A DNA stretch of 64,000 nucleotides, taken from positions 595-64,594 of the forward strand of contig JADFYJ010000006.1 in assembly GCA_015233115.1 (NCBI GenBank), in the 5' to 3' direction. This document shows positions 1 to 64,000 of this stretch, piece by piece (positions within the stretch are counted from its first letter, which is position 1; every line of letters begins with the position of its first letter). The stretch comes from Candidatus Omnitrophota bacterium. GTDB lineage: Bacteria > Omnitrophota > Gorgyraeia > Zapsychrales > Zapsychraceae. Position numbers and translations under genes: made by a program. The notes under the pieces are model-generated. The model was not told the DNA's origin. It worked only from the letters and a program-made list of their open reading frames with translations, and did not search any database.

Positions 1-1
1 C

Positions 2-202
2 CGTAAGAATAATGTGAGTGTTCGCATTGAACAATGCGGGTGCGCGGGCATGTGTTTTGCTGAGCCGCTGGTTGAGGTTTTCGTCGAAGGCGTGCCGCAA
101 GTCACGTACGGCGCGGTTAAAGAAGATACCGCCAGGGCCATCATTCAAAAGCATGTGATGGGCAAAGAAATTTTAAATGATTATATTTATAAAATGCAAT
201 GA
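2..202 (+). CDS. NuoE/HndA-like [2Fe-2S] thioredoxin-like ferredoxin subunit, C-terminal fragment (5' end lies outside window)
   Basis: The frame is open from the window edge. The C-terminal cysteine motif QCGCAGMCFAEPLV matches NuoE/HoxE/HndA. It sits immediately upstream of the NuoF-like and [FeFe]-hydrogenase genes. Confidence 0.6.
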   Translation, partial: RKNNVSVRIEQCGCAGMCFAEPLVEVFVEGVPQVTYGAVKEDTARAIIQKHVMGKEILNDYIYKMQ

Positions 203-213
203 TATAAATTTTA

Positions 214-259
214 TTGGTTTTTGGTTAATGGTTTTTGGTTAATGGTTTTTGGGTGTTGG
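214..259. repeat. Family-C block (GGTTAATGGTTTTTG tandem)
   Basis: ttggtttttggttaatggtttttggttaatggtttttgggtgttgg. Confidence 0.75.
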
Positions 260-335
260 AAATAGAAACCAAGCTTTTTTTAAAAAACAAAAACTATCAA
301 CCATGAAATATAATTTTTTGAAACCAATTTTTTCT

Positions 336-370
336 AAAAACCATAAACCATCAACTAACAACCATAAAAT
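336..370. repeat. Family-C block (reverse: AACCATAAACCATCAACTAACAACCATAAA)
   Basis: Imperfect inverted partner of the block at 214..259. Confidence 0.7.
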
Positions 371-393
371 ATAATTTTTAAAGGGTAATTATC

Positions 394-2127
394 ATGGGCT
401 ACGAGAAAAGAATTTTTATTTGTGATACGGACGGCGGAAATATTAAACCTTTTGAAGACGCGTTAAACGCCAATCTCCGGGCAGAAGGCTTGGTGGAAAA
501 GGTGCAGATCGTGCGGCTGGCAGATGCGGGCATATACCGCAAAGGCGTTATGGTTAAAGTCACCCCGGAAAATATCGTTTATATCGATGTCAAGATGGAC
601 GACATTAAAAAGATCGTGGATTCAACTGTCAAAATGGGACAGGCCGCGCCCGATATCGCGCAAAAGCCGCCGGAAAAACAGCTTAAAATTGTTTTACGCA
701 ATTGTGGAAATGTTGATCCTGAACGCATTGAAGATTATGTGGCGTTAGACGGGTATAAAGCTCTGAGTAAAGTCTTAGAATCAATGAATCCGGACCAGGT
801 CATTGATGAAATGAAAAAGAGCGGATTACGCGGACGCGGCGGCGGAGGATATCCGACCGGATTAAAATGGAGTTTTGCCCGCAAAGTCCAGGATGACCAG
901 AAATTTATTATTTGTAACGGGGATGAAGGCGATCCCGGTGCTTACATGGACCGCAGTGTTTTGGAAGGTGACCCGCATTCCGTGTTGGAAGGGATGACAA
1001 TCGGTGGTTATGCCATTGGCGCGTCTAAAGGATTTTTGTATATCCGCGCGGAATATCCGCTGGCTGTGGCACGCGTTGAAAAAGCGATTGAGCAGGCGAG
1101 AGCGTCCGGATTTTTAGGGAAAAATATTTTCGGGTCAGGTTTTGACTTTGACTTGGAAGTGCGTTTAGGCGCAGGGGCGTTTGTGTGCGGGGAAGAAACC
1201 GCATTGATCGCGTCTGTCGAAGGAAAACGCGGCTGTCCCCGTCCCCGTCCACCGTTTCCGGCTGTCAAAGGCTTGTGGAATAAGCCGACGATCATCAACA
1301 ATGTGGAAACATTAGCGAATATTCCTTATATCTTTTTAAATGGAGCGGAAAATTTCGCGAAAATCGGTACGGAATCCTCACGCGGGACCAAAGTTTTTGC
1401 CGTGACCGGTAAAGTCAAACATTCGGGCTTAGTCGAAGTTCCTATGGGGACGACGCTGCGTGAAATCGTGTTTGATATCGGCGGTGGAATTTTGGATGAC
1501 AAAAAAATTAAGGCTGTACAGACCGGCGGTCCGTCGGGCGGGGTTATCCCGGAGAATTTTCTGGATACGCCTGTTGATTATGATAATTTAGGCAAGCTCG
1601 GCTCCATCATGGGATCAGGCGGTATGATCGTCATGGATGAAGGCGATTGTGTGGTGGATATTTCCAAGTTTTATCTGGGCTTTTGCGTGGATGAATCATG
1701 CGGAAAATGTGCGCCTTGCCGTATCGGCGGGAAGCAGATGCTGACGATATTGGAGAAAATATCTCAGGGTAAAGGAGAATTATCAGACCTGGATAATTTA
1801 CGCAAAATATCTTTTGCCATGAAAAAAGCCTCTTTGTGCGGATTGGGCCAAACCGCTTCGAATCCGGTGCTGTCAACGCTGCGTTATTTCGAATTGGATT
1901 ATAAACAGCATGTGGTGGATAAACGCTGTTTTCAAGGTAAATGCAAAGACTTGTTCGTATTTACGATCATTCAGGATAAATGTAAAAAATGCAGTTTGTG
2001 TCAGCGGAATTGTCCGGTCGACGCGATCAGCGGCAGCCGTGAAGAAGGATTTTTAATCGACCAGAAAAAATGCACGCGTTGTGGCCGGTGTTTTGAAGCG
2101 TGTAAGTTTGATGCAATTTCGAGATAA
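394..2127 (+). CDS. NuoF-like NADH-binding/FMN subunit of [FeFe] hydrogenase (HydB/HndC-type) with C-terminal 2x[4Fe-4S] ferredoxin domain
   Basis: The NuoF signature GLRGRGGGGYPTGLKW is present. Two CxxCxxCxxxCP motifs occur at the C-terminus (CKKCSLCQRNCP, CTRCGRCFEACK). The gene lies between the NuoE-like and HydA genes. Confidence 0.85.
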   Translation: MGYEKRIFICDTDGGNIKPFEDALNANLRAEGLVEKVQIVRLADAGIYRKGVMVKVTPENIVYIDVKMDDIKKIVDSTVKMGQAAPDIAQKPPEKQLKIVLRNCGNVDPERIEDYVALDGYKALSKVLESMNPDQVIDEMKKSGLRGRGGGGYPTGLKWSFARKVQDDQKFIICNGDEGDPGAYMDRSVLEGDPHSVLEGMTIGGYAIGASKGFLYIRAEYPLAVARVEKAIEQARASGFLGKNIFGSGFDFDLEVRLGAGAFVCGEETALIASVEGKRGCPRPRPPFPAVKGLWNKPTIINNVETLANIPYIFLNGAENFAKIGTESSRGTKVFAVTGKVKHSGLVEVPMGTTLREIVFDIGGGILDDKKIKAVQTGGPSGGVIPENFLDTPVDYDNLGKLGSIMGSGGMIVMDEGDCVVDISKFYLGFCVDESCGKCAPCRIGGKQMLTILEKISQGKGELSDLDNLRKISFAMKKASLCGLGQTASNPVLSTLRYFELDYKQHVVDKRCFQGKCKDLFVFTIIQDKCKKCSLCQRNCPVDAISGSREEGFLIDQKKCTRCGRCFEACKFDAISR

Positions 2128-2128
2128 T

Positions 2129-2157
2129 GGGTATAGAATGTCGTATGTAGTATATAG
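2129..2157. repeat. Family-B GTATGT-type block (forward)
   Basis: gggtatagaatgtcgtatgtagtatatag, located after the hydB stop. Confidence 0.7.
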
Positions 2158-2287
2158 AAAAAGTGAATGATGGTAAAGTGTTCATTGAAAGTTAGGTTAG
2201 GAAGAGAGCAAAGAGCTGATGAGCAAATAAAAATCATTCGTTTTTTCCAATTTTTTATTATCTATCTTTTATTTTTTGAATTTTTTA

Positions 2288-2317
2288 CTACATACCACCT
2301 ACCACATACTACATACG
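2288..2317. repeat. Family-B block (reverse, ACATAC-type)
   Basis: ctacataccacctaccacatactacatacg, located before hydA. Confidence 0.75.
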
Positions 2318-2350
2318 TTTAAATTAGACAAAACAAGGAGTACTTTTCAA

Positions 2351-4093
2351 ATGGGTAAAGCAAATATAAATGGGTTCGCGGTGGAATTTCAGGACGGGAT
2401 GACTATCCTGGACGCGGCGCGGAAAGTCCAAATTGATATTCCAACTCTATGTAAGCATCCGGATGTTTTAGCGTCCGGAGCTTGCGGGATTTGTATTGTG
2501 AAGATGAAGGGGAATAACCGCATGCTGCGCGCGTGTTGTACTCCAATTGAAGAAGGTATGGATATTATTACTCATGACCCGGAGATCGTAGAAACCCGCC
2601 GAACAGTTTTGGAATTGATTTTATCCAACCATCCTAACGATTGTTTGCAATGCGGCCGCAATAATAATTGCGAACTGCAGACTATGGCATCTAATTTTGG
2701 TATCCGCGAAATTCCTTTTCCTAAAGTTGTGCCGGATATCCCCAAAGATACGTCTACGGATGCTATTGTTTTAGACCCGTCAAAATGTATTAAATGTGGA
2801 CGCTGTGTTGAGATGTGCCAGCATGTGCAGGATGTGTGGGCTTTATCATTTTTGGATCGGGGGATTGATACACGTATTTCTCCAGCCGGAGATATTTTAT
2901 TGGGAGATTCTCCTTGCGTGCGTTGCGGCCAGTGTTCAGCGCATTGTCCGACCGGAGCCATATTTGAGCAGGATGATACGGCGAAAGTTTGGAAAGTTCT
3001 TCAGGATCCTGACAAATATTGTGTGGTGCAAATCGCGCCGGCAGTGCGGGTTGCGGTTGGCGAAGGTTTCGGTTTGCCTCCAGGCACAAATTTAACCGGA
3101 AAATTATATACGTTATTACGCCGCTTAGGTTTTAAAGCGGTATTTGACACGAATTTTTCCGCGGATGTGACGATCATGGAAGAAGGATCAGAATTTGTGC
3201 AGAGATTTGTCCATAAAAAAGGCCCGCTGCCTTTGATCACGACTTGCTGTCCGTCGTGGGTGGATTATATGGAGAAATTTGACCCGGATATGATCGAGCA
3301 TTTCTCGTCGGCAAAGTCCCCGCAGGAGATGTTAGGTGCTTTATCCAAAACATATTATGCTCAGAAAAATGACCTGGATCCGGCTAAGATCGTAAATATT
3401 TCGGTCATGCCGTGTACAGCCAAGAAGTATGAGCTTAAACGCAGTAAATCTATGTATTCTTCAGGATACCAGGATACGGATATTGTCATCACGACTCGGG
3501 AACTGATCCGCATGATCAAACAGGCAGGAATTGAATTTACGAATTTACCGGAAGAACAACCGGATCATATCATGGGCGATTATACTGGTGCAGGGACGAT
3601 ATTCGGCGCAACCGGAGGGGTTATGGAAGCGGCTTTGCGTACTGCTTATCATTTGGTCACCCAAAAAGAGCTCGGCCGGGTAGAATTTGAAAATGTCCGC
3701 GGGTTAAAAGGCGTGAAAGAAACATCGGTATTTATAGAAGGGACGGAAATTAAGATTGCTGTAGCCCATGGTTTGGGTAATGTGGAATACGTCATTAATA
3801 AAATTCGTCAAGGCAAAAAAGAAGGAAAAATGCCTTACCATTTCGTCGAAGTTATGGCTTGCCCGGGTGGATGCATCGGCGGAGGCGGTCAGCCTTACGG
3901 TATTACGGACGCGGTCCGCACCCAACGCACTCAAGGGCTATATTCCGACGATGAAAAATCCACATTAAGATGCAGTCATCATAACCCTTATGTGAAAAAA
4001 TTATATGACGAATTTCTGGGCCATCCTTTGAGCCATAAAGCTCATGAGTTGTTGCATACGCGCTATGTTCCAAGGCCGGAGTATAAGAAGTAG
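2351..4093 (+). CDS. hydA: [FeFe] hydrogenase catalytic subunit (HydA) with N-terminal 2Fe-2S and 4Fe-4S domains
   Basis: All three H-cluster motifs are present: TTCCPSW (L1), MPCTAKKYE (L2) and EVMACPGGCIGGGGQP (L3). An AGGAG-like RBS (caaggag) lies 10 nt before the ATG at 2351. The ORF-track start at 2276 would run into intergenic repeat sequence. Confidence 0.9.
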   Translation: MGKANINGFAVEFQDGMTILDAARKVQIDIPTLCKHPDVLASGACGICIVKMKGNNRMLRACCTPIEEGMDIITHDPEIVETRRTVLELILSNHPNDCLQCGRNNNCELQTMASNFGIREIPFPKVVPDIPKDTSTDAIVLDPSKCIKCGRCVEMCQHVQDVWALSFLDRGIDTRISPAGDILLGDSPCVRCGQCSAHCPTGAIFEQDDTAKVWKVLQDPDKYCVVQIAPAVRVAVGEGFGLPPGTNLTGKLYTLLRRLGFKAVFDTNFSADVTIMEEGSEFVQRFVHKKGPLPLITTCCPSWVDYMEKFDPDMIEHFSSAKSPQEMLGALSKTYYAQKNDLDPAKIVNISVMPCTAKKYELKRSKSMYSSGYQDTDIVITTRELIRMIKQAGIEFTNLPEEQPDHIMGDYTGAGTIFGATGGVMEAALRTAYHLVTQKELGRVEFENVRGLKGVKETSVFIEGTEIKIAVAHGLGNVEYVINKIRQGKKEGKMPYHFVEVMACPGGCIGGGGQPYGITDAVRTQRTQGLYSDDEKSTLRCSHHNPYVKKLYDEFLGHPLSHKAHELLHTRYVPRPEYKK

Positions 4094-4233
4094 TTTGGCA
4101 ATTCACCAAGAAGGATGATATACTTTAGCTAAGAGATGTGAAAGGTAAACCACCCGTAAGGATGGGACACAAAGCTATAGGGCCCTGTACCAGAGGTAGA
4201 GGGTAGCCAGTTGCCGCGAGAAAAAAATTTGTG

Positions 4234-4268
4234 AGCCTATTCCTAGTAAAAGGGGAATAGGCTTTTTT
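4234..4268 (+). terminator. Rho-independent terminator after hydA
   Basis: Stem agcctattcc/ggaataggct followed by tttttt. Confidence 0.7.
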
Positions 4269-4278
4269 GCTAATATTG

Positions 4279-4308
4279 TTTGACAGGGGAAGGAGGTGAG
4301 AGTAAAAT
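4279..4308 (+). promoter_or_regulatory. sigma70-like promoter for the pilin operon
   Basis: TTGACA (4279-4284), an 18-nt spacer, then TAAAAT (4303-4308). It lies about 145 nt upstream of the pilA start, leaving a long leader. Confidence 0.5.
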
Positions 4309-4453
4309 CAATGCAGTAAAAATTTTAAAGTGAAAGGGGCCATTTGGTTACGGTAATTCGGAGGATACGAAACGGTCTTATAAATCATTCTTTATACCGT
4401 CAGCGCATCCGAAAACTTTAGCCAGCGGCTCTAAACCAAACAAGGAGGATCAG

Positions 4454-4840
4454 ATGAGAAGAGGACAAAAAGGTTTTACGCTGGTGGAAATCATGATCGT
4501 TGTGGCGATTATCGCGTTATTAGCCGCGATCGCGATTCCTAACTTGCTAAGAGCCAAAGTTTCGGCTAACGAAGCTTTAGCGCAAAGCACATTAAAAACA
4601 CTATCAACGTCTATTGAAACTTATACAACAGCGAATAACGGTCTTTATCCGAACGCTGAGAACTTGTTAACGGGTGCTACACCGCCATATTTGAATACGG
4701 CTTATTGCGGTCTAAGTCTTAGCGGTTACACCTATGCTTGTACTTTGGCTACCGGGGGTTACACGATTGTGGCGACTAATAATTCAACCAGCACAGGTAC
4801 CAGAACATTCACAGTTACAACAGGAGGCATTTTACGCTAA
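4454..4840 (+). CDS. pilA: Type IV major pilin (PilA-like), class III signal peptide
   Basis: N-terminus MRRGQKGFTLVEIMIVVAIIALLAAIAIP has the prepilin G|FTLVE cleavage/methylation motif. A C-terminal Cys pair forms a D-region-like loop (CGLSLSGYTYAC). The caaggagg RBS precedes the start. Confidence 0.9.
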   Translation: MRRGQKGFTLVEIMIVVAIIALLAAIAIPNLLRAKVSANEALAQSTLKTLSTSIETYTTANNGLYPNAENLLTGATPPYLNTAYCGLSLSGYTYACTLATGGYTIVATNNSTSTGTRTFTVTTGGILR

Positions 4841-4865
4841 TTGTGGTGATATAAAGTGAATTGGC

Positions 4866-4893
4866 GGGGGCTTAGCAATAAGCCCCTTTTTTT
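4866..4893 (+). terminator. Rho-independent terminator/attenuator after the major pilin gene
   Basis: Stem gggggctta/taagccccc followed by ttttttt. Confidence 0.75.
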
Positions 4894-4997
4894 ATAAATG
4901 AGCTCATCACTTAGAGAGCGAAGCGAACTAAGTGATTTGAGCGAATTTAGTTCCGTGCGAAGCTAGGAACTTCAACGCGGTCAAAATTGGAGGGGGG

Positions 4998-5465
4998 ATG
5001 GGGAAGAAGATAAATAATTCAGGCATGAGTTTAGTTGAGCTCATGGTGGCGTGCGGCATATTGGCTGTCTTCTTTTTGGGAGTAATAATTGTTTTTATTA
5101 AATGTATCCAGATGACTGAATTAGCCCGCAATTCTTCTCTCGCGATGTCGCTCGCGAAAACCCGCATGGAACAAATCCGCTTGCACAATAATATTCCTTT
5201 TAATCAAGTTCTCCTGACATATGATGGAATTATTTTTCCTACACCAGGCCTTAACGGTAAAGGAGTCAGCTATGTTGACGCGGATATCACGAATCCTAAA
5301 TTATTGACTGTAACGGTTGAGGTGTCCTGGAGAGAAAAAAGCGGACTTATTGTGGGAGAAGACAAAAATTTAGACGGTCAATTTGAAGTGGGGGAAGATA
5401 CTCTGGTGGTTAATACCCGCTTAGATTCCCCGGCTGAAATTACAGGGATAATTTATGATTACTAA
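4998..5465 (+). CDS. Minor pilin / pseudopilin with prepilin-type N-terminal motif
   Basis: MGKKINNSG|MSLVELMVACGILAVFF has a Gly-1/Glu+5 prepilin signature followed by a hydrophobic helix. Confidence 0.75.
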   Translation: MGKKINNSGMSLVELMVACGILAVFFLGVIIVFIKCIQMTELARNSSLAMSLAKTRMEQIRLHNNIPFNQVLLTYDGIIFPTPGLNGKGVSYVDADITNPKLLTVTVEVSWREKSGLIVGEDKNLDGQFEVGEDTLVVNTRLDSPAEITGIIYDY

Positions 5466-6171
5466 TGAACGAAAAAATAATAACCGCGCGGGATATAGCC
5501 TTCTTGAGCTGATGGTTGTCATCGCGATTTTAATGATGTTAATGAGCGCGTTATTTCGTCTGTTAGGCCGGGGGAGTGAAGTGTGGACTTTGTCGGATAC
5601 GAAAATTGATTTACAAAGTAATTTGCGATCATTAAGGGACCGGATCGCGGGTGAATTAGAGCAAAGCGGATCAGATGGAACGAACATGAAAGTATTTATT
5701 TCGCAGGGCACGGGAGTCAATAGTTCTGATGTCCTCAAGTTTTCTATTCCTGTTGTGTGTCAGAGCGGGGGAAGTATTATGAATTCTACGGCGGATGTAG
5801 CGTATTGGGGCGCGCCTTTAACGTATGGATGTACAGATTATACTTGCATGGATCATGATAACAATTGCGCGACTATTGATTACACTTGGCTGGTATACCA
5901 GTTAAAGTTAAATACAGATTTAACCCAATTGAATAAAAATAATCCGGTCCAGCAGTATCAACTTGTCCGTCAAGTTTTGGGCGCGGACGGAACAACTGTG
6001 GTGCGCGAAGACGTTATGGGCGCGAATGTGCCTGGTTTTAAAGCGTCCTTTGATACGGCCTCAAACGCGTTGATCACGCTGACTTTGACGGCTTCGGGTA
6101 TTTCGAATTTCCGTCGGACGGTATTGCCAATGACCACGACCTTTGAAGTGAACCTGCGGAATAAGAGGTGA
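5455..6171 (+). CDS. Minor pilin / pseudopilin (PilW/FimT-like) with prepilin N-terminal motif
   Basis: NNRAG|YSLLELMVVIAILMMLMSALF prepilin motif. The start overlaps the upstream gene by 11 nt. Confidence 0.75.
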   Translation: MITNERKNNNRAGYSLLELMVVIAILMMLMSALFRLLGRGSEVWTLSDTKIDLQSNLRSLRDRIAGELEQSGSDGTNMKVFISQGTGVNSSDVLKFSIPVVCQSGGSIMNSTADVAYWGAPLTYGCTDYTCMDHDNNCATIDYTWLVYQLKLNTDLTQLNKNNPVQQYQLVRQVLGADGTTVVREDVMGANVPGFKASFDTASNALITLTLTASGISNFRRTVLPMTTTFEVNLRNKR

Positions 6172-6174
6172 GAC

Positions 6175-7914
6175 ATGAACAATAGTGCCATGATGCGACG
6201 GATGTTGAAACCGCTCCAAAATAAAAAAGGAGTGGCCATGATCTTCACATTTTACCTGATTACCGTACTGATTGTGTTTGTGAGCATCGTCGCGGTGCGG
6301 ACGTTGAATGAAGGCCTGATGGCGAAAAAGGAACGCGAGTCGACAAAAGCTTTTTATTACGCCGAGGCAGGAGCAAACGCGGCTTTGCAGCAGATAGAAC
6401 ATTTTATCAATACCGACCTTTACGCGAACGTTAACAGCGCGTTCAATCCTCAAACTAAAGCTACAGAGATTCAGGGCTACGCGTGGGCCAATAAACCTTT
6501 AGACTTCCTTTTTAATTGTGCGCTTTCGGGAGGAGTAAATGATTTTACATATAACGTGGATAAGACGCAATTATCGAATACCTTGGGGACAACAGTATTG
6601 GGAGATGGCGCGTATACCTATACCGTGACGATCACTCCCAAAAGCACGCCGGTCTCTGTATCCTCTTCTTCCTGGAATTTTTTCTATAATTATAAAATTG
6701 TCGTGTGGGGTATTCGCGGGGCCGTAAATAAAATTATGTCCGCGACGGGTGATTTTCAAGTGACCGTACAAAAAGATAATATCGCGAAATTCGCGGTGAG
6801 CGTTCAGCAACAAAAACTCAAAGATAATACAACGCTAGTATGGTTCAATAATAACACTTATTTTAGAGGGCCGGTCCAATCCAATAATCAGCTCAATTTT
6901 TCCGGAACACCGGAATTTGACGGTGCGGTCACGCAGACTAATAATCTGGCCAATTTTTATAATGGCGGAAATATTAAACAATTGGCCAGCGACCACAATT
7001 CAACTTTGGATGTCCCGGTGTTTAATCAGTCGTTTTCCCGTAACTATCCCGCGGTGAGTCTGGATTCATCCACTGCGCAGACTGATCTTTCAAGTCAAGC
7101 TCAGGGGGCGGTTGCTCTTTCCGGGAACGGAGTTTTTATTCCGAATGATGGCACCAGAGTAACCGGAGGAATATTTACCCGGGGAGATACAACCATCCAG
7201 ATGTCCGTTGATTCGAATGGATATGCGAATTATACCGTAGGCGCTAATGGTACAACTAAAACGATTATTGTGGATCAAGACCATTTGACGACAACGGTCA
7301 AACAGGCAGGGTTAGCGGATGTGGTTTATGTCGGCTTACCTGATGGGGCGAGTAATCAAGGAACTATTATTTATACGGATGGAAAAATAACTAGTTTAAA
7401 GGGGACAGTACAACAAGATACGCAAGTGACTGTTTCCAGTGATGCGGATATTGTGATTACCGATAATATTGTGTATTCGGATTTCACCTCTCAAGTCGGA
7501 AACCCCGCTGATGACGATTATATTCCTCCGTCGGCGGAAGGCGCGAAGAATTTGTTAGGAATATTATCGTGGAACGGTGATGTGCGCGTCGCGGTTCCGT
7601 CAAGCGCGCATAGTGATTTGACCATTGATGGTGTAGTCGTGGCACAAAAAGGGGTATTCCAGGTTGACAGTTACAATTCTGGTTCTCCCCGCGGGACTGT
7701 GACGTTATTAGGAGGATCTATCACCCAAAACTATGGCGCGTTTGGGACGTTTGACGGGTCGACTCAAAGTATGCTGACTGGTTACGCGAGAAATTTTGTT
7801 TATGATTCGCGGACCGGAGCCGGACAATCTCCGCCATATTTTCCGCCTTTAAAAGCGTCAGTGGCTTTTTCCACGGATATAACAGATAAAGTGATTTGGA
7901 GGGAGGGCTTTTAG
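6175..7914 (+). CDS. PilX-N-domain pilus-associated protein (large minor pilin / tip-associated factor)
   Basis: N-terminus KGVAMIFTFYLITVLIVFVSIVAVRTLNEGLMAKKERESTKAFYYAEAGANAAL resembles the PilX N-terminal domain. The remainder is Thr/Asn/Gly-rich and likely beta-rich. Confidence 0.6.
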   Translation: MNNSAMMRRMLKPLQNKKGVAMIFTFYLITVLIVFVSIVAVRTLNEGLMAKKERESTKAFYYAEAGANAALQQIEHFINTDLYANVNSAFNPQTKATEIQGYAWANKPLDFLFNCALSGGVNDFTYNVDKTQLSNTLGTTVLGDGAYTYTVTITPKSTPVSVSSSSWNFFYNYKIVVWGIRGAVNKIMSATGDFQVTVQKDNIAKFAVSVQQQKLKDNTTLVWFNNNTYFRGPVQSNNQLNFSGTPEFDGAVTQTNNLANFYNGGNIKQLASDHNSTLDVPVFNQSFSRNYPAVSLDSSTAQTDLSSQAQGAVALSGNGVFIPNDGTRVTGGIFTRGDTTIQMSVDSNGYANYTVGANGTTKTIIVDQDHLTTTVKQAGLADVVYVGLPDGASNQGTIIYTDGKITSLKGTVQQDTQVTVSSDADIVITDNIVYSDFTSQVGNPADDDYIPPSAEGAKNLLGILSWNGDVRVAVPSSAHSDLTIDGVVVAQKGVFQVDSYNSGSPRGTVTLLGGSITQNYGAFGTFDGSTQSMLTGYARNFVYDSRTGAGQSPPYFPPLKASVAFSTDITDKVIWREGF

Positions 7915-7915
7915 A

Positions 7916-8221
7916 ATGAAATCGAATAAAGCGACAGTGATGATTGTAGCCGGAGCGATTATTTTCATGCTATTACTCGTCAATCATTGGGTATCCCGAC
8001 AAATGAAAGACGCGTTAAATGTGCCGAGAGTTGGCCATAGCATCCCTGTTCAAAAATCTTCAGAACCAAAGGCTGACCCAAAGTTTGATGATGCGGCGCC
8101 AGTATCTTCTGAAGCGCAACCAAAGGTTTTACCCAGAAAACATGGGCATATAAAACGGCCGTTTCCAGTGGTCAGTGAAGAAAAAAGTGATGCACCGCGG
8201 GGCCCGATTTTGGTGCAATGA
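7916..8221 (+). CDS. Hypothetical small membrane protein (one N-terminal TM segment, Pro-rich tail)
   Basis: ORF with a hydrophobic N-terminal segment (VMIVAGAIIFMLLLV). It is translationally coupled to the upstream gene, and no family was recognised. Confidence 0.4.
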   Translation: MKSNKATVMIVAGAIIFMLLLVNHWVSRQMKDALNVPRVGHSIPVQKSSEPKADPKFDDAAPVSSEAQPKVLPRKHGHIKRPFPVVSEEKSDAPRGPILVQ

Positions 8222-8318
8222 CAAAACGCGTGACAGTGTAACAATGTGACAATGAAAAAGCGGTTGGTTGGAAAGGCGCATTACTTTTTTAAATAATAAA
8301 TTAAATTTGAATTAAATA

Positions 8319-8345
8319 TTGCCTGCCTTGTTTTTTTGCTATAAT
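8319..8345 (+). promoter_or_regulatory. Candidate sigma70 promoter for pilMNOPQ
   Basis: TTGCCT (8319-8324), a 15-nt spacer, then TATAAT (8340-8345). The short spacer lowers confidence. Confidence 0.35.
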
Positions 8346-8385
8346 CCATTGTATAAATTCTAACTCATAATTTTACCCTAATAAA

Positions 8386-9441
8386 ATGAACAAATTTTTA
8401 GATACTTATTTTAAAACAATTAAACGGTTTTTACCGGAACGATCTGCGGAAACGTCGGTGGGAATTGACATTGGCACAGGCGAGTGCAAACTCATAGAAC
8501 TGATTAAAAAACAGGACAGTTATGAGGTTGTGAATTGGTCAATTCGTCCGGTCGATAATAATGACATCGCGAGCGCGCTTAAGGCCATGTTGTCGAAATT
8601 AGGCCCTGGAAAACGTTCCATTTACACCTCAGTTTCCGGGCGGGGAACTTTGATCCGTTATATTGAAATGCCGCACATGTCTGTCGAGGACATGAAGAAT
8701 TCTTTCGGATTGGAAGCGGATAAATATTTTCCTTTTGCGCAGAATGAAATTTATTCTGACTGTTCCATCATAGATAATGAGAACAAGAAAAAACTGATGT
8801 ATGTGATGGCTGCGGTTGCCAAAAAAGATATCATTGATCTGCGGATAAAACTTTTAAGTGACTTGGGTTATAAGGTGGATTTTATCGGGCTCAATCCGGT
8901 GGCTTTGGCCAATGTCATGAATACTCTCGGTGCGGGTGAAGAGGCCAAGTCTGAAAAAGCTGTGGCGGTTTTGGACATGGGAGGAACCATCAGCAATTTA
9001 TCCATTTTTATAAAAGACAAACCGTGGTTTACGCGCGATATTTTTGTGGGCGGTCGTGATTTTACAAAACGCATCAGCAATATTTTGGGGGTGGACATGA
9101 ATCAGGCGGAGATATTAAAAACTTCGCCCAGCGATCAGCTGGAAAAAATGCTCGACGCGTGCGACTCTGCGGTGACGAATATTGTGCAGGAAATAAAATT
9201 GTCGTTTGATTATTTTTCAACAGAACGGAATTTTGAAGTTGGAAAATTGCTGTTAACGGGAGGCGCTTCAAAGCTGGAAGGTCTCTCGGCGCGGGTAGAA
9301 AAACATTTGGAAATCCCGGTAGTCTATTGGAATCCATTAAGTTTGGTGAAAATGTCTTCGGATATTTCTCCGGAAGAAATAAAAAAAGAATCCATGAAAT
9401 TAGGCGTGGCTCTCGGGCTCGCATTATATAATTATGATTGA
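8386..9441 (+). CDS. pilM: Type IV pilus assembly protein PilM (actin-like ATPase fold)
   Basis: VGIDIGTGECKLIEL phosphate-1-like motif. The gene is 351 aa and is followed by pilNOPQ. Confidence 0.85.
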   Translation: MNKFLDTYFKTIKRFLPERSAETSVGIDIGTGECKLIELIKKQDSYEVVNWSIRPVDNNDIASALKAMLSKLGPGKRSIYTSVSGRGTLIRYIEMPHMSVEDMKNSFGLEADKYFPFAQNEIYSDCSIIDNENKKKLMYVMAAVAKKDIIDLRIKLLSDLGYKVDFIGLNPVALANVMNTLGAGEEAKSEKAVAVLDMGGTISNLSIFIKDKPWFTRDIFVGGRDFTKRISNILGVDMNQAEILKTSPSDQLEKMLDACDSAVTNIVQEIKLSFDYFSTERNFEVGKLLLTGGASKLEGLSARVEKHLEIPVVYWNPLSLVKMSSDISPEEIKKESMKLGVALGLALYNYD

Positions 9442-10018
9442 AATTAACCTCACACCACCGGAAGCGCGGAAAAAACGTACAGCTGGCGGCTTTATGAAGG
9501 GCCTGAGTGTGCCATTGGAAGTGATCATTGGCTTAGGCGGTGGTTTATTAATGTTACTGTTGTGTATTTATGTGGTACTGGTTTTCGCGAACCTGGGCAA
9601 AGCCGCTGAGCTGCGGTCATTGAATAAACAGTGGGAACAATTACAGCCGGAGAAAAAAGAAATTGATGCGGTATTAAGTGATTTGCGCTCTTTGCAGTCC
9701 ATTAAGAAAGATGTACAAAAAATTTGCAACGCGAACCGTATCCGTTGGTCTCGGAAGTTGAATATCATCACAGATGTTATTCCCAAAGGCGTCTGGCTGA
9801 TCAGAATTGATGCGGGCGACGCCAGTCTTTTTATTAAAGGCCGGGCGCTTTCAAAGCAGGGAGAGGAATTAAGGAATATTCATGCCTTTGTCGCGAATTT
9901 GAAAAACAATCCGGATTTTATGAGTGAGCTTAAAGATGTGGAATTGGGAAATATTCAATCTGTTAAAGTGAGCGGCGTTGATGTATCAGAGTTTTCGATC
10001 AAGGTGGTCTTAAAATGA
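9434..10018 (+). CDS. pilN: Type IV pilus assembly protein PilN
   Basis: Single N-proximal TM segment followed by a coiled-coil. Its position between pilM and pilO is typical, and its start overlaps pilM. Confidence 0.75.
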   Translation: MIEINLTPPEARKKRTAGGFMKGLSVPLEVIIGLGGGLLMLLLCIYVVLVFANLGKAAELRSLNKQWEQLQPEKKEIDAVLSDLRSLQSIKKDVQKICNANRIRWSRKLNIITDVIPKGVWLIRIDAGDASLFIKGRALSKQGEELRNIHAFVANLKNNPDFMSELKDVELGNIQSVKVSGVDVSEFSIKVVLK

Positions 10019-10617
10019 AAAAAGTGGAACTATTAGAAAAATATCGGGCTTTTGTGGAAAACATGGATGAAAAAACCCGCTATTATATTTTTGGTGGGAT
10101 ATTGTTACTGGTATTTTTATTGTGCTATTTTATTTTTATCCACCCGCAATTAGCATCTTTATCAAAAATATCTCCTGAGCTTGACCTGGTGCGGGAGGAT
10201 ATCAAAAAATTGAAAAATGACCGGCAACAAATTAACCAATACAAGAAGCAGGTCGCGGATTTAACCAAAGACACGGAGAAATTAAGTTTACGGATCCGGC
10301 CCAAAGAAGAAGTATCTGTGGTTATTGAATCGATTTCGCATTTGGCGAATAAATACAATGTGAAACTGGATCAGATTAATCCTAATTTGTCTGACCAACA
10401 AAAAATCATGGACAGTCAGGGGAAATCATATTACCGGCTTCCTATTTTAATCGACGGGCGGAGTGGTTATCATGATTTTGGCAGATTTTTAAATGCGTTA
10501 GAAATGAGCGATATTTATATAGAAGTGCAAAAATATTCCATTTTTCCGTCAGAAATCCAGCGTTTGCAAAAAGTCACCATTACATTGAATGCCGTGGTTT
10601 TTGATGCGGGGAAATGA
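10015..10617 (+). CDS. pilO: Type IV pilus assembly protein PilO
   Basis: N-terminal TM segment and a coiled-coil. Its start overlaps pilN by 4 nt, and it is the right size for PilO. Confidence 0.7.
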   Translation: MKKVELLEKYRAFVENMDEKTRYYIFGGILLLVFLLCYFIFIHPQLASLSKISPELDLVREDIKKLKNDRQQINQYKKQVADLTKDTEKLSLRIRPKEEVSVVIESISHLANKYNVKLDQINPNLSDQQKIMDSQGKSYYRLPILIDGRSGYHDFGRFLNALEMSDIYIEVQKYSIFPSEIQRLQKVTITLNAVVFDAGK

Positions 10618-10657
10618 TAAAAGTGGTAAACGTGGTAGAGGTGATAAAGGTGGTAAA
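10613..10657. repeat. 9-mer tandem repeat (GTGGTAAAS/GTGATAAAG x5) at pilO/pilP junction
   Basis: tgataaaagtggtaaacgtggtagaggtgataaaggtggtaaagg. Confidence 0.7.
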
Positions 10658-10715
10658 GGAAAAAACGACTGATCAAAAACGTAGGGGCGCCCTGGTTTTT
10701 AAAAAAAACACAAAC

Positions 10716-11066
10716 ATGAAAAAGAAATCATTATTTTTATTATTTGTTGTTATGATGTCGGCGGTAGCTTATGCGGCTGAGCCTGCGCTCGATTACAATG
10801 ACCATAACAAACGTGATCCTTTTTGGAGTTTGGTCAGCACGAGCGGCACCATTCTTAATTTCGACACGGAATACTCTTTATCGGAATTAAATATTGAAGG
10901 GATCATTATGGGTAAGGCAGGGGACAATATGGCCATTATCGGCGGGAAGATTGTAAAAAAAGGCGAACTCTTGGGACAATATATGGTGGTAGAGATTCAA
11001 ACAGATAAAGTTATCTTGTCAGCTGGCGGGAAAATTTCTGAAGTTAAAATGAATAAGGGAGAGTGA
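10716..11066 (+). CDS. pilP: PilP-like pilus assembly lipoprotein (signal peptide)
   Basis: The start chosen is MKKKSLFLLFVVMMSAVAYA, a signal peptide. The longer ORF-track start at 10614 reads through a 9-mer tandem repeat and is unlikely to be real. Confidence 0.6.
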   Translation: MKKKSLFLLFVVMMSAVAYAAEPALDYNDHNKRDPFWSLVSTSGTILNFDTEYSLSELNIEGIIMGKAGDNMAIIGGKIVKKGELLGQYMVVEIQTDKVILSAGGKISEVKMNKGE

Positions 11067-11067
11067 T

Positions 11068-12723
11068 ATGAAAAACCAAACTTTGCTTGTGAGCGTGATT
11101 TTTTTACTCGCCATGACAGCTGCGGCTTTTGCGGAAGAAAAAACTAAAACAACAGCTGGATCGGCGGCGGCTCCGGCAGCGGCTCCGGCAGCGGCTTCAG
11201 TTGCGGCGCAAGCTACCGCGCCTTCAGCAGAGGCTGCCGCGTCACCTACAAAAGAATCAGGGCCAGTTTATGTCCCAATTGTTTCAACTCCCATTGGGGC
11301 TTCACCCTCAAAAAATGTTCCCATAAAATCAACTCCTACCGGTGTAACGGCTGTACCTATGGAAGCTAGTGTTTATGTTTCCTCGGATACCAGCGTTCCT
11401 GCTGTGCCTATAACGGCGGAAGTTAGTCAGGGGGGTAATGTGAGTTTGGATTTTAAAGACGCGGACATCAAGAATGTGCTTAAAATTTTGGCATTTAAAA
11501 GCGGGGTTAATATTGTTCCTGCTCCAGATGTAACGGGTGTGGTTTCGATCCAGCTTAATGACGTTCCGTGGGAACAGGCTTTGGATGTTATTTTAAGAAC
11601 TTATGGCTATGCTTATGAAAAAAAGGGTAATATTATTTTGGTTATGACTGTGGATGGTATGAAAAAACGGCGGGAAGATTCTATTGCTCTGGCAGAGCAA
11701 GAAACATTTATCACCAAAACTTTTTCTTTAAATTACGCGAAAGCCGCGGATGTGTTGACTTCCATTTTAAAAATGAAGTCTGAGAAAGGGAGTGCGGAAG
11801 TGGATGAACGCACCAATACCTTGATCGTGACAGATACGGCTAGCCGGATTGAGCTGATTGAAAGCGTGATTAAAAAATTGGATCGGACGACACCACAGGT
11901 TTTGATCGAAGGGAAAGTTGTGGAAACAGACGTTAATAATGGAGATGATTTAGGGATCAAATGGAATCCGCAGGTATCTATATCAGGTCCGAAGCGGCCT
12001 TACTTATTCCCCTTTAAACAAATATCTAAAGCTCCTTCAAAAAATGATGCCACAACGAGCACTGTGAATTCGGATGGGACAGTGACTACGGTTCATTTTC
12101 CTGATCAATTCCCTGCCGCTCCTACCTCAGCGTTTGGTTATGGAACTTTAGATTTTACCTCTTTTTCCGCAACTATGAAATATTTAGAAAGCCGCAGCAG
12201 CACCAATATTCTTTCCAGCCCAAGCATTACAACTTTGGATAATCAGACCGCCAAGATTGATGTGGGGCTGAAATATCCGCTTCCTACTTTCTCGTTTAGT
12301 CAGCAGACCAACACGATTCAGCTTTCCGGTTACAATTACCAGGATATAGGAGTTTCATTTATTGTGACCCCGCATGTCAACAGCGCTGAAATGGTGACTT
12401 TGGAAGTTGAGCCAAAAATTCAGAGCAGGGGGGATAATGTGGCGATGGAAGGTGTGAACATACCCATTATAAATAACCAATCCGCAAAGACGACAGTTTT
12501 GATTAGAAGCGGTGATACTTTGGTTATAGGCGGTTTAATTACTAAGCAAAAGAATGATACCAGAACGAATGTGCCGTTTTTGTCGCGCATTCCTTTACTT
12601 GGATACTTTTTCAAAAATAAAAGTGCGACTGAAACAAAGACGGATTTGATTATTTTTATTACTCCGCACATTGTCACTCCGGAATCGCCGAGTACAGTGG
12701 TTGCAACAACAGGAAAATCATAG
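11068..12723 (+). CDS. pilQ: Type IV pilus secretin PilQ
   Basis: Signal peptide, an Ala/Pro-rich linker and a C-terminal secretin domain (…TVLIRSGDTLVIGGL…VPFLSRIPLLGYFF…LIIFITPHIV). Confidence 0.9.
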   Translation: MKNQTLLVSVIFLLAMTAAAFAEEKTKTTAGSAAAPAAAPAAASVAAQATAPSAEAAASPTKESGPVYVPIVSTPIGASPSKNVPIKSTPTGVTAVPMEASVYVSSDTSVPAVPITAEVSQGGNVSLDFKDADIKNVLKILAFKSGVNIVPAPDVTGVVSIQLNDVPWEQALDVILRTYGYAYEKKGNIILVMTVDGMKKRREDSIALAEQETFITKTFSLNYAKAADVLTSILKMKSEKGSAEVDERTNTLIVTDTASRIELIESVIKKLDRTTPQVLIEGKVVETDVNNGDDLGIKWNPQVSISGPKRPYLFPFKQISKAPSKNDATTSTVNSDGTVTTVHFPDQFPAAPTSAFGYGTLDFTSFSATMKYLESRSSTNILSSPSITTLDNQTAKIDVGLKYPLPTFSFSQQTNTIQLSGYNYQDIGVSFIVTPHVNSAEMVTLEVEPKIQSRGDNVAMEGVNIPIINNQSAKTTVLIRSGDTLVIGGLITKQKNDTRTNVPFLSRIPLLGYFFKNKSATETKTDLIIFITPHIVTPESPSTVVATTGKS

Positions 12724-12788
12724 GGCTTGGCTGGCCTGCCGGTCGGCAGGGATAGCGGGTCTATAAAATAAAAATATTAGGAAAATAA

Positions 12789-14135
12789 ATGTCGAGAGAA
12801 ATTTTAATTCAAACGCAGAAAGGCGAAAAGCTGGTCGCTATAGTACAAGACGGACGGTTAGATGAATTTCACATTGAAGTGTCCCGTTACCAGCCGTTGT
12901 TAGGAAATATTTATAAGGGAAAAGTCGAATCTATTTTACCATCGATCAACGCCGCGTTTGTGAATATCGGGCAGGCTAAAAATGGCTTTTTGTATTTAAC
13001 GGATGTGGTGAGCCCGCGGGTTGACGCGGATCAGGAATTAGAACCGCTTAATTTTATTGAAAAGATTTTTAATCCCCAGCCAAAGGTAGAAGTCAAACCT
13101 GAGCCGCCTAAACCCTCCCCTAGATCGAATAAACGGTTTAAAAAACATTCTGGAGATTTGCCCTTGAAAGTTGGGCAGGATGTTTTGGTTCAAGTGGTCA
13201 AAGAACCGTTTGGCGAAAAAGGCGCGCGTTTGACCACGCATATCACTCTGCCGGGCCGGTTCATTGTTTATATGCCTTATGACGAGCAGGTGGGGATTTC
13301 TAAAAAAATTGAAGAAGGTGAAGAGCGGAAACGTTTGCGGGAGGTCATCGCGGGTTTAAGTTTTATTAAAAGCGGTGGTTTTATTGTGCGGACAGCTTGC
13401 AGCGGCCAGGGCAAACGGGAGCTGGTGCGCGATGCTAAATTTTTGCATGATATTTGGCAGAAGATTTTAAAAAAGTCTAAGACGGAAAAATCTCCGGTCA
13501 TGATTTATGAAGAAGGAGAATTGACCTGGAAAATGGTGCGGGATTATTTGACGGAAAAAGTGGATAAGTTGGTCATTGATTCTGAAGAGCATTATACGCG
13601 CATCCGTCAATTCGTGCAGACTTTGATCGGCCCGGAAATGGTGGGTAAGATTGAATTTTATCAGGGCAAAGAGCTTTTGTTTGAAGCCAAAAAAATCATG
13701 GATGATTTGCGTACCATTTATGAGCCGACTGTGCCGGTTAAGTCAGGCGCGTATGTGGTCATTGAGCAGACTGAAGCTCTTACGGTGATTGATGTGAACA
13801 GCGGCAGGTTTAAGACCCGGGCTTCTCCCGGAGAAGCCGCGTTTATGGTGAATATGGAAGTGGTGCCGGAAATCGCGCGGCAACTGCGTTTGCGGGATTT
13901 GGGAGGTATTATTGTCATAGATTTTATTGATATGGTCAAAGAAGATAATAAACGCCGGGTGCTGCACACGTTAAAAGAAGCCTTGGCGAAAGATTACGCC
14001 AAGACCGAAGTCTATAAAATCTCTCCGTTAGGTTTGGTTGAGATGACCAGAGAACGCAGCGGCAAAACCGTAGAATCAATATCTTTCGGCCGATGCCCCT
14101 TTTGCAGCGGGCGAGGCAGGGTAAAAATTCCTTAA
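12789..14135 (+). CDS. rng: Ribonuclease G/E family endoribonuclease
   Basis: N-terminal S1 domain (GNIYKGKV) and the RNase E/G catalytic core (…VIDVNSGRF…), with a C-terminal Zn-link-like CPFCSGRG. The gene is 448 aa. Confidence 0.85.
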   Translation: MSREILIQTQKGEKLVAIVQDGRLDEFHIEVSRYQPLLGNIYKGKVESILPSINAAFVNIGQAKNGFLYLTDVVSPRVDADQELEPLNFIEKIFNPQPKVEVKPEPPKPSPRSNKRFKKHSGDLPLKVGQDVLVQVVKEPFGEKGARLTTHITLPGRFIVYMPYDEQVGISKKIEEGEERKRLREVIAGLSFIKSGGFIVRTACSGQGKRELVRDAKFLHDIWQKILKKSKTEKSPVMIYEEGELTWKMVRDYLTEKVDKLVIDSEEHYTRIRQFVQTLIGPEMVGKIEFYQGKELLFEAKKIMDDLRTIYEPTVPVKSGAYVVIEQTEALTVIDVNSGRFKTRASPGEAAFMVNMEVVPEIARQLRLRDLGGIIVIDFIDMVKEDNKRRVLHTLKEALAKDYAKTEVYKISPLGLVEMTRERSGKTVESISFGRCPFCSGRGRVKIP

Positions 14136-14137
14136 AA

Positions 14138-14172
14138 GTGACAGAGTAACCGAGTAACCGAGTAACAGAGTG
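14138..14172. repeat. Family-A tandem octamer block (GTGACAGA GTAACCGA GTAACCGA GTAACAGA)
   Basis: Directly follows the rng stop. Its inverted partner lies at 14327..14366. Confidence 0.8.
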
Positions 14173-14231
14173 AAAAGAAAAGCGATTGATGGGAAAAAAA
14201 TCTACTTTGTTTACTCTGTACTTTTTTCCTC

Positions 14232-14260
14232 TTGACGAAAAGGGATCTATTGCTTATACT
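14232..14260 (+). promoter_or_regulatory. sigma70-like promoter for rplU
   Basis: TTGACG, a 17-nt spacer, then TATACT. It lies between an inverted pair of family-A repeats. Confidence 0.5.
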
Positions 14261-14326
14261 TGGCAAACGATAAATTACGGCAAGACTAATTAGGTTCAGA
14301 GATTTTCCTATATTTTTTGTTTTTTT

Positions 14327-14366
14327 CTCTGTTACTTTGTTACTCGGTTACTTTGTCACTTAACAA
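14327..14366. repeat. Family-A block, reverse orientation (CTCTGTTACTTTGTTACTCGGTTACTTTGTCAC)
   Basis: Reverse complement of the block at 14138. It lies in the rplU 5' leader. Confidence 0.8.
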
Positions 14367-14387
14367 AATTTACTATGGAGGCAGTTT

Positions 14388-14696
14388 ATGTTTGCAGTTG
14401 TTAAAATCGGATCTGAACAATTTAAGGTTTCTGAAGGTGATTTGATCGAAGTGAATCGTCTTCCGGAAGACGCTGGAAAAGAAATTCAGCTGGATGTGTT
14501 AGCTTATGAAAACGGCACAGATGTGCGTTTTGGCCAGCCGTATTTGAAAGATGTTAAAGTTGCGGCTGCGGTTAAGGAAAACACGCGAGGAGAACGTGTA
14601 ATCGCGTTTAAATTTCGTAAACGTACCAATTGGAAAAAAATCCACGGACACCGCGCTGATTTGACAGCGTTGAATATTATTAAAATTCAGGGGTAA
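14388..14696 (+). CDS. rplU: 50S ribosomal protein L21
   Basis: MFAVVKIGSEQFKVSEGDLIEV is a typical L21 N-terminus. A ggagg RBS precedes it. Confidence 0.9.
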   Translation: MFAVVKIGSEQFKVSEGDLIEVNRLPEDAGKEIQLDVLAYENGTDVRFGQPYLKDVKVAAAVKENTRGERVIAFKFRKRTNWKKIHGHRADLTALNIIKIQG

Positions 14697-14767
14697 AATT
14701 TATTTTACCGGTTGATGGTTGATAGTTTTTGATTTTTGGAAGAAGCGATAGCTTCCTAAATCTTAAA

Positions 14768-14810
14768 AATTCCGGTTGGCCTTCATGGGGAAAACCGGAA
14801 TTTCTTTTTA
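14768..14810 (+). terminator. Rho-independent terminator after rplU
   Basis: Stem aattccggtt/aaccggaatt followed by a T-rich run. Confidence 0.65.
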
Positions 14811-14822
14811 ATTGAATCTTTA

Positions 14823-14866
14823 AAAGTAACAGAGTAACCGAGTAACAAAGTAACAGAGCAACAGAA
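14823..14866. repeat. Family-A block (forward)
   Basis: aaagtaacagagtaaccgagtaacaaagtaacagagcaacag, located after the rplU terminator. Confidence 0.8.
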
Positions 14867-14937
14867 TAAAAAACTAATATTAAGGCTGTTACTTTGATTT
14901 TGTTTTTTACAAGTATTGTTTTTTTGTAATCTTTTTT

Positions 14938-14978
14938 TGTGCTCTGTTACTCGGTCACTTTGTTACTTTGTTACTTTA
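14938..14978. repeat. Family-A block (reverse)
   Basis: gtgctctgttactcggtcactttgttactttgttacttt, located before obg. Confidence 0.8.
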
Positions 14979-15006
14979 TGGGTAAAAAATTAACGATAGG
15001 TTTAAT

Positions 15007-16005
15007 ATGTTGTTCGTCGACGAAACAATTATAAAAATTAAGGCCGGTGACGGCGGGCAGGGGTGCGAGAGTTTTTATCGCGATTTGTCGCGCGCGCCTA
15101 TGGCGGATGGCGGTGACGGCGGCAAAGGCGGGGATATTATTATTGAGGCTTCACGCTCGCATCACACGCTTTTGGATTTTAAATATCAACAGAATTATAA
15201 AGCGTCCAAAGGCGGGAATGCCAGCAGTAATAACAAAACCGGGCGTAAGGGCGAAGACCGTATACTTAAAGTTCCGGTTGGAACTATTATCCGTGATGCG
15301 GAAACCGGGCTGGTGATTAAAGATATGACCGAAGACGGCCAGCAGATTATTATCGCGAAAGGCGGGCATGGTGGCATAGGGAATCAATATAAGCATACGC
15401 CTAAACCTGCCGTGCCGGGTGAAGAACATCGAATTCTGCTCGAACTTAAAGTCATGGCAGATGTGGGATTAGTTGGTTTTCCGAATGTGGGGAAATCGAC
15501 TATTATTTCCGCGATTTCGAAAGTCAGATCTCCGGTAGCCAATTATCCTTTTACCACGAAACAGCCGATTTTAGGCATTGTGCAGGATGAATTGGATGAG
15601 AAATTGGATTTTGTGGTGGCTGATCTTCCCGGTATTATTGAAGGCGCGCATGACGGACGGGGTTTAGGCGACAGGTTTTTACGCCACGCGGAACGCACCA
15701 AGATTTTGGTCCATGTGCTGGATATGTCAGGGTCTGAAGGTCGTGACCCTCTAGAGGATTTTGAAAAATTAAATCATGAATTGAATTCATACGGAGAAAC
15801 ATTGCCGTTTAAAAGCCAGATTGTGGTAGCTAACAAGATGGACTTACCTGAAGCAAAAAATCATTTAAAACGTTTTAAAAAGCATTATAATGAAGCCATT
15901 ATTGCTGTTTCAGCAAAGGATAAAAAGGGATTAGACCAGCTAGTGAAAGAGATCCGTGCCGTCCTATGTCAAGAACGTTCCTCAGAAAAATCAAAAGAGT
16001 CATAG
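15007..16005 (+). CDS. obg: GTPase Obg (ObgE/CgtA), short form without C-terminal TGS/OCT domain
   Basis: Obg-fold Gly-rich N-domain (GDGGQGC, GGDGGKGGD) and GTPase motifs GFPNVGKST, DLPG and NKMD. Confidence 0.9.
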   Translation: MLFVDETIIKIKAGDGGQGCESFYRDLSRAPMADGGDGGKGGDIIIEASRSHHTLLDFKYQQNYKASKGGNASSNNKTGRKGEDRILKVPVGTIIRDAETGLVIKDMTEDGQQIIIAKGGHGGIGNQYKHTPKPAVPGEEHRILLELKVMADVGLVGFPNVGKSTIISAISKVRSPVANYPFTTKQPILGIVQDELDEKLDFVVADLPGIIEGAHDGRGLGDRFLRHAERTKILVHVLDMSGSEGRDPLEDFEKLNHELNSYGETLPFKSQIVVANKMDLPEAKNHLKRFKKHYNEAIIAVSAKDKKGLDQLVKEIRAVLCQERSSEKSKES

Positions 16006-16751
16006 TTAAAGTCGGCTCAGGCTTAATCGCCAATGAGCAATTTAAGCCAAGTAATACCCGCCTGCGCCGTTTGGTGGAACAGATATGTTCTGCGCAAAAA
16101 CGTGGCTATGAAGTTGTGTTAGTCTCTTCCGGCGCCATAGCATTGGGTATGGGCGAGATGCAATGTAAAAAGCGTCCGTCTGAATTATCCCAGCTACAAG
16201 CTTATGCTTCCACAGGCCAAGCTATTCTCATGCGCAAATATAATGATTTATTCCATAAATATAATTCCAAATGTGGACAAATACTTTTAACTTGGGATGA
16301 TTTTCGTAATGATTCACGTCATAAAAATGTCCGCCAGACCATCAAGACCATGTTGTCGTGGGGTGTGGTGCCGATCATTAATGAAAATGATTCAGTTTCC
16401 AACGATGAAATTAAATTCGGAGACAACGATAAATTATCCGCTTTAGTGGCCAGCTGTGTAGACGCGGATTTATTGCTTATTTTGTCGGATGTGGACGGTT
16501 TATATGACATGCGCACTCCGGATAAAAAATTATATCGTGAAGTAAAAGAGATCACGCAGGAAATAGAAAGTGTGGCTGGCGGTTCAGTTAACAAAAATGT
16601 GTCCAAAGGCGGTATGAAATCTAAAATTGACGCGATCAAAATCGCGACCGCATCCAAGGTAGCCTGTGTGATCGCGCACGGCCAGACTGAAAATATTTTA
16701 AACCGCGTTTTAGATGGGGAAAATATCGGAACATATTTTTACGAAAAATAA
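15966..16751 (+). CDS. proB: Glutamate 5-kinase (no PUA domain)
   Basis: VKVGSGLIAN... amino-acid kinase fold motifs. The gene is 261 aa and overlaps the obg 3' end. Confidence 0.8.
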   Translation: MSRTFLRKIKRVIVKVGSGLIANEQFKPSNTRLRRLVEQICSAQKRGYEVVLVSSGAIALGMGEMQCKKRPSELSQLQAYASTGQAILMRKYNDLFHKYNSKCGQILLTWDDFRNDSRHKNVRQTIKTMLSWGVVPIINENDSVSNDEIKFGDNDKLSALVASCVDADLLLILSDVDGLYDMRTPDKKLYREVKEITQEIESVAGGSVNKNVSKGGMKSKIDAIKIATASKVACVIAHGQTENILNRVLDGENIGTYFYEK

Positions 16752-16756
16752 AACGT

Positions 16757-16782
16757 CGTAGGGGCGATCTCCTGATCGCCCG
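16757..16782. repeat. Family-D 26-nt palindromic element (cgtaggggcgatctcctgatcgcccg)
   Basis: It is itself a hairpin (GGGCGATC tcct GATCGCCC). A T-run lies 9 nt downstream, so it may terminate proB transcription. Confidence 0.8.
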
Positions 16783-16827
16783 CAACAATCGTTTTTAAAT
16801 AAAAATCAAAAAGCAATAATTTTGTCA

Positions 16828-16853
16828 CGGGCGATCAGGAGATCGCCCCTACG
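16828..16853. repeat. Family-D element, exact reverse complement of 16757..16782
   Basis: cgggcgatcaggagatcgcccctacg. Confidence 0.85.
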
Positions 16854-16878
16854 AACAGTGTAAATGTAGGAACATAAT

Positions 16879-18129
16879 ATGTCTAATAACATCATCAAAA
16901 TGGCGCAGAAAGCTAAGCAGGCTTCCTTAATTTTGGCGACGGTCAGCTCGTCTGAAAAAAATAAGGCGCTCAAATTAATGGCCAAGGCTTTGCTGGCTAA
17001 ATCCGCGTATTTGATTTCTGAAAATAAAAAAGATTTGAATGCCGCAAAAAAAGCGGATTATGCCCAGGCTTTAATTGACCGTTTAGTTTTGAATGATAAA
17101 CGGATTCATGAAATGGCTGAGTGTTTGATTGATACCGCGAATTTACCTGATTTAATTGGCGAGACTATGGCGGTTTACAAACGTCCGAATGGGCTGGTGA
17201 TTAAAAAAGTCCGCTGTCCGATCGGCGTTGTCGGCATTATCTATGAATCGCGTCCGAATGTGACCAGTGACTGCATTGGGTTGTGTTTGAAATCCGGCAA
17301 CAGTGTTATTCTCAAAGGCGGGAAAGAGGCGGTTAATTCTAATAATGCGATTTTTAAGGTTCTTAAAGATGTTTTAAAAATGACTAAAGTTCCGGCGGAA
17401 AGCATTCAGATGATTGCCTCCACTGACCGTGACTCCATGCTGAAGATGCTGGGCTTAACGGATTATGTTGATTTAATTGTTCCGCGGGGCGGGGAAGCCT
17501 TGATCCGTTTCGTTGGCGAGAATTCGCGCATTCCGGTCATTAAACATTATAAAGGCGTTTGCCACACGTATGTGAGTCATAAAGCCAATTTAAAAATGGC
17601 GGAAGATATTTGTTTTAACGCGAAAGTCCAGCGTCCGGGCGTGTGTAATGCCATGGAAACCATGCTGGTCCATAAACAAGCGGCGAAGAAATTTTTACCG
17701 GTCATGATTGAGCGTTTTCAAAAAGCGGGGGTTGAAATCCGCGGCGATGTTAAGACCAGAGCGATTGTCAAAGGCATTAAAGCCGCGCAAGAAGAAGATT
17801 GGCCGACGGAATATCTGGATCTCATTTTAGCCGTGAAAGTGGTGGATTCTTTGAAAGAAGCCATTGATCACATCAATACTTATGGGTCGCGTCATTCAGA
17901 CACGATCGTTACGGAAAGCAAGACTGAAGCGGAGGAATTTTTCCGTTCAGTAGATTCCGCGTGCCTGTATCAGAACGCGTCTACGCGTTTTACTGACGGC
18001 TATCAATTCGGTTTCGGCGCGGAAGTCGGGATCAGCACAGATAAGATCCATGTCCGAGGTCCTATGGGGATTGAAGGGCTGACGTCCTACAAATATACGG
18101 TGTACGGGAAAGGTCAGGTCCGTTCGTGA
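16879..18129 (+). CDS. proA: Gamma-glutamyl phosphate reductase
   Basis: Aldehyde dehydrogenase-family fold. It is 416 aa and adjacent to proB. The stop is TGA. Confidence 0.85.
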   Translation: MSNNIIKMAQKAKQASLILATVSSSEKNKALKLMAKALLAKSAYLISENKKDLNAAKKADYAQALIDRLVLNDKRIHEMAECLIDTANLPDLIGETMAVYKRPNGLVIKKVRCPIGVVGIIYESRPNVTSDCIGLCLKSGNSVILKGGKEAVNSNNAIFKVLKDVLKMTKVPAESIQMIASTDRDSMLKMLGLTDYVDLIVPRGGEALIRFVGENSRIPVIKHYKGVCHTYVSHKANLKMAEDICFNAKVQRPGVCNAMETMLVHKQAAKKFLPVMIERFQKAGVEIRGDVKTRAIVKGIKAAQEEDWPTEYLDLILAVKVVDSLKEAIDHINTYGSRHSDTIVTESKTEAEEFFRSVDSACLYQNASTRFTDGYQFGFGAEVGISTDKIHVRGPMGIEGLTSYKYTVYGKGQVRS

Positions 18130-18701
18130 ACAAGATCGGCATATTAGGCGGCACTTTTAATCCTGTTCACGTCGGGCATTTGGCTGTGGCGGATTACGCG
18201 ATTGAAAAGCTGGGATTAAATAAAGTCATTTTTGTCCCTTCCGCTCTGCCGCCGCATAAATCCGCTAAAGGCGTGATTGAGGCTCATCACCGTTATGAAA
18301 TGCTCAAGATCGCGGCTGGAGAAAATCCGAAATTTGAAGTCTGTGATTTTGAGATCAAACAAGGCGGAAAATCCTACAGTGTTGACACAGTTAAATATCT
18401 GATTAGCCAATACCCGGCTAAAACAAAATTTTATTTTATTATCGGTGAAGATAATTACGCGGGGTTGGCCAAATGGAGAAATATCGACGAGCTTATGGCG
18501 CTCACCGAATTTGTGGTGGTGAGCCGGCCAGAATCCGCGCCTTGCCGGAGTGACGGAAAAGCGCGTTTTTTAAAAATGCCGGGCTTGGAGGTTTCGTCCA
18601 CATATATCAGAAAAAACATTGCGCAACGGACCAGTATTCGGTATCTTATACCTGCGGAAGTTTTGCAATATATTAAGGCGCATAAACTATATTTGTCGTA
18701 G
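18126..18701 (+). CDS. nadD: Nicotinate-nucleotide adenylyltransferase
   Basis: GILGGTFNPVHVGH (HxGH) nucleotidyltransferase motif. A GTG start overlaps the proA stop. Confidence 0.85.
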   Translation: MNKIGILGGTFNPVHVGHLAVADYAIEKLGLNKVIFVPSALPPHKSAKGVIEAHHRYEMLKIAAGENPKFEVCDFEIKQGGKSYSVDTVKYLISQYPAKTKFYFIIGEDNYAGLAKWRNIDELMALTEFVVVSRPESAPCRSDGKARFLKMPGLEVSSTYIRKNIAQRTSIRYLIPAEVLQYIKAHKLYLS

Positions 18702-18795
18702 AGTGATTTCAAGTCGTTGTAGAAAAGTATCGTTTTGGTTGTTTTTAAAAATACCATTATTGAATGAAAAGTCATTAATTTAAAAACGATTGATG

Positions 18796-18822
18796 CGGGC
18801 GATCGGGAGATCGCCCCTACGA
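18796..18822. repeat. Family-D element (reverse orientation)
   Basis: gcgggcgatcgggagatcgcccctacg, located after nadD. Confidence 0.8.
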
Positions 18823-18861
18823 AAGAAACGATTATTTAAAGTGTAACAATATTTTGCTGTT

Positions 18862-18886
18862 GTAGGGGAGATCTCCTGATCTCCCG
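18862..18886. repeat. Family-D element (forward orientation, slightly diverged)
   Basis: gtaggggagatctcctgatctcccg. Confidence 0.75.
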
Positions 18887-18988
18887 TTACAAAATTATCG
18901 TTTTTTTGTTTTATTTTTTAATAAATTAAACCGTTTTTTTATTTCAAAATAAACATTTTTAAAATATGAAAAATCGAAAGGTCATCAT

Positions 18989-20401
18989 ATGAGTAAACCT
19001 GCTATTAAATTCGGAACAGATGGTTGGAGAGCGGTTATCGCTGATACATTTACTTTTGAAAATGTTGCCATCGTGGCGCAGGCTGTTAGTGAATGGGTGA
19101 AGGATGATTTGGAACCCATTCAAAAGAAAAAAACCGTATGCGTCGGATATGATACCCGTTTTTCCTCGGCCAAATTCGCGGAAATTGTCGCGACGGTGTT
19201 AGCTGCCAATGGTATTTCGGTATTTTTATCGTCGAGCGATTGTCCGACTCCGTCGTTAAGCTATGGCATTACGCGCAAAAAAAGCGTAGCCGGCATCATG
19301 ATTACCGCCAGCCATAATCCAGGCTCATTTAACGGGATAAAAATCCGCACGAAAGAAGGCGGCGTAGCCAGCAATGATGTTACCGCCCGTTTGGAGAAAT
19401 ATATCGGAAAGCATGATGTGAAAATCATGAAACTGGATGAAGCGAAAAAAGCCAAAAAAATTATTATGGTTGATCTGCAAATTGAGCACGCGGCTTTTAT
19501 CCGTAAATATTTGGACCAGTCAAAAATTAAGAACGCCAAATTCCGCGTGTTATGTGATGTGATGCACGGTAGCGGTCGTCATTTAATGAAAGAGGTTTTA
19601 AAAGACTCCAGCATTAAACTGACCATGATGCGCGATGAAATTAACCCGTGGTTTGACGGTGGAAAACCGGAGCCTATACCGGAATATTTGCAAAATACCA
19701 TGGCCCGCGCGAAAAAAGAAAAGTTTGATATCACGTTGGTTTTAGACGGCGATGCGGACCGCATCGGCGCTATCACTTCCGACGGTGAATTTGTGTCTCC
19801 GCAGAAAATATTAGGCCTTTTGGTTTTGCATTTGATATCTAATAAAGGAAAAAAAGGCGGAGTGGTCAAGACGACATGCGGAACGACTATGATTGATAAT
19901 ATTGCTTCCGGGTTGGGCATTGATTTGTTCGAAACGCCGGTGGGTTTTAAATATATTTCTGATCTGATGGTTTCGCGTAAAATCGTTGCCGGCGGTGAAG
20001 AGGCCGGAGGCATGGGCGTGCAGGGTTTTGTCCCGGAACGCGACGGAACTTTGGCTGGATTATTATTGGTTGAGATGATGGTGTTTTATAAAAAGAACTT
20101 GAAACAGATTGTGGCGGATATGGAAAAGAAATACGGCCGTTATTATTATGAACGCGCTGATCTATCGTTGGTCGGCCGCAAATTTGATATTGATAAAGCT
20201 AAGGCTTTAAAAACTTTGTTAGGTCAGAAAGTCGTGGAAGTGAAAGATTTTGACGGCGTAAAACTGGTTTGTGAGAATGAAGACTGGCTGATGCTCCGTC
20301 CGTCAGGAACTGAACCATTAGTCCGCGCTTATTCTGAAGCCAAATCATTGCAACGGGCAAAAGATTTGTTGAAAATCGGCGAAAAACTTTTAACAGCGTA
20401 A
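18989..20401 (+). CDS. Phosphoglucomutase/phosphomannomutase family phosphohexomutase
   Basis: Active-site TASHNPGSFNGIK motif and metal-binding DGDADR. The gene is 470 aa. Confidence 0.85.
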   Translation: MSKPAIKFGTDGWRAVIADTFTFENVAIVAQAVSEWVKDDLEPIQKKKTVCVGYDTRFSSAKFAEIVATVLAANGISVFLSSSDCPTPSLSYGITRKKSVAGIMITASHNPGSFNGIKIRTKEGGVASNDVTARLEKYIGKHDVKIMKLDEAKKAKKIIMVDLQIEHAAFIRKYLDQSKIKNAKFRVLCDVMHGSGRHLMKEVLKDSSIKLTMMRDEINPWFDGGKPEPIPEYLQNTMARAKKEKFDITLVLDGDADRIGAITSDGEFVSPQKILGLLVLHLISNKGKKGGVVKTTCGTTMIDNIASGLGIDLFETPVGFKYISDLMVSRKIVAGGEEAGGMGVQGFVPERDGTLAGLLLVEMMVFYKKNLKQIVADMEKKYGRYYYERADLSLVGRKFDIDKAKALKTLLGQKVVEVKDFDGVKLVCENEDWLMLRPSGTEPLVRAYSEAKSLQRAKDLLKIGEKLLTA

Positions 20402-20536
20402 TAATAAAGCGCGCGGTTTGGCGGTTTGCATTTAAACCAAATCCTTCGCTCAAACAACCTTGGCGAAGCGCCAAGGAAACTCGCTCTGGGATTCGGTTTA
20501 AACACAAACCTTGTATTTGGGGCACGCGGTTTACCT

Positions 20537-21130
20537 ATGTTCAATAAGATTTTCTACTGGATATCTATCTTTGTTCTGCATGTCGCTCGTTGGTTGCATT
20601 TTCCGCTTAAGGTATATGGACGGGAAAATGTTCCGGCTAAAGGGCCGTTTATTATCGCGGGTAATCATCTTAGTAACCTTGATCCGGTCTTAATTCCGAT
20701 CTCTTGCCCCAGGCGTTTGAATTTCGTCGCTAAAGAAGAATTATTCAATAACAAAATATTCGGCTGGGTCCTTTTGACGTTAGGCGCGTTTCCGGTGCGC
20801 AGAGGCCAAACGGATTTGGGCGCGATTCGGGTGTTTTTAGACCGGTTAAAAACTGAACCAGTACTAATTTTCCCCGAAGGCACGCGCATGTCGGAAGGGA
20901 AAGAATTAAAAATACAAGAAGGAGTCGGCCTTCTGGTTAAAAAAACGCATTTACCTGTCGTTCCGGTCTGTGTCGAAGGAACGGATATTGTCATGCCCCG
21001 CGGCGCTAAAACCATGAAACGCCATCCCGTCACCTTAACTTTCGGAAAACCCATTTCTTTCGATCCAGGCCTTTCCCGCGAAGAAATCGCTTATGCTGTT
21101 CTGCAGAAGATATATGAATTGAAAAAATAG
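20537..21130 (+). CDS. plsC: 1-acyl-sn-glycerol-3-phosphate acyltransferase (PlsC family)
   Basis: Acyltransferase NHxxxxD block (AGNHLSNLDP) and FPEGTR block. The ATG at 20537 is preferred over the extended ORF-track start. Confidence 0.8.
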   Translation: MFNKIFYWISIFVLHVARWLHFPLKVYGRENVPAKGPFIIAGNHLSNLDPVLIPISCPRRLNFVAKEELFNNKIFGWVLLTLGAFPVRRGQTDLGAIRVFLDRLKTEPVLIFPEGTRMSEGKELKIQEGVGLLVKKTHLPVVPVCVEGTDIVMPRGAKTMKRHPVTLTFGKPISFDPGLSREEIAYAVLQKIYELKK

Positions 21131-21205
21131 ATTTTCAAGTCACCTTGCCCCTTATCAATATATATGTTATATTTCCGCTAATTCTAATAAGACAAGGGAT
21201 AGTTT

Positions 21206-24200
21206 ATGTCTCAATTTCGTTTTAGTTTTTGGACTAAATTGGTGTGTTCTTTTTTGTCAGTGATTTTTGCCTTGCAATGCGTTTATCCTTTGCAAGCCGC
21301 GAAAGCTGATGTCTTAACCCTTCCGGCTCCTGGATCAATGGTCAGCATGAGTCCGGCATTCGTTCCAACTTTATTGCGCGGCATGACTGTTCATCCTGAT
21401 AATCCGCTTCGCTTTGATTTTATTTTAGATAAGGGCGAAGCGGAGTCACAAGGTCACAAAGACACAAGGTCACAAAGGGAAATAAGAATTGAAACGGAAA
21501 AGTTGGTAAATTATTTCCTCGCGTCTATGACAGTTCCAGAAAAAGATTTATGGGTCAATCTTTCCCCGAACGAACCAAACCGGATTGTTTCCAAAGATTT
21601 AGGCAAAACTGAAATGGGCCGGGATTTGCTGGCTCAAGATTATATCCTAAAACAATTAACGGCTTCTTTAATGCAGCCGGATGGAGAAGCAGGCAGGGAA
21701 TTGTGGTCCAGAATTTATGAACGGGCTAAAAAAGAATTAAACACGACAGATATCCCTTTAGACACTTTTAACAAAGTCTGGATCCTGCCCGAAAGCGCGA
21801 CCATTTACGAACACAACAATACCGTCTATATCACAGACGCGAAATTGAAGGTTATGACAGATAGTGATTATAATACTAGTTTTAAACAAACTGTCATTCC
21901 CGCGAAAGCGGGAATCCAATTAACTTCTTTAATTAAAAAAATTATCATCCCCGAAATCGAAAAAGAAGTGAACACCGGCAAAAATTTTGCCCAGCTTCGC
22001 CAGATTTATTATTCACTCATTCTCGCCAAATGGTACAAAGACGTAGTCCGAAACAGTCTGCTTGAGAAAGTGTATATTGGAAAAAATAAAGTCGACGGCC
22101 TTGATTTAAACCCAAACCAAACACTTTCTCCGGCCAATATTTACAAACAATACATGTCCGCCTTCAAACAAGGCGTTTACAACAAAATTAAAGAAGAATA
22201 CGACCCCCAAACTCAGCAAATCATAGCCCGAAAATATTTTTCCGGCGGGTTTCAAGACACGGCCATGACCATTAAACAAGCCGACGCAGCGCAGATTACT
22301 CAGGCGCAAGAAGGCGAACAAAGTAGTGTGGCCGTCACATTAGACAACATTTCTGTAAGTCAAGAACCAGAAATAACTGAAAAAAATTTAAATGATTCTG
22401 AACGGATTATTTATAATAAAATTCAATTTCCTGTTTCTCCGGCACTTATCAGAGAAATTAAGAAGAGTAAGAAATTAGCCGAGACATTTTGTCTAATAAC
22501 TGGTATGGAGAAAAATGATTCGTTGCTGGCACAATTTTTGTTGTTTCATTTGTTTATCCGTATGTCAAAAGCAGAAGAGGGAGCTGTTGCAAATGAATTT
22601 TATTCATCGGCAGGTTTATTAAATCCATCTTATCAAGAAAGGCTGCCGGACGAATTAAGAAAAGATCCTCTTAAAGTGTTAAATGATTTTTTAACTGAAA
22701 CTGGGAGGGAAGAACTGCGTGCTAAGAATTTTGAAAATTGGGATGACTTCAAAGATTATTTGCTGAAAACTGATCAAGAGCCGTTATGGGAAATTTTTCA
22801 AGAATGGGTTGCTGCGCTGCCATATCGGAAATTTTTTGAGTTAGCGCATATTGAAAAAGCAGCGCAGTTTTTAAGTACCCGTCCGGATATGGTCCCTGAA
22901 GGTTTCCGGGAATCATTTGAAGTATTTCAAGACCGTGGAAAACCTGCGCCGATCGAAGAAATCGTGTCTGTTGTTGAAGATAATTATGGTCCTTTGGAAA
23001 ATTTATGTGAGAAGCGGCAGGATATCAAGGAAGGAGATAATCCTTATTTAAAACGGCTTAATGTGGGTACTGTCGCCGATACATTTTTGGTGACTTTAAA
23101 GAATGGTCAGCAGGAAGCTTGGAAAATCGTGGCTCCAAGCAAAGAAGCAAAGATTCGTCAAGGTCTTGAAACGCTGCGGGAAGTTATGGGTGAACTCGAA
23201 AAAAACAAAGTTTTTTTTGCCGGCAATGAAACTATCCGGTTATCCCCTGTAAGATTTTTTAAGGAATTTGAAAAAGCAGTGCTCAGAGAACTGGATATGA
23301 ATACTGAAGCAAAGCAGGCACGCGATATGATCCCTCATTTTCCAAAAGGGTTTGCTAAACCTGAAATTAGAGAAAGTAAAAAGCAGATCCTTCGCATGGG
23401 TTTTATCAATGGAACTAAAATAACTTTAGTTACGGACACTGAAATTAGAAAACGCCTAGCGAAAAAGATATTGCCTTTAATTGGTTTACAGGCGTTAGGA
23501 GATGAAATTTTTCATGCGGATCCCCACCCGGGAAATATTTTTTATATTGAAGAAACCGGTGAGATTGTTCTTTTTGATTTTGGTCAGGTGGGGTATTTGA
23601 CGAAGTCCGTGCGAAGGGATTTGGTAAATTTGGCGGTTCAAATTTTACAGCATAGAGAGCAGCGCGGTTTACATCAGGTCATGTACCATGCTATAGGGAA
23701 AATTTTACAATCCAAAATTGCTGCGAAAATGGCAAGATGGGGTTTATTTAATTATTATTGGTATCAAGAGCAAAAAAATCAGAAGAGACCCCAATCTAGC
23801 CCGGATTCAATCCGAAAAACAGAAAATCGACAGAAAGATCACGAATCTGAAATATCATTTGAATCCACCTTGGACTTTGATGATGTGCTTAAAAAAATGG
23901 TTGAAACGACACCCCTTAATATTGATGAAATTTTGGATTTTCTTGAGTTAAAAGGGATACAGAATACAGGATATAACCGTGACAGTTTACACGCAAAAAT
24001 ATCTGAAATCCTCACATCAAAAAGTATTCAAGGGTGGAAAGAGCAACAGCCTTATATTATGGTTGACCGCCTTGTGTATGAAGCAGAAGCTCTTGGGTTG
24101 ATTATTCAGACGCCATATTCTTCCATCATATCGCATATAATGACGTTTGCTCATAAATATGCAGATATGGACGACAATATTGAAGCGGATGAGATCGGAT

Positions 24201-25441
24201 TTAAAACCGAAGTCTCTTCAATTCTGAGATTCCGAAGGGAAGGCGAAAGCATTTTTCCTGTTGTACACCGCATCTTTTTAGCCGCAGACCGGTTTGGATA
24301 TCCGATATTGTCATCTGCCTCAATGCTGATCAAATCCTTACTTTTAGCCGAAGGCGTCCAACGGACGCTGAAACAAAATTTGGAAGGCAGGAATGATTCA
24401 AACGATTCAGCCATGACCATCAAACACGCCGACGCCGCGCAGATAACCCGTGCACAAGTAGGCGAACAAAGTCGAGGCAAAGTTACATTGTCTGATCATG
24501 CGATGCAACAAATTATTTTACCGGATTACGCTGGCAATTTAGACCCATTAGCCTTAGGTGAAAAGCCTAGGAAAGTGATTGAATTAATGCGGAAGGGGCT
24601 CAATGTTCCGAAATTTTTTGTCATAAAATCTAATGGGACGGGAAAACTGGAAATTACAGATGAATTAAGGCGGGTTTTTGATTCTTTTAAAAAACCGGTT
24701 ATTGTCCGCAGTGCGCATCCTATGGAAGGCGGCGAACATCCCTTTCCTGGTATATTTAACAGTTACTCAGCAGTCAGTTATTTGGCTTTCGAAGATATTC
24801 CTGATGGTATACGGCCTGATGCCGAGGGCAAATGGGATAAAGATCCATTAAGCGTTGATTGGGCATATGAAGATATGGTGGAAACAGCATCACCAGATTG
24901 GAATGATAAATTAGATAAATATTTGAAAGCCAATGCTATTAAAGATTTTGATCCAAAAGCAATGGATGCGGTTTTGATGGAACAAGTTGACGTGGAAGTG
25001 TTTGGTATGTTTTTTACAGAAAGCCAAATCCATCCTAATAAAATTGAGATTCGTTATATTATCCCAGACACAAATGATGGCGGAATTATATTGTTTGATA
25101 AAACAACTCAATCACTCGAAGAAAATTCTTTACCACAACGTATCCAGGAAGTTCTTACGGAATTTGGAAAAACTGCGCAAAAGATTCATGACATATATGG
25201 TTTTCAACAAATTGAGTTAGCGTCTTCTAAAATTGATAAAAAGGTTTATGTTTTTCAATCCAGAAATTTTCCTATTGGCGATCCAAACAACGTGGCTCGT
25301 TATCCTGAATATCAAACCATCATGACGCCTAATGCGGTACTTGGTTATGGTGATTATAATCTGCCGGTTATAGTTTTAGATGGGTTAGATAGTGTCACAA
25401 AATATAAGGAAGATCCAAAATATCGAGCCTTGAGTGAATAA
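21206..25441 (+). CDS. Giant multidomain protein: signal peptide/anchor + unknown N-domain + UbiB/ABC1-type atypical kinase domain + PPDK_N/PEP-utilising-enzyme ATP-grasp-like domain; internal repeats
   Basis: N-terminus MSQFRFSFWTKLVCSFLSVIFALQCVYPLQAAKA is signal-like. The ABC1/UbiB hallmarks LSTRPDMVP, AWKIVAP (Lys), HADPHPGNIFY and DFG are present. At the C-terminus, ...NVPKFFVIKSNG... and KPVIVRSAHPMEGGEHPFPGIFNSYSAV resemble PPDK_N VAVRSSAxxEDxxxxSFAGQ. The motif SAMTIK[QH]ADAAQIT appears twice. Confidence 0.6.
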   Translation: MSQFRFSFWTKLVCSFLSVIFALQCVYPLQAAKADVLTLPAPGSMVSMSPAFVPTLLRGMTVHPDNPLRFDFILDKGEAESQGHKDTRSQREIRIETEKLVNYFLASMTVPEKDLWVNLSPNEPNRIVSKDLGKTEMGRDLLAQDYILKQLTASLMQPDGEAGRELWSRIYERAKKELNTTDIPLDTFNKVWILPESATIYEHNNTVYITDAKLKVMTDSDYNTSFKQTVIPAKAGIQLTSLIKKIIIPEIEKEVNTGKNFAQLRQIYYSLILAKWYKDVVRNSLLEKVYIGKNKVDGLDLNPNQTLSPANIYKQYMSAFKQGVYNKIKEEYDPQTQQIIARKYFSGGFQDTAMTIKQADAAQITQAQEGEQSSVAVTLDNISVSQEPEITEKNLNDSERIIYNKIQFPVSPALIREIKKSKKLAETFCLITGMEKNDSLLAQFLLFHLFIRMSKAEEGAVANEFYSSAGLLNPSYQERLPDELRKDPLKVLNDFLTETGREELRAKNFENWDDFKDYLLKTDQEPLWEIFQEWVAALPYRKFFELAHIEKAAQFLSTRPDMVPEGFRESFEVFQDRGKPAPIEEIVSVVEDNYGPLENLCEKRQDIKEGDNPYLKRLNVGTVADTFLVTLKNGQQEAWKIVAPSKEAKIRQGLETLREVMGELEKNKVFFAGNETIRLSPVRFFKEFEKAVLRELDMNTEAKQARDMIPHFPKGFAKPEIRESKKQILRMGFINGTKITLVTDTEIRKRLAKKILPLIGLQALGDEIFHADPHPGNIFYIEETGEIVLFDFGQVGYLTKSVRRDLVNLAVQILQHREQRGLHQVMYHAIGKILQSKIAAKMARWGLFNYYWYQEQKNQKRPQSSPDSIRKTENRQKDHESEISFESTLDFDDVLKKMVETTPLNIDEILDFLELKGIQNTGYNRDSLHAKISEILTSKSIQGWKEQQPYIMVDRLVYEAEALGLIIQTPYSSIISHIMTFAHKYADMDDNIEADEIGFKTEVSSILRFRREGESIFPVVHRIFLAADRFGYPILSSASMLIKSLLLAEGVQRTLKQNLEGRNDSNDSAMTIKHADAAQITRAQVGEQSRGKVTLSDHAMQQIILPDYAGNLDPLALGEKPRKVIELMRKGLNVPKFFVIKSNGTGKLEITDELRRVFDSFKKPVIVRSAHPMEGGEHPFPGIFNSYSAVSYLAFEDIPDGIRPDAEGKWDKDPLSVDWAYEDMVETASPDWNDKLDKYLKANAIKDFDPKAMDAVLMEQVDVEVFGMFFTESQIHPNKIEIRYIIPDTNDGGIILFDKTTQSLEENSLPQRIQEVLTEFGKTAQKIHDIYGFQQIELASSKIDKKVYVFQSRNFPIGDPNNVARYPEYQTIMTPNAVLGYGDYNLPVIVLDGLDSVTKYKEDPKYRALSE

Positions 25442-28400
25442 TTGGTCCTCGCGAGAAGAAGTGGTGAAATCGAAAAGGAAAGACGACTAAGTGATTTGAA
25501 TGAAAATCTAATAGATCAAGCCCGGGAAAAATATAGAGAAGAATTGAGGAGATTTATTAGTAAACATCCAGAATATATTCTTGTCATTAAAGACGCGGAG
25601 GATTTAGCTTATTATCCTGCTGGTGATGATATTTGGACTACCAAAAATTATTCTTTTGTAAATGAACTCTCTGCCAAAGCCAAGGTCGTTATTAAAGGAA
25701 AGTACCAAAATGCAATTCGCCATGAAGATTGGGATAACATTGAGATGGGCGGGATTGTCATTGAACCGAAACAGGATGATCGGGTTATGAAAGCATTTTT
25801 TAGTACAAAGCCGGACTCATTTAAAGAAGAACCCACTTGGGTTATAGGTAAAACAGATAATATAAAAAAATTAGGTGTCAAAAGAATTCACACGGGGGAT
25901 TTTCTACATGTTTTATCAAATACAGATGGTTGTTTTATTTGGTATGGGGAAGAGGAGCATCGGGATTCAGCCATGATCATTAAGCAAGCCGATAAAGCTA
26001 TGGTTAAAAAGGGATCAGTTAATGAACAACAAAAGCTGATTACAGTGGAATTGGCTGACTATTCAATGAATTCGCTTTCTGACATTGAGGGTGTTGGCAG
26101 CATTTCATCTGCGATTAAAGATAAATATTTAAGTTCTGCGATGGAGCAGCAATTCATTATGTTAAAGAAGCGGCTTCCGAATCTGGACGTAACAAGTTTA
26201 TTATTATTTTACGGGAGAATTCTTGGCTTCCTCAATACCAGAACGCCCAAAAATCAGGAACGGTTTGATTTTTTACCAATTCCGGAATTTATTAAGCAAG
26301 AGGTTTTTGCCGCAAAAAATATTAAGGATTATAAGGAAGGGATGTACGTAGTAGAAGAAACTTTGAAGCGTTACGAAAAACAAGTATTTTTCGATAGCCC
26401 TTACTGGCTTGATAAAGTTATGAAAAACGTAAAAATAAATGGTGGCGCATCCGGTGAAATTATATTAAGGGATTTACTCGTGCTTATGAGGAGAGGTGTT
26501 TTTGCCTATTTATCCCAGTATCTCTACAGAATAGGCGGTGCCTCATCCATTACAGAATTGTTACAGGAACGTCACTACACGAAAGTATCTATGCCTCACA
26601 TTGGTGGTCAAGAACAGTTTCTTCCTGTAAGTGAGTTAGTTCCAATACAAGATATTTTAGAAAAATATCACTTGGATTCTGAAGGAAAACCTATTGGTAG
26701 CGTAAAAGACAAGGCCATGTCAAGTAAGGTTGCCGCTTTTAACCCTTCCTTTATATTAAAAATGCGTCTGGCTGTTTCTATGCTGCCGAATGTTCAAAAA
26801 GGTGAATATAGCCGGGAAGCGTTTATAAATCATTTGGATTTGCCTGATATTTATGAGCAGGCATTTGCCATTGCGAATCCGGGTAAAATTTTACAGGAAG
26901 AGGACCGTAAAAGATTACAGCAGTTGTCTTTGCATGTAACGCAGGTATTAACGGCTTGGCTGGATCAGCGTACGAAAATTCCGGATGATTCAATGGTGTG
27001 GTTGTTAAGCATTATTTTTCATGATGTCGGCAAAGTGGTTGCTTTGCAAAATCATGAAGAGTTAAGTGATAAATTTTTAACGGAAAACCTGGTTATTGAA
27101 AAATTTGTTGCGAGCGGATTGATTAACACGAAGCAGGCGGATCTGATTAAATTGCTGGTGCGGTATCATTTGCCTTTGGGCCTTATGTTTATGGGAGAAA
27201 TGAACTTTAATGATTGGAAAGATTTTTTCCGCGATGCCCGATTAAGAACTTTAGTGAAACAAGGGGTGCTTTTAAAAGACATTTTACAGCAAATTAAACG
27301 CATCACATTTTTTGATCAAACCGCGTATTCTCCAGCGGCCCCTTTCAAAACAGTTTTACAATTTCAGGATGAAATTATTGAGCAGTTAAGCGAGATAGAT
27401 ATTGACGCGAATGATATCGATGCAAAATTGGATGTTATGAGCGCTGATTTTATTAAGTCAAGGATCAAGGGTTTGGTGAGTTGGGGGGATATTAATTTAG
27501 ATCAGCCTAAGGTTTATTATGATGAATTGATGCGGAATGTGATATATCGTTTTAAGACCATTGAACCTGGTTTTGATTCTACAAGAATGTATCATGTATT
27601 ATCGCGAATAAATTTACGTCAATTTTGTATTATTGCCGCGTCTTTAGCTTGGGTCGCAGAACAGCCTAATAGTTTTGAAGAGTTTGTTCCTGCCGCGGAA
27701 AATTTTCGTAACATATCTGCAGGCGCGCAAATAAATGTCAATTTTGTAAAATTGCTTTCTGTTATAGTGTCGCAGGTTAAAACTGTGAATTTTTCTCATG
27801 TGGTGATCGAAGGTTCAGACGGCCAGGCTCCCAGCCGGGTTGTTGCGGATGATCCTTACCAGTTTGCAAAGTTTGTTTATGAATTAAATAATATTTTGAG
27901 TAAAGAACAGTCCGTGGACCAGCAGGGCAATAACTTTTTCTTTTTGGATGAACACGGACAGCGGCTGAGTGATATAACCAGAATGGTTATTGACGAGCAG
28001 GCAGCAACATTAAAAATTATCATTGATAGCGGGACGACGGCTGTGAAAAATGAACAAAAACAGGAGCCGGTTGTTGCTCAACCCGAGATCGAACAGCATC
28101 CGGGGGAGTTAATTCCGTTCAATCGCGCGAAGATTAATCCACTACTCACGACCATGCAAACCGTTAAGTTAAGCTTTTTGCCGGCAGGGCAAAGCATCCT
28201 GTTCAATGTGAGCGGCACGATAACACATTTTGTGGATTTTAGTGTTGGAGATCCTGACGATAAAAGGTTTATTATTACGATTCTACCGGAGGATGAACCG
28301 GAAGAAAAAGCATACATTTTAACAGTAGGAAATGTTGATACTGATGTCGAAGGAACAGCCGCTCAATTAAAAATAGTTGATTCCGCAGTACTTTCTGACG

Positions 28401-28630
28401 TTGGTGGTATTGATATGACCAAGGTTGGGTTTAAGCGGGAAGCAAGCCCTGCATCCCACGTGGTGCAGGGTAAACATGAAATTATTTTTAATTTTGACCC
28501 GGCCATGCTGGAACAATTTCAATCTGGAAATTTCAAAAGTTTTCAGGCTGTTATCACAAATGTGACGCCTTTGCCAAGCGTCCTGCCGCTTTTGGGTTTA
28601 TCGCTGGATAAAAAGAATAAGGCTGGTTAG
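25442..28630 (+). CDS. Second large ORF in the same frame (separated from the previous ORF by a single TAA): HD-domain phosphohydrolase-containing multidomain protein
   Basis: It continues the frame of 21206..25441 immediately after the TAA. The HD signature is ...WLLSIIFHDVGKVV... with downstream His/Asp. A third copy of the SAMIIKQADKA repeat is present. The true start is unclear; the track shows a TTG directly after the stop. Confidence 0.5.
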   Translation: MVLARRSGEIEKERRLSDLNENLIDQAREKYREELRRFISKHPEYILVIKDAEDLAYYPAGDDIWTTKNYSFVNELSAKAKVVIKGKYQNAIRHEDWDNIEMGGIVIEPKQDDRVMKAFFSTKPDSFKEEPTWVIGKTDNIKKLGVKRIHTGDFLHVLSNTDGCFIWYGEEEHRDSAMIIKQADKAMVKKGSVNEQQKLITVELADYSMNSLSDIEGVGSISSAIKDKYLSSAMEQQFIMLKKRLPNLDVTSLLLFYGRILGFLNTRTPKNQERFDFLPIPEFIKQEVFAAKNIKDYKEGMYVVEETLKRYEKQVFFDSPYWLDKVMKNVKINGGASGEIILRDLLVLMRRGVFAYLSQYLYRIGGASSITELLQERHYTKVSMPHIGGQEQFLPVSELVPIQDILEKYHLDSEGKPIGSVKDKAMSSKVAAFNPSFILKMRLAVSMLPNVQKGEYSREAFINHLDLPDIYEQAFAIANPGKILQEEDRKRLQQLSLHVTQVLTAWLDQRTKIPDDSMVWLLSIIFHDVGKVVALQNHEELSDKFLTENLVIEKFVASGLINTKQADLIKLLVRYHLPLGLMFMGEMNFNDWKDFFRDARLRTLVKQGVLLKDILQQIKRITFFDQTAYSPAAPFKTVLQFQDEIIEQLSEIDIDANDIDAKLDVMSADFIKSRIKGLVSWGDINLDQPKVYYDELMRNVIYRFKTIEPGFDSTRMYHVLSRINLRQFCIIAASLAWVAEQPNSFEEFVPAAENFRNISAGAQINVNFVKLLSVIVSQVKTVNFSHVVIEGSDGQAPSRVVADDPYQFAKFVYELNNILSKEQSVDQQGNNFFFLDEHGQRLSDITRMVIDEQAATLKIIIDSGTTAVKNEQKQEPVVAQPEIEQHPGELIPFNRAKINPLLTTMQTVKLSFLPAGQSILFNVSGTITHFVDFSVGDPDDKRFIITILPEDEPEEKAYILTVGNVDTDVEGTAAQLKIVDSAVLSDVGGIDMTKVGFKREASPASHVVQGKHEIIFNFDPAMLEQFQSGNFKSFQAVITNVTPLPSVLPLLGLSLDKKNKAG

Positions 28631-28714
28631 TAATTTATTAATAATTTTTTGGGCAATTATTTTAGCTTCTGGCGTCTGACTTTTAACTTCCGGCATGCTC
28701 CGCTATCTTTCCTA

Positions 28715-28744
28715 TTGACAAATCAAACAATTTTGCCATAATAT
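28715..28744 (+). promoter_or_regulatory. sigma70-like promoter for rpsA
   Basis: TTGACA (28715-28720), a 17-nt spacer, then ATAATA/TAATAT. Confidence 0.5.
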
Positions 28745-28799
28745 TTGCCTTCTGGGCGGATAGTCCGGAAAATGACGAAAGGGAAAGAGGTATTTACAA

Positions 28800-30347
28800 A
28801 TGGTACAAGATAATCGCAGCGTGATGGAGGAACTGTATAAAGGCACGTTCCGAGAAATTAAGGAAGGAGAGATCGTAACCGGCACTATCGTCGGCTTCAA
28901 TGATAAAGAAGCGGCAGTCGATATTGGTTTTAAGTCGGAAGGCTTTGTTTCAATTGAAGAATTCAGAAGCCCTAAAGACATTAAAGTCGGGACACAGATC
29001 GACGTGTTGGTTGAGTCTATCGAAGATGAAGAAGGCCGCCTGGTTCTATCGCATAACAAAGCTGAAAGGCTTCGTGGATGGATGAACCTGGGTGATAATA
29101 TAAATGAAGGCGACCAGGTTATCGGCCGCGTGGTGAAGCAGGTTAAGGGCGGATTCATTATTGATATCAAAGGCGTCGAAGCATTTTTGCCGATGTCATT
29201 GTCCGCGTTCAAAGGTGTTTCTTCCGAACAGATTTTGGCTAATGAATATACATTTGTTATTGCCAAATTAAATAAAGCCCGCCGTAATTTAATCGTATCC
29301 CGACGTGAAGTGGTTCAAAAAGAGCGCGAAGCAGTCCGCGACCGTTTATGGGATGAATTGAAAAAAGGCGAACGCCGCATGGGTACAGTCAAAGGTATTA
29401 CTGACTTTGGCGCATTCATTGATCTAGGCGGAGTGGATGGGTTATTGCACATTACCGATATGAGCTGGACGCGTATTAATCATCCGTCTGAAGTGGTTTC
29501 AATCGGCGATAAAGTGGAAGTGCTTATTTTAGATTTTGATAAAAAAGAATCTAAAGTCAGTTTAGGATTAAAACAGATTTCAGATAATCCTTGGGCTGAT
29601 ATTTACGATAAATATCCGACAGGTACCCGTGTTAAAGGCAGTGTCGTTAATGTCATGTCTTACGGTGTGTTTGTGGAAATTGAAAAAGGTATTGAAGGGT
29701 TATTGCATTCATCAGAAATTACCTGGCAGAAAAAACTGGTTAATCCGCAGGATATGTTCAAAGTTGGAGATCAGATTGAAGTGCAGGTTATTAATGTTGA
29801 TAAAGATTCCAAACGTATTTCTTTGAGCATGAAACAGCTCGAAGATAATCCGTGGTTACGCGCAGGCGACAAATATCCAGTAAATTTCCGCGCTAAGGGT
29901 AAAGTTCGCGGGTTTACAGATTACGGCGCGTTCGTTGAGTTAGATGAAGGTTTGGAAGGCATGATTCACATTTCCGATATGTCTTGGACTAAAAAGATTA
30001 ACCATCCACAAGATGTGTTGACTAAAGGGCAAGAAGTAGAAGTTATTGTCTTAGGTGTCGATGCTGAAAACCGCAAAATTAATTTAGGTTTAAAGCAATT
30101 GATGGAAAATCCTTGGCCTGAATTAGCGGCTAAATATCCGGTTGATTCTGAAGTGGAAGCGGAAGTGGTCTTGAATTCTAATTTTGGCGTATTTGTCAAA
30201 TTAGAAAAAGACGTGGAAGCTTTGGTCTATTCTTCAGAGATTGATAAAGAAAAAGCCACAGCGTTGAAACCGGGCGATAAATTAAAAGTCCGCATCATTA
30301 AAGTGGACGTGGAACAAATGAAGATCGGCGTAAGCGCGAGAGTTTAA
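28800..30347 (+). CDS. rpsA: 30S ribosomal protein S1
   Basis: Multiple S1 RNA-binding domain repeats. The protein is 515 aa. Confidence 0.9.
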   Translation: MVQDNRSVMEELYKGTFREIKEGEIVTGTIVGFNDKEAAVDIGFKSEGFVSIEEFRSPKDIKVGTQIDVLVESIEDEEGRLVLSHNKAERLRGWMNLGDNINEGDQVIGRVVKQVKGGFIIDIKGVEAFLPMSLSAFKGVSSEQILANEYTFVIAKLNKARRNLIVSRREVVQKEREAVRDRLWDELKKGERRMGTVKGITDFGAFIDLGGVDGLLHITDMSWTRINHPSEVVSIGDKVEVLILDFDKKESKVSLGLKQISDNPWADIYDKYPTGTRVKGSVVNVMSYGVFVEIEKGIEGLLHSSEITWQKKLVNPQDMFKVGDQIEVQVINVDKDSKRISLSMKQLEDNPWLRAGDKYPVNFRAKGKVRGFTDYGAFVELDEGLEGMIHISDMSWTKKINHPQDVLTKGQEVEVIVLGVDAENRKINLGLKQLMENPWPELAAKYPVDSEVEAEVVLNSNFGVFVKLEKDVEALVYSSEIDKEKATALKPGDKLKVRIIKVDVEQMKIGVSARV

Positions 30348-30350
30348 AGA

Positions 30351-30383
30351 TAGTATGTAGTATGTGGTATGTCGTATGTAGTG
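30351..30383. repeat. Family-B block (forward)
   Basis: tagtatgtagtatgtggtatgtcgtatgtagtg, located after the rpsA stop. Confidence 0.8.
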
Positions 30384-30579
30384 AAAAAGCAATTGATTGT
30401 GAAATAATAAATATATTAGAGCAAATATAGATAAAAAGCGTTGTGTGAAACGTATAGAAATTTTAGTCTGTTTAAAATATTTTTAAAAAATTTTGATTTC
30501 TATTTTTATTTATATTTAGGCTTTACGATATAACTAAGTATTACTTCATTTTGCTTGTTTTTTAAAAATTTTATTTTTA

Positions 30580-30610
30580 CGACATACCACATACGACATA
30601 CTACATACTA
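30580..30610. repeat. Family-B block (reverse)
   Basis: cgacataccacatacgacatactacatact. It ends 8 nt before the tyrS ATG. Confidence 0.8.
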
Positions 30611-30618
30611 TTTATTTT

Positions 30619-31791
30619 ATGTCATCCATTAAACAAATTATCACCGACCTTTCCCGCGGCACGACCGAGATTATTAATACGGAGTTGCTCGAGGCGAAAT
30701 TGCGGAGAAGTCAGGAAACCGGCAAACCTTTGCATATTAAAGCGGGGTTTGATCCGACGGCGCCGGATATCCATTTAGGGCATTCAGTTTTACTGCGCAA
30801 GATGCGCCAGTTTCAGGAATTAGGGCATAAAGTTTTCTTTTTGATTGGGGATTTTACGGCTTTAATCGGAGATCCGACGGGAAAAAATCAGTTGCGTCCG
30901 CGTTTGGAACCCGCGTTTATTGAAGAAAACGCGAAAACCTATGCGAAGCAGGTATTCAAGATCCTGGATCCTAAAAAAACTGAAGTGGTTTTTAATAGTC
31001 ATTGGCTGGGAAAAATGACGCCGCAGGATTTAGTGGCTTTAACCGCGCAATCAACAGTCGCGCAGATGTTAGTGAGATCGGATTTTAAAAAGCGTTTTGA
31101 TGCCGGGCGAGAGATCAGTGTGTTGGAGTTTATTTATCCTTTGTTGCAAGGGTATGACTCAGTGGCGATGAAAGCGGATGTTGAGCTGGGAGGGAGCGAT
31201 CAGAAATTTAATTTGTTGATGGGACGGCAGATTCAGCAGGCTTACGGCCAGGAACCGCAGGTCGTGATGATGACCCCGCTTTTGGAAGGTTTGGACGGCG
31301 AAAATAAAATGAGCAAGTCGCTCAATAATTACGTCGGGATCAATGAACAGCCTTCAGAAATTTTCGGTAAGATTATGTCTATCAGCGATGAGCTGATGTT
31401 TAAATACGCGGAATGTTTGACGAGTCTCAACTTGGATGAGTTGCATCAGATGCATCCGAAAGAAGCCAAAATGAAATTGGCTGAGACGATTGTAGTACAG
31501 TATTATGACGCACACGCTGGCCAGGCCGCCCGGGAAGCATTTGAGCGGGTTTTTGCCAAAGGAGAGAATCCAGAGGATATGACGGAATTCTCATTGGCTC
31601 AAGCAAAGACTGGTTTATCATTGGCGGAATTACTGGTGGATCTGAAATTGGTCGGGTCTCGGAATGAGGTCCGCCGCCTAATGCAGCAGGGCGGGATCAG
31701 TGTTAATAATGAAAAGATCACCGATGAAAAATGGCCGCTTCGTCCCGGAATCATCAAGGTCGGAAAACGCCGTTTTCTTAAAATTTCATAG
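30619..31791 (+). CDS. tyrS: Tyrosyl-tRNA synthetase
   Basis: Class I HIGH motif variant (PDIHLGH) and KMSKS. A C-terminal S4-like domain is present. Confidence 0.85.
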   Translation: MSSIKQIITDLSRGTTEIINTELLEAKLRRSQETGKPLHIKAGFDPTAPDIHLGHSVLLRKMRQFQELGHKVFFLIGDFTALIGDPTGKNQLRPRLEPAFIEENAKTYAKQVFKILDPKKTEVVFNSHWLGKMTPQDLVALTAQSTVAQMLVRSDFKKRFDAGREISVLEFIYPLLQGYDSVAMKADVELGGSDQKFNLLMGRQIQQAYGQEPQVVMMTPLLEGLDGENKMSKSLNNYVGINEQPSEIFGKIMSISDELMFKYAECLTSLNLDELHQMHPKEAKMKLAETIVVQYYDAHAGQAAREAFERVFAKGENPEDMTEFSLAQAKTGLSLAELLVDLKLVGSRNEVRRLMQQGGISVNNEKITDEKWPLRPGIIKVGKRRFLKIS

Positions 31792-31815
31792 CTAAGTATA
31801 TATTTTCAAAAAGCC

Positions 31816-31843
31816 TTGACAAATAAAATTTTTTGTATATACT
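31816..31843 (+). promoter_or_regulatory. sigma70-like promoter upstream of tRNA-Thr/rpmG/tRNA-Trp/secE/nusG
   Basis: TTGACA (31816-31821), a 16-nt spacer, then TATACT (31838-31843). Confidence 0.5.
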
Positions 31844-31890
31844 TGGTTGTCTATTAGAATACTCTGCCTGTAATGTAGCGTGGGCATTTT

Positions 31891-31963
<73 letters not shown>

Positions 31964-32016
31964 TATTTATTTTTATTAATTCATGTGGTCAACCCAAAAT
32001 AGCAGACGGTAAGATA

Positions 32017-32169
32017 ATGAGAGAACCTATCCAGTTTCAATGTACAGAATGTAAACGTATAAATTATTCCGGAATGAAGGACAAAAAAAAGCATCCCGAG
32101 CGCATCGAGCTTTCAAAATATTGTCCGTCTGAACGCAAGCATACACCTCATAAAGAAATGAAGAAGTAA
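32017..32169 (+). CDS. rpmG: 50S ribosomal protein L33
   Basis: 50-aa ORF not in the ORF track: MREPIQFQCTECKRINYSGMKDKKKHPERIELSKYCPSERKHTPHKEMKK. It has the CxxC...C L33 zinc-ribbon pattern, and the tRNA-Thr/rpmG/tRNA-Trp/secE synteny is conserved. Confidence 0.8.
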   Translation: MREPIQFQCTECKRINYSGMKDKKKHPERIELSKYCPSERKHTPHKEMKK

Positions 32170-32174
32170 CAACT

Positions 32175-32247
32175 AGGCCAGTAGCTCTAATGGTAGAGCA
32201 TCGGTCTCCAAAACCGAGTGTTGTAGGTTCGAGTCCTACCTGGCCTG
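32175..32247 (+). tRNA. tRNA-Trp (anticodon CCA)
   Basis: Acceptor AGGCCAG/CTGGCCT, anticodon loop CTCCAAA, T-arm GTAGG TTCGAGT CCTAC. Confidence 0.85.
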
Positions 32248-32253
32248 TGAGAT

Positions 32254-32445
32254 ATGGATATGATACAAAAAATTAGACAATTTGTCGCGGAAGTCATCAC
32301 AGAACTTAAAAAAGTAAACTGGACTTCCCGTCGGGAACTTTTGGAAGCGGCGTGGATCGTATTGGTCAGTTCTACGGTTGTGGCAATTTTTATTTTTTTC
32401 ATAGATTTTGTATTGGCTAAAATTATAACAACGATTATTAGTTAA
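32254..32445 (+). CDS. secE: Preprotein translocase subunit SecE
   Basis: 63 aa with a single C-terminal TM helix. It lies immediately upstream of nusG. Confidence 0.8.
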   Translation: MDMIQKIRQFVAEVITELKKVNWTSRRELLEAAWIVLVSSTVVAIFIFFIDFVLAKIITTIIS

Positions 32446-32452
32446 GGGATAT

Positions 32453-32986
32453 ATGGGCGATAGAAAGTGGTATGTTGTTCATACTCAGACCGGGGCGGAA
32501 GAAAAAGCTAAAGCAGGCTTGGAAACCAAGATTGCCGCTTCCGTGCTTAAAGAATATATTGATGAAGTTGTGGTTCCCACCGAGCAAGTTTCGGAAGTCC
32601 GAGGCGGAAAAAAGCGCATTACGGAACGGAAATTTTTTCCCGGTTATCTGTTGATCAAGATGGAAATGAATAAGGACAGCTGGTATCTGGTAAAAAGTAC
32701 TCCCGGAATTACTGGCTTTATCGGACCGGGCCGCAAGCCTACCCCAATCTCTGAACAAGAGGTTGATTCAATTTTAAGACGTACCGAAGATACGGAAACT
32801 AAGCCTACACCGAAAACAACCTTTGATATCGGCGAAGCGATCCGAATTGCCGAGGGTCCTTTTGCTAATTTTAACGGCTCCGTGATGGAAGTGTTTCCGG
32901 ATAGAGGAAAAATTAAGGTGAGTGTATCGATCTTTGGTCGGTCAACACTCGTTGAACTAGAAAACTGGCAAGTGGAAAAAGTGTAA
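32453..32986 (+). CDS. nusG: Transcription termination/antitermination factor NusG
   Basis: [19 protein letters not shown] domain and a C-terminal KOW domain. Confidence 0.9.
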
Positions 32987-32987
32987 T

Positions 32988-33413
32988 ATGGCAAAAGAAG
33001 TCGTCGCAAAAATTAAATTGTATGTACCTGCAGGGGCAGCAAATCCTGCGCCGCCGGTTGGTCCCGCGTTAGGTCAGCATGGCGTTAACATTATGGGCTT
33101 CTGCAAGTCCTTTAACGAAAAGACCAAGGGGAGAGAAGGCCTCATCCTGCCCGCGGTTATTACGGTCTATAAAGATAAGTCATTTGATTTTATCATTAAG
33201 ACTCCGCCAAGTTCGGTCTTGATTAAAAAAGCCGCGAATTTGGCAAAGGCATCTGGTTTGGCCGGTAAAGAAAAGATCGCGAAGATCACCGGGAAACAGG
33301 TGGAAGAAATCGCAAAAACTAAAATGGAAGACTTAAATACCAATGAGATGGAGCAGGCGGTGTTATCAATCCGCGGAACAGCTCGGAGCATGGGTATTGA
33401 GGTGGTGGACTAA
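32988..33413 (+). CDS. rplK: 50S ribosomal protein L11
   Basis: [36 protein letters not shown]. Confidence 0.95.
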
Positions 33414-33414
33414 T

Positions 33415-34095
33415 ATGTTAAAAGTAAGTAAACGAATGAAGTCAGCTTCCTTAGTTGTCGGAGAGAAAACGCCGATGGATTTGGGAGCAGCAGTTGACTT
33501 GATCGCGAAATTTCCTAAAGTGAAATTCGACGAGACGGTTGAGCTCCATTTTCATTTACACATTGACCCTAAAAAAAATGAAGAATCAGTGCGCGGGACA
33601 GTTGTTCTCCCTCACGGATTAGGTAAAGCGGTACGTATCGCCGTAGTTTGTAAGGGTGAAGTGGAGAAAAAAGCGCGCGACGCCGGAGCCGATGTGGTCG
33701 GCGGTGAAGAATTAATTGCTAAAGTTCTTGCTGGGTTTATGGATTTTGACGTTGTGGTCGCAACCCCGGATATGATGCGAGACTTAAGTAAATTAGGTAA
33801 GCTTTTAGGTCCGCGTGGTTTGATGCCGACACCAAAAGCCGGGACAGTTACGCTGGATGTGGAAAAAGCTATAAAAGAATTAAAAGCCGGTAAAATTGAG
33901 TTTAAGTCTGATAAGCAAGCCGGTATCCACGTCGGAATTGGAAAGGTTTCGTTTTCTAAGGATAAATTATTGGATAACGCAAAAACTATTATGGAAGCTA
34001 TTAACACTGCCAAACCCAATAGTGTCAAAGGCGTCTTCATTCGGAGTTTGTCTTTGAGTACTTCCATGGGACCAGGCTTGAGGATATTAGTATGA
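33415..34095 (+). CDS. rplA: 50S ribosomal protein L1
   Basis: ATG at 33415, 1 nt after the rplK stop. ...VRGTVVLPHGLGKAVRIAVV... is a conserved L1 motif. The ORF-track start at 33343 is an upstream in-frame extension. Confidence 0.9.
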   Translation: MLKVSKRMKSASLVVGEKTPMDLGAAVDLIAKFPKVKFDETVELHFHLHIDPKKNEESVRGTVVLPHGLGKAVRIAVVCKGEVEKKARDAGADVVGGEELIAKVLAGFMDFDVVVATPDMMRDLSKLGKLLGPRGLMPTPKAGTVTLDVEKAIKELKAGKIEFKSDKQAGIHVGIGKVSFSKDKLLDNAKTIMEAINTAKPNSVKGVFIRSLSLSTSMGPGLRILV

Positions 34096-34622
34096 AAAGA
34101 GTAGGCCAAGTATTCCGACAAAAATTATTAGAAAGCGTTCAGACTCAGGCACGTGATAATTCGGCGACTTTTGTTTTGAATTATCAGAAACTTTCTGCTA
34201 AGCAATTGACTGAATTGCGTAAGGAATTGCGCAAGGCTAAAGCAAAAGTGGTGGTGTCGAAAAACGCGATTGCTAAATTAGCTCTTAAAGATTTTGATTG
34301 TCCTGGTTTAGCGGATCGTTTATCCGGTCAGACGGCGTTTATTTATACCAATAATGACGCTTCCGCCGTATCCAAGATTTTGGTTAAATTTTCCGGAGCA
34401 TTGGAAGGTTCCATGCTTCAAGGCGGTCTGCTCGATGGAAAAGAATTAAAGCAGACAGATGTACAAAGGCTCTCAGATCTTCCTTCGAGAGAGGTGCTCT
34501 TGTCCCAGTTATTGTCAGCTATCCAATCGCCTCTAACACGGTTGGCTGGCGCCCTCATCGCGAAGAATCGAGATTTATTATCAATATTGAAACAATTAAG
34601 TGAAAAAAATGGAGGTAATTAA
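34092..34622 (+). CDS. rplJ: 50S ribosomal protein L10
   Basis: Conserved position between rplA and rplL. It is 176 aa. Confidence 0.85.
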
Positions 34623-34623
34623 A

Positions 34624-35028
34624 ATGTCAGAAGTAAAGGATCTTTCTCCGAAATTAGCAGAACTTGTTAAATCTATAGAAGGTTTAACGGCTCTTGAGCT
34701 TTCCGATCTCGTGAAGGCTTTAGAAGACAAATTTGGTATTAAGGCCGCGGCACCGATGCCTGCAGGTTTCATGATGGGCGCAGGTCCGGCCGCAGCAGCA
34801 CCCGTAGCTGAAGAAAAAACGGAATTCAATGTGGTATTAGTTGAAGGCGGCGCCAACAAAATCGCTGTCATTAAAGAAGTCCGTACCATCACCAGTTTAG
34901 GCCTCAAGGAAGCCAAAGATTTAGTTGAAGGCGCTCCGAAGGTTGTAAAAGAATCTGTCGCTAAAGCTGAAGCTGAAGAAATCAAAAAGAAACTTGAAGC
35001 TGCCGGCGCCAAAGTCGAATTAAAGTAA
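34624..35028 (+). CDS. rplL: 50S ribosomal protein L7/L12
   Basis: The start chosen is MSEVKD. An Ala/Pro-rich hinge is followed by a C-terminal ...[17 protein letters not shown]...[18 protein letters not shown]. Confidence 0.95.
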
Positions 35029-35030
35029 AT

Positions 35031-35068
35031 TTGATGGTTGTTGGTTGATGGTTGTTAGTTTTGGTTAA
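35031..35068. repeat. Family-C block (forward)
   Basis: ttgatggttgttggttgatggttgttagttttggttaa, located after the rplL stop. Confidence 0.75.
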
Positions 35069-35100
35069 AGCATTGGAGTTGTTTAAAATAAGCGCTTTTT

Positions 35101-35130
35101 CCAAAAACTATAAACTTCCAACTAAAACCC
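35101..35130. repeat. Family-C block (reverse)
   Basis: ccaaaaactataaacttccaactaaaaccc, located before rpoB. Confidence 0.65.
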
Positions 35131-35198
35131 CCGATATTATGTTTCAGGTGATGTTAATTTAATCAAACCAATACCGAACGGTTAAGATCGCCATATAT

Positions 35199-38100
35199 AT
35201 GAAAAATTTCAAAATACGCGACTTTAGTAAGCATAAAGACACGTTTGAGCTCCCGTCTTTACTGGATATTCAAACTGTATCATATGCGCATTTTTTGCAA
35301 AGGGAAATAGACCCTGACAAGCGCAAAGATCATGGCTTAGAAGAAGTCTTTCGTGAAGTTTTTCCTTTAGAGAGTTATGACGGGCAAATACGCTTGGAAT
35401 ATTTAAACTACTCTTTAGGACGGGAAAAATATAATGCTACAGAATGCAAAAGCCGCGGGTTGAATTACGCCGCACCTTTGAAGGTAAAGCTGCGTTTGAT
35501 TACGCCGGTGGATATCAAAGAGCAGGAAGTTTACTTCGGTGACTTTCCCTTAATGACGGATACCGGAACGTTTATCATTAATGGTGATGAACGGGTGGTG
35601 GTTTCCCAGATTCAGCGCCCGCCTGGTGCTTCTTTTGAAGAAGAATTGCATCCGACTGGAAAAAGTATTTACCATGGCAGGATCATTCCGTCTCGCGGAG
35701 CTTGGTTCGAGGTTAAGTATGATTTGAACAACATACTGTTAGCTTATATTGACCGCCGTCGTAATTTTCCGGCAACGCAGATTTTGCGTATTATGGGTCT
35801 TTCGACCGAAGAAGAAGTACGTAAGATGTTCGGAGATGATTTTGATAAACTCGCACCGACTTTTGAAAAGGATCACACTAAATCAAAAGACGAAGCGTTA
35901 TTAGATTTTTACCGTAAAATGCGTCCTACTGAGCCGGCAACGGTGGAAGTGGCAGAATCATTATTTTATCGTTTATTCTATGATCCGAAACGTTATGATT
36001 TGAGCAAAGTCGGTCGCCATATCATCAACCGTAAACTCGGCATGGATGTATTACTCGAAAATCGTGTTTTAGACATTGCCACCCTCGTCGAAGTTATGCG
36101 CTATTTAATGCGTTTGCGCGAAGGGGTCGGCGAGACAGATGATATCGACCATTTAGGCAACCGCCGTATTAAAACTGTCGGTGAATTAGTGCAAAATCAG
36201 GTGCGTATCGGTTTGGCTCGTCTGGAACGTTCCATTAAAGAACGTCTGGTGGTCATGACCAGTTTTGAAAATTTAACCGCACACCATTTGATTAACTCCC
36301 GTTTATTTTCAAACCAGATTCAAGATTTTTTCTCTCGTAGTCAATTATCTCAATTTATGGATCAGGTTAACCCGTTATCCGAAATGACGCACAAACGCCG
36401 TTTGAGCGCTTTAGGGCCGGGTGGTCTTTCCCGTGAACGCGCAGGGTTTGAAGTACGCGACGTCCATCCAACTCATTATGGCCGGGTTTGTCCGATTGAG
36501 ACGCCTGAAGGTCCAAATATTGGTTTAATTTCATCGCTGACAAATTGCGCCCGTGTAAATGAACTGGGATTTATTGAGACGCCTTACCGCAAGGTTGAAG
36601 ACGGTAAGGTGACAAATAAAACATCGTATTTCACCGCTGATAAAGATCAGGGCGAATATATTGCTCCGGCGAGTACACCGCTGGAAGAAGACGGAACATT
36701 TAAAGATAAAATTATTACTTGCCGTTATAAAACTGATTTTCCTAAAATAGCGCCTAAAGATGTGGCTTTGATGGATGTTTCTCCTTATCAGGTCGTATCT
36801 GTGGCTACGTCCATGATCCCGTTTTTGGAACATGACGACGCAAACCGCGCGTTAATGGGCTCTAACATGCAGCGCCAGGCTGTCCCTTTACTTCAACCGC
36901 AGGTGCCGTTGGTTGGTACCGGCATTGAAGCGAAAGTGGCGAAAGATTCCGGCGTAGTTGTGGTTGCCAAAGAAGCTGGTATCGTCACGAAAGTGGATGC
37001 CAAAGAAATTGTTATTAATGAAACGGTATACCCGCTCATTTCTTTCCAGAGAACCAACGCCAATACCTGTATTAATCAGCGCTCCTTGGTCAATGTGGGT
37101 GATAAAGTTAAAGAAGGACAAGTTATTGCCGACGGTGTTTCGACCAAAGACGGAAAATTGGCTTTAGGCCGCAACGTTTTGGTCGCGTTCATGCCCTGGC
37201 GTGGATATAACTTCGAAGATGCGATTTTATTAAATGAAAAATTAGTCAAGGAAGACGCGTTTACTTCAATCCATATTGAACGTTTTGAAGTCGAATGCCG
37301 GGAAACCCGTTTGGGGAATGAAGAAATTACCCGCGATATTTCCAATGTCGGCGAAGAAGCTTTAGCAAATTTGGATGAGACAGGTATTGTCCGCATCGGT
37401 GCTGAAGTGAAGCCGGGAAGTATTCTGGTTGGAAAAGTTACGCCGAAAAGCGAAAAAGAACTTTCTCCAGAAGAGCGTTTAATTCGCGCGATTTTCGGTG
37501 AAAAAGCTGATGATGTCCGTGATACATCACTCACCCTGCCGCCTGGTGTGGAAGGTGTGATTGTTAATATTGAAGTGTTCCAGCGCAATGAACGCGGCCG
37601 TAAATCCAAAGACGACAAAAAACGCGATGGAGAAGCGGTTGAAAAAGTCAAAGCGTATTATGTGCAGGAACGTTTATTTATTGAAGACGAAAAAAATAGA
37701 AAATTATGCGAGATGTTAGGAATTGACGCGAAAAAGCTGGCAAAGATGGATTTGCGCAAGACCGATCATCCCGAAGTGAATGAATTGCTGGAATTTTACC
37801 AGGATAAAATGCAGGAATTGGAACGCGAAGAAGAGCAGGAAGTGGAACGCGTCCGTAAAGGCGATGAACTTCCTTCCGGCGTTTTGAAAAAAGTTGTAGT
37901 GCATGTGGCGACCAAACGGAAGATCTCCGAAGGGGATAAGATGGCCGGACGCCATGGTAACAAAGGTATTGTGTCTCGTATCCTTCCGAGTGAAGATATG
38001 CCGTTTTTAGCAGATGGGACAGCGGTCGATGTCGTGTTAAATCCGCTAGGTGTTCCTTCTCGTATGAACGTGGGACAGCTTTTGGAAACCCATTTAGGGT

Positions 38101-38687
38101 GGGCGGCTCAAACTTTAGGTTTTTACGCTGTGACTCCGGTATTTAACGGAGCAACCGAAGCGGAAATTCATGAATGTTTGAAAGAGGCTGGTTTGCCGGA
38201 AAATGGTAAAACGAAATTATACGACGGTCATACAGGTATTCCGTTTGATCAAGAGGTGACTGTTGGATATTTGTATATGTTGAAATTGAATCATTTAGTC
38301 GACGAAAAGATCCACGCCCGTTCTATTGGGCCGTATTCTTTAGTTACTCAACAGCCTTTAGGCGGTAAAGCGCATTTTGGCGGTCAGCGTTTCGGGGAAA
38401 TGGAAGTTTGGGCCCTGGAAGCTTACGGCGCTGCCTATACGTTACAAGAAATGTTGACAGTTAAGAGCGACGATGTCATTGGCCGGAGCAAAATGTATGA
38501 AGCAATTGTTAAAGGCCAGCAAAAATTGGCCACAGGAACGCCAGAGTCTTTCAATGTTTTGGTTAAGGAACTTCAAGGATTATGTCTCGATATCAAATTG
38601 ATATGTCCGAATGAAGTTAAAGAGCAGGAAGCAGCGGAAAGCGCTGAAAAATCCAAAGAAACCAAAGAAAAAGATAAAAAGAAATAA
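35199..38687 (+). CDS. rpoB: DNA-directed RNA polymerase subunit beta
   Basis: 1162 aa with conserved beta-subunit blocks (e.g. ...NMQRQAVPL..., ...GRHGNKGI...). Confidence 0.97.
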
Positions 38688-38689
38688 AT

Positions 38690-41600
38690 ATGGCAAAGAA
38701 AAAGACTGATATTTTAGCCGAAGATCGTATTGAAATTCAGATCGCCTCACCGGAAGTCATTCGCGCATGGTCGTGCGGAGAAGTGAGAAAAGCGGAGACA
38801 TTAAATTACCGCACTTTGAAACCGGAGAAGGATGGACTTTTTTGCGAGAAGATCTTTGGACCTGTCCGTGATTGGGAATGTAATTGCGGCAAATATAAAG
38901 GCATTAAATTCAAGGGGATCACCTGTGACCGTTGCGGTGTTTTAGTAACCCGTTCCGCTGTCCGCCGTGAAAGAATGGGACATATTGAGTTAGCGTGTCC
39001 TGTGACCCATATTTGGTTTTATAAAGCGGTGCCCTCACGTTTGGCCGCGTTATTGCAGATTTCTTTGCGCGACCTGGAAAAATTGATCTATTATGAAGAA
39101 TATGTGGTCATTGATCCGGGCAATACGCCATTAAAAGCGAAACAATTTTTGTCGGAAGATGAATATCAGGATGCCCTCGTCAAATACGGCGGAGGTTTTA
39201 AATCTGAAATTGGCGCGCAAGCTGTTAAATATCTATTGAAAGAGATGGATATGGATCTTTTATGTAAAAAATTGCGTAAAGATTTAGAGAATTCTAATCC
39301 TACCGGCGCGAATGCTAAAAAAATATCTAAGACTCTTAAGATTATTGAAGAGTTTAAAAGTTCCGGGAATCAGGCCGAGTGGATGGTTTTGGGTATGCTT
39401 CCGGTTATTCCTCCGGATTTGCGTCCTTTAGTTCCTCTAGAGGGTGGACGTTTTGCGACATCTGATCTTAATGATCTTTATCGCCGGGTTATCAACCGCA
39501 ACAACCGTTTAAAGAAATTGATGGACCTCAAAGCTCCGGAAATTATTTGCCGCAATGAAAAACGTATGCTGCAGGAAGCGGTTGACGCTTTGTTGGATAA
39601 TGGCCGTCATGGCCGTCCGGTTTTAGGTTCTGGAAACCGTCCTTTGAAATCCTTGTCAGATATGTTAAAAGGAAAACAAGGTCGTTTCCGTATGAATTTG
39701 TTAGGTAAACGTGTAGATTACTCCGGCCGTTCAGTTATCGTAGTCGGTCCTGAATTAAAATTGCATCAATGCGGTTTGCCGAAAAAGATGGCTTTGGAAT
39801 TATTTGAGCCGTTTATTATTCGTAAATTGCGCGAAAAAGGTTACGTTCACACCAACAAAGGCGCCAAACGTATGGTGGAACGCGCTAAGGTCGAAGTTTG
39901 GGATATGCTCGACGAAGTATTAAAAGACCATCCGATCATGCTCAATCGCGCGCCTACACTTCACCGTTTGAGTATTCAAGCGTTTTATCCGGTTTTGGTT
40001 GAAGGGAAAGCCATTAAATTACACCCCTTGGTTTGCGCGGCTTTTAACGCGGATTTTGACGGTGACCAAATGGCTGTGCATATTCCGCTTTCTTTAGAAG
40101 CCCAAATTGAGTGCCGGTTACAATTGCTTTCTATCAATAACCTGTTCTCACCGGCAGATGGCCGCCCGGTCATTTCTCCGTCACAGGATGTGGTTCTTGG
40201 TTTATATTATTTATCAAAAGAGTATGATGAGTCAACCGAAGATGACGGTCGTCTTTATTCGGATATGAAAGAAGTTTTAGTCGCTTATACCGACGGATAT
40301 TTAGGTCTGCAAAAACGCATTAAATTACGTTTAGACCGTCCGGTTTGGGGTGAAGAAAAGCCCTCCATGATTATCAGTCAAGAGCAGGCCATTCAACAGG
40401 CCGGCGGCGAAAAAGCTAATGTGGATGAGCATACAAAAGCGCATATAATTGAAACCACAGTTGGCCGGGTTATCTTTAATCAAATTTTGGATAAAGAGTA
40501 CGGTTACGTGAATGAGCTTCTCGATAAAAAGAAAATCGGGGCGGTCATTGCGGATTGCTATAAACGTTTTGGTCAGCGCAGGACTGTTAAATTCCTCGAT
40601 GATCTAAAAGATATGGGTTTCAAACAGGCGACGTTGGCAGGAATTTCTATTGGTATCGCTGACTTAACCGTTCCGGTTGAGAAGGGTGAGATCATTAAAA
40701 AATCTACCGCTGAAGTAGCCAAGGTTGATGAGCAATATCGTCGCGGTATTATTACTGGCCGTGAACGATATAACAAAGTTATTGATATTTGGACCCACAC
40801 GACAGAATCTATTTCAGATCATTTGTTTAAACAAATGCATCCGATGAATCCGGTGTTTATTATGGCGGATTCAGGCGCTCGTGGTTCTCGCTTACAGGTT
40901 CGTCAGTTGTCTGGGATGCGCGGTTTGATGGCTAAACCGTCTGGTGAAATTATTGAGAACCCAATCACGGCTAGTTTCCGTGAAGGTCTTTCGGTTTTGG
41001 AATATTTTATCTCGACCCATGGTGCCCGTAAAGGTTTGGCTGATACGGCCCTTAAAACGGCAGACGCTGGTTATCTAACCCGCCGTCTGGTGGACGTGGC
41101 TCAAGAAATTGTCATTAATGAAGCAGACTGCGGCACCTTAAATGGTATCACGGTTTCTGCTATCGTTGAAGGCGATGAAATGGTGGTCAGTCTGAGGGAG
41201 CGTATTATTGGGCGCGTCGCTCTGGATACCATTGTGGATATCGTAACTGATCAAAAAGTTGTTGAAGCCGGCGAAATTATTACTGAAGAAAAAGCAGAAT
41301 TTATCGAACATTTGGGTATTGAAAAAGTCCGTATCCGCAGCGTTTTGACCTGCGAGTCAGAACACGGTGTGTGCGCGCGCTGTTACGGCCGTAACTTGTC
41401 GACTCAGCGTCTGGTTGAAATAGGTGAAGCGGTCGGTATCGTAGCCGCCCAGAGTATCGGTGAGCCTGGTACACAGTTAACCATGCGTACGTTCCACATC
41501 GGTGGTACAGCGAGCCGTTCAATCGAACAATCATTCTATAAAGCAAAAAATGAAGGTATCGTCCGTTATCATCAATTGCGCGTAGTTGCTAAAGGTAATG

Positions 41601-42820
41601 AATTTATTGTCTTGAACCGCAACGGAGCGCTGAGTATTAATAATGAATTCGGACGTGAATTTGAACGTTATCCGCTTCCGCAAGGCGCAGTTATTAAATT
41701 TGCCGACGGGACGGAAATTAAAAAAGATACAGTGTTCGTCACTTGGGATCCTTATACTGTTCCGATTATTACGGAAATGAAAGGTAAGGTTAATTCCGAG
41801 GATATTATTCCGGATGTGACGGTTCAGGAAGAACAGAATCAGATTACCGGAGTTGTGGAACGCGTGGTCGTGGAACATAAACAGGAATACCATCCGCAGA
41901 TTATTATTACGGATGAACATGATGAGATCGTCGGAATTTACTCAATTCCTATCGGCGCTCACATTATGGTTCAGGATAAGCAGACTGTCAGCGCCGGTGA
42001 GTTGATCGCGAAGATCCCCCGCGTGGCAGGTAAGACGAGAGATATTACCGGAGGTCTTCCGCGTGTGGCCGAATTGTTTGAGGCGCGCAAACCTAAAGAT
42101 CCGGCTGTTATTAGCGAGATCGACGGTATTGTGGAATTCGGCGAAGATAAGCGTGGTCGACGGACAATTATTGTTAAATCGTCGACAGGTATGTCATCCG
42201 AATACACCATTCCGCACGGTAAGCATCCTAACGTTTATAAAAATGATAAGGTCTTTGCCGGCCAGCAGTTGACCGACGGACCAGTCGTGCCGCACGATAT
42301 TTTAAGGGTCTGCGGGGATAAAGTTTTACAGGAATATCTCCTCAATGAAATTCAGGAAGTTTATCGTTTGCAGGGTGTGCGCATCAATGATAAACATATT
42401 GAGTTAATTATTTCACAGATGTTGAAAAAAGTTAAGATCGAAGATTCTGGCGATACGCCATTCCTCGTCGGTGAAATGGTTAATCGTGTGACATTTAAAA
42501 AAGTCACCGAGGACGTTATTAAGAAAAAAGGGAAACCAGCACAAGCAACGCCTCAGCTATTGGGGATTACCAAGGTGTCTTTGACGACGGAGAGTTTTAT
42601 TTCCGCGGCCAGCTTCCAAGAAACAACAAGAGTCTTGACAGAAGCGGCATCGTCTGGTAAAATTGACGTTCTTCGTGGGTTGAAAGAAAACGTCATTGTA
42701 GGACATTTAATCCCTGCGGGTACTGGTTTAAATATTTATAAAGAAGTAGAAATGGTGAAATATGCCGACGATACAACAGTTGATCAGAAAGAGCAGAATT
42801 CAGAAACGACCGAAGAGTAA
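38690..42820 (+). CDS. rpoC: DNA-directed RNA polymerase subunit beta'
   Basis: 1376 aa with Zn-finger [21 protein letters not shown] and the catalytic NADFDGD. Confidence 0.97.
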
Positions 42821-43139
42821 ATCTCCGGCCCTGACTTCCTGTCCGTTTAGACGTGGAGTGTGTTTACAAGTTAAAACCATGACTCCCAAAAAACCAAACT
42901 CTGCCTTGCGCAAAATTGCCAGGGTGAGATTATCTAACAAATATGAAGTGACTTCGTATATCCCTGGCGAAGGCCATAATTTGCAAGAGCACTCGATCGT
43001 GTTAGTCCGCGGTGGACGTGTCAAAGATTTGCCGGGTGTCCGTTATCACATCGTTAGGGGTTCGTTGGATGCTGCTGGCGTAGCCAAGCGCAAGAAATCC
43101 CGTTCCAAGTATGGAGCTAAAAGCGAAAAGAATAAGTAA
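42762..43139 (+). CDS. rpsL: 30S ribosomal protein S12
   Basis: [12 protein letters not shown]...[10 protein letters not shown]... is the universally conserved S12 N-terminus. The start lies 59 nt inside the rpoC 3' end in another frame. Confidence 0.9.
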
Positions 43140-43141
43140 AT

Positions 43142-43615
43142 ATGAGAAGACGTAGTGCTGAAAAAAGAGAACCGTTATCAGATCCCAAATATAACAGCCG
43201 TTTATTGTCCAAGTTTATCAATACCGTAATGGATTCTGGTAAAAAGACAGTGGCGGAGTCAATCGTGTATGGCGCTTTAGAGATCTTAGAGCATAAAATC
43301 CAGGATGGTGGAAATGGATTAAAGATCTTCTCAAAGGCTATCGAAAACGTACGTCCGAGAGTTGAAGTTAAAGGACGCCGCGTCGGTGGGTCAACCTACC
43401 AAGTCCCTATCGAGGTAACGGTTCCGCGTGGGAATGCTTTAGCGATGCGTTGGTTGCGTGACTATGCTCGCAAAAAGAAGGGTCGTCCCATGCAACATAA
43501 ATTAGCAGATGAATTATTGGCTGCCTATAAAGGTGAAGGCTCCGCGATCAAAAAACGCGACGAGGTTCACAAAATGGCGGAATCAAATAAAGCATTTGCA
43601 CATTTACGTTGGTAA
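43142..43615 (+). CDS. rpsG: 30S ribosomal protein S7
   Basis: 157 aa with conserved S7 blocks (…[14 protein letters not shown]…). Confidence 0.95.
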
Positions 43616-43627
43616 TGGTATACTTTT

Positions 43628-43662
43628 CCCCAACTTAGTCGGATTGCGTTGGGGATTTTTTT
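43628..43662 (+). terminator. Rho-independent terminator between rpsG and fusA
   Basis: Stem ccccaac/gttgggg followed by a T-run. Confidence 0.65.
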
Positions 43663-43778
43663 AGTATTGTGGTTTAACTACAGTTATTTTAAAAAAATAT
43701 ATAATCAAAATTTTGAACGTCAATCTTTGATCTGATGTTTAAAAATTAAATTGATTTAGAAAAGTAAGAGTAATTATT

Positions 43779-45872
43779 ATGGCTAAGACACCACTTATAG
43801 ATTATCGTAACATTGGGATCATTGCCCATATCGACGCGGGTAAAACCACGACGACTGAGCGTATTTTGTATTACACCGGCGTTATCCATAAAATGGGTAA
43901 TATCGATGATGGTAATACCGCTATGGATTGGATGGAGCAGGAACAAGAGCGCGGGATCACGATTACCTCGGCGAGTACCGTTTGTTTTTGGAAAGGCAAG
44001 CAGATCAATCTGATCGATACTCCCGGACACGTTGATTTTACGATGGAAGTCGAGCGTTCATTAAAAGTTTTGGACGGAGCGGTTGTGGTTTTGTGCGGAA
44101 CCAGCGGTGTTCAACCTCAAACCGAAACTGTCTGGCGTCAAGCTGACCGCTATAGTGTTCCCCGTATTTTATTCGTTAATAAATTAGACCGTTTAGGTGC
44201 GAATTTTGAGCGCGTTATTGATGAGAGTCACGAACGCTTAGGCGCAAATTCTGCCGCGATTCAGCTTCCGGATGGCCACGAAGACCAATTTCATGGCATT
44301 ATTGATATTATTGAAGAAAAATATTACGTATATAAAGATGATGCGGGCGAAGACATTGATACTTTACCTGTTCCGGAAAAATTTAAAGCTAAAGTCGCTG
44401 AGATGAGGCACAAATTGCTGGAACGTTTGTCAGACGCTGATGATATGATTATGGAGAGATTTTTAGAAGAAAAACCGGTAACGGTTGAAGAAATCAAGAG
44501 TGCTATCCGCCGCGGTGTTATTGCTTGTACGTTTGTCCCAGTTCTTTGCGGTACCGCATTGCGCAATAAAGGAGTTCAATTTGTTTTAGATGCTGTGACT
44601 GAATATTTACCTTCTCCGTTAGATATTCCTCCGGTTAAAGGAATTAATCCTTCTTCTAAAGAAGAAGAACTTCGTGCTCCAGATCCTGCCGCTCCTTTTT
44701 CAGGATTAGTTTTCAAAATTGCCACAGATCCTTACGTTGGTAAATTATTTTATACTCGTATTTATTCCGGAACAGTTAATTCTGGAGATTCAGTTTGGAA
44801 CGCGTCTGAGGGATGTAAAGAACGTATTTCTAAAATGGTTTTGATGCACGCCAACCGTCAGGAAATTGTTCCTTCTGTATCAGCCGGAGATATTATCGCT
44901 TTGGTAGGTTTAAAAGATAGCAAAACCGGAACCTCTTTGTGCGATCAAACTAAGAAAATTTTACTTGAGAATATGCGTATTCCTGAACCGGTTGTTTCCA
45001 TGTCGATTGAGCCAAAAACTAAAGCTGACTCAGACCGCATGGGTATGGTATTAAAGAAATTTCTCGATGAAGATCCTTCCTTACGTTGCACCTATAATCA
45101 TGAAACCGCTCAAAGTATTATTTCTGGTATGGGCGAGCTTCATTTGGAAATTATCATTGATCGTATGAAACGCGAATTTAATTTGGAGACGAGTGTAGGC
45201 CGTCCTGAAGTTGCTTATAAAGAGACTGTCCAGCGTAAAGTAACGGGTGTAGTGGGTAAACACATTGCCCAATCTGGCGGACGCGGTCAATATGGTCACT
45301 GTGTTATTGATATTGAACCTCAGGAAGTCAGAGGAACTGGTTATCAATTCGTTGATATGATTAAAGGTGGCGCGATTCCTCGTGAATTTATTAAATGCGT
45401 TGATGAAGGTTTACGCATGGGTTTGACTAGCGGTATTTTAGCCGGATACCCGGTTGTGGATATAAAAGTTACTCTTGTGGATGGTTCTTATCACGATGTT
45501 GACTCTAATGAGCTGGCTTTTCAGTTAGCCGCCAAAAACGCACTTAAAGATGCTTTAGCAAAAGCTGGTTCTATTTTCCTTGAGCCGATTATGGATATCG
45601 AAGTGGTAGCTCCGGAAGAATACATGAGCTCCGCGATCGGCGACTTGAATCAGCGCCGTGCTAAAATTTTAAGTTTAGGTCAACGCGGCCATTTGAAAGT
45701 GACCCGATGCGAGGTTCCTCTTTCAGAGATGTTTAATTACGTGAATGCATTACGTTCGTTATCACAAGGACGCGCGACATATACGATGGAACCAAAGTTT
45801 TACGATGTTGTTCCAAAATTCATAGCTGATAAAATTATCGGCGAAAGAACAGCGTCTGGACATAAAAGATAG
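43779..45872 (+). CDS. fusA: Elongation factor G
   Basis: [16 protein letters not shown]1 motif. It is 697 aa. Confidence 0.97.
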
Positions 45873-45904
45873 TGACAGAGTAACCGAGTAACCGAGTAAC
45901 CGAG
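45872..45904. repeat. Family-A block (forward)
   Basis: agtgacagagtaaccgagtaaccgagtaaccgag. It starts at the fusA stop codon. Confidence 0.8.
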
Positions 45905-46095
45905 AAAAAGCGGTTGGTGAAAAGCGAATGGTGAAAGCGTTGGCGTATAAAAAGTGATTAGGTTTTAAAAAATATATTATTTGATTAAAATTAAAGTTTG
46001 GTTTTTTTTGTTTATGTTTGGTAATTATTATTCGATTTGTTGTTTTGTTCTTTGGTAAAATAATTTTTTTGTTGTTAGTTATTTGTTATTTTTTT

Positions 46096-46130
46096 ACTTT
46101 GTTACTCGGTTACATGGTTACTTTGTTACT
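46096..46130. repeat. Family-A block (reverse)
   Basis: ctttgttactcggttacatggttactttgttact, in the tuf leader. Confidence 0.8.
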
Positions 46131-46163
46131 AATATTTTTTCCAAATAAAAAGGAGGCAGTCAC

Positions 46164-47357
46164 ATGGCTAAAGGTAAGTTTATACGTAATAAGCCGCACA
46201 TGAACATCGGTACGATCGGTCACGTAGACCACGGTAAAACAACTTTGTCTGCTGCGATTACTGCTGTACAGGCAAATCAAGGTAAAGCGGAATTCCGTAG
46301 TTATGATTCTATTGATAACGCTCCGGAAGAACGTGAACGTGGTGTTACGATTAATATCGCGCATTTGGAATATGAAACTGATAAACGTCACTATGCCCAC
46401 ATTGATTGTCCCGGACACGCTGACTATATCAAAAACATGATTACTGGTGCTGCTCAGATGGATGGCGCTATCCTCGTCGTTGCTGCTACCGACGGTGCTA
46501 TGCCTCAAACCAAAGAACACATTCTTTTAGCTCGTCAGGTAAACGTTCCTTCATTGGTCGTTTTCATGAATAAATGCGATCAGGTTGAAGACGCAGAATT
46601 GTTAGACCTGGTTGAAATGGAATTGCGAGAGTTGCTTTCCAAATATAACTATAACGGCGACAAAACTCCGATTATTCGCGGTAGCGCTTTAAATGCGTTA
46701 AATGCTCCTAAAGATCCAGCAGCCATTCAGCCGATTTTAGACCTTATGAAAGCGGTTGATGATTACTTTGTGGATCCAGTTCGTGAATTAGATAAGCCGT
46801 TCTTAATGGCTGTTGAAGACGTGTTCTCGATTTCCGGCCGCGGTACTGTAGCGACGGGTCGTATTGAACGCGGTAAGATTCATGTTGGAGAAGAAGTTGA
46901 AATTGTGGGTTTGAGCAAAACAGTCGGTAAAACGGTTGTTACCGGTGTGGAAATGTTCCGCAAGGAAATGGACGAAGGACAAGCTGGAGATAACGTAGGT
47001 TTACTCTTGCGCGGCGTTAGTAAAGATGATATTCAACGCGGGCAAGTTTTAGCAGCTATCGGTTCTATTACACCGCACAAGAAATTCAAGGCTAAAGCAT
47101 ACATTTTAACCAAGGAAGAAGGCGGCCGTCATACTCCGTTCTTCACTGGTTACAGACCGCAGTTTTATTTCCGTACGACAGACGTCACGGGTACGGCGAC
47201 ATTACCAGCAGGTCAAGAAATGTGTATGCCTGGCGATAACGTAGAAATGGTCGTGGAATTGCTCGAGCCGATCGCTTGCGAAAAAGAATTGCGTTTTGCT
47301 ATTCGCGAAGGCGGCAGAACAGTTGGAGCTGGTGTTATCCACGAGATTATTGAATAA
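46164..47357 (+). CDS. tuf: Elongation factor Tu
   Basis: [18 protein letters not shown] and NKCD motifs. An aaaggagg RBS precedes it, and it is 397 aa. Confidence 0.97.
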
Positions 47358-47374
47358 GATATTGGTGAGATAAA

Positions 47375-47677
47375 ATGCAAAAAATTAGAATTAAGTTAAA
47401 GGCGTTTGATCACAGATTGATTGATCAATCTGCGCAAGAAATCGTGGATACCGCGATCCGTACTGGCGCGAAAGTGGCTGGTCCGGTTCCGTTACCTACG
47501 AAGAAAGAACTCTATACTGTGCTGAAGTCGCCGGTGATCAACAAAAAAGCACGTGAACAATTCCAGTTAGCAACTCATAAGCGACTGATTGATTTACTGG
47601 AACCGACATCAAAAACCGTTGAGGCATTAAGAAAATTGAATTTGCCTGCCGGTGTGGATGTTGAGATTAAACAATAA
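47375..47677 (+). CDS. rpsJ: 30S ribosomal protein S10
   Basis: [19 protein letters not shown]. Confidence 0.95.
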
Positions 47678-47691
47678 GGTTGTGTGGGCCG

Positions 47692-48420
47692 ATGATAAAA
47701 GGATTATTAGGTAAGAAAATCGGGATGACTCAGATCTTTGACAGGGATGGCAATTTAGTGCCAGTCACAGCCGTCGAGGTAGGTCCTTGCACGATCTTGG
47801 AGCTTAACGATAAAGATAAAAAGGTGAAGGTAGGCTTTGAAGAAATCAAAGCCAGCCATGTGAATAAACCAGATGCTGGTTACTTCAAAAAAATAGGGGT
47901 TGCCCCGACGCGTTACAGCCGGGAAATTTCTTCGGTCGATAATAAAGATTATCAAGTAGGTCAGCAATTAAAAGCTGATGTATTCCGCGCCGGAGATTTT
48001 GTGGATGTAACTGGGATTAGTGTCGGTAAAGGTTTTCAAGGTGGTATGAAACGCTGGCATTGGGAAGGTGGTCCAGGTGGTCACGGGTCTATGCATCATA
48101 GACGAGTCGGATCGATTGGTTCAACGACTTTTCCAGGACGCACGCTCAAAGGCCATCATATGCCCGGTCATATGGGCAATGCGACCGCGACAGTTCAGAA
48201 TCTTAGGGTTATGGATGTCGATGTGGAGAGCAATACTATTTTGATCAAAGGCGGTATTCCGGGTTCAAACAATTCTTTGGTACAGATCAATAAATCATTT
48301 AAACGCTCGTTCAAGGCTTTGGATGAGGTGAAAGTGGTCATCACCAAGAAGGTCAACCCGATGAAACAGGCAAAAGCGGCCGCAGGTGCTAAGAAAGCAG
48401 CTCCCGCGAAGAAAAAATAA
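47692..48420 (+). CDS. rplC: 50S ribosomal protein L3
   Basis: MIKGLLGKKIGMTQIF. A Lys/Ala-rich C-terminal tail is present. Confidence 0.9.
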   Translation: MIKGLLGKKIGMTQIFDRDGNLVPVTAVEVGPCTILELNDKDKKVKVGFEEIKASHVNKPDAGYFKKIGVAPTRYSREISSVDNKDYQVGQQLKADVFRAGDFVDVTGISVGKGFQGGMKRWHWEGGPGGHGSMHHRRVGSIGSTTFPGRTLKGHHMPGHMGNATATVQNLRVMDVDVESNTILIKGGIPGSNNSLVQINKSFKRSFKALDEVKVVITKKVNPMKQAKAAAGAKKAAPAKKK

Positions 48421-48455
48421 AGATTTTAAAGTCATTAAAGAAAAAAGAGGTTAGT

Positions 48456-49085
48456 GTGGTGAAACTTCCAGTTTTAGATATTAATGGTACCGAGGTCGAG
48501 CAGATCGATTTACCAGAAGGTGTATTTGGCGGTCGCGTAAAATCTGATATTATTCATCAGGCGGTCGTTATGTACCAAGCATGTTTACGTCAAGGTACAG
48601 TCAACACCAAGGTACGGAAAGAAATTTCCGGCGGCGGTAAAAAACCTTTTAAACAAAAGGGCACAGGTCAGGCTCGCGCTGGTTCTTCCCGGTCCCCATT
48701 GTGGCATAAGGGTGGCGTAGTATTTGGACCACACCCACGTGATTTCGGTTACACGATTCCTGTTAAAGTACGTCGTGCGGCCTTACGTGAAAGTTTAAAC
48801 GCGAAATTTTTAGGACAATCTCTGGTCTGCGTGCAGGACTTTAAAAGTCCTTTGAATAAGACAAAAGAATTCGCGGGAATTATGAAAAATTTAAAGCTTA
48901 AAGGTAAAGTATTAGCTTGCCTTGAAGGAAGCGATGCCTCAATTGACCGCGTAACTAACAATCTTCCGTTCTTTAATGCAGTACGGGCTCAAGATGTAAA
49001 CGCGTACGATGTGATGAAATTCAATAAATTATTAGTTACTAAAACAGCATTTCAAAAAATATTGGAGCGTATCGAAAAGTGTTAA
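48456..49085 (+). CDS. rplD: 50S ribosomal protein L4
   Basis: GTG start. Position and size fit L4. Confidence 0.9.
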   Translation: MVKLPVLDINGTEVEQIDLPEGVFGGRVKSDIIHQAVVMYQACLRQGTVNTKVRKEISGGGKKPFKQKGTGQARAGSSRSPLWHKGGVVFGPHPRDFGYTIPVKVRRAALRESLNAKFLGQSLVCVQDFKSPLNKTKEFAGIMKNLKLKGKVLACLEGSDASIDRVTNNLPFFNAVRAQDVNAYDVMKFNKLLVTKTAFQKILERIEKC

Positions 49086-49357
49086 CCTGTTACGATATTA
49101 TCAAAAGTTTAGTTCATACGGAAAGAGGATTGGCTCTCGAGCCAGATCGTAAATATCTTTTCGATGTTGCCACCTTTGCAAACAAAATTCAGATTAAGTC
49201 AGCGATAGAAGAAATTTATAAGGTAAAGGTGCAGTCAGTTAATGTGGTGACCATGCCGGGAAAACTCAAACGGGTTCGTCAGGCGGTAGGCAAAACGCCT
49301 TCATGGAAGAAGGCCATTGTAACTCTCAAAGAAGGTCAAAAAATAGAGGTAAGATAA
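49079..49357 (+). CDS. rplW: 50S ribosomal protein L23
   Basis: GTG start overlapping the rplD end. 92 aa. Confidence 0.9.
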
Positions 49358-49358
49358 A

Positions 49359-50198
49359 GTGGGACTTAAGCGATTTAAACCAATTACGAATGGATTGCGT
49401 CACGCGGTTTTAACCGACTTCGCAGAAATTACAAAAAAAGATCCGGAAAAATCATTGCTCATGCCTTTAAAAAGCACGGGTGGACGGAATAGTTATGGAC
49501 GCATCACGTGTCGTTGGCGCGGCGGTGGGCATAAAAGAATGTACCGCTTGGTTGATTTTCGCCGTCAGCGTGTAGATGAAGTATCAACTGTTCTCGCGAT
49601 TGAGTATGATCCAAACCGCACAGCACGTATTGCGTTGATTCAGTTTCCGGATGGTGAAAAATCCTATATTCTTGCTCCTTTGGAAATTAAAGTCGGCGAC
49701 AAGCTGATGAGTTCTTTCGAAAAAGATATTGAGATCCGCCCGGGTAATTGTATGCCGCTGAGTAAAATCCCGTTAGGTTCTGCTATTCACAATATAGAAA
49801 TGAAGCCTGGTAAAGGGGGACAATTGGTCCGTTCTGCCGGAACTTCAGCCCAGATCATGGCTCGCGAAGGTGAAGTGGCTTTTATCCGGATGCCGTCGAG
49901 TGAAGTTCGTAAATTATCTGTGGATTGCCGTGCGACTCTTGGACAAATTGGTAATGTGGAACACGATAGCCAATCTATTGGAAAAGCTGGTCGTAACCGT
50001 TGGAAAGGCCGCCGCGGTCATGTCCGCGGGGTAGTTATGAATCCTCATGACCATCCACACGGTGGTGGTGAAGGTAAATCTCCACAAGGAAATCCTCATC
50101 CGGTCAGCCGTTGGGGACAACCAACCAAAGGGTTCAAGACTAGAAAAAAACGTAAGTATTCGGATAAATTCATTGTCAGAAGAAGAGGGGCTAAGTAA
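49359..50198 (+). CDS. rplB: 50S ribosomal protein L2
   Basis: GTG start. [15 protein letters not shown] and ...HPHGGGEGK... Confidence 0.95.
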
Positions 50199-50485
50199 TG
50201 GGACGTTCAATTAATAAAGGTCCATTTGTTCAAGAAGCGTTGATGAAGAAAATACAGAAGATGGTCGACGGTGGACAAAAACAAACCATCAAGACCTGGT
50301 CCCGGCGTTCGGTGATTACCCCTGTATTTGTGGGATATACTATTGCGGTTCATGACGGACGTAAGCATGTTCCGTTGTTCGTGACGGAAAATATGGTCGG
50401 GCACAAACTAGGTGAATTCGCTCCAACTCGCACGTTTAAACAGCATAGCGGTGTTAAAGCGAAAAAAGCAGCTCAAAAAACTTAA
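50198..50485 (+). CDS. rpsS: 30S ribosomal protein S19
   Basis: [11 protein letters not shown]... Confidence 0.95.
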
Positions 50486-50517
50486 AAAGTTAACAGGTTA
50501 AAAGAGAAGATTTATAT

Positions 50518-50856
50518 ATGATTTCGCAAGCTAATGGAAAATTTTTAAGAGGATCTCCGATCAAGGCCCGTTTGGTTTTAGACCTTATCAGGGGGAAGGA
50601 TGTTTTAACGTCCCAGGCAATTTTGGCACAGGTCGAAAAAGGATCAGCGGATAAAATTTTAAAAGTTTTAAATTCTGCTGTTGCTAGTGCTAAACAAAAA
50701 GGTTTGGCTGAAGAACAATTGATCATTTCTAAAATTACGGCAAATCAAGGCCCGCATTGGAAACGTTTTAGATCCGCTCCGTTCGGCCGGGCTATGAGAA
50801 TTTTGAAAAAGACCATGCATTTAAGCGTAGAATTAGACGTAAAAATAAAAAAATAA
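50518..50856 (+). CDS. rplV: 50S ribosomal protein L22
   Basis: 112 aa in the conserved position. Confidence 0.9.
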   Translation: MISQANGKFLRGSPIKARLVLDLIRGKDVLTSQAILAQVEKGSADKILKVLNSAVASAKQKGLAEEQLIISKITANQGPHWKRFRSAPFGRAMRILKKTMHLSVELDVKIKK

Positions 50857-50881
50857 GGACTGTTAAAAAAGAGGAGTTTCT

Positions 50882-51571
50882 GTGGGGCAAAAAGTAAATC
50901 CTATAGCGTTGCGACTTGGATATTTGGAAAACTGGAGAAGTCTTTGGTTTGCGGAGAAGAATGAATATGCCAAAAGCCTTTTAGAAGACCAAAAAATCCG
51001 AAAATTTATCAAAGAAAAATACGCGCAAGCGTCAGTTTCCAAGGTTGTTATTGAACGTTTGGCTGATAAAATCAAAGTAATTATTTATACAGCACGTCCG
51101 GGTGTGATTATTGGCCGTCGGGGAGCTGACATTGATCGTTTACGTGCCGAGTTGGGAAAGATTTCTGTTAAAGAAATTATGATTGATCCTCGTGAAGTAA
51201 AAAATGCAGTGACGGACGCGCAGTTGATTGCTCAGAACGTCGCTTTTCAGCTAGAGAAACGTGTGGCTTTCCGCCGCGCCGTTAAAAGAGTTATTGATCA
51301 GGCGATGCAATCCGGAGCTAAAGGAATTAAAATCCGTTGTGCCGGACGTTTAAATGGCGCGGAAATGGCTCGTCAGGAAAAATATCACGTGGGAAAACTA
51401 CCTTTGCATACGTTGCGCGCGAATATTGATTACGGTTTTGCTGAAGCATTAACCACATACGGTATCATTGGGGTTAAGGTTTGGGTCAATCACGGAGAAG
51501 TCATTAAAGAAGTGAAACGTCAAGAAGCGGCTAAAGCTAGTGTAGGGACGGTCCAGGAACCGGCCAGATAA
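50882..51571 (+). CDS. rpsC: 30S ribosomal protein S3
   Basis: GTG start. MGQKVNPIALRLG, with KH and S3-C domains. Confidence 0.95.
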   Translation: MGQKVNPIALRLGYLENWRSLWFAEKNEYAKSLLEDQKIRKFIKEKYAQASVSKVVIERLADKIKVIIYTARPGVIIGRRGADIDRLRAELGKISVKEIMIDPREVKNAVTDAQLIAQNVAFQLEKRVAFRRAVKRVIDQAMQSGAKGIKIRCAGRLNGAEMARQEKYHVGKLPLHTLRANIDYGFAEALTTYGIIGVKVWVNHGEVIKEVKRQEAAKASVGTVQEPAR

Positions 51572-51590
51572 AAATATAAGGAGTATTTAG

Positions 51591-52007
51591 ATGTTGTTAA
51601 TGCCTCGTAAAGTTAAATATCGTAAGTCCCAAAAAGGGAAAACTCGCGGGATTGCGACTCGTGGTTGCGAATTGCATTATGGTGAGTTTGGACTGAAATC
51701 ATTGCAAAATGGTTTGGTGAAGGCGAACCACGTAGAAGCGTGCCGTTTAACCATTGCCCGTAAAGTCAAAGGTGCAGGAAAATTGTGGATCAATATGTTC
51801 CCTAGCAAACCGGTCAGTAAAAAACCGGCAGAAACCCGTATGGGTAAGGGAAAAGGTGAACACGATCATTGGGCCTGCCCGATCCGCCGCGGTAAAGTGG
51901 TATTGGAGATGAGCGGTATTCCTGAAGATTTCGCGAAAAGAATTTTAAGAGTTGTTGCATTTAAATTACCAGTTAAAACTAAATTTATTACACGGACGCA
52001 AGTTTAA
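51591..52007 (+). CDS. rplP: 50S ribosomal protein L16
   Basis: MLLMPRKVKYRK... Confidence 0.95.
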   Translation: MLLMPRKVKYRKSQKGKTRGIATRGCELHYGEFGLKSLQNGLVKANHVEACRLTIARKVKGAGKLWINMFPSKPVSKKPAETRMGKGKGEHDHWACPIRRGKVVLEMSGIPEDFAKRILRVVAFKLPVKTKFITRTQV

Positions 52008-52042
52008 TTTTAATAGTCCCTTCTGGACGTTTGAGGTGGATA

Positions 52043-52237
52043 ATGAAAGCAAATCAGTTTCGAGATTTAAATACCGAAGAGTTAAACCAAAAAATTAAGG
52101 GATTTAAAAAAGAGCTTTTCGATCTCAATGCTCAAAAAAGAATTGGTACAGTTGAGAAACCGGCTCGTTTTAAATCTTTAAAACAAGATATTGCGAGAAT
52201 TATGACTATTTTAAAGGAAAGAGAAAAAGGGAAATGA
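52043..52237 (+). CDS. rpmC: 50S ribosomal protein L29
   Basis: ATG at 52043 ([17 protein letters not shown]...). The track ORF begins 4 codons upstream at a TTG. Confidence 0.85.
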
Positions 52238-52503
52238 GCGAGACGCAAGCACGAGAAAATAGACGTAAGGTGTTTCAAGGAATCGTCGTCAGCGACAAAA
52301 TGAACAAGACTCGCGTGGTGCAGGTGGCGTTCTCACAAAAACATGATCAGTACAACAAGGTCATGAAAAAGCACAGCAAATTTAAGGCGCATGACGAGAA
52401 AAACGAAACAAAGACTGGTGACCAGGTTAAAATCATGGAAACGCGCCCGTTATCAAAAGATAAACGCTGGATTATTAAAGAAGTTTTTAAAACGAAGCAA
52501 TAA
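52234..52503 (+). CDS. rpsQ: 30S ribosomal protein S17
   Basis: 89 aa, follows rpmC and overlaps its stop. Confidence 0.9.
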
Positions 52504-52508
52504 TAAAG

Positions 52509-52590
52509 GTAGTATGTAGTGCGTAGTATGTCGTATGTAGAAAAAGAAAAATAATAAAAGCTGTATGTCGTGCGCAGTATTAAGTATGTA
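52509..52590. repeat. Family-B blocks (forward, two copies)
   Basis: gtagtatgtagtgcgtagtatgtcgtatgtag and a degenerate copy ctgtatgtcgtgcgcagtattaagtatgta, located after the rpsQ stop. Confidence 0.75.
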
Positions 52591-52610
52591 AAAAAGATAC
52601 GTTTTTAAAA

Positions 52611-52640
52611 CCACATACCACATACCACATACCACATACT
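52611..52640. repeat. Family-B block (reverse)
   Basis: ccacataccacataccacataccacatact, located before rplN. Confidence 0.8.
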
Positions 52641-52656
52641 CTACAAAAGGTTACTT

Positions 52657-53025
52657 ATGATTTTATTAAAATCCATTTTAGTTGTCGCGGATAACACCGG
52701 CGCTCGTAAGGCTTCGATGATCGGCGTGTTAAATGCCAAGAATCGCAGGACGGCGGGGATTGGTGATACGATCCGGGTTAATATTAAGGAATCATCGCCG
52801 GATGCGGCGGTGAAAAAAGGGCAAAAGGCCAAAGGCATTGTGGTCAGGACCAAATCTGCGATTCACCGTGCGGATGGGACGTATGTCCGTTTTGATACCA
52901 ACGCCGTGGTTTTAATTGATGATGCAGGTAACCCAAAAGGTACCCGCGTTTTCGGACCAGTGGCGCGTGAATTGCGAAATTTAGATTATATGAAAATCGT
53001 TTCTTTAGCTCCAGAGGTAATTTAA
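52657..53025 (+). CDS. rplN: 50S ribosomal protein L14
   Basis: [18 protein letters not shown]. Confidence 0.95.
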
Positions 53026-53026
53026 G

Positions 53027-53338
53027 ATGCTGTCGATTAAAAAAAATGATCAAGTCATGGTAATTGCAGGAAAAGATAAAGGTAAGACAGGAAAAGTTTT
53101 ACAAGTGATGCTGGCTGAAGGTCGGATTTTGGTGGAAGGCATTAATTTCCAAAAAAAAGCGGTTCGTAAAAGTCAAGAAAATCCGAACGGTGGCCATTTG
53201 GATATCGAGAAATCCATCCATATTTCTAATGTTATGCTTTTAGATAAAAAATTAAATAAACCGTCACGTTTCGGGGTTAAGATTTTGAATGATGGTTCCA
53301 AAGTAAGAATCAGTAAAAAAAGCGGAGAGGTAATATAG
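53027..53338 (+). CDS. rplX: 50S ribosomal protein L24
   Basis: KOW-domain protein, 103 aa. Confidence 0.9.
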   Translation: MLSIKKNDQVMVIAGKDKGKTGKVLQVMLAEGRILVEGINFQKKAVRKSQENPNGGHLDIEKSIHISNVMLLDKKLNKPSRFGVKILNDGSKVRISKKSGEVI

Positions 53339-53898
53339 TGAGACCACGGTTGCAGCAAAAATATAGAGAGGAAGTCATTCCTCAAATGAAAGAAAAATTC
53401 GGGATTAAAAATGTTATGGCTGTCCCGAAAATAACTAAAATTGTCATTAACATGGGTGTGGGCAAAGCCATCAATGATATGCGTATCATGGACTCGGCTG
53501 TGCAGGATTTGACCACCATCTGCGGGCAAAAACCTGTTATTACCCGTTCTAAAGAAGCGATCTCTAATTTTAAACTGCGTGAAGGCATGCCGATTGGCTG
53601 TAAAGTTACTTTACGCGGTAGCCGCATGTATGAATTTTTGGACCGTTTGATCACTTTCGCTTTACCGCGAATCCGTGACTTCAATGGTTTATCATTTAAA
53701 TCTTTTGATAAAGGTGGCAATTTTACATTAGGACTTCAGGAACAATCGATTTTTCCGGAAATTGATTTAGTAAAAGTGACCCATACCCAAGGGATGGATA
53801 TCACGATCGTGTTTGACAAAGGGCCGAAAGAACATACTTGTGAAGTATTAAGAATATTAGGTGTACCTTTCCGTAAGAAAACGCATTTGGGCGAATAA
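53338..53898 (+). CDS. rplE: 50S ribosomal protein L5
   Basis: GTG start. 186 aa in the conserved spc position. Confidence 0.9.
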   Translation: MRPRLQQKYREEVIPQMKEKFGIKNVMAVPKITKIVINMGVGKAINDMRIMDSAVQDLTTICGQKPVITRSKEAISNFKLREGMPIGCKVTLRGSRMYEFLDRLITFALPRIRDFNGLSFKSFDKGGNFTLGLQEQSIFPEIDLVKVTHTQGMDITIVFDKGPKEHTCEVLRILGVPFRKKTHLGE

Positions 53899-53916
53899 TT
53901 GTAAACGAGGATAAGC

Positions 53917-54102
53917 ATGGCAAAGACATCATTAATTGTTAAATGTAAACGAACACCAAAATTTTCGACGAGAAAATATAACCGCTGTCAGTTATGCGGC
54001 CGTCCGCACGGTTTTTTACGCCGTTTTGGGCTCTGTCGTATTTGTTTCCGAGAGTTGGCTTGGAAGGGTGAAATTCCGGGTGTGAAAAAAGCAAGTTGGT
54101 AA
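53917..54102 (+). CDS. rpsN: 30S ribosomal protein S14 type Z (zinc-binding)
   Basis: 61 aa with CxxC...CxxC (CQLCGRP...CRIC). Confidence 0.9.
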
Positions 54103-54117
54103 AAGGAAAAAGGCAAT

Positions 54118-54513
54118 ATGTCATTAAGTGATCCGATTAGTAATTTTTTAACAAATGTCCGAAACGCCATCAAAGTCCGTAAAGAAACGGTTGATGTTCC
54201 TGCGTCAAAATTAGTGGGAAAAATCCTTGAAATATTCAAGGCGGATGGCTACATCGAAGATTTCCGTTTGATGAAGGATAATGTGCAGGGCACATACAAG
54301 ATTTATTTGAAATATCAGGGAAAAGCTTCCGCCATTACTGGGTTGAAGCGTATTTCAAAACCAGGTTTAAGAGTTTATGTTCAACGAGACGAAATTCCAA
54401 AAGTATTGAACGGTTTAGGTACGGCAGTCATTTCAACGTCCAAAGGCGTGGTGACCAACCGTGAAGCTAAAAAGTTAAGTGCCGGCGGAGAAGTCTTATG
54501 TTACATTTGGTAG
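54118..54513 (+). CDS. rpsH: 30S ribosomal protein S8
   Basis: MSLSDPISNFLTNVRNA. Confidence 0.95.
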   Translation: MSLSDPISNFLTNVRNAIKVRKETVDVPASKLVGKILEIFKADGYIEDFRLMKDNVQGTYKIYLKYQGKASAITGLKRISKPGLRVYVQRDEIPKVLNGLGTAVISTSKGVVTNREAKKLSAGGEVLCYIW

Positions 54514-54610
54514 GCCGTTCGCGGGAGCTCACGGCACTACTTCGGACATTTCGTCCTCGGTCGGCCGTTCGCAGGAGCTCACGGCACTACTTCGGACATT
54601 GCGTCCTCGG
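54513..54610. repeat. Direct tandem repeat, 2 x 48 nt (period 50) between rpsH and rplF
   Basis: ggccgttcgc[g/a]ggagctcacggcactacttcggacatt[t/g]cgtcctcgg x2. It begins at the last base of the rpsH stop codon. Confidence 0.9.
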
Positions 54611-54665
54611 GCGAAGTTCAAAGTTAATCGCTGTTTTTTAAGTTAACAATTTTGGCAGGAGTTAT

Positions 54666-55208
54666 ATGTCGAGAATAGGTAAGATCCCAGTTCAAGTTTT
54701 AAAAGATGCAAAAATCACGATCAATAAGTCTGACATATTAGTCGAAGGGCCTAAAGGTAAACTCAGTCTACCTCTTCCCCCGAAAATAGTTGTCAAACAG
54801 GATAAAGACGTGTTGGTAGTAACTCGTTTAGGCGAGGATAAACAAACCCGTGCTAATCATGGGACTATCCGTGCGCGTTTGAAGGCCATGATCATAGGCG
54901 TTACTAAAGGTCATAGAAAAGATTTGGAAATTCAAGGGGTAGGTTTCCGTGCGGCACAGGCAGGAAACAAGATAACATTTAATTTGGGTTTAAGTCATCC
55001 GATCGAATTTGTGGTGCCAGCTGATGTGAAAGCCACAGTGACGAGCCAAACTCAAATTTCCATTGAAGGGGCAGATATTATTAAGGTGGGGCAGGCTGCC
55101 GCGGAGATCCGCGCGTTTAAACCGGCTGAACCTTATAAAGCCAAAGGCGTCCGCTATGTCGGAGAAGTTATTAGACGAAAACAAGGTAAATCCGCAGGTA
55201 AGAAATAA
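54666..55208 (+). CDS. rplF: 50S ribosomal protein L6
   Basis: MSRIGKIPVQV. Confidence 0.95.
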   Translation: MSRIGKIPVQVLKDAKITINKSDILVEGPKGKLSLPLPPKIVVKQDKDVLVVTRLGEDKQTRANHGTIRARLKAMIIGVTKGHRKDLEIQGVGFRAAQAGNKITFNLGLSHPIEFVVPADVKATVTSQTQISIEGADIIKVGQAAAEIRAFKPAEPYKAKGVRYVGEVIRRKQGKSAGKK

Positions 55209-55210
55209 TT

Positions 55211-55579
55211 ATGAGTAAGACGAACGATAAAGAAGTGAAACGTAAGTTTCGCCATCAAAGAATCCGCGCGAAAGTGGTTGGATCGGCGGAAAAACCAAGA
55301 TTATGTTTACACCGCAGTTTAAAAAACATGTCGGCGCAGATTGTAAACGATGGTAACAGTAAAGTATTATTCGGGCTATCCACGCTTTCAAAGACCGTAA
55401 AAGCTTCAGTAAAGAGTGGCGGGAATGTTGATGGCGCAACCAAGTTTGGTGAGATCTTTGCTGCTGAAGCGATTAAGGAAGGGTTTAAAAAAGTATGTTT
55501 TGACCGCGGAGGGTATTTATACCACGGCCGGATCAAAGCCTTTGCTGAAGCGGCACGTAATCAGGGAATGGAGTTTTAG
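55211..55579 (+). CDS. rplR: 50S ribosomal protein L18
   Basis: 122 aa in the conserved position. Confidence 0.9.
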
Positions 55580-55584
55580 TCATA

Positions 55585-56259
55585 ATGAAAAAGCCAATGG
55601 ATGATAAAAATAAAAAAGTAGGTCCGGAAGAGGTGAAAAAACCGGAATTTTCCGGCGAAGAAAAGATCAAGGCCGCTGTTACCCGTAAAGGTGATGGCCG
55701 TCGTCGTTCTGGTTCAGAAGAGGACGATACCGCCGCGATTGCCCGCCGCAGAAGCCGTGAAATGTTAAACGCGGGAGCGGAAGAAGATTCTGGTCTCGTC
55801 GAACAAGTGATTAAGATCAACCGCGTTACAAAAGTTACTAAGGGCGGTAAAAAATTGTCTTTTAGTGCTTTAGTCGTGGTGGGGGATAAAAAGGGTCAAG
55901 TTGGTTATTCTCAAGCTAAAGCGAGTGAAGTATCTACGGCTATTAAGAAAGCCATGAATAAAGCTAAAAAGAATATGATTAGGGTTCCTATGAAGGGAAC
56001 AACCATCCCTCACGAGATTATCGGCCAATGTGGCGCTGCCCGGGTTTTATTAAAACCGGCTGGCGAAGGTACGGGAGTTATCGCGGCAGGTCCAGTCCGC
56101 GCGATATGCGACGCGTCTGGGATAACGAATATTTTATCTAAGTGTCACAGATCCAATAATCCGGTCAATGTTATTAAAGCGACCATGGATGGGATCATGA
56201 GATTAAAAAGTGCGAAAACGGTGTCTGATCTCGACAGAGATTTGGCGAAAAGCATTTAA
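55585..56259 (+). CDS. rpsE: 30S ribosomal protein S5 with ~60-aa charged N-terminal extension
   Basis: The core is ...[39 protein letters not shown].... The Lys/Glu/Arg-rich N-terminal extension makes it 224 aa versus about 166 for a typical S5. Confidence 0.9.
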
Positions 56260-56369
56260 TTGGCGATAAGTTTTAATTTTTAGTAAATTGTTTCAGGTCG
56301 AGATCTGACACCATTTATTAAATCGCCATTATTAAGAAGAACCAACGTCATATGTAAGGATAAGATTTA

Positions 56370-56876
56370 ATGCAATTACACCAATTAGTTTCACCAAAAG
56401 GTTCAAGAAAAAGCAAAAGAATTATTGGCCGAGGACCTGGTTCTGGTCGAGGAAAGACTTCTGGCCGTGGCCAAGACGGACAAGGTTCGCGTTCAGGCGA
56501 ACGCATCATGCGTAGTTTAGAGGGTGGTCAAAATCCGATCATCAAACGTATTCCTAAAGTGGGTTTCCGTTGTCCTAGACCGGTGTTGAACCAGGTGGTT
56601 AATGTGGATGATCTCAACCGTTTTAAAAGCGGCGATGTGGTTGATGCTCAATCTTTGAAAAAGATTTCTTTAATAGCCAGTCTTAACCGTCCAGTCAAAA
56701 TTTTGGGAACAGGGGAAGTGACTAAAAAATTGACAGTGCAGGGCGTGAGTATTTCCAAGTCAGCCAAAGAGAAGATTGAGAAGGCTGGCGGTACAGTCAC
56801 GCTAAAAGAAAAGAAATCAGAAGAAAGAAAAAAACCTTCGGAAAGAAATAAACCAGTTGGAAAAAAAGAAAAGTAA
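56370..56876 (+). CDS. rplO: 50S ribosomal protein L15
   Basis: MQLHQLVSPKGSRKSKRIIGRGPGSGRGKTSGRG. Confidence 0.9.
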   Translation: MQLHQLVSPKGSRKSKRIIGRGPGSGRGKTSGRGQDGQGSRSGERIMRSLEGGQNPIIKRIPKVGFRCPRPVLNQVVNVDDLNRFKSGDVVDAQSLKKISLIASLNRPVKILGTGEVTKKLTVQGVSISKSAKEKIEKAGGTVTLKEKKSEERKKPSERNKPVGKKEK

Positions 56877-56885
56877 TAATTAGCT

Positions 56886-58232
56886 ATGATTAGTTCATTT
56901 GTTAATTGTTTCAAAATTCCTGAATTACGCGCCAAAATTCTTTTTACCATAGGTATTATTGTTGTTTACCGAATTGGATGTTATATTCCTGTTCCCGGAG
57001 TGAATGGGGCGATGTTGTCTGAGTATTTTCAGCGCATGGAACATGGTATGGGCGGTAATGTGTTCGGCGTTATGAATATGTTTTCTGGCCGTTCTTTGGA
57101 AAAAATGACTTTATTCGCTTTAGGCGTTATGCCGTATATTTCCAGCTCAATTATCATGCAATTGCTGACGGCAGTTATTCCTACTCTTGAAAAATTAGCA
57201 AAAGAAGGACAGGCAGGATACCAAAAGATTAATCAATACACTCGTTATGGCACTTTGTTTTTGGCCATGATTCAATCATTTTTTATTGCGCTTTGGCTGG
57301 AACGCGGTTTTCATGATCTGCAACTCGTTAATACTCCGGGGTTGGGCTTTCGCGTAGTTACAGTTTTGACTTTATCGGCGGGTACGATTCTTCTGATGTG
57401 GCTGGGTGAGCAAATTCAGGAACGGGGGATCGGAAACGGTATTTCTATTATAATTGCGGCTGGTATTATTTCCGCCGCGCCTTCAGCGGTCCGCATGTTA
57501 GCCAATTTGATTTCTCCTCAGCAAAGCGGCGGAGCACAGCAGATTCAACCACTGACTTTGTTGATCATGATATTTTTCTTAATCGGTGTTATTATTTCGA
57601 TCACATTGATTACGCAGGCTCAGCGCAGGATTCCTGTTCAGTATGCTCGACGGGTCGTCGGAAGAAAAGTTTACGGCGGGCAAGCAACTTATATTCCTTT
57701 AAAGGTTGACACAGCCGGAATTATTGCTATCATTTTCGCTCAATCTATTTTGATGTTTCCTGCGACTATCGCGAGTTTTATGCCGTTTGGATGGTTACGG
57801 GAGATGGCATCATTTATGCAACGCGGTCATTGGTTTTATTATAGCGCTTATGGTTTACTCATTGTGTTTTTCTGTTATTTTTATACAGCGATTGTATTCA
57901 ACCCTATTGAGGTTGCAGAAAATATGAAAAAACACGGCGGCTTTATTCCTGGTGTTCGACCGGGAACGCAAACTTCTGATTATTTGGATTTTGTTTTAAC
58001 TCGTATCACGTTAGCCGGCGCATTGTTCATTTGTTTTATCGCTGTTATGCCGGATGCTATTATGGCATCTTTCCGAGTTCCGTATTTAGTTGCTTCATTT
58101 TTTGGAGGCACCGGAGTTTTGATCATCGTAGGTGTTATGTTGGACACCATGAAGCAAATCGAATCACATTTAGTGATGAGACATTATGATGGTTTTATGA
58201 AATCCGGCCAACGTTTAAGGGGGAGACGATAA
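56886..58232 (+). CDS. secY: Preprotein translocase subunit SecY
   Basis: 448 aa, 10-TM pattern, with the conserved ...GIGNGISIII... block. Confidence 0.95.
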   Translation: MISSFVNCFKIPELRAKILFTIGIIVVYRIGCYIPVPGVNGAMLSEYFQRMEHGMGGNVFGVMNMFSGRSLEKMTLFALGVMPYISSSIIMQLLTAVIPTLEKLAKEGQAGYQKINQYTRYGTLFLAMIQSFFIALWLERGFHDLQLVNTPGLGFRVVTVLTLSAGTILLMWLGEQIQERGIGNGISIIIAAGIISAAPSAVRMLANLISPQQSGGAQQIQPLTLLIMIFFLIGVIISITLITQAQRRIPVQYARRVVGRKVYGGQATYIPLKVDTAGIIAIIFAQSILMFPATIASFMPFGWLREMASFMQRGHWFYYSAYGLLIVFFCYFYTAIVFNPIEVAENMKKHGGFIPGVRPGTQTSDYLDFVLTRITLAGALFICFIAVMPDAIMASFRVPYLVASFFGGTGVLIIVGVMLDTMKQIESHLVMRHYDGFMKSGQRLRGRR

Positions 58233-58882
58233 TGAAAGTTGTTTTATTAGGGCCTCCAGGCGCAGGTAAAGGAACTTTAGCTGCAGCTATTAAAGACGGG
58301 TTAAACCTTTTGCACATTTCAACCGGAGATATTCTTCGCGCGGAAATGAAAGGCGGCACGCCATTAGGTTTGGAAGCCAAACGTTATGTCGAAAGCGGTG
58401 GTTTGGTTCCTGATGAATTGGTCACTCGTTTAGTTGAAAATAAATTGAAGAATTGCGGCGGAACAACGAATGGCTATTTGTTGGATGGTTTTCCGAGAAC
58501 AGTTCAGCAAGCGGAAGATTTAGATAAAATATTAAGTACTATGAAAACTCAAGTGGACTGTGCGTTATATATGGAAGCCACTTTGCCGGTCGTTTTACAA
58601 CGTTTGACAGGGCGTCGGGTGTGTAAGTCTTGCGGAGCGGTTTTTCATGTTACGAATATGCCTTCCCAAAAAGAAGGCGTGTGTGATAAATGCGGCGGTG
58701 AACTATATCAGCGTGCGGATGATAAAGAAGAAACCATCAAGAATCGGATGGATGTTTACGTAAAAAGTACATCGCCGATCATTGAATTTTACAACAAGCA
58801 AAATAAGCTAAAAAAGGTGAATGCGGATAAAGAATCTCAGGAAGTTAAAGAGATGGCTTTGCGCATCCTTAAAAATGGCTAG
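58232..58882 (+). CDS. adk: Adenylate kinase (zinc-binding lid)
   Basis: GPPGAGKGT P-loop and lid CKSCGAVFH...CDKCGG. Confidence 0.95.
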   Translation: MKVVLLGPPGAGKGTLAAAIKDGLNLLHISTGDILRAEMKGGTPLGLEAKRYVESGGLVPDELVTRLVENKLKNCGGTTNGYLLDGFPRTVQQAEDLDKILSTMKTQVDCALYMEATLPVVLQRLTGRRVCKSCGAVFHVTNMPSQKEGVCDKCGGELYQRADDKEETIKNRMDVYVKSTSPIIEFYNKQNKLKKVNADKESQEVKEMALRILKNG

Positions 58883-59624
58883 TATAAGCATTAAAACTAA
58901 AGAAGATTTAAAAATCTTGCAGGAAGCTGCAAAGATTTTACGCGGTATTATAGATCGATTAAAGTGCTCTTTAAAATCTGGAATGCGGACTCAAGATGTT
59001 GATGGTTTGGCGGGAATGATCATGAAGCAATTCAAAGTCAAGTCCGCGTTTAAAGGATATCGTGGTTATCCGGCCAATGTTTGTGTTTCCATTAATGATG
59101 AAGTCGTGCATGGTATTCCGGGAAGCCGTTTGATCAAAGAGGGCGATTTGGTGAGTATCGACGCGGGGATCATTCATAAGGGGTTTTACGCGGATATGGC
59201 TGTAACTGTTGGGATTGGAACGATCGACCAAGATCTTAAAAAAATGCTTTTAGTCGCAGAAGGGGCATTGATCAAAGGCATCGGACAAACACAGGTTGGC
59301 CATTATTTGTCGGATATATCGCATGCGATTCAAACTTATGTGGAAAGTAACGGGTTTTCTGTAGTACGCGAATTTGTTGGGCATGGAATCGGACGAGAAC
59401 TTCATGAAGATCCTGAAATTCCTAATTATGGTATTCCGAAACGTGGTCCTATTTTGCAAGAGGGAATGGTTTTTTGCATAGAACCGATGGTTAATCAAGG
59501 GGATTGGAAGACACGGATTTGCGATGATGGATGGACAGTGGTGACTATGGACGGAAAACCATCAGCCCATTTTGAACATATGGTGGCTATTACAAAAAAT
59601 GGCCCGTTAATTTTAACGCAGTAG
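58875..59624 (+). CDS. map: Methionine aminopeptidase type I
   Basis: The start chosen is MASISIKTKED, which overlaps the adk end by 8 nt. Metal ligands are ...DAGIIHKGFYADMA....HGIGRELHE... Confidence 0.9.
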   Translation: MASISIKTKEDLKILQEAAKILRGIIDRLKCSLKSGMRTQDVDGLAGMIMKQFKVKSAFKGYRGYPANVCVSINDEVVHGIPGSRLIKEGDLVSIDAGIIHKGFYADMAVTVGIGTIDQDLKKMLLVAEGALIKGIGQTQVGHYLSDISHAIQTYVESNGFSVVREFVGHGIGRELHEDPEIPNYGIPKRGPILQEGMVFCIEPMVNQGDWKTRICDDGWTVVTMDGKPSAHFEHMVAITKNGPLILTQ

Positions 59625-59633
59625 ACGGTAAAA

Positions 59634-59852
59634 ATGGCAAAAGAAGATCTAATAGAAGTTGAAGGTGTTGTAAAAGAGGCGTTGCCTAACGCGAAATTTA
59701 AAGTGGAGTTGGAGAACAACCACATTATTGAGGCGCACATTTCCGGAAAGATCCGTATGAATTTCATCCGTATTCTTCCTGGAGATAGGGTTAAAATGGA
59801 ATTGTCTCCATACGATTTGAGAAAAGGGCGGATTATCTACAGGGTTAAATAA
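59634..59852 (+). CDS. infA: Translation initiation factor IF-1
   Basis: [30 protein letters not shown]..., 72 aa. Confidence 0.95.
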
Positions 59853-59853
59853 T

Positions 59854-59967
59854 ATGAAAGTAAAGTCATCAGTAAAAAGAATTTGTGGTAATTGTAAGAT
59901 CATTCGCCGTTGTGGAGTGGTCCGGGTGATCTGTACAAATCCAAAACATAAACAAAGACAAGGGTAG
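59854..59967 (+). CDS. rpmJ: 50S ribosomal protein L36
   Basis: 37-aa ORF not in the track: [37 protein letters not shown]. Confidence 0.85.
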
Positions 59968-59971
59968 AGAT

Positions 59972-60355
59972 ATGCCAAGAATTTTAGGTGTGGATATTCC
60001 TCGGGAAAAACGGATTGAAGCAGCTTTGCCGTATGTTTTCGGGGTTGGCCGGACGAATGTCAAGCAGATCCTGGCGCAAGCCAATATCAGTTTAGATCGC
60101 CGGGCTAAAGATTTAACCGATGAAGAAGTGGCCCGTATTACAGCGATTATCCAATCGAATTATGTCGTTGAAGGGGATCTCCGCCGGGATATAGCTCAGA
60201 ATGTTAAGCGTTTGATCGAGATCGGTTCTTATCGAGGCATGCGTCACCGTAAAGGTCTTCCGGTGCGTGGGCAAAGAACCAAAACAAATGCGCGAACACG
60301 CAAAGGGAAGAGATCTCAGGTCGGAGCTAAATTAAAGAAGAAGACTGACAATTAA
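59972..60355 (+). CDS. rpsM: 30S ribosomal protein S13
   Basis: [10 protein letters not shown]. Confidence 0.95.
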
Positions 60356-60375
60356 TAATTGAGGTGAAGCAGTCC

Positions 60376-60789
60376 ATGGCACAAGATAAACAGCAACAAC
60401 AAATTAAGCGTAAAGATAAGGCCAAGAAAAAGGTCCTCAAAGGGATCACTCACGGCGTGGCGCATATTTGCGCGACTTTTAATAACACGATTGTGAGTAT
60501 TTCTGATGCTCAAGGTAATGTCATCAGCTGGGCAACTCCCGGTGGTGTAGGATTTAGCGGTTCTAAGAAATCGACTCCTTTCGCCGCTCAGGTCGCGAGT
60601 GCTGATGCTGCGAAAAAGGTTAAAGACTTAGGAATTAAGACCGTTGATGTTTTGGTCAAAGGGCCTGGCGCCGGACGTGAATCAGCGATCCGCGCATTAC
60701 AAGCATCAGGGCTTGTGGTCACATCAATTAAAGACGTAACGCCTCTGCCTCATAACGGATGTCGTCCTAAGAAAAAACGCAGAGTTTAA
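60376..60789 (+). CDS. rpsK: 30S ribosomal protein S11
   Basis: ATG at 60376 (MAQDKQ...) preceded by gaggtga. ...[18 protein letters not shown]... The track start at 60364 is an in-frame GTG. Confidence 0.9.
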
Positions 60790-60817
60790 TTTAAAAGTAG
60801 GAAAGGGAGAAAAATAG

Positions 60818-61429
60818 ATGGCTAGATATACGGGTCCAGCATGCCGATTATGCCGCAGAGAAGGAATCAGCATTTGCGGTCACAAAAAATGCGCGCAGAC
60901 AAATCGTCCTTTTGCTCCGGGTCAACACGGCGCGGGAAAACGCACGAAATTGTCCAATTATGGTATTCAACTTCGTGAGAAACAAAAGGTTAAACGATTG
61001 TACGGTTTATTAGAAAAACAATTCCGTCTTTATTACGAAAAGGCTGCTGTTTCCAAGGGTGTCACAGGTACTGTGTTGCTTCAATTATTGGAAACCCGTT
61101 TGGATAACGTGATCTACCGTTCAGGTTTTGGCACGTCCCGTCCGCAAGCGCGGCAAATTGTCAGCCACGGGATGGTTTTTGTCAATAACCGGAAAGTCAA
61201 CATCGCTTCTTATCATGTGCAACAGGGCGATGAAGTGGAAGTCCGCGTGAAAGATAAATCAAAAAAATTCATCGAGAGCAATATTGAATGCTCGAAAGAC
61301 CGGACTATTCCGGAATGGCTTAAAGTAGACGCTAAGAATTTTAAAGGAATGATCGAACGGTTACCCGTGCGTGAAGACATTGTTTTCCCGATCAAAGAAC
61401 AGTTGATCGTCGAGCTTTATTCAAAATAA
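60818..61429 (+). CDS. rpsD: 30S ribosomal protein S4 (zinc-finger form)
   Basis: MARYTGPACRLCRREG. Confidence 0.95.
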   Translation: MARYTGPACRLCRREGISICGHKKCAQTNRPFAPGQHGAGKRTKLSNYGIQLREKQKVKRLYGLLEKQFRLYYEKAAVSKGVTGTVLLQLLETRLDNVIYRSGFGTSRPQARQIVSHGMVFVNNRKVNIASYHVQQGDEVEVRVKDKSKKFIESNIECSKDRTIPEWLKVDAKNFKGMIERLPVREDIVFPIKEQLIVELYSK

Positions 61430-61483
61430 TTTATGAACGGCCGGCGCCACGCATGACTTTGGCGCGGGATACAGGAGGAAGAC

Positions 61484-62473
61484 ATGGGAATTAAATGGCG
61501 TGATTTTCAGATGCCCAAGAGGCTTGATTGTGATGAAGCAAGTTATACCGATACCTACGGTAAATTCATCGCAGAACCGTTCGAACGGGGTTATGGTATT
61601 ACCTTGGGAAATTCATTACGCAGAGTTTTATTATCATCCATTGAAGGAAGCGCAGTCACATCCGTACGCGTGGAAGGCGCTCGTCATGAATACGCGACCA
61701 TCCCAGGCGTTATGGAATCTACGACTGAGATCATTTTGAATATTAAACAATTAGTCATCCGTTCTCATTCCAAAGTCCCTAAAAAGATTTTTATTCGCGC
61801 GGATAAAAAAGGCGTGATCAAAGCCGGGGATATTATTTGTGACGAGATGGTCGAAGTATTGAACCAGGATCTGCATATTGCCACTTTGACCCGTGATACC
61901 AAATTCGTCGTGGAAATGGAAGTTTCCCGCGGGCGCGGTTATGTGCCGGCCGAAGCCAATAAAAAAGATGCTGAACCGGATACGATTGCTATTGACTCTA
62001 TTTTTACTCCGATCGTTAAAGTCAGTTATGATGTCTCGAATACACGCGTCGGGCAAAAAACAGATTATGATCAGCTGGCGTTAGAAATCTGGACCAACGG
62101 TAGTATTAATCCTAAAGAAGCTTTACTTTACGCGTCTAATATTCTACAGCGACATTTAGATGTGTTTGTCAGTTATGGTCAGCTTCCCGAAGAAGAAGAG
62201 GAAGAAGAAGATATTTCGAATGAAGAGAAGTTGCTTTATGAAAAATTGCGTTTGCCGATTTCCGAGTTGGAGCTTTCGGTTCGCAGTGCCAATTGTTTGA
62301 AGGATGCGAATATCAAGACCATTGCTGACTTGGTTAAAAAGACTGAAGCGGAACTTTTAACTTTCCGTAATTTTGGTAAAAAATCTCTCACCGAGATCGA
62401 CGATCTTTTAAAAGTTATGGGATTACAGTTAGGAATGAAAGTTGATCCGAAGAAATTAAGGAAGAAAGAATAA
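61484..62473 (+). CDS. rpoA: DNA-directed RNA polymerase subunit alpha
   Basis: ...FERGYGITLGNSLRRVLLSSIEGSAVT..., 329 aa. Confidence 0.95.
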   Translation: MGIKWRDFQMPKRLDCDEASYTDTYGKFIAEPFERGYGITLGNSLRRVLLSSIEGSAVTSVRVEGARHEYATIPGVMESTTEIILNIKQLVIRSHSKVPKKIFIRADKKGVIKAGDIICDEMVEVLNQDLHIATLTRDTKFVVEMEVSRGRGYVPAEANKKDAEPDTIAIDSIFTPIVKVSYDVSNTRVGQKTDYDQLALEIWTNGSINPKEALLYASNILQRHLDVFVSYGQLPEEEEEEEDISNEEKLLYEKLRLPISELELSVRSANCLKDANIKTIADLVKKTEAELLTFRNFGKKSLTEIDDLLKVMGLQLGMKVDPKKLRKKE

Positions 62474-62474
62474 A

Positions 62475-63044
62475 ATGAAACACGGTCTATCTGGTAATAA
62501 GTTAAATAGGCAGCAAAGTCATAGAAAAGCCACGATGCGCGATATCGCTAAAGCGACGATATTGTGCCAACGCATCTGTACCACTAAAGCTAAGGCCAAA
62601 GAAGCCCGTAAATTGGTTGAGCAATTAATTACCATGGGTAAAAAAGGTACATTAGCGCACAAGCGTCAGGCTTTTGCGGTTTTGCAAGATCATGCTTTAG
62701 TTAGCAGTCTTTTTGGAACTATAGCTCCTTTATTTGCCAAACGTGCAGGCGGTTATACGCGAATCATTCCTTGGGTTAAACGCCGGGGAGATAACGCGGA
62801 AATGGTATTTCTTGAATTGACTGAAAAACGCGTCGAAGAAAAGAAAGAACCTAAAACAGCTGTCAAGAAATCCGAAGCAGTCGCAGCGCCTAAAAAAACT
62901 GAAGAGAAGAAAACGGTTGAAAAGAAAACGGCGGAAAAGAAAGCCGTTGAAAAGAAAACCGCGGACACGAAAGTGGCTGACAAAAAGACTTCAGAGAAAA
63001 AAGGCGGCGTTATGAAGAGGATGTTTGGAAAACGCGGCGAATAA
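62475..63044 (+). CDS. rplQ: 50S ribosomal protein L17 with Lys-rich repetitive C-terminal extension
   Basis: MKHGLSGNKLNRQQSHRKA... core. The tail consists of KKT(A/V)EKK repeats. Confidence 0.9.
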   Translation: MKHGLSGNKLNRQQSHRKATMRDIAKATILCQRICTTKAKAKEARKLVEQLITMGKKGTLAHKRQAFAVLQDHALVSSLFGTIAPLFAKRAGGYTRIIPWVKRRGDNAEMVFLELTEKRVEEKKEPKTAVKKSEAVAAPKKTEEKKTVEKKTAEKKAVEKKTADTKVADKKTSEKKGGVMKRMFGKRGE

Positions 63045-63060
63045 AAAAGGAGAGCGGCTG

Positions 63061-64000
63061 TGAAATTTAATCGGCGAATTGAGCAGGTGGTAGGTTCCAC
63101 AACATTGGCCATTACGGCTAAAGCCAAGGAATTGAAAGCTCAAGGGTTCGATGTGGTTAATTTTGCGGCAGGCGAACCGGATTTTGATACCCCAGATTCA
63201 ATTAAAAAAGCGGCGATCAAAGCTATTAACGACGGTTTAACCAAATATACTCCTAGTTCCGGTATTATAGAGTTAAGAAAAAGTATTGCCGCGAAATTCA
63301 AACGCGATAATAATTTAGAATATGCGCCGAATCAAATAGTTGTTTCATGCGGTGCCAAGCATTCGATTTATAATGTTATATTGTGCTTAGTTGACGACGG
63401 AGATGAAGTGATTGTTCCTTCTCCATATTGGGTCAGCTATCCAGAAATGATCAAAATTGCCGGTGGTGTGCCGAAGTATATTAAAACGACGGCATCCACC
63501 GGCTTTAAATTATCGGCACAACAGCTTTCCGATGCCGTTACTTCCAAGACCAAATTGCTTATCCTTAATTCTCCGTCTAATCCCACAGGTATGGTTTATT
63601 CTAAGGCAGAATTACAAGCTATCGCTGATGTCTGTGTCAAGAATAATATCTATGTGATTAGTGATGAAATCTACGAAGAACTGATTTACGATACCACCGA
63701 ATATACGTCAATTGCGTCTTTGGGAAAAGAAATTTATAATTTGACGATCACGGTTAATGGTGTGTCAAAAGCCTATGCCATGACGGGCTGGCGGATTGGT
63801 TATGCTGCCGGGTCGAAAGAAATTATGGAGGTAGTACAAAAACTTCAAGACCATTCAACGTCAAATCCAACGACGATCAGTCAATATGCCACGTTACAAG
63901 CGCTTAATGAGCCTAAAGAAATTACCAAAGGCATGCGAGACGAATTTCGTAAACGAAGAGATTTAATTTACAATTTGTTTTTAGATTGTCCTAAGGTAAA
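63061..64000 (+). CDS. Class I/II pyridoxal-phosphate aminotransferase (aspartate aminotransferase-like), 3' end outside window
   Basis: GTG start and an open frame running to the window end. ...NSPSNPTGMVYS... and ...SKAYAMTGWRIGY... (PLP-Lys) are class I aminotransferase motifs. Confidence 0.8.

Follow-up and report, generated by a model that had tools for sequence, protein, structure and literature searches.

Gene organization

The window analysed, 64,000 nucleotides of one strand from a Candidatus Omnitrophota bacterium (GCA_015233115.1 JADFYJ010000006.1:595-64594), carries a 7.4-kb coding stretch flanked by a gene for a PlsC-type acyltransferase (PF01553) and an rpsA gene with six S1 repeats (Table 1). 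The stretch contains ORF1 (21206-25441, 1411 aa) and ORF2 (25442-28630, 1062 aa) in a common frame, with a single TAA as their sole separator. An earlier note had correctly described the ORF sizes, the shared frame, the flanking genes and the domain motifs, as well as three enzyme domains behind an exported or anchored N-terminus; it spoke of two ORFs, and these are not two genes, because the TAA falls within a module that is uninterrupted in homologues. Judged by alignment, ORF1 and ORF2 are a single gene of roughly 2,470 codons broken by one stop: the conserved ~490-aa module 2 is collinear and unbroken across the position of the stop in seven independent homologues (P0002, P0003, P0004, P0122, L087, L088 and L089), and the N-terminal and C-terminal domains of the protein family described below are confined to ORF1 and ORF2, respectively. 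With one TAA as the only break in a conserved module, the locus counts as a single gene, which may have become a pseudogene or may owe its stop to faulty assembly.

Table 1. Features of the 7.4-kb stretch (nucleotide positions are those of the window; aa positions are those of the conceptual product)
Feature	Position	Strand	Details
Whole gene	21206..28630	+	2,473 sense codons in a single frame, one internal TAA, terminal stop 28628-28630 (ORF list, translation)
Sec-type signal peptide or signal anchor (predicted)	21206..21307	+	aa 1-34; R5, K11, hydrophobic core aa 12-27, 'PLQAAKA'
Conserved family N-domain	21308..22255	+	aa 35-350; LPxPGxMV ... DLWVNLSP ... DYILKQ ... KYFSGG
Connector 1	22256..22345	+	aa 351-380, 'DTAMTIKQADAAQITQAQEGEQSSVAVTLD'
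Cargo module 1, divergent ABC1/UbiB-type atypical kinase	22346..24403	+	PF03109, TIGR01982; helical extensions on either side of the core
Kinase core	22856-23659	+	Lys 23117-23137; HADPHPGN 23513-23536; DFG 23573-23587
Connector 2	24404..24493	+	aa 1067-1096, 'DSAMTIKHADAAQITRAQVGEQSRGKVTLS'; a second D-x-A-M (DHAM, aa 1097) directly after
Cargo module 2, PPDK_N/rifampin-phosphotransferase-type ATP-grasp with conserved C-terminal half	24494..25963	+	ATP-grasp ~24494-25290; spans the internal stop
In-frame TAA splitting the gene	25439..25441	+	aligned with R, Q, E or A in homologues (sequence, alignment)
Module 2 C-terminal half motifs	'NAIRHEDW' 25709-25732; 'TGD..VLSNTDG' 25892-25930	+	conserved; fold without assignment
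Connector 3	25964..26053	+	aa 1587-1616, 'DSAMIIKQADKAMVKKGSVNEQQKLITVEL'
Cargo module 3, HD-type metal-dependent phosphohydrolase	26054..28360	+	conserved part 26897-27985, other sequence on both sides
HD motifs	HD 27011-27034; HEE 27050-27064; RYH 27158-27172	+	HD dyad = aa 1939-1940
Conserved family C-domain	28361..28627	+	aa 2386-2474; 'D-x-A ... GGIDM ... FDPAML ... ITNVTPLPSVLPLLGL'

If the TAA is read as a stop, the product ends after 1,411 aa and comprises the signal, the N-domain, the kinase and the ATP-grasp; missing from it are the C-terminal half of module 2, the HD module and the C-domain. Such an allele is probably defective, provided that the stop does not stem from faulty assembly. 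Stop-codon recoding was rejected, since TAA is the most frequent ordinary stop in the window (25 of 43).

A functional split is quite improbable. ORF1 would then specify an exported protein with signal, N-domain, kinase and ATP-grasp, and ORF2 a separate cytoplasmic HD protein, re-initiated at TTG 25442 directly after the stop or at TTG 25496, the start used in the public annotation. The adjacent TTG, the two genes of the public annotation (HQL26_04310 and HQL26_04315, the latter of 1,044 aa) and a stop that falls in a predicted helical linker beyond the ATP-grasp core would suit such an arrangement, but module 2 is continuous in 7/7 independent homologues and the junction has no convincing promoter or terminator. 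ORF2 would moreover start in mid-module and lack a signal, yet carry the family C-terminal domain, which otherwise accompanies the exported N-domain.

Less improbable than a split, but still unlikely, is a TAA that arose through an error of assembly or consensus calling, or that represents a minor population allele, in an organism that makes the intact 2,473-aa protein. The 3.2 kb on the 3' side of the stop are free of further stops and frameshifts, similarity to homologues is equal on the two sides (45-47% upstream, 41-48% downstream), and TAA is one base change from CAA, GAA or AAA, where homologues have Q, E, R or A; however, consensus assemblies seldom carry substitution errors, and the collections searched hold no second copy, leaving an intact allele likewise unsupported. 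This alternative is a variant of the one-gene reading and differs from it solely on whether the allele is broken. The gene is known from one contig of one MAG, its protein clusters have a single member, and neither an exact-pattern scan of metagenome contigs nor the protein collections gave a second copy of the locus.

Predicted export signal, N-domain and connectors

The N-terminus has the features of a Sec signal or signal anchor, in agreement with the earlier proposal. Residues 8-30 form the only strongly hydrophobic segment of the whole product (the only Kyte-Doolittle peak >1.6), with a positively charged start before it and an A-x-A-like site after it, and the AF2 model has a helix at aa 8-26. 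When the pattern was scored in 58 family members with a hand-made hydropathy and charge count, 53 shared the predicted layout of positive n-region, hydrophobic core and conserved Ala site; a near-invariant Ala lies ~6 aa upstream of LxLPxPG in family members. Stand-alone relatives of the HD module and of the ATP-grasp module likewise begin with signal-like segments.

The signal is followed by an N-domain of ~315 aa that ends in KYFSGG, is 49-76% identical to 119 homologues and has 39 invariant columns, with many invariant aromatic residues; it has no match in the PDB. A defence-system or phage origin of the gene was rejected, as PADLOC families matched neither ORF and tblastn of the N-domain against phages returned no match.

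Three ~30-aa connectors with a D-x-A-M motif separate the N-domain and the cargo modules. The D.AM motif is enriched 16-fold in the family (274 observed vs 17 expected) and lies 3-26 aa upstream of mapped cargo domain starts in other members. Connectors 1 and 2 share an 80-nt direct DNA repeat (79% identity), and a 29-nt repeat occurs in three copies associated with the connectors. The possibility that D-x-A-M is the footprint of an in-frame Shine-Dalgarno sequence and ATG (internal starts or captured gene starts) was ruled out: an SD-like core lies upstream of 6/94 connectors vs 130/1,405 control Met codons, and the residue before Asp is diverse.

Cargo modules

Module 1 is, by profile and motif alignment, a divergent ABC1/UbiB-type kinase with an intact catalytic core. 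PF03109 matches aa 629-818 (E 1.8e-25, 89.9 bits; cut-off 22.9), and KAAQFLSTRPD, AWKIVAP, ELDMNTEA, HADPHPGN and DFG align with those of a normal ABC1 kinase (P0134). The module resembles UbiB/ABC1/ADCK kinases in its core Lys, HxDxHPGN and DFG, and in a KxGQ-like motif that reads KAAQ, with A in place of G. Identity to stand-alone ~550-aa ABC1 kinases is 30-34%, in the core only, and the module differs from UbiB/ABC1/ADCK proteins in its ~170-aa N-terminal and ~250-aa C-terminal extensions and in its location inside a predicted exported multi-module protein. UbiB proper (ubiquinone biosynthesis) was rejected: the match to TIGR01982 (E 2e-34, 118.8 bits) is far under the equivalog cut-off of 487.55 bits, there is no hydrophobic segment beyond the N-terminal signal and hence none of UbiB's C-terminal membrane helices, and the kinase is one module of a 2,473-aa protein.

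Module 2 has an ATP-grasp fold nearest to the PPDK_N / PEP synthase / rifampin phosphotransferase subfamily. The assignment is correct, though not provable from the window sequence alone: PF01326 gives 16.3 bits against a cut-off of 27, although the score rises to 26.4 bits (225 aa) in the relative L088 and the module profile matches PEP synthase 8a8e (E 3.4e-4). The available structure model is that of a 45%-identical homologue, of moderate confidence (pLDDT 59) and with the C-terminal half unresolved (pLDDT <50). An assignment of this second half to the PEP-utilizer swivel domain was unsupported, with no PF00391 match even at E<=10, and a search for the phosphohistidine swivel (PF00391, T-S-H motif) by hhalign against the PF00391-bearing family members P0016 and P0102 was negative. 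Module 2 differs from PEP synthase, pyruvate phosphate dikinase and rifampin phosphotransferase both in having no detected PF00391 domain or T-S-H motif and in a family-specific second half with an invariant 'NAIRHEDW'. The ATP-grasp module is common to a handful of other predicted exported proteins.

Module 3 carries the HD motif that had been noticed earlier, and relatives exceed the PF01966 cut-off although the window sequence does not (15.1 vs 22 bits). Exhaustive HMMER searching gave 11 relatives (best E 8e-30), with P0123 (26.5 bits), P0127 (25.0 bits) and P0132 (23.4 bits) over the cut-off and two more slightly below it. Alignment of eight sequences showed H, D, G, H, H and G to be invariant, among them the HD dyad and the His of HEE and of RYH, and the downstream Asp is retained in seven (P0123 has Glu); the usual upstream first His is not conserved. 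Weak PDB matches of module 3 fall only on the HD domains of Cas10 and exopolyphosphatase.

Family membership

The 7.4-kb stretch is, on sequence comparison, a member of a large Omnitrophota-restricted family of predicted exported modular proteins, and the earlier note had recognised neither this family's head and tail nor the unity of the gene. With 8,000 candidates scored, the first ~350 aa (signal and N-domain) were matched by 3,562 proteins at E<=1e-3 and ~50% identity; at least 582 family loci were confirmed in species-representative genomes, and all 80 inspected loci belong to Omnitrophota MAGs, frequently several per genome.

The family scaffold, as it appears in alignments, consists of a Sec-type signal, the ~315-aa N-domain, D-x-A-M connectors, one to several exchangeable cargo modules and a ~75-aa C-domain ('GGID...PVIIN...LPLLGL'). 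GGI[DN] lies 50-115 aa from the C-terminus in 97/119 N-domain homologues, and 98 members entered the C-domain alignment. The C-domain has no match in Pfam, NCBIfam or PDB, and a comparison of 24 C-domains with Pfam and NCBIfam, including the T9SS CTD, PEP-CTERM, GlyGly-CTERM and LPXTG models, gave no meaningful match. The window gene has a typical C-domain, but with the TAA between it and the N-domain the two share a polypeptide only if the stop is unreal or read through. Neither Pfam, NCBIfam, PADLOC and PDB nor the full-text literature searched, Omnitrophota papers included, describes the scaffold.

Cargo Pfams vary between family proteins and include PGK, NDK, PFK, methyltransferases, receiver domains and HEAT or ankyrin repeats, with adenylate kinase and guanylate kinase elsewhere in the family. 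Family genes are currently named after the recognised cargo, for example 'aldo/keto reductase', 'nucleoside monophosphate kinase' or 'PEP-utilizing enzyme'.

An architecture of two ATP-dependent modules and a phosphohydrolase had been called undescribed, and the part of this claim that stood is that no orthologue with the same domain and cargo order was found among 5.8 billion proteins (queries ORF1, ORF2, kinase module and HD module); it is not a one-off, however, being one combination in a combinatorial family. A location among housekeeping genes, also held to be unusual, turned out to be shared by the two other members examined, for which no conserved genomic neighbourhood was found.

Because the middle of family proteins is freely exchangeable, kinase, ATP-grasp and HD make better sense as a load of cargo than as one integrated machine. 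An integrated signalling or nucleotide-modifying machine, with a self-regulated kinase/phosphatase pair, had been suggested by the earlier note and is now very doubtful. Phosphate chemistry is common to all three modules, and one polypeptide carries them, but they do not co-occur elsewhere: the ATP-grasp module is found beside PGK, beside a histidine-kinase ATPase or alone, the HD module alone or beside GlpX, and the kinase module has no close family relative, apart from one weak match to P0078. The generic connector of the family delimits each module, and nothing tested supports functional coupling of the three.

Predicted function and significance

The reading with most support is a multi-enzyme protein that is exported and possibly processed and would serve as an effector or at the surface, its function being inferred. 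In full, we favor, with some reservation, a gene of an Omnitrophota-restricted exported modular family that one nonsense codon interrupts in this assembly, and whose cargo would act as a multi-effector in a host or prey. The precursor would be threaded through Sec, and the conserved head and tail would then sort, anchor or deliver the protein beyond the cytoplasmic membrane. The cargo depends on ATP and is akin to enzymes of the cell interior; its most plausible site of action is the cytoplasm of host or prey. Processing may take place at the D-x-A-M junctions and release single modules. A role of the N- and C-domains in sorting or delivery is argued from the architecture, as both domains match nothing known. 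A secreted effector, one of the options named earlier, is the most attractive, though hypothetical, reading.

Cargo of type IX secretion has a Sec signal and a conserved ~80-aa C-terminal domain and is not known to share a 315-aa N-domain. The Omnitrophota proteins are similar in that a predicted N-terminal Sec signal and a short conserved C-terminal domain are placed on unrelated proteins, which is the logic of T9SS CTD and PEP-CTERM systems. Family proteins could thus stay with the producer as a coat of enzymes in the periplasm or at the surface, undelivered, if the N-domain anchors them in the envelope and the C-domain sorts them to the outer membrane. The invariant aromatics of the N-domain, which are frequent in binding domains, and the scattering of members in the genome without dedicated injection machinery (two members examined) are consistent with such retention, and no secretion apparatus genes adjoin the window gene or these two members. 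Retention is nevertheless a minority expectation, with much of the cargo (e.g. kinases, PGK, PFK, NDK, adenylate/guanylate kinase and receiver domains) requiring ATP, NAD(P)H or nucleotides absent outside the cytoplasm, and with a C-domain that matches neither the T9SS CTD nor any other sorting model in NCBIfam or Pfam.

The delivered effector that we favor has parallels in other systems. In the very large MARTX (multifunctional-autoprocessing RTX) toxins that Vibrio and related bacteria export, conserved N- and C-terminal regions enclose strain-variable effector modules, which are released at short recognisable junctions; the arms are glycine-rich repeats, export proceeds by type I secretion with no Sec signal, and a cysteine protease domain within the toxin does the processing. 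The likeness is in conserved ends that flank variable enzyme modules split by short junctions, but there is no sequence or fold relation, and the Omnitrophota family has a predicted Sec signal, a globular N-domain and a 75-aa C-domain, with no recognisable protease and with putative delivery and processing. Oomycete Crinkler (CRN) effectors depend on a Sec signal, and their cargo includes kinases. Polymorphic toxin systems have a conserved trafficking head, a short junction motif and diverse recombining C-terminal modules (PMC3482391). Both resemble the Omnitrophota family in a trafficking head joined via a short motif to diverse modules, whereas the Omnitrophota cargo consists mostly of housekeeping-type metabolic enzymes and repeat proteins, not nucleases, deaminases or peptidases, and the family, confined to a single bacterial phylum, has an extra conserved tail domain. 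The two examined members had no adjoining immunity genes. Giant Omnitrophota proteins, the subject of two papers (10.1101/2023.11.21.568195; 10.64898/2026.06.07.730766), exceed 10,000-30,000 aa and contain many TM helices along with SecA-like domains; like the present family they occur in this phylum, are multi-domain, mostly carry a signal peptide or TM helices, and have been viewed in terms of predation. Searching both papers for targeted terms gave nothing on the N-domain/C-domain scaffold or on D-x-A-M connectors.

Omnitrophota have been proposed to be mostly predators or parasites (PMC10066038), and Velamenicoccus intron RNA has been observed within dead prey cells (PMC13153191). Head, D-x-A-M junctions and tail could, speculatively and against the balance of probability, form an undescribed phylum-wide delivery system, with polyproteins cut at the junctions and taking over host or prey metabolism. 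Hundreds of differing intracellular-type enzymes, signalling domains and repeat proteins would then be exported, with the window gene as one such load, broken here and made up of three phosphate-handling enzymes.

The window gene itself is less important, being a singleton combination and maybe a pseudogene. The naming of family genes by cargo could inflate metabolic reconstructions of Omnitrophota. These widespread, ultra-small and uncultured bacteria are thought to be predators or parasites. Family members number in the thousands, with several in a genome, and join a predicted export signal and two match-less domains to ordinary cytoplasmic enzymes; the family is thus a concrete candidate for the missing effector arsenal of the phylum, or at least for a phylum-specific sorting system.

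Gene structure at the locus

In public databases ORF1 and ORF2 (Table) are the 'hypothetical protein' entries HQL26_04310 and HQL26_04315, which belong to a Candidatus Omnitrophica MAG and each occur once, on a single 149-kb contig. TAA ends 25 of the 43 ORFs in the window and is its commonest ordinary stop, so there is no sign of a reassigned codon. BLASTP tiling of the read-through product (both ORFs joined across the in-frame TAA) against 119 listed homologues gave matches in all 119 for aa 1-360, in four to six for aa ~1020-1620 and in 53-66 for aa ~2340-2474; the remainder is unique among these homologues, bar one weak match of the kinase region to a single protein (P0078). The middle region, module 2, straddles the TAA and aligns with the same four homologues (P0002, P0003, P0004 and P0122) at 37-47% identity upstream of the stop and 41-48% downstream, collinear and unbroken, with R, Q, E or A at the TAA position. 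In a metagenome contig scan module 2 was free of stops at five more loci, of which three encode new proteins. The conserved head of the family is found only in ORF1 and its tail only in ORF2.

Table. Features of the locus and other features in the window
Feature	Position	Strand	Description
c-di-GMP-I riboswitch	4134-4218	+	58.7 bits
Prepilin-type gene region	4454-5465	+	N-terminal methylation motif PF07963
PlsC-type acyltransferase gene	20426-21130		PF01553; upstream neighbour
ORF1	21206-25441	+	1,411 aa
In-frame TAA	25439-25441	+	sole separator of ORF1 and ORF2, same frame
ORF2	25442-28630	+	1,062 aa if counted from a TTG
rpsA	28800-30347		six S1 repeats; downstream neighbour
rpoB/rpoC-sized ORFs	35199-42820

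Judged by sequence, ORF1 and ORF2 are one gene. The earlier note had correctly placed them in one frame between plsC and rpsA; they are not two separate genes, because module 2 spans the TAA. TAA could have arisen from CAA, GAA or AAA by one substitution, which would explain the interruption. Since the 3.2 kb downstream contain no second stop and no frameshift, the reading frame was broken recently, the break is tolerated, or it is an artefact of the assembly or the population. No copy of the locus sequence besides this one was found in the collections searched, metagenome contigs included. In this allele the TAA would cost half of module 2, the HD module and the tail, and this gene copy may be non-functional. 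The G+C content of 21206-28630 is 0.38 (GC3 0.35-0.36) vs 0.41-0.43 (GC3 0.40-0.52) in the flanks, which is compatible with a fast-evolving or a recently acquired or recombined gene.

A conserved head and tail

Of 8,000 candidates scored, 3,562 proteins matched the head (signal plus N-domain, the first ~350 aa) at E<=1e-3, typically with ~50% identity confined to those ~350 aa, and scanning one genome from each GTDB species for a pattern confirmed at least 582 head loci. All 80 inspected head loci belong to Omnitrophota MAGs, often with several per genome, a few of the 80 being labeled 'Planctomycetales' or 'bacterium'. Family genes also occur side by side, as in the tandem pair L001 and L002, ~3.7 kb apart on an Omnitrophota contig (JBBRHV010000048.1, 3318-12135), and the neighboring paralogues HQL26_05010 and HQL26_05015 in the same MAG as the window.

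The proposed N-terminal signal is in line with a signal-like start in 53 of 58 members, consisting of a net-positive n-region and a hydrophobic core (mean Kyte-Doolittle 2.15). In the family alignment a conserved Ala lies ~6 aa ahead of LxLPxPG, and 39 positions of the N-domain do not vary, with many aromatic residues among them. At the other end, GGI[DN] is located 50-115 aa from the C-terminus in 97 of 119 homologues, many of the other 22 being on short contigs or annotated as partial. The tail consensus is GGIDxN.I...R.G.G..I.FDP......L....I.GF.PVIINxTP..S.LPLLGL, and a typical copy closes ORF2. Head and tail have no match in Pfam (2025), NCBIfam (2026) or among PDB sequences, PADLOC matched neither ORF, and tblastn of the N-domain against phage gave no match. 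Foldseek searches with an N-domain model (med04a038acf9) returned as top matches, all non-significant (E 0.19-0.9, TM ~0.1), the soluble forms of the ClyA-family alpha-pore-forming toxin components SmhA, NheA, MakB and MakE, a possible resemblance that is a lead only.

Exchangeable cargo and its connectors

The content between head and tail differs from protein to protein. It includes enzymes (PGK, adenylate, guanylate and nucleoside-diphosphate kinases, PFK, glutamate dehydrogenase, UGPase, aldo/keto reductase, NUDIX, Maf, LpxC, methyltransferases, GNAT), signaling domains (receiver, histidine kinase, GGDEF) and HEAT, ankyrin and TPR repeats. In the read-through product 'D[ST]AM[TI]IK.AD', which the earlier note does not mention, occurs three times (aa 351, 1067 and 1587), each copy opening a ~30-aa connector ahead of a module. 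At the DNA level the connectors show up as repeats, one of 80 nt (79% identity) and one of 29 nt present in three copies. Across 116 family proteins D-x-A-M was observed 274 times vs ~17 expected; it lies 3-26 aa upstream of mapped cargo Pfam domains, for example as 'DxAMLSGKRILVVDD' ahead of receiver domains. That the motif merely reflects, at the DNA level, a ribosome-binding site followed by ATG was rejected (6 of 94 connectors vs 130 of 1,405 controls). D-x-A-M is a protein-level punctuation mark, perhaps a site where processing or recombination takes place.

The modules of this gene

Module 1 is an ABC1-type kinase, as first proposed: it scores 89.9 bits vs PF03109, and its core shares 32% identity with a common 552-aa ABC1 kinase, the KxGQ-like, Lys, Glu, HxDxHPGN and DFG motifs aligning between the two. 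The module is distinct from UbiB proper (119 bits vs 488 for the equivalog; no membrane helices), and no close relative was found in the family or in other proteins searched.

The ATP-grasp assignment of module 2 holds by a profile match to PEP synthase (8a8e, E 3.4e-4); on the window's own sequence it is weak (16.3 bits vs PF01326), and a stand-alone relative (L088) scores 26.4 bits over 225 aa. The structure modeled was that of the 45%-identical module of P0002, from an alignment that included both halves from the window (pLDDT 59; 70-90 across most of the first 265 aa), and the TAA maps directly after the ATP-grasp domain. The second half, tested as a swivel domain and unsupported as such, contains the invariant motifs NAIRHEDW and TGD..VLSNTDG.

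Module 3 scores 15.1 bits vs the HD cut-off of 22. Only 11 relatives turned up when 1.84 billion representatives were searched exhaustively with HMMER (best E 8e-30); three of the seven scanned pass the cut-off and two fall just under it. HD, two more His and two Gly are invariant in the alignment, and the few weak PDB matches land on HD domains. The HD call of the earlier note holds. Three giant proteins without the N- and C-domains (P0124, P0125 and P0126; 3,248-5,115 aa) likewise contain the HD module, close to their C-terminus. Outside the family, signal-peptide-like hydrophobic starts are present in stand-alone relatives of the HD module (P0127, P0129 and P0132) and the ATP-grasp module (L088:717-2507 and L089:203-2944). 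These starts fit an extracytoplasmic destination of modules 2 and 3, and both enzyme families seem to be exported as a rule.

Elsewhere in the window

The riboswitch lies ~235 nt upstream of the prepilin-type gene, which is followed by a second pilin-like ORF, and this arrangement points to a pilus or pseudopilin cluster under c-di-GMP control. All 43 ORFs of at least 150 aa taken as genes (window 1-64000) are on the + strand, three - strand ORFs overlapping longer + strand ORFs not being counted, and GC skew is positive in all 2-kb bins. The window, including the rpoB/rpoC-sized ORFs, looks like one long leading-strand block.

Proposed role and implications

The domains are already known and their exact kinase, ATP-grasp and HD combination is a singleton; the idea of one integrated ATP-using machine is unsupported. 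The family appears instead to be a case of modular exported multi-effector proteins. The precursor would be exported through Sec, head and tail, apparently always paired, would sort, anchor or deliver it, and the junction motif may let modules be released. The cargo would most plausibly act inside another cell, because ATP-dependent cargo would be useless in the periplasm or outside a cell. MARTX toxins, polymorphic toxins, CRN effectors and T9SS cargo follow a similar logic, although none is homologous to the family. Display of the family proteins on the envelope is a serious rival to delivery, and the lack of secretion machinery beside the family genes examined counts against delivery. Delivery would agree with the predatory or parasitic lifestyle proposed for Omnitrophota and with Velamenicoccus RNA observed reaching prey cells (PMC10066038 and PMC13153191, respectively). 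That the family marks a new delivery system is rather unlikely.

Full-text literature searches and a reading of Omnitrophota papers for specific terms yielded no description of the scaffold family, and the family behind the locus lifts the finding clearly above the ordinary. Public names of its members follow the recognized cargo ('aldo/keto reductase', 'nucleoside monophosphate kinase', 'Maf family protein', 'UDP-3-O-acyl-GlcNAc deacetylase', 'PEP-utilizing enzyme'), and such naming could lead metabolic reconstructions from Omnitrophota MAGs astray.

Follow-up and report, generated by a model that had tools for sequence, protein, structure and literature searches.

The locus examined here raises a simple question: why are two giant open reading frames that share one frame separated by nothing more than a single stop codon? 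Within the window (the whole 64,000-nucleotide stretch of Candidatus Omnitrophota contig JADFYJ010000006.1 that was analyzed), ORF1 closes with a lone TAA and ORF2 opens at the very next codon (...CGA GCC TTG AGT GAA TAA TTG GTC CTC GCG...). The first-pass annotation had described this arrangement together with a 1062-aa ORF after the stop, a fused gene of ~2470 aa and no evident ribosome-binding site (RBS) at the start of ORF2, and our analysis bears out each of these points: the TAA occupies 25439-25441, ORF2 (25442-28630) begins at the TTG adjoining it, the combined frame comprises 1411+1+1062 = 2474 codons and the anti-Shine–Dalgarno (anti-SD) duplex energy at TTG 25442 is at background level. 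Three explanations had been offered, namely a nonsense mutation or sequencing error in one ancestral gene, programmed readthrough, and two separate, translationally coupled genes; the evidence supports the first, because the interrupted module is continuous in homologues and each ORF carries only one end, head or tail, of a single architecture. The relevant features are as follows.

21206..25441 (+), ORF1, 1411 aa from an ATG start (MBF0478685.1, HQL26_04310), from ORF reading
21206..22255 (+), N-terminal hydrophobic helix and conserved Omnitrophota head (LPAPG...VHPDNPLRFDFILDKG...RKYFSGG), sole copy in the window
22256..22341 (+), linker repeat copy 1 (DTAMTIKQADAAQITQAQEGEQS), following the head
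22856..23659 (+), ABC1/UbiB-type atypical kinase domain, ORF1 aa 551-818 (PF03109, TIGR01982)
24404..24489 (+), linker repeat copy 2 (DSAMTIKHADAAQITRAQVGEQS), ahead of the interrupted module in ORF1, 79% identical to copy 1 at the nucleotide level
24494..25963 (+), interrupted module of ~490-500 aa between two DxAM linkers, from sequence and structure comparison
25439..25441 (+), in-frame TAA, context GAA TAA T
25442..28630 (+), ORF2, 1062 codons from TTG 25442, same frame as ORF1, from ORF reading
25496..25498 (+), in-frame TTG, ORF2 codon 19, the NCBI start, with a AAAGGAAAG motif upstream
25964..25992 (+), linker repeat copy 3 (DSAMIIKQAD), immediately following the module in ORF2, 86% identical to copy 2 at the nucleotide level
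26939..27172 (+), weak HD-domain match, ORF2 aa 500-577 (PF01966, E 0.03, under the gathering score)
28403..28627 (+), C-terminal family tail (GGIDM...FNFDPAMLEQFQ...VITNVTPLPSVLPLLGL), sole copy in the window

The open frame that follows the TAA is not a product of chance, since 1062 open codons would arise with a probability of ~4e-32 (at a stop probability of 0.066 per random codon) and 74 and 108 stops occur in the two alternative frames of this segment. Only one other pair of adjacent same-frame ORFs is found in the window (5455-6171 and 6175-7914, parted by the TGA at 6169), and there AAGAGG plus an ATG mark an ordinary gene boundary. Reassignment of the stop codon under an alternative genetic code was considered and does not fit, as 25 of the 43 window ORFs that reach 150 aa end in TAA, among them rpoB, rpoC, tuf and ribosomal-protein genes. 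The NCBI annotation of the MAG lists two hypothetical proteins, HQL26_04310 and HQL26_04315, and starts the latter at TTG 25496 to give 1044 aa (MBF0478686.1).

Read across the stop, the two frames compose a single modular architecture. ORF1 contributes a signal or anchor helix, the head domain, a linker, a module containing the ABC1 kinase, a second linker and the first ~310 aa of an ATP-grasp module; ORF2 contributes the last ~172 aa of that module, linkers, an unknown module, a module with the weak HD-domain match and the family tail. The kinase assignment is secure at the level of the family (PF03109, 89.9 bits, above the gathering score of 22.9) and does not extend to the UbiB equivalog (TIGR01982, 118.8 bits vs a cut-off of 487.6). 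Linker repeat copies at 22256, 24404 and 25964 show that the same type of linker straddles the TAA, and within the window the head is restricted to the N-terminus of ORF1 and the tail to the C-terminus of ORF2. This distribution follows a plan that we provisionally define here as the Omnitrophota head-cargo-tail family (a head LPxPG...VHPDNPxxFDF...RKYFSGG, DxAM linkers and a C-terminal GGID...LGL tail): ORF1 carries the head, ORF2 the tail and both carry linkers.

The TAA falls at residue 326 of the interrupted module, whose N-part resembles the ATP-grasp of PPDK_N, PEP synthase and rifampin phosphotransferase and whose C-part is obligatory and conserved (AKVVIKGKYQNAIRHEDWD ... TGDFLHVLSNTDGCFIW). 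Foldseek matches the fold of the module to rifampin phosphotransferase, PEP synthase and PPDK (E 3e-9 to 1e-6; 2.9e-9 for 5hv2, 4.9e-9 for 2ols and 8.9e-7 for 1kbl), with a query model of only 70.8 pLDDT. In sequence, the N-part weakly matches the G-x-K, VRSS...F(A/S)G and Q-x-IE...Q-x-R motifs of PPDK_N; the window's own module scores under the PF01326 gathering threshold (16.4 vs 27 bits), and 4 of 10 family members match this profile (best E 1.6e-8). Unlike PPDK and PEP synthase, the module has no identified substrate-binding domain, and PF00391, the phosphohistidine "mobile" domain (TSHAAI motif), is not detectable in its C-part. An invariant His is present in the AIRHEDW motif of the C-part, and it would be only a guess to equate it with the phosphohistidine of PF00391. 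In the AlphaFold model, residue 326 belongs to a helical segment predicted with confidence (pLDDT 78-90 for blocks 301-380), preceded by strand 293-302 and followed by helix 333-364; the helical insert that holds the TAA is specific to a subfamily and missing from 6 of 9 standalone homologues, and a break there might be structurally tolerable.

Aligning homologues, as the first-pass annotation had advised, reveals one continuous protein and no consistent pattern of two genes with a stop and an RBS at this position. The module runs unbroken across the stop position in all nine database homologues, and in 15 of the 16 loci that cover the position; the sole exception (L003) carries at least four frameshifts in the module, and L012 is broken just once, at another site, by a TAA at an invariant Gln. 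When 1.84 billion representatives were searched exhaustively by HMM, 34 hits were obtained at E<=1e-30, none of them split at the TAA position save the window's own ORF1 and ORF2 (P0143, P0156), and 16 proteins of 460-2766 aa match an essentially full-length module profile without a break. These homologues are either standalone (~480-560 aa) or embedded in proteins of up to 2766 aa, and head, module and tail lie in a single ORF in L001 (2336 aa), L004/5 (1364 aa), P0134 and P0135. At the stop column, each of the nine homologous loci that have it carries a sense codon (GAG in two, CGA in two, CGG in one, AAA in two and GCA in two, encoding Glu, Arg, Lys or Ala), and TAA is one base from both GAA and AAA, such that a single substitution suffices. 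The spacing from VFGMF to AIRHEDW is 238 aa across the stop and 224-248 aa in four intact homologues; ORF2 has no second lesion, and none of the family-invariant residues of the module C-part is lost from it. ORF1 and ORF2 are thus parts of one gene by origin.

Signals for restarting translation or bypassing the stop are absent at the junction. The anti-SD energy upstream of TTG 25442 is -2.2 kcal/mol, compared with medians of -2.6 for the in-gene background and -4.8 across the 42 scored ORF starts of the window, and no promoter or terminator signal rises above chance at the start of ORF2. TTG 25496 is a poor restart site as well, because its AAAGGAAAG motif (-5.5 kcal/mol) lies ~16 nt away, and the first in-frame ATG lies 102 codons past the stop, inside the conserved C-part of the module. 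The TAA-T tetranucleotide at 25439 also ends 14 ordinary ORFs of the window, and UAA followed by U is the most efficient termination context in bacteria. Downstream RNA structure is absent (MFE -15.8 vs a shuffle mean of -16.2 kcal/mol, z = 0.13), and the window contains no recognizable suppressor tRNA.

These observations weigh unequally on the possible readings of the locus. That two ancestrally separate neighbors came to share a frame by chance is next to impossible: NCBI does annotate two proteins, and one-third of neighboring pairs share a frame by chance (as the pair around 6169 does), but the boundary here cuts through the middle of a module that every homologue encodes as one polypeptide, it parts the head of one architecture from its tail, and there is no intergenic spacer, RBS or ATG. 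The alignment, the sense codons in the stop column and the HMM search together effectively refute a separate-gene origin, and the coupled-gene proposal is likewise contradicted as an account of how the two ORFs arose. Programmed readthrough, or a suppressor tRNA, by which a fraction of ribosomes would make the 2,474-aa protein and yield two isoforms, is highly improbable. The arrangement of a single in-frame stop with a long open extension behind it does recall the phage Qbeta coat/A1 protein and leaky bacterial UGA codons, and a second family member (L023) has a lone in-frame TAG after its head; beyond this nothing favors the idea. Readthrough in bacteria and phage is known mainly at UGA, and such programmed cases involve leaky stops in weak contexts that are conserved among relatives, whereas here the context is UAA-U, TAA is the usual terminator in the window, and the stop lies inside a domain rather than at its boundary, has no stimulatory structure and is matched by a sense codon in every relative (none of which exceeds 45% identity). 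The interruptions seen in other genes of the family include a G8 frameshift, an IS insertion, a TAG in a linker and a TAA at an invariant Gln, and their differing kind and position fit sporadic damage and not one mechanism.

A real split that the organism tolerates, with re-initiation at TTG 25442 or 25496 yielding two polypeptides that reassemble the module non-covalently or act independently, is unlikely. The directly adjoining stop and start (TAATTG) are compatible with termination-reinitiation, ORF2 stays open for 1062 codons, the TAA falls within a variable helical insert that separates the module's N-part from its C-part, and PEP-synthase-like enzymes that carry their ATP-binding and His-carrying parts on separate subunits do exist (e.g., phenylphosphate synthase). 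Against this, neither TTG has an SD at a useful distance, no strong hit is split in this way, ORF1 lacks the tail that its intact relatives have, and the two products would probably reside in different places, since ORF2 would lack the N-terminal signal or anchor and the head, both of which ORF1 keeps. A more serious contender, although still doubtful, is that the T entered the MAG consensus through faulty base calling, polishing or strain mixing, or belongs to a minority strain, and that the dominant genotype, with a sense codon here (such as GAA), encodes one 2,474-aa protein. ORF2 is wholly undecayed with all invariant residues kept, one substitution would be enough, MAG consensus sequences mix strains, and the sequence is known from a single MAG with no second assembly. 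Conversely, assembly errors are mostly indels or fall in repeats, whereas this is a clean substitution in unique sequence, and the other long genes of the 64 kb are intact (rpoB, 1162 aa; rpoC, 1376 aa; fusA, 697 aa; rpsA, 515 aa), indicating that the assembly is not generally error-ridden. A real lesion is also not unlikely a priori, given that real disruptions of related genes are common in other assemblies, one of them seen identically in two independent assemblies.

We therefore consider it probable that ORF1 and ORF2 are the halves of one modular gene of ~2,474 residues that was split by a recent single-base nonsense change. The ancestral gene would have encoded, in order, a signal or anchor helix, the head, DxAM linkers, the ABC1 kinase, the PPDK-like ATP-grasp, an HD-like module and the tail, and a one-base substitution would have converted a charged-residue codon to TAA inside the ATP-grasp module. 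Ribosomes presumably stop there, as TAA is a normal and efficient terminator in this genome, and the product would be a 1,411-aa truncated form in which the head and kinase module survive but the ATP-grasp is broken and the tail is missing. Having no head, signal sequence or convincing RBS, ORF2 would be weakly re-initiated at most and is probably in effect a fresh pseudogene remnant, although some re-initiation might still occur at TTG 25442 or 25496.

The T is likely to be truly in the genome, and the state of ORF2 bears on its age. About 1.5 new stops are expected in ORF2 per 1% of neutral divergence, and its 3.2 kb are otherwise undecayed, from which we infer a very recent lesion, a segregating strain variant or a consensus error. 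An undecayed 1062-codon ORF2 is equally expected under an assembly error, or if it is translated under selection. Both proteins are singletons at 90% clustering and come from one MAG, none of the genome or metagenome collections searched holds a near-identical contig and none of the collections holds a relative above 45% identity; the ancestral codon and the reality of the T accordingly stand without independent confirmation. In other respects, the TAA looks like an ordinary kind of event. As with nonsense-interrupted genes of bacterial genomes and MAGs generally, a lone in-frame stop interrupts a conserved domain, relatives have one continuous protein to which each half is homologous, start signals are missing from the downstream half and pipelines annotate two "hypothetical proteins". 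Nothing essential sets this case apart; it differs in the size and modularity of the gene and in having no close orthologue for dating.

The consequences for annotation are that HQL26_04310 and HQL26_04315 should be treated as halves of one gene, or as a fresh pseudogene, and that one candidate for bacterial stop-codon recoding is removed. The head-cargo-tail family is a more interesting by-product than the TAA itself. Long "multi-enzyme" proteins and giant genes have been described in Omnitrophota (bioRxiv 10.64898/2026.06.07.730766; bioRxiv 10.1101/2023.11.21.568195; PMC10066038), and they likewise tile unrelated enzyme domains (kinase/phosphotransferase, HD, methyltransferase, HAD and others) along a polypeptide with an N-terminal signal or membrane segment. 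Keyword searches of those papers returned no conserved head, DxAM linkers or C-terminal tail, and the proteins described there are far larger than that of the window (at least 10 kaa vs 2.5 kaa). The family defined here comprises at least 1,169 proteins in which exchangeable enzyme modules are enclosed by a conserved head and tail; Pfam, NCBIfam, PDB and BFVD contain no detectable match to it, and the head domain has no significant PDB or BFVD match.

Conserved ends that flank variable enzyme modules are a feature of MARTX-type multi-effector toxins, in which conserved N- and C-terminal regions surround variable, cytoplasm-type enzyme modules with stereotyped linkers, much as appears to be the case here. 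The likeness serves as a working analogy only, as we found no sequence or structural homology and identified no protease domain, repeats or secretion genes. A decidedly unlikely reading sees here an undescribed, Omnitrophota-wide family of exported proteins, perhaps effectors for delivery to host or prey cells, whose premature stops, homopolymer frameshifts and IS insertions constitute a recurrent, possibly selected switch that turns off or trims cargo, with the TAA as one such state and low-level readthrough or re-initiation still supplying some downstream product. The frequent disruption of family genes may bear on the deployment and turnover of large multi-enzyme proteins in these ultra-small, probably host-dependent bacteria.

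Two long open reading frames, ORF1 and ORF2, lie in the same frame on the + strand and are separated by a single stop codon; the lone in-frame TAA described in the first-pass annotation (...AGT GAA TAA TTG GTC...) is present exactly as written. The open frame of 1062 codons that follows it is not a chance occurrence: base composition gives P ~4e-32, and the two alternative frames of the ORF2 stretch contain 74 and 108 stops. We find that this is an ordinary nonsense-interrupted gene, a phenomenon already known. By descent, ORF1 and ORF2 are halves of one gene, because the enzyme module that spans the TAA is unbroken in relatives and the conserved N-terminal (head) and C-terminal (tail) regions are split between the two ORFs. 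In NCBI, both halves are entered as "hypothetical protein" of a Candidatus Omnitrophica MAG, lie on a 149-kb contig and are singletons at 90% clustering (MBF0478685.1, HQL26_04310, 100% identical to ORF1; MBF0478686.1, HQL26_04315, ORF2 from its 19th codon, TTG 25496). Just one other pair of adjacent ORFs in the window shares a frame (5455-6171 and 6175-7914, encoding pilin-like and DUF4900 proteins); it is divided by a TGA at 6169-6171 with AAGAGG and an ATG directly after the stop, and hence has a normal boundary. The parts of the interrupted gene are:

21206-25441, + strand: ORF1, 1411 aa
21206-22255, + strand: hydrophobic helix and ~320-aa head (LPAPG...VHPDNPLRFDFILDKG...RKYFSGG), N-terminus of ORF1
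22256-22341, + strand: first copy of the DxAM linker (DxAM-TIKQAD...)
24404-24489, + strand: second linker copy
25439-25441, + strand: TAA
25442-28630, + strand: ORF2
25964-25992, + strand: third linker copy
28403-28627, + strand: ~70-aa tail (GGIDM...DPAMLEQFQ...LPLLGL), C-terminus of ORF2

Head and tail each occur exactly once in the window. The three linker copies, two in ORF1 and one in ORF2 and all within one gene, are recognisable in DNA (79-86% identity); such repeats are potential recombination substrates that could swap or delete the enzyme modules (cargo) between head and tail. The stretch from the second to the third linker constitutes the ~490-aa interrupted module, in which the TAA falls at residue 326. 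The closest module-bearing relatives (two homologous proteins, P0134 and P0135, and the loci L001 and L004/L005) carry head, DxAM linkers, cargo and tail in one ORF:

4724-11734 of L001: 2336 aa
289-4380 of L004: 1364 aa (L004/L005)

Searches with the module returned nine proteins (32-41% identity, 81-98% coverage), all of which cross the junction without a break, and when 1.84 billion cluster representatives were searched exhaustively with an HMM, 34 proteins matched at E<=1e-30. Of those, 16 (460-2766 aa) match essentially the full-length profile unbroken, and only the window's own ORF1 and ORF2 end or begin at the point of the TAA. The module was located at 18 loci in GTDB genomes and JGI metagenomes, and in all but two of these it is one open frame. 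One exception (L003, 10001-11510 of CAVYLG010000005.1, MFD01476.bin.2.120), otherwise a head-bearing 1231-aa ORF, carries four or more frameshifts in 1.5 kb of module, which look like indel errors of long-read assembly rather than biology. The other is a standalone homologue (L012, JGI Ga0075122_10005468) with an in-frame TAA at ~5887-5889, where CAA became TAA at the family-invariant Gln of the VYQAR/VFQSR motif; the rest of that gene is intact and its stop is unrelated to the one in the window. In the nine loci that have the stop-aligned column, the codons are GAG, GAG, CGA, CGA, CGG, AAA, AAA, GCA and GCA; one substitution would turn GAA or AAA into TAA. Spacing is likewise preserved, with 238 aa between VFGMF (N-part) and AIRHEDW (C-part) across the TAA vs 224-248 aa in four intact homologues. 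No close orthologue exceeding 45% identity was found in module-profile scans of genome and metagenome contigs.

In the AlphaFold model of the module (pLDDT 70.8), residue 326 belongs to a helical stretch that is modelled with confidence, between a strand (293-302) and a long helix (333-364). Foldseek matches of the model (E 3e-9 to 1e-6) are rifampin phosphotransferase, PEP synthase and pyruvate phosphate dikinase, while sequence matches to PPDK_N and PEP synthase are weak and confined to the N-part. The ORF2-encoded C-part accompanies the N-part in every full-length homologue and keeps all invariant residues in the window; no match between it and the classical phosphohistidine domain could be detected, and labelling it a swivel domain would therefore be a guess.

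Beside a nonsense mutation or sequencing error in one ancestral gene, the first-pass annotation had offered programmed readthrough and a genuine, coupled second gene; neither of these gains positive support, since leaky context, stimulatory RNA structure, suppressor tRNA, internal promoter and suitably spaced Shine-Dalgarno (SD) sequence all failed to appear. TAA is the usual terminator here, ending 25 of the 43 ORFs of at least 150 aa (rpoB, rpoC and tuf among them; 14 in a TAA-T context), and this stop usage excludes an alternative code or TAA reassignment. UAA-U is the strongest bacterial termination context. The 125 nt downstream of the TAA fold no better than shuffles (z = 0.13), and the window encodes no suppressor tRNA, only tRNA-Thr(GGT) and tRNA-Trp(CCA); readthrough is accordingly highly improbable. 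It is quite unlikely that the split is tolerated through weak re-initiation at the adjacent TTG 25442, 5' of which anti-SD pairing is at background level (-2.2 kcal/mol vs a background of -2.6 and a gene median of -4.8), in agreement with the earlier remark that no RBS is evident. The start chosen by NCBI, TTG 25496, has an AAGGA motif ~16 nt away; the first in-frame ATG lies 102 codons past the TAA, within the conserved C-part, and no internal promoter or terminator scored above shuffles near the junction. Restart at the DSAM-linker Met (ATG 25973) was rejected as an implausible rescue: its SD-like AGAGGAG is strong (-8.0 kcal/mol), but the spacing is ~15 nt and the site lies beyond the module. 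That the two genes were ancestrally separate is barely conceivable, given that the module is one polypeptide in homologues and that head and tail fall in different ORFs.

The continuity of the homologues and the division of head and tail instead bear out the option of a single ancestral gene, in which the TAA is probably a real, non-programmed nonsense mutation. Among all single substitutions in ORF2, 4.7% would make a stop, corresponding to ~1.5 new stops per 1% neutral divergence with indels not counted, and ORF2 contains zero further stops and has every conserved residue intact. This undecayed state implies that the TAA is very recent (well under ~2% divergence), that it is a strain variant or consensus error, or that ORF2 is still under selection. 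An artefact or minority variant would equally leave ORF2 in this condition, and we regard it as somewhat unlikely; a generally poor assembly is argued against by the intact state of the window's other long genes.

Other family genes are disrupted too, in cases that were chosen for their truncated appearance and hence carry no information on frequency. In L019 (protein P0080; ENA ERZ27253680 k141_3120948, ~7943-7955), the head gene stops at "RKYFSGGV*" at a G8 tract, and one G fewer restores "...GIDHAM..." (a DHAM linker) in a frame heading toward downstream genes of 886 and 1471 aa. Two independent assemblies (the second being JGI 3300050821) have the same 347-aa product called, and the tract could reflect slipped-strand phase variation or a fixed frameshift; no such homopolymer tract occurs at the head end of the window's gene. 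L020 (P0038; JGI Ga0207051_1009, 1692-7034) appears to be a family member disrupted by an insertion sequence, with a head-only ORF, an IS256-type transposase (PF00872) and an 876-aa ORF in succession. In L023 (P0044; NCBI GCA_041643115.1, JBGGHG010002536.1), a TAG at 2514-2516, three codons past the post-head NKAM linker, again stands alone in frame, the second such stop in the family; beyond it the frame runs into a 1285-aa ORF. Another homologous protein, P0123, appears to be genuinely head-only. Because these lesions are unlike in kind and position, a single recoding mechanism fits them less well than sporadic damage or turnover in a fast-evolving family.

The window is ordinary chromosome. 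Upstream genes include [FeFe]-hydrogenase, minor pilins, pilMNOPQ, RNase G, obg, proB/proA, nadD, phosphoglucomutase and plsC; rpsA, tyrS, tRNAs and nusG lie 3' of the split gene, followed by ORFs assigned to rpoB, rpoC, fusA and tuf by size and order only. Two blocks precede the housekeeping genes:

394-4093: [FeFe]-hydrogenase pair
4998-12723: type IV pilus block (minor pilins, pilM/N/O, secretin)

The + strand carries 43 of the 46 ORFs that reach 150 aa, and the remaining three, on the - strand, overlap longer ORFs of the + strand; positive GC skew extends across the whole window (1-64000), and its cumulative curve climbs monotonically.

The head family comprises at least 1,169 proteins at E<=1e-10, nearly all unnamed and, where named, mostly from Omnitrophota MAGs; the head-cargo-tail family is large, unnamed and apparently Omnitrophota-specific. 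Its tail has the ~70-aa consensus GGIDL...PVIINIQPM..L..FLGL, and its DxAM-joined cargo varies (ABC1 kinase, PPDK-like ATP-grasp, HD, deaminase, methyltransferase, HAD, HEAT). Neither Pfam nor NCBIfam has a model of the family, and comparison of the predicted head structure (pLDDT 81) with PDB and BFVD gave no significant hit. Keyword searches of the Omnitrophota giant-protein papers (bioRxiv 10.64898/2026.06.07.730766, bioRxiv 10.1101/2023.11.21.568195, PMC10066038) brought up no description of head, DxAM linkers or tail, and nothing on in-frame stops, readthrough or pseudogenes. The product of the split gene resembles, on a smaller scale, the long "multi-enzyme" proteins of Omnitrophota described in the first of these (bioRxiv 10.64898/2026.06.07.730766). 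ORF1 begins with an apparent export signal ahead of ATP-dependent enzymes, and one might speculate, by analogy with multi-effector toxins, that head-cargo-tail proteins are delivered into another cell. In practical terms, the result corrects an annotation and draws attention to a possibly undescribed protein family.

Follow-up and report, generated by a model that had tools for sequence, protein, structure and literature searches.

Anatomy of the fusA-tuf spacer

The fusA and tuf genes are separated in the window (the whole 64-kb stretch of DNA that was analysed) by a bracket, here called A3, that consists of two octamer arrays in inverted orientation around an AT-rich loop. The fusA product matches NCBI MBF0478700.1 ('elongation factor G [Candidatus Omnitrophica bacterium]') at 100% identity, and the TAG stop codon of the gene (45870-45872) already lies inside the A3 stem. 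The features, in order, are as follows.

43779..45872, + strand: fusA (EF-G), the upstream gene (ORF list)
45872..45904, + strand: A3 forward arm, GTGACAGA followed by three copies of GTAACCGA and a G (sequence reading, pattern scan, TRF and inverted-repeat search)
45905..45939, + strand: A3 sub-terminal box, about 2.2-2.5 copies of AAAAGCGRWTGGTG (TRF, period 14 at 45906-45936)
45940..46091, + strand: A3 loop, AT-rich and T-skewed (interior comparison, promoter scan)
46092..46131, + strand: A3 reverse arm, TTTTAC TTTGTTAC TCGGTTAC ATGGTTAC TTTGTTAC TA (inverted repeat, complementing 45870-45909)
46132..46163, + strand: RBS-bearing spacer of ancestral type, TTTTTTCCAAATAAAAAGGAGGCAGTCAC, resembling the fusA-tuf spacers of relatives
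46164..47357, + strand: tuf, the downstream gene

The forward array has a period of 8 with 3.4 copies at 100% match (TRF, 45878-45904), and all three frames of the forward arm hold TAA, TAG or TGA. On the reverse side TRF gives a period of 8 and 6.8 copies over 46078-46130, where the array reads TTGTTAC TCGGTTAC ATGGTTAC TTTGTTAC at 46096-46130. The best inverted repeat joins arms of 40 nt at 45870-45909 and 46092-46131, which are 83% complementary and 182 nt apart, and the A-run of the box is paired to a T-run ahead of the reverse arm. Both ends of A3 are TA, in contrast to two related brackets (A1 and A2, below) that have AA..TT stem extensions instead, and no consistent direct repeat is found at the ends.

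An earlier note on this DNA had described a forward block at 45872-45904 that begins on the fusA TAG, and sequence reading, TRF and the inverted-repeat search all agree that this bracket is real. The second motif that it had placed in the spacer was also recovered, with 2.2 copies by TRF. The site of the reverse block (46096-46130) was right as well, but not its distance of 35 nt before the tuf RBS: it stops 33 nt ahead of the ATG at 46164, with about 19 nt left to the RBS itself (AAGGAGG, 46150-46156).

Recurrence in the window, empty sites in relatives and copies elsewhere

A3 is one of at least eight brackets in the 64-kb window, a count that is a lower bound, and these fall into three unit families. 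All eight share the layout of stop codon, forward array, box (in some), AT-rich loop, reverse array and RBS, and their neighbouring genes are co-oriented within the window. Besides A3 they comprise the following, together with one half-bracket.

213..369, + strand: C1, family TTGGTTT/TTAATGG, arms 213-258 and 323-369; fold z -3.8
2136..2320, + strand: B1, heptamer family TNGTATG, arms 2136-2160 and 2284-2320; fold z -3.6
8230..8279, + strand: half-bracket A' after the ORF at 7916-8221, GTGACAGT GTAACAAT GTGACAAT and box AAAAAGCGGTTGGTTGG (TRF, pattern scan)
14136..14362, + strand: A1, RNase E/G gene to rplU, arms 14136-14172 and 14325-14362; fold z -9.7
14822..14978, + strand: A2, rplU to obg, arms 14822-14866 and 14938-14978; fold z -7.0
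30349..30612, + strand: B2, rpsA (S1) to tyrS, arms 30349-30384 and 30576-30612; fold z -8.7
35030..35132, + strand: C2, TGATGGT/TGTTGGT, rplL to rpoB, arms 35030-35067 and 35099-35132; fold z -3.2
52508..52643, + strand: B3, rpsQ to rplN, arms 52508-52541 and 52608-52643; fold z -3.6

The octamer bracket at rplU, obg and tuf goes well beyond chance, as had been claimed: GTAACCGAGTAAC with at most 2 mismatches has 18 matches in the window against 1.13 expected, none of 100 shuffles reaches 18, and every match is confined to three loci (14138-14351, 14826-14974 and 45872-46129). These three loci had been taken to indicate a specific link with the translation machinery, which found no support. 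Five sites beyond family A have the identical layout with the heptamer families TAGTATG and TTGGTTT; C1 stands upstream of a NuoF-like gene (394), B1 separates this NuoF-like hydrogenase subunit from an [FeFe]-hydrogenase gene, the others lie at rpsA-tyrS, rplL-rpoB and rpsQ-rplN, and the half-bracket A' precedes pilM. The window is dominated by translation genes. At A' the partial copy of the second motif noted upstream of pilM was found again (8255-8279), and no reverse arm is recognisable ahead of pilM (8386).

Arrays with a period of 7 or 8 were found by TRF at the remaining brackets too, and their units combine a conserved core of 5 nt (GTRAC, GTATG or TGGTT) with 2-3 variable bases. Placement is precise: forward arms begin 0-12 nt past a stop codon in 8/9 cases, and 7/8 reverse arms stop 8-33 nt ahead of a start codon, with a full range of 8-68 nt over all families. 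Within family A the distance between the reverse arm and the start codon, which might have been conserved, is similar (about 26, 29 and 33 nt) but not fixed. Both arms of any bracket belong to the same family, while the two arms that flank an operon, reverse ahead of it and forward behind it, usually do not (the flanking order is C then B, B then A', B then C, C then A, and A then B). Since the arms match within brackets and usually differ across operons, the unit is the hairpin across the spacer and not the gene. The same mismatch of flanking families led us to reject pairing between the ends of one mRNA, in which a reverse arm in the 5'-UTR would meet a forward arm at the 3' end.

Directly past the forward arm, the pattern AAAAGYRRWTGRT, which was derived post hoc, has 6 matches in the window against 0.16 expected, all on the + strand (2159, 8256, 14178, 30385, 45906 and 45920), and this box is positioned alike in families A and B. 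It was considered as a -35 element and rejected, as inspection gave no -10 hexamer at the proper spacing. The stem model leaves this conserved box unexplained. The suggestion that the family A loci might share nothing beyond a short octamer was half right: the arrays align, as does a box of 13-17 nt by the forward arm, but the interiors do not. The same is true of family B, where the interiors of B1, B2 and B3 are as unalignable as those of A1, A2 and A3; bracket interiors in general are 50-190 nt long and ORF-less. The element family is thus one in which only the ends are conserved, each with 3-5 units of 7-8 nt, once per orientation, and with a short purine-rich box by the left arm.

In six other Omnitrophota, whose EF-G is 69-75% identical, fusA and tuf are 38-69 nt apart with no bracket between them, and the rpsQ-rplN spacer is 0-11 nt; rpsQ and rplN abut or overlap there. 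A generic detector found 12 arrays with an inverted partner in the window and none in 122 kb of these six genomes. The stretch at 46132-46163 resembles the whole fusA-tuf spacer of the six in both length and sequence. By this comparison the brackets are lineage-specific insertions into compact operons, and A3 is an insertion of about 260 nt (45872-46131) directly past the fusA stop.

Inverted brackets of family A octamer arrays also occur in unrelated metagenome contigs of 38-69% GC and in a phage lineage of about 45 kb, in which arm 1 has a nucleotide diversity of 0.015 compared to 0.127 in the adjacent coding sequence. A further link is to PF05635, the 23S rRNA intervening-sequence protein. 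Four of four PF05635 genes that were picked by protein homology alone are flanked by inverted octamer arrays, one of them with the units GTAACAGA/GTAACAAA, identical to family A, and three further bracketed PF05635 genes were located via their arrays. At one such locus the array varies in copy number by sample, from 4 units to about 16. Metagenome relatives use the unit GTAACTGA. Among 142 metagenome arrays, 32 were forward after a stop codon and 17 reverse after a stop codon, a difference that is uninformative because the forward units themselves contain stop codons. The window itself holds no PF05635 gene detectable by tblastn with two PF05635 proteins, and TTTCGGGATTAAGCA, the conserved leader of PF05635 elements, is missing from it. 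The box AAAAGYRRWTGRT was rejected as an end common to PF05635 elements, as an nhmmer profile gave no significant match in seven such loci.

Predicted stems and competing explanations

All eight brackets fold far better as RNA than dinucleotide shuffles (z -3.2 to -9.7), with arm duplex energies between -16 and -57 kcal/mol. In A3 the arms are paired almost continuously (MFE -77.8 kcal/mol, z -4.0); the MFE fold has a stem of 17+13+ base pairs, and the arm duplex comes to -51.7 kcal/mol. Fold z-scores are alike on the + and - strands. A bias in G.U wobble pairs was considered as proof of pairing in the sense-strand RNA and rejected as inconsistent, the duplex being more stable on the + strand in five brackets (A1, A3, B2, C1 and C2) and on the - strand in two (B1 and B3). 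No bracket-specific covariation was found: the variable unit position is often mismatched between arms, and arm pairs taken across brackets of one family score as well as the brackets' own pairs. Because arms are interchangeable within a family, their complementarity could reflect common descent or copying and not selection for pairing.

The spacer of A3 had been described as the tuf promoter region, which we could not substantiate. Its only sigma-70-like site is a weak TTTAAA-16-TAAAAT (45964-45991) that is no better than those in shuffles, the promoter scan found no promoter-like site in C1, B1, A2 or B3, and the only good one, TTGACG-17-TATACT, is in the rplU bracket A1 (14232-14260), which also encloses a box (14178-14190). 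Several brackets lie within operons (hydrogenase, rplL-rpoB and rpsQ-rplN). Since the brackets sit in operons and most are without promoter-like sites, read-through transcription is expected, although it may be low at A2, which is preceded by the intrinsic-terminator-like hairpin of rplU (14767-14806). No intrinsic terminator, in the sense of a short GC-rich hairpin with a loop of 3-8 nt and a U-tract, was found in 45700-46300; the loops within the bracket stems measure 20-180 nt. An Rfam scan of the window returned no family at the brackets and no rRNA, its only hits being two tRNAs and a c-di-GMP-I riboswitch elsewhere.

We give about an even chance to the explanation that A3 is an ORF-less, IVS-like element from a class already known, that of heptamer/octamer arrays in inverted pairs, and that its transcribed stem cuts or insulates the fusA-tuf mRNA. 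RNA polymerase would read through the intercistronic bracket sites, and the transcribed arms would pair into a dsRNA stem of about 30-40 bp with an AU-rich loop. Such a stem could act like that of a ribosomal IVS or a REP/Correia hairpin, as a substrate for RNase III, a barrier to exonucleases or both, and the polycistronic mRNA would then be cut or insulated between fusA and tuf with the tuf RBS left free. On this model the co-transcribed stem of the brackets, about 35 bp long, is likely to be a site for RNase III or for the control of mRNA stability. What the analysis shows is the anatomy of the brackets, their recurrence, their status as insertions, the predicted stem and the connection with PF05635 elements; read-through transcription, cutting by RNase III and an advantage for the cell are inferred.

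A serious rival, even if we consider it somewhat unlikely, is that the brackets are neutral or selfish DNA whose arrays arise and expand through replication slippage, in which template switching, gene conversion or MITE-like copying keeps the partner alike and which persists between genes because it does no harm there and plays no part in expression. It is to be taken seriously because there is no strand-specific or compensatory signal, and the swapping of arms within families, the unconserved interiors, the six relatives without brackets and the variable unit number at a PF05635 locus all fit it. Polymerase slippage has also been proposed for the dominance of heptamers (Mrazek 2007, to the extent that it is cited in PMC4679880). 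Against it stand the precise placement of the arms relative to stop and start codons, the shared position of the box in families A and B, the low diversity of phage arm 1 and the finding of Rehm et al. that the Xanthomonas array loci are steadier than control intergenic regions (PMC4692102); moreover, a selfish origin would still yield a long dsRNA stem once transcribed.

Other roles can be imagined for the arrays. As single-stranded RNA, the reverse array ahead of the RBS, the forward array past the stop codon or both might bind a multimeric protein (S1, a PF05635-like pentamer or a cold-shock protein) and thereby tune translation or decay. The core of 5 nt with 2-3 variable bases, typical of repeated protein sites, and the position of reverse arrays 8-33 nt upstream of start codons speak for this model, which has been argued for the TAACTGA repeats (MacGregor 2015, PMC4679880). 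We find it improbable, as one protein would have to tolerate three unrelated units very well or each unit would require a protein of its own, the model does not account for the obligatory pairing of forward and reverse arrays of the same family, and Beggiatoaceae have the opposite orientation to the start codon. A regulatory bracket at the DNA level around the promoters of translation genes, for example operator arrays that loop the promoter, was the reading of the earlier note, and both the promoter-like site of the rplU bracket and the symmetry of the arrays about the spacer are compatible with it. It is nevertheless very unlikely: promoter-like sites are absent from four brackets and at chance level in A3, hydrogenase genes and tyrS are bracketed too, a period of 7-8 bp puts the sites on differing faces of the helix, and relatives have the same genes without the elements. 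The succession of inverted repeat, AT-rich spacer and inverted repeat is also that of invertible promoter switches (invertons), where a recombinase acts at the inverted repeats and flips the spacer, but the brackets have one common orientation, with the box at their left arm and the T-rich end on the right, they serve essential housekeeping genes, most of their spacers are without promoters, and no recombinase gene is present among the window ORFs examined, which makes this explanation extremely unlikely.

The window amounts to a natural experiment, in which three repeat families with one blueprint were inserted into otherwise invariant r-protein operons and the relatives offer clean empty sites for comparison. 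Processing of the stems, if it takes place, would reshape the architecture of operon mRNA in an uncultured phylum and would explain the close fit to stop and start codons. If the stems are not processed, the brackets are a clear case of selfish repeat expansion within essential operons.

Relation to known repeat systems

For decades, intergenic heptamer and octamer arrays have been recorded from cyanobacteria, Xanthomonas and Beggiatoaceae with no accepted function. Short ORF-less intergenic elements with inverted repeats are known as Correia elements in Neisseria, ERIC and REP/BIME; they are co-transcribed, form hairpins for RNase III or exonucleases and sometimes carry promoters, and these families have conserved interiors and terminal repeats of unique sequence. 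The window brackets resemble MITEs and Correia elements in their terminal inverted repeats, their many dispersed copies and the empty sites in relatives, but the window copies have only the array ends and the box in common and cannot be aligned over their whole length. Gene-flanking repeats may also occur in Babela/TM6 genomes; a literature search gave no paper on them. The Xanthomonas arrays fall within a wider class of 'long simple sequence repeats' (Mrazek 2007), alongside the heptamer repeats of cyanobacteria.

The GGGAATC repeats of Xanthomonas form 70-75 pairs of convergent heptamer arrays per genome, of which 89-93% are intergenic, at most 50 bp from stop or start codons and mostly transcribed (Rehm et al. 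2015, PMC4692102). As in the window, tandem units of 7 (6-9) nt occur in at least 3 copies (about 4 in Xanthomonas), and arrays of the same unit lie close together on opposite strands, between co-oriented ORFs and no more than 50 bp from a stop or start codon. In contrast to Xanthomonas, the window units GTAACCGA, TAGTATG and TTGGTTT are not rich in G, lack GGG tracts and cannot form a G-quadruplex, one family has a unit of 8 nt, three families occur together, a box stands beside the left arm and the AT-rich spacers are long (50-190 nt).

Direct TAACTGA repeats occur in Beggiatoaceae, cyanobacteria and Bacteroidetes (MacGregor 2015, PMC4679880), and in Beggiatoaceae they are present in r-protein operons, fusA included. 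The family A unit GTAACCGA/GTAACAGA contains TAACCGA/TAACAGA, and the two systems share a place in r-protein operons and by fusA, stop codons in the forward direction and absence from close relatives. The window unit has 8 nt, a one-base variant plus G, and not the 7-nt period of TAACTGA. The TAACTGA arrays are single, direct and forward, just upstream of start codons, with 1/170 inverted (PMC4679880), whereas those of the window are always paired, with the forward array past the stop codon and its reverse complement ahead of the start codon.

The 23S rRNA IVS of Coxiella burnetii has a terminal-inverted-repeat stem of 28 bp, tandem heptamers at its 5' side and a PF05635-type ORF, and it is cut by RNase III at the first repeat (PMC4990558). 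Terminal inverted repeats with a stem of at least about 20-28 bp, tandem heptamers at the 5' end, insertion into a highly transcribed unit and a sporadic distribution are all features that the brackets share with 23S IVSs, and PF05635 genes in metagenome and genome contigs lie inside the same kind of octamer bracket. Unlike the IVSs, the window elements are ORF-less and stand between protein genes and not in helix 25 or 45 of 23S rRNA. One could speculate, and we regard this as unlikely, that the inverted 7-8-mer bracket is the common chassis of a widespread and so far unrecognised class of selfish 'RNA-level intervening elements', of which full copies carry PF05635 (Avd-like, four-helix-bundle), 23S IVSs are landings in rRNA and the window brackets are MITE-like derivatives that spread into gaps between cistrons, all tolerated since RNase III would remove or sever them; the array units may be recognised by the PF05635 pentamer. 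In bridging SSR arrays and PF05635/IVS elements, the window touches on the questions of how 23S IVSs arose and what PF05635 does.

The fusA-tuf bracket and its counterparts

The spacer between fusA (43779-45872; stop TAG at 45870-45872) and tuf carries a bracket, i.e., an inverted pair of tandem 7- to 8-nt arrays. The forward array, GTGACAGA GTAACCGA GTAACCGA GTAACCGA G (45872-45904), begins on the G of the TAG, as the earlier note had claimed, and the reverse complement array (TTGTTAC TCGGTTAC ATGGTTAC TTTGTTAC) lies at 46096-46130. A repeat finder gives complementary arms at 45870-45909 and 46092-46131 (40 nt, 83% complementary, gap of 182 nt). The previously stated distance of 35 nt from the reverse array to the RBS was slightly off, as the AAGGAGG RBS of tuf lies about 19 nt past the reverse arm and the ATG (46164) 33 nt past that arm. 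The second repeat motif reported between the arms is present as 2.5 copies of AAAAGCGRWTGGTG (45905-45939), and the loop is T-rich (72% A+T). In the predicted sense-strand RNA fold, the arms are paired almost continuously (minimum free energy of -77.8 kcal/mol, z of -4.0). The idea that the bracket encloses a promoter could not be substantiated, since the interior holds one weak promoter-like site scoring no better than shuffles and brackets mostly lack a promoter of their own. An identical RBS context, GGAGGCAGT, is found just 5' of the rplU and tuf start codons (14379-14387 and 46152-46160).

All 18 matches in the window to GTAACCGAGTAAC (at most two mismatches; 1.13 expected) fall in three forward/reverse pairs, before rplU, obg, and tuf, and the bracket is thus nonrandom and recurrent at these genes, as proposed. 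Reading every intergenic region of the window located the same blueprint (stop codon, forward array, A-run, AT-rich loop, T-run, reverse array, RBS) built from two further unit families, TNGTATG (family B) and TTGGTTT/TGATGGT (family C).

Brackets in the window
A1, 14136-14362, before rplU
A2, 14822-14978, before obg
A3, 45872-46131, fusA/tuf spacer
B1, 2136-2320, spacer between the NuoF-like subunit and [FeFe]-hydrogenase genes
B2, 30349-30612, rpsA/tyrS spacer
B3, 52508-52643, rpsQ/rplN spacer
C1, 213-369, 5' of the NuoF-like gene
C2, 35030-35132, rplL/rpoB spacer
A', 8230-8279, half-bracket before pilM

Relative to dinucleotide shuffles, each of the eight full brackets gives a more stable fold (z of -3.2 to -9.7). 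Pfam assigns their neighbors to a NuoF-like hydrogenase subunit, [FeFe]-hydrogenase, PilM, RNase E/G, S1, and TyrRS, among others, and the suggested specificity for translation genes reflects the gene content of the window. The observation of the brackets is confirmed, while its first interpretation was only partly right.

Within a family, the arms are 85 to 90% alike; the interiors (~50 to 190 nt) do not align. Each unit has a conserved 5-nt core, with another 2 to 3 bases that vary. Given the period of 7 or 8 and the presence of TAA, TAG, or TGA in the forward units, every reading frame through a forward arm meets a stop codon within ~24 nt, as is seen directly from the sequence. A short box, AAAAGYRRWTGRT, a pattern derived post hoc, has six copies and no other matches in the window, all on the sense strand directly after a forward arm of family A or B; no -10 partner was found for it, nor was the box found in PF05635 elements. 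The reverse arm 5' of an operon and the forward arm 3' of it usually belong to different families, which makes the hairpin spanning the spacer, and not the gene, the functional unit.

Several other features were seen in the window. No rpmA follows rplU (14697-14810); a family C-like forward array, GGTTGATGGTTGATAGTTTTTGATTTTTGG, without a clear partner lies directly after the rplU stop codon, and a terminator-like hairpin (AATTCCGGTT...AACCGGAATT plus a T-run, ~14767-14810) lies between it and A2. An octamer array in stop-free orientation (GTCACAAG GTCACAAA GACACAAG GTCACAAA, 21445-21475) is apparently translated within a 1,411-aa ORF (21206-25441). The 360-nt leader of a 128-aa ORF (4454-4840), located 5' of the pilus gene cluster, contains a c-di-GMP-I riboswitch aptamer (4134-4218, plus strand; 58.7 bits, gathering score of 35). 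A different family of GC-rich, ~27-nt palindromic units (GTAGGGGCGATCTCCTGATCGCCCG and complement), which look REP-like, forms inverted pairs in two intergenic regions (16752-16878 and 18795-18890). A tandem duplication of a GC-rich, 50-nt sequence (GGTAGGCCGTTCGCAGGAGCTCACGGCACTACTTCGGACATTGCGTCCTC; 54509-54610; 94% match) separates an rpsH-like ORF (54118-54513) from the r-protein gene that follows (54666), which is unusual compared to the otherwise AT-rich spacers.

Comparison with other Omnitrophota

The EF-G of the window is 100% identical to a Candidatus Omnitrophica MAG protein. We compared the orthologous region of six other Omnitrophota with EF-G of 69 to 75% identity.

Spacer lengths, six relatives versus the window
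fusA-tuf, 38-69 nt versus 291 nt
rpsQ-rplN, 0-11 nt versus 150 nt
rplL-rpoB, 48-110 nt versus 170 nt

By this sequence comparison, the brackets are lineage-specific insertions. Downstream of the tuf reverse arm, the remaining 33 nt (TTTTTTCCAAATAAAAAGGAGG...) look like the entire fusA-tuf spacer of the relatives, which places the element directly behind the fusA stop codon. A general search for paired arrays (TRF periods of 6 to 9 or 14 to 16, with the reverse complement of the array no more than 500 nt away) returned 12 of them in the window and none in 122 kb of the six relatives. The rpsG-fusA spacer (43616-43778; 163 nt, 25% GC, with a hairpin, CCCCAACTTAGTCGGATTGCGTTGGGG, and then a T-run) is 1 to 103 nt in the relatives (≤41 nt in four of six; 103 nt in L081 and L082) and may be another lineage-specific insert, free of arrays. 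In L082 (the related Omnitrophota MAG GCA_015233495.1), single short arrays lie right after stop codons (AGGACAC x5 in rpsS-rplV, 16572-16606; TAAGACTCAAGGGC x2 in rpsG-fusA, 9911-9941), and unpaired arrays thus occur in the phylum without brackets.

The architecture in metagenomes, phage, and PF05635 loci

Scanning metagenomes for GTAACNGAGTAACNGAGTAAC gave 120 loci. The arrays are mostly intergenic, and for most of them a strongly complementary partner lies no more than 650 nt away; clear brackets with the same stop-array...array-start layout occurred in contigs of 38 to 69% GC. A single locus in a phage lineage of ~45 kb accounts for 24 metagenome loci (L087, L103, L110, L115, L117-L119, L122, and L133 among them) and 111 of the 120 viral matches (L224-L343). 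Nucleotide diversity there is 0.015 in the unascertained arm versus 0.127 in adjacent coding sequence. This phage bracket (GGTAACCGGGTAACCTAGGTAACC, a 77-nt TATATA-rich interior, and GGTTACTCGGTTACTCGGTTACC) immediately follows a stop codon, and the sequence downstream switches among at least two unrelated versions.

Two long-spacer brackets enclose a small ORF of PF05635, the 23S rRNA intervening-sequence (IVS) protein family (E of 9e-35 and 9e-34). To remove ascertainment bias, PF05635 proteins were chosen by homology only and their contigs then fetched; all four independent loci (P0126, P0128, P0164, and P0207) had inverted octamer arrays on either side (GGTAACAA/GGTGACAA; GGAGTAAT/GGAGTGAT; GGGTGACT; GTAACAGA/GTAACAAA), the last pair being the family A unit. 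The number of units at one locus varies by sample, from 4 (L207) to ~16 (L209 and L215). Such genes, whose products are four-helix-bundle, Avd-like proteins, each lie between inverted tandem-octamer arrays on unrelated contigs (L207-L215, L216-L219, L220, and L221-L223) and also in L092 (1849-2196), L116 (369-701, minus strand), and L134 (711-1037). A leader, TTTTCGGGATTAAGCAnAAAG, is conserved 5' of the ATG in L207 and L216, with a shorter, diverged version (TTTTCCGGATTAAGCAGAAAAA) in L220.

Possible mechanism and known systems

The best-supported reading is that the brackets are ORF-less, IVS-like hairpin elements. Lying between co-oriented genes and mostly lacking their own promoter, they should be co-transcribed, and the arms would then form a ~30- to 40-bp double-stranded RNA stem, a type of structure likely to be open to RNase III cleavage or to block exonucleases. 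Our tests for selection at the RNA level gave negative or mixed results, and neutral selfish DNA therefore stays a strong rival: the sense-strand arm duplex is more stable in five brackets and less stable in B1 and B3, fold z-scores are alike on both strands, and bracket-specific covariation is absent, since arms are interchangeable within a family. An inverton and a promoter-looping operator are less likely, as are protein-binding arrays, the kind of role that MacGregor proposed (S1, Csp, or CsrA binding) for TAACTGA direct arrays, which precede start codons, some of them within r-protein operons and at fusA (PMC4679880). Three-frame stops were also noted by MacGregor for TAACTGA, and Mrazek 2007, as cited there, concerns heptamer predominance and slippage (PMC4679880).

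The fusA-tuf element is a variant of a known repeat class without an accepted function, not previously noted in this phylum. Rehm et al. described 70 to 75 convergent GGGAATC array pairs per Xanthomonas genome, 89 to 93% intergenic, located upstream of ORFs or no more than 50 bp from stop codons, and mostly transcribed, with no assigned function (PMC4692102). The connection of SSR brackets to PF05635/IVS elements is under-described, and our literature search found no paper on PF05635 genes in such brackets outside rRNA. In the Coxiella 23S IVS, Warrier et al. showed a PF05635-type ORF, tandem GACAGAT heptamers at the 5' end, and terminal inverted repeats that form a 28-bp stem, with RNase III cleavage at the first repeat (PMC4990558). 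The predicted stems of the brackets resemble both such rRNA IVS structures cleaved by RNase III and the structures of REP-type elements that block exonucleases.

Follow-up and report, generated by a model that had tools for sequence, protein, structure and literature searches.

A duplicated GTAG-tagged palindrome, possibly of REP type, between rpsH and rplF in the spc operon of an Omnitrophota bacterium

In the spc ribosomal-protein operon of a Candidatus Omnitrophota bacterium, the spacer between rpsH and rplF holds a small hairpin-forming repeat that occurs twice in tandem and whose first copy takes in the rpsH stop codon. The reading that we favor, at roughly even chances, is that this insert is a REP-type element, resembling the GTAG-tagged repetitive extragenic palindromes, that has been duplicated in place. 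The element looks like a small GC-rich palindrome of one Omnitrophota lineage and not like a conserved ribosomal-protein control site, and no new regulatory principle is demonstrated. The case is instructive in showing that a ribosomal operon can accommodate small palindromic repeats, including their capture of a stop codon and their doubling on the spot, and remain undisrupted. It also suggests that GTAG-tagged REP-like elements are present in Omnitrophota, a largely uncultured phylum in which, to our knowledge, they have not been described.

A tandem repeat in a normally short spacer

The following features were located in the window, the 64-kb stretch of DNA that was analysed as a whole.

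54118-54513, plus strand: rpsH (S8), 131 aa, from the list of open reading frames, ending ...GGEVLCYIW (TGG TAG)
54509-54562, plus strand: repeat copy 1, with the 50-nt unit at 54513-54562 and homology to copy 2 from 54509 (Tandem Repeats Finder, BLAST)
54510-54540, both strands: hairpin 1a, a GC-rich imperfect palindrome that embeds the rpsH stop codon
54544-54556: hairpin 2a, GGAC-ATTTC-GTCC, a predicted 4-bp stem-loop in the palindrome-flanking part of the unit
54559-54612, plus strand: repeat copy 2, differing from copy 1 by 54562 A>C, 54573 G>A, 54601 T>G and 54611 T>G
54564-54590, both strands: hairpin 1b, the copy-2 palindrome, with apical loop AGGA (plus) or TCCT (minus)
54594-54606: hairpin 2b, GGAC-ATTGC-GTCC, predicted by folding
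54613-54665, plus strand: AT-rich rest of the spacer, holding the rplF Shine-Dalgarno sequence AGGAG at 54657-54661
54666-55208, plus strand: rplF (L6), 180 aa, starting MSRIGK...

The rplF product is identical to NCBI MBF0478719.1, from a metagenome-assembled genome (MAG) of a Candidatus Omnitrophica bacterium. From the end of rpsH at 54513 to the start of rplF at 54666 the spacer measures 152 nt, as a preliminary description of this DNA had stated. The same description reported two tandem, near-identical 48-nt units with two substitutions, the first of them starting on the last base of the rpsH stop codon, and these points are borne out by Tandem Repeats Finder (54509-54610, period 50, 2.0 copies, 94% matches, score 183) and by BLAST: the 48-nt units lie at 54513-54560 and 54563-54610, and the base in question is the G of TAG. 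Over their full 50 nt the units differ at three positions when compared by BLAST, and the entire repeated block (54509-54562 against 54559-54612) shows four mismatches over 54 aligned nt. The homology reaches 4 nt further into rpsH, reading GGTAG in copy 1 and GGTCG in copy 2, and the last 5 nt of rpsH (GGTAG) form part of both copy 1 and the stem of hairpin 1a. Because the homology takes in these last bases of the gene, the second copy is best described as an in situ tandem duplication. The 27-mer GGAGCTCACGGCACTACTTCGGACATT is present exactly two times, whereas shuffled sequence would be expected to contain it 0 times. Neither k-mer counting nor BLAST finds a further copy of the unit within the window, making this a single locus. 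With 53% GC overall and a maximum of 66% over 50 nt, the spacer is the most GC-rich non-tRNA intergenic region of the window.

Few bacterial gene arrays are as compact and conserved as the ribosomal-protein clusters, and the premise that rpsH and rplF normally lie close together holds. In nine relative loci from Omnitrophota the spacer spans 6-21 nt, apart from one of 68 nt with unrelated sequence (13, 11, 6, 6, 21, 68, 11 and 9 nt across L002-L007, L088 and L089). Across 81 loci, made up of these relatives and 73 diverse bacterial loci from a metagenome scan, the median is about 12 nt and only 5/81 spacers reach at least 89 nt. The metagenome protein scan returned only distant bacterial loci (41-53% identity), which serve as background for spacer lengths. 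S8 itself is 71-75% identical to that of most Omnitrophota relatives, and its gene ends in TAA in six of seven relatives and in TAG here. A comparison with relatives, which the preliminary description had proposed, finds the repeat element in none of the Omnitrophota relatives available. The source MAG has no close relative in the databases searched.

Palindrome design and likeness to GTAG REPs

Each unit consists of a larger hairpin followed by a small one. Hairpin 1 spans 31 nt with a stem of 5+2 bp, lengthened in unit 1 by a GUAG/CUAC pairing. Hairpin 1a reads GTAG-GCCGT-TC-GC-GGGA-GC-TC-ACGGC-A-CTAC on the plus strand and GTAG-T-GCCGT-GA-GC-TCCC-GC-GA-ACGGC on the minus strand, and the minus-strand palindrome of both units can be written GTAG-T-GCCGT-GA-GC-TCCY-GC-GA-ACGGC. 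The palindrome that had been quoted for each unit is exact in unit 1 (GGACATTTCGTCC), whereas unit 2 reads GGACATTGCGTCC. The minus-strand GTAG stands 1 nt before the stem in both units; the plus-strand tag is GTAG in unit 1 and a degenerate GTCG in unit 2. As RNA, a 40-nt segment with hairpin 1a is predicted to fold at -16.5 kcal/mol and its unit-2 counterpart at -11.2 kcal/mol. Folded as single-stranded DNA, hairpin 1a has z = -3.1 (plus) and -3.8 (minus), hairpin 1 across the units ranges from -1.9 to -3.8, and all hairpins, as RNA and as ssDNA, fall between -1.5 and -3.8. RNA folding further predicts that the tandem pair can form a long nested and interrupted duplex of ~20 bp. The suggestion that the repeat encodes an RNA structure is therefore sustained by the stable hairpins predicted in each unit, while the GTAG/CTAC design that links these units to REP-type repeats had gone unnoticed. 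Two candidate pairings proved unremarkable against 6380 background windows: TTCGGACATTT of the unit is complementary over 11 nt to rpsH codons 12-15, and hairpin 2b appears to pair with the rplF Shine-Dalgarno sequence and AUG in the best fold.

The likeness to GTAG REPs, which include the E. coli REP/BIME 'GTAG-3' type and related families (Di Nocera et al. 2013, PMC3733652; Nunvar et al. 2010, PMC2817692), extends over size and palindromic form, tag and location. Such REPs measure 20-40 bp and have 5-13 bp in their stems, and some have complex loops flanked by GC residues with unpaired dinucleotides between loop and stem (PMC3733652); here, a GC-rich imperfect palindrome of ~30 nt has an apical loop that is GC-flanked, with unpaired dinucleotides toward the stem. 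The units carry GTAG at the foot of the stem, and the GTCG of copy 2 fits the GTMG to which REP tags can degenerate (PMC3733652). REP termini often supply the TAG stop of a flanking ORF, and between co-directional ORFs REPs lie <20 bp from the upstream one (PMC3733652). Correspondingly, the plus-strand GTAG of unit 1 provides the TAG stop of rpsH, and the element, which runs from that codon to 55 nt before rplF with both genes on the plus strand, abuts the upstream gene at its 3' end (distance 0 nt). Clusters of GTAG REPs arise by tandem reiteration together with flanking DNA (PMC3733652), as is seen in these units, and a second family of GTAG palindromes, REP-A, is present in the same genome. 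The plus-strand GTAG could, on the other hand, simply be the Trp-stop end of rpsH.

The REP-A palindromes, GTAG-GGGCGATC-TCCY-GATCGCCC, number four copies in the window against 0 expected. They lie at 16.8 and 18.8 kb, between proB and proA and between nadD and glmM, where they form one head-head and one tail-tail dimer, and in one copy a C-G pair of the stem has been replaced by A-T through compensatory change. A descriptor derived from REP-A that asks for GTAG just upstream, at least 6/8 paired positions and a TCCY loop, its tolerance having been set after the units had been seen, returns exactly six sites over 128 kb on both strands, of which REP-A accounts for four and the units for the other two. 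In Markov shuffles the rate is 0.025 hits per window. When the GTAG requirement is dropped, only one further site appears, AT-rich and within a coding region; hairpins with a TCCY loop occupy only three independent loci, two of which have GTAG in the same place. The unit core GAGCTCCYG matches GATCTCCTG of REP-A at 8/9 positions. Aligned by MAFFT, the units and the four REP-A copies do not fall into the structural register, and primary-sequence similarity is weak. The proposed relationship to REP-A rests on shared design, namely tag, stem and loop, and not on alignable sequence.

Several features set the element apart from known REPs. GTAG REPs are high-copy repeats, whereas the units were seen at one locus in 64 kb; an extra mini-hairpin lies within the 50-nt unit; and the element sits inside the spc ribosomal-protein operon of an Omnitrophota MAG, a phylum not among the eight covered by the survey of GTAG REPs (PMC3733652). 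The units are arranged head-to-tail, and such dimers are a rare REP arrangement (PMC3733652). REPINs, REP doublets that form hairpins (Bertels and Rainey 2011, PMC3116915), are inverted, as are the REP-A copies, which lie 40-70 bp apart; the rpsH-rplF pair, by contrast, is a direct doublet and is not a REPIN for that reason. No REP-associated tyrosine transposase (RAYT, Y1 HuH) was found among 15 window proteins scanned against Pfam. In collections that lack the source genome, 20-mer genome and 21-mer metagenome contig scans yielded one chance 20-mer, in a glycoside-hydrolase gene of a Clostridia MAG, and did not recover the present locus itself. Blastn of the spacer against plasmid and phage collections gave only chance matches of 25-31 nt (E = 0.5).

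The weak alignment with REP-A and the single locus leave a credible, if distinctly less probable, alternative: the insert may be a non-mobile structured spacer private to this lineage, which would have gained an unrelated segment rich in GC that was doubled by replication slippage and tolerated as neutral or nearly so, its REP resemblance being coincidental. Duplication in place, including bases of rpsH, fits such an account equally. Other spacers of the same operon, expanded by local events, point the same way: that between S17 and L14 has a 51-nt x2 tandem repeat, and in that between S5 and L15 the 3' end of rpsE recurs as an inverted copy of 20 nt (I23). Other bacteria, too, sporadically have long rpsH-rplF spacers, whose hairpins are unrelated (for instance L008, L031, L038 and L058). 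What speaks for the REP-type reading over coincidence is the common GTAG tag, GC stem and TCCY loop, unlikely by chance at 0.025 expected per window; the GTAG found in the same place at two of the three independent TCCY-loop loci; and a GC content far above that of other intergenic regions.

A proposed S8 operator and other candidate control elements

Within the spacer, the plus strand has no sigma-70-like promoter or other promoter-like site, and no terminator-like site was found in 54514-54665, where the sole T-run is preceded by a 4-bp stem whose loop spans 13 nt. The spacer is accordingly placed inside the operon transcript. The element might be a point of post-transcriptional control, specific to this lineage, at which the spc mRNA is divided between rpsH and rplF. 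The nested two-unit rod could form an RNase III-type processing site; alternatively, a REP-type palindrome could have been domesticated, its tag turning into the rpsH stop, and have given rise de novo to an operator bound by S8 or a different ribosomal protein. We consider this unlikely.

Quite improbable, too, is the more specific proposal of an autoregulatory operator, in which the units would mimic the S8 site, or that of another protein encoded downstream, and excess protein would repress rplF and the later genes. Its attraction lies in the position of the element, directly after rpsH in the spc operon, and in the form of hairpin 1, which has a bulged A on its 3' strand beside G-C pairs. 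The preliminary description had raised S8 autoregulation and had placed the S8 site on 23S rRNA; this is an error, as S8 binds helix 21 of 16S rRNA (PMC4176348). A descriptor of helix-21 type, by which the E. coli site is recovered, has no strict match in the element; only in relaxed form does it match hairpin 1, pairing GGU-A-GGC-CGU with ACG-G-CA-C-U-ACU. That relaxed form, however, scores 0.92 hits per 240 nt in shuffled sequence. The E. coli operator and helix 21 likewise have, in the former case within the spc operon, a helix with an extruded 3'-strand A beside a G-C pair; the E. coli operator, though, overlaps the rplE start, whereas the element here lies after rpsH.

At the level of the core the resemblance breaks down. 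The conserved seven-nucleotide asymmetric loop of the S8 site (A595, A596-U644 and G597-C643 with U641 and A642) is not reproduced: position 641 is C and not U, and core bases agree at 5/9 in unit 1 and 4/9 in unit 2. In the S8 site the bulged A642 is invariant and a 598-640 pair follows, and the core is highly conserved where an operator exists (PMC3616713). The S8-like register also lies above the best fold by about 10 kcal/mol in unit 1 and 5 kcal/mol in unit 2. In favor of an operator, S8 is able to remodel non-native RNAs into its recognition fold (PMC4176348). Against an operator are further the distance of the hairpins from the rplF ribosome-binding site (55-150 nt upstream, with no special complementarity to it) and the absence of the element from every available relative. 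Rfam likewise offers no match up to E = 10 for 54400-54750, and its only hits at gathering threshold over the window are two tRNAs and a c-di-GMP-I riboswitch. Nor do the hairpins in the long spacers of other bacteria contain a convincing S8-like core; among nine spacers there are two relaxed matches, neither on the main predicted hairpin. The suggested helix-21 mimicry is not supported.

A function at the DNA level, as tandem protein-binding sites 50 bp apart or as an internal promoter for a new unit starting at rplF, is very improbable. Each direct repeat does contain the inverted repeats GCCGT-N12-ACGGC and GGAC-N5-GTCC, the 50-bp spacing corresponds to about five helical turns, and E. coli REPs are bound by DNA-binding proteins (PMC2817692). 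The lack of a plus-strand sigma-70-like promoter in the spacer and of a candidate regulator nearby speaks against it, however, and the other promoter-bearing intergenic regions of the window are different in kind, being AT-rich with heptamer arrays. Hardly credible at all is the duplicated peptide-coding or small-RNA module that had also been entertained. On the plus strand, each of the three frames stays open through the GC-rich repeat, which is overlapped by ORFs of 55 and 47 aa, but these begin inside rpsH and lack their own ribosome-binding site. With a period of 50, which 3 does not divide, the copies fall into different frames and encode different peptides. Neither the spacer ORFs nor a read-through extension of S8 matches Pfam, no promoter or terminator was found on either strand, and no Rfam family matches.

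Possible origin and consequences

If the insert is of REP type, the unit would have arrived in the form of one of this genome's REP-like palindromes, or evolved from one, and fused to the TGGTA of the rpsH end, its tag now providing the TAG stop. The unit would comprise the palindrome and about 20 nt of flanking DNA that form the small second hairpin, and a 50-bp slippage or unequal exchange may then have copied it along with 4-5 nt of rpsH, producing the head-to-tail pair. Since that duplication, the copies would have accumulated some 6% of divergence.

In the polycistronic mRNA, the element would probably be a passive stem-loop cluster, if it acts at all, and does not appear to be a dedicated ribosomal-protein sensor. 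The units are predicted to fold locally at about -16 to -22 kcal/mol each, or together as a nested rod of about -46 kcal/mol. Intercistronic stem-loops are familiar from E. coli mRNAs, where REP hairpins lie between malE and malF and an RNase III hairpin between rplL and rpoB. Like these, the hairpins described here are predicted to be stable, have a cistron of the same transcript on either side and lack a terminator U-tract; the comparison bears on how the element may work and not on family membership. By such analogy, the cluster may break the translational coupling of rpsH and rplF, and could block 3'-to-5' exonucleases or slightly impede termination at rpsH, as REPs do in E. coli. Because the spacer holds its own Shine-Dalgarno sequence for rplF, the gene can initiate independently. 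With three expanded spacers in the S10-spc operon, this organism could represent a natural experiment on dispensable translational coupling. As a minor observation on gene order, adk is present after secY.

The rpsH-rplF repeat pair and other repeats of the window

The feature is real. A preliminary description had claimed a tandem repeat in a 152-nt spacer between rpsH and rplF, and this is borne out by Tandem Repeats Finder, by alignment of the units over 48 nt with two substitutions, and by the spacer length, obtained both by direct reading and from the ORF listing.

Features of the rpsH-rplF region (window positions; genes from the ORF listing)
54118-54513: rpsH (S8, 131 aa, ending ...GGEVLCYIW), stop TAG
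54509-54610: single tandem array (period 50, 2.0 copies, 94% matches, score 183)
54513-54562: copy 1, 50 nt
54563-54612: copy 2, 50 nt
54666: start of rplF (L6, 180 aa, MSRIGK...)

The full 50-nt units differ at three positions, and a 27-mer common to both occurs exactly twice in the window versus never in 100 shuffles. The extent first described fell four bases short, with the homology reaching further upstream into rpsH, whose final five bases (GGTAG) pair in the alignment with the GGTCG that opens copy 2. Because the repeat homology includes this GGTAG, the copies are not separate arrivals; a single 50-bp segment, made up of the palindrome, a mini-hairpin and 4-5 nt of the rpsH end, would have been duplicated in place, and the copies would since have diverged by ~6%. 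The spacer is also the most GC-rich tRNA-free intergenic region in the window, its overall GC content being 53% and its maximum over 50 nt 66% (22 to 46% in the remaining intergenic regions).

Each unit holds two hairpins. Hairpin 1, the GC-rich imperfect palindrome, reads GTAG-GCCGT-TC-GC-GGGA-GC-TC-ACGGC-A-CTAC on the plus strand of unit 1, where the outer stem GGUAG/CUACU takes in the last two codons of rpsH (Trp and stop). Hairpin 2 is GGAC-ATTTC-GTCC. The second palindrome is exact in copy 1 only. Inter-copy differences are confined to two apical loops and an unpaired linker or tag, a placement that agrees with the hairpins being maintained but is not significant (all three substitutions fall at unpaired positions with a chance of about 0.18). 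A nested rod built from both units is possible, the full 166-nt segment folding at -51.6 versus -42.8 kcal/mol for the summed local folds, and fold z-scores are moderate (-2.1 on the plus strand, -3.5 on the minus strand).

At the protein level, L6 is a 100% match to NCBI MBF0478719.1 ('MAG: 50S ribosomal protein L6 [Candidatus Omnitrophica bacterium]'), encoded on a 149-kb contig, and there is no close relative for comparison, since the second-best match in a 5.8-billion-protein database is just 64-66% identical. The insert, for which relatives had been proposed as a check, occurs in none of nine Omnitrophota loci; their rpsH-rplF spacers measure 6-21 nt in eight and 68 nt in one (values given for L002-L007, L088 and L089: 13, 11, 6, 6, 21, 68, 11 and 9 nt), and the 68-nt sequence is unrelated. 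In L088 and L089 the fusA-to-rplQ clusters are fully compact. As the relatives' spacers are short or unrelated, the insert is lineage-specific.

Resemblance to GTAG-tagged REPs

An inverted-repeat scan of the window, combined with a scan for GTAG-headed hairpins, revealed a second GC-rich palindrome family, REP-A, in four copies versus zero expected.

REP-A pairs in the window
16756-16854: head-head pair in the proB-proA spacer, copies at 16758 (+) and 16852 (-)
18797-18885: tail-tail pair in the nadD-glmM spacer, copies at 18820 (-) and 18862 (+)

REP-A has the form GTAG-GGGCGATC-TCCY-GATCGCCC; each palindrome is perfect and is followed by G-YNACAA..ATCGTTTTT. In the copy at 18862, a stem pair has changed from C-G to A-T, a compensatory substitution. 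The family matches the published description of GTAG-tagged repetitive extragenic palindromes (REPs) and their dimers (PMC3733652) and looks like a genuine REP/REPIN-type family in this Omnitrophota genome.

On the minus strand, both rpsH-rplF units read GTAG-T-GCCGT-GA-GC-TCCY-GC-GA-ACGGC. They share with REP-A the tag, a GC-rich stem and the apical loop, including its C/T polymorphism, and 8 of the 9 positions of their core GAGCTCCYG agree with GATCTCCTG of REP-A. A descriptor derived from REP-A (pairing at 6 or more of 8 positions, a TCCY loop and GTAG just upstream), the tolerance of which was fixed after the units had been seen, finds exactly six sites on both window strands, namely both units and all four copies of REP-A, versus 0.025 matches in Markov-shuffled windows. 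Dropping the GTAG requirement adds one site only, AT-rich and intragenic. Published GTAG REPs have stems of 5-13 bp, complex loops with GC flanks set off from the stem by unpaired dinucleotides, and tags that degenerate to GTMG; between co-directional ORFs they lie <20 bp from the upstream ORF, and their clusters reiterate in tandem along with flanking DNA (PMC3733652). The units fit these stem, loop, degenerate-tag (GTCG in copy 2, plus strand), ORF-distance and cluster properties. REP termini of this type often supply the TAG stop of a flanking ORF (PMC3733652), and it is consistent with this property that rpsH ends in TAG versus TAA in 6 of 7 relatives; TAG makes up 13 of the 63 stops in the window.

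Over the 64 kb of genome covered, we consider the chances about even that the feature arose as a GTAG-tagged, REP-like palindrome that was inserted and then doubled in situ. Against this reading, the plus-strand GTAG may be no more than the Trp-stop terminus of rpsH. The units resemble REP-A weakly in primary sequence, with no in-register alignment by MAFFT; they lie head-to-tail, a rare arrangement for REP dimers; and a scan of 15 window proteins found no REP-associated tyrosine transposase (RAYT). Above all, REPs are defined by dispersal in high copy number, and the 64 kb covered hold this unit at the rpsH-rplF locus alone. The main rival, a structured spacer private to this lineage and belonging to no particular family, is a rather unlikely but serious candidate. 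Long structured rpsH-rplF spacers are rare yet recurrent in bacteria: in a set of 81 loci, made up of the Omnitrophota relatives and 73 diverse bacterial loci found by metagenome scanning, the median is about 12 nt, 12 reach 50 nt or more and five at least 89 nt, and several of those in other bacteria carry a strong, unrelated hairpin directly after rpsH. A REP-like insertion here would be an element in an unusual place, in a phylum with no earlier description of such elements.

Other identities and possible effects on the operon mRNA

An operator for S8 or another ribosomal protein, as first suggested, is very improbable. The S8 target is not on 23S rRNA, as had been stated, but is the asymmetric internal loop of 16S rRNA helix 21, comprising A595-(A596-U644), (G597-C643)-U641 and the invariant extruded A642 (PMC4176348). 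The same core recurs in the spc operator of E. coli, located at the start of rplE, and its conservation is high wherever that operator exists (PMC4176348; PMC3616713). A topology descriptor of the loop that recovers the E. coli site has no strict match in the spacer; its relaxed form matches hairpin 1 of each unit (GGU-A-GGC-CGU with ACG-G-CA-C-U-ACU), and gives 0.92 matches per 240 nt of shuffled sequence. Position 641 is C, not U, and the core bases agree at just 5 of 9 positions in unit 1 and 4 of 9 in unit 2. The S8-like register is predicted to be disfavoured, at -6.7 versus -16.5 kcal/mol in unit 1 and -6.0 versus -11.2 kcal/mol in unit 2. S8 mimicry by the units is not supported. S8 could nonetheless bind them, as remodelling of non-native RNAs by this protein is known. 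Their complementarity to the rplF initiation region or the rpsH 5' part is unremarkable against 6380 background windows.

A peptide-coding module, also suggested initially, is ruled out, since the period of 50 puts the copies in different reading frames and neither the overlapping ORFs nor the read-through S8 extension has a Pfam match. The element has no Rfam match, whether the whole window is searched at the gathering threshold or 54400-54750 at E <= 10, and plasmid and phage collections hold no similar DNA. Exact 20-/21-mers are missing from genome and metagenome collections, which evidently lack the source genome, because the locus itself was not returned; the sole match is a chance one inside a Clostridia glycoside-hydrolase gene.

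The spacer contains no terminator-like or plus-strand promoter-like site and is therefore transcribed within the operon mRNA, where the putative REP-like element would form a cluster of stable stem-loops starting on the rpsH stop codon. The 152-nt distance and the strong structure separating the genes would require rplF to initiate on its own, from its AGGAG at 54657-54661, and the usual coupling to rpsH would be lost. E. coli REP hairpins block 3'-to-5' exonucleases. Liang, Rudd and Deutscher reportedly found in 2015 that termination of a gene is impeded if a REP lies within about 15 nt of its stop codon. By analogy, the element could stabilise the upstream mRNA segment or slightly reduce S8 output; the data would fit a neutral effect just as well.

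Expanded spacers and paired arrays

Two further spacers of the ribosomal-protein cluster are enlarged.

Other enlarged spacers
52504-52656: S17-L14, 153 nt (3-11 nt in relatives)
56260-56369: S5-L15, 110 nt (-1 to 18 nt in relatives)

The S17-L14 spacer contains a twofold 51-nt tandem repeat (81% matches) and ACCACAT x4.3, bracketed by inverted heptamer arrays, the arms of which would give A-C mismatches in plus-strand RNA and G-U pairs on the minus strand. In the S5-L15 spacer, where rpmD (L30) is missing as in relatives, a 20-nt inverted copy (56297-56316) is 90% complementary to the rpsE 3' end (56216-56235); the two could pair in a 20-bp stem around the stop codon of rpsE. Evidently, the lineage tolerates or generates repeat-driven intergenic growth even within this cluster. 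The rpsE product itself (S5, 55585-56259, 224 aa) has a ~60-aa Lys/Glu/Arg-rich N-terminal extension, S5 length ranging from 140 to 237 aa among Omnitrophota relatives.

Many intergenic regions of the window are bracketed by mutually complementary arrays of 7-8-nt tandem repeats.

Array-bracketed regions
203-393
2128-2316
8222-8385
14136-14387
14822-14977
30348-30618
35029-35198
45866-46131
52504-52656 (the S17-L14 spacer)

The arms span 25-55 nt and are 75-96% complementary; the left array begins at the upstream stop codon, often followed by a GAAAAAGC(G/A)RTTG-like motif, and the right array stops just short of the downstream ribosome-binding site, with 45-200 nt of AT-rich DNA between them. 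At least four array 'alphabets' occur (GAGTAAC/GTTACTC, GTAGTAT/ATACNAC, TGGTT/AACCA and GTGACA/TGTCAC), and both arrays of any locus always match each other, a covariation-like pattern across loci. Paired arrays are missing in the relatives L088 and L089. Candidate identities are a foldback or MITE-like element, a long processing stem or a protein-binding array; the paired arrays seem more unusual than the rpsH-rplF repeat pair.

Elsewhere in the window, a c-di-GMP-I riboswitch (4134-4218; Rfam RF01051, 58.7 bits) precedes a gene run (4454-11066) marked by prepilin N-terminal methylation motifs and by PilN/PilO homologues. Two unrelated metagenome contigs of other bacteria (L031, L058) share a homologous rpsH-rplF spacer ending ...CCGAAAAUKUAAGUGUAGGAGGUA; the hairpin before this common end shows compensatory stem changes (GAGCGGAUC/GGUCCGCUC versus GAGCAGCC/GGUGCUGUUC) and may be a conserved intercistronic hairpin of another bacterial lineage.
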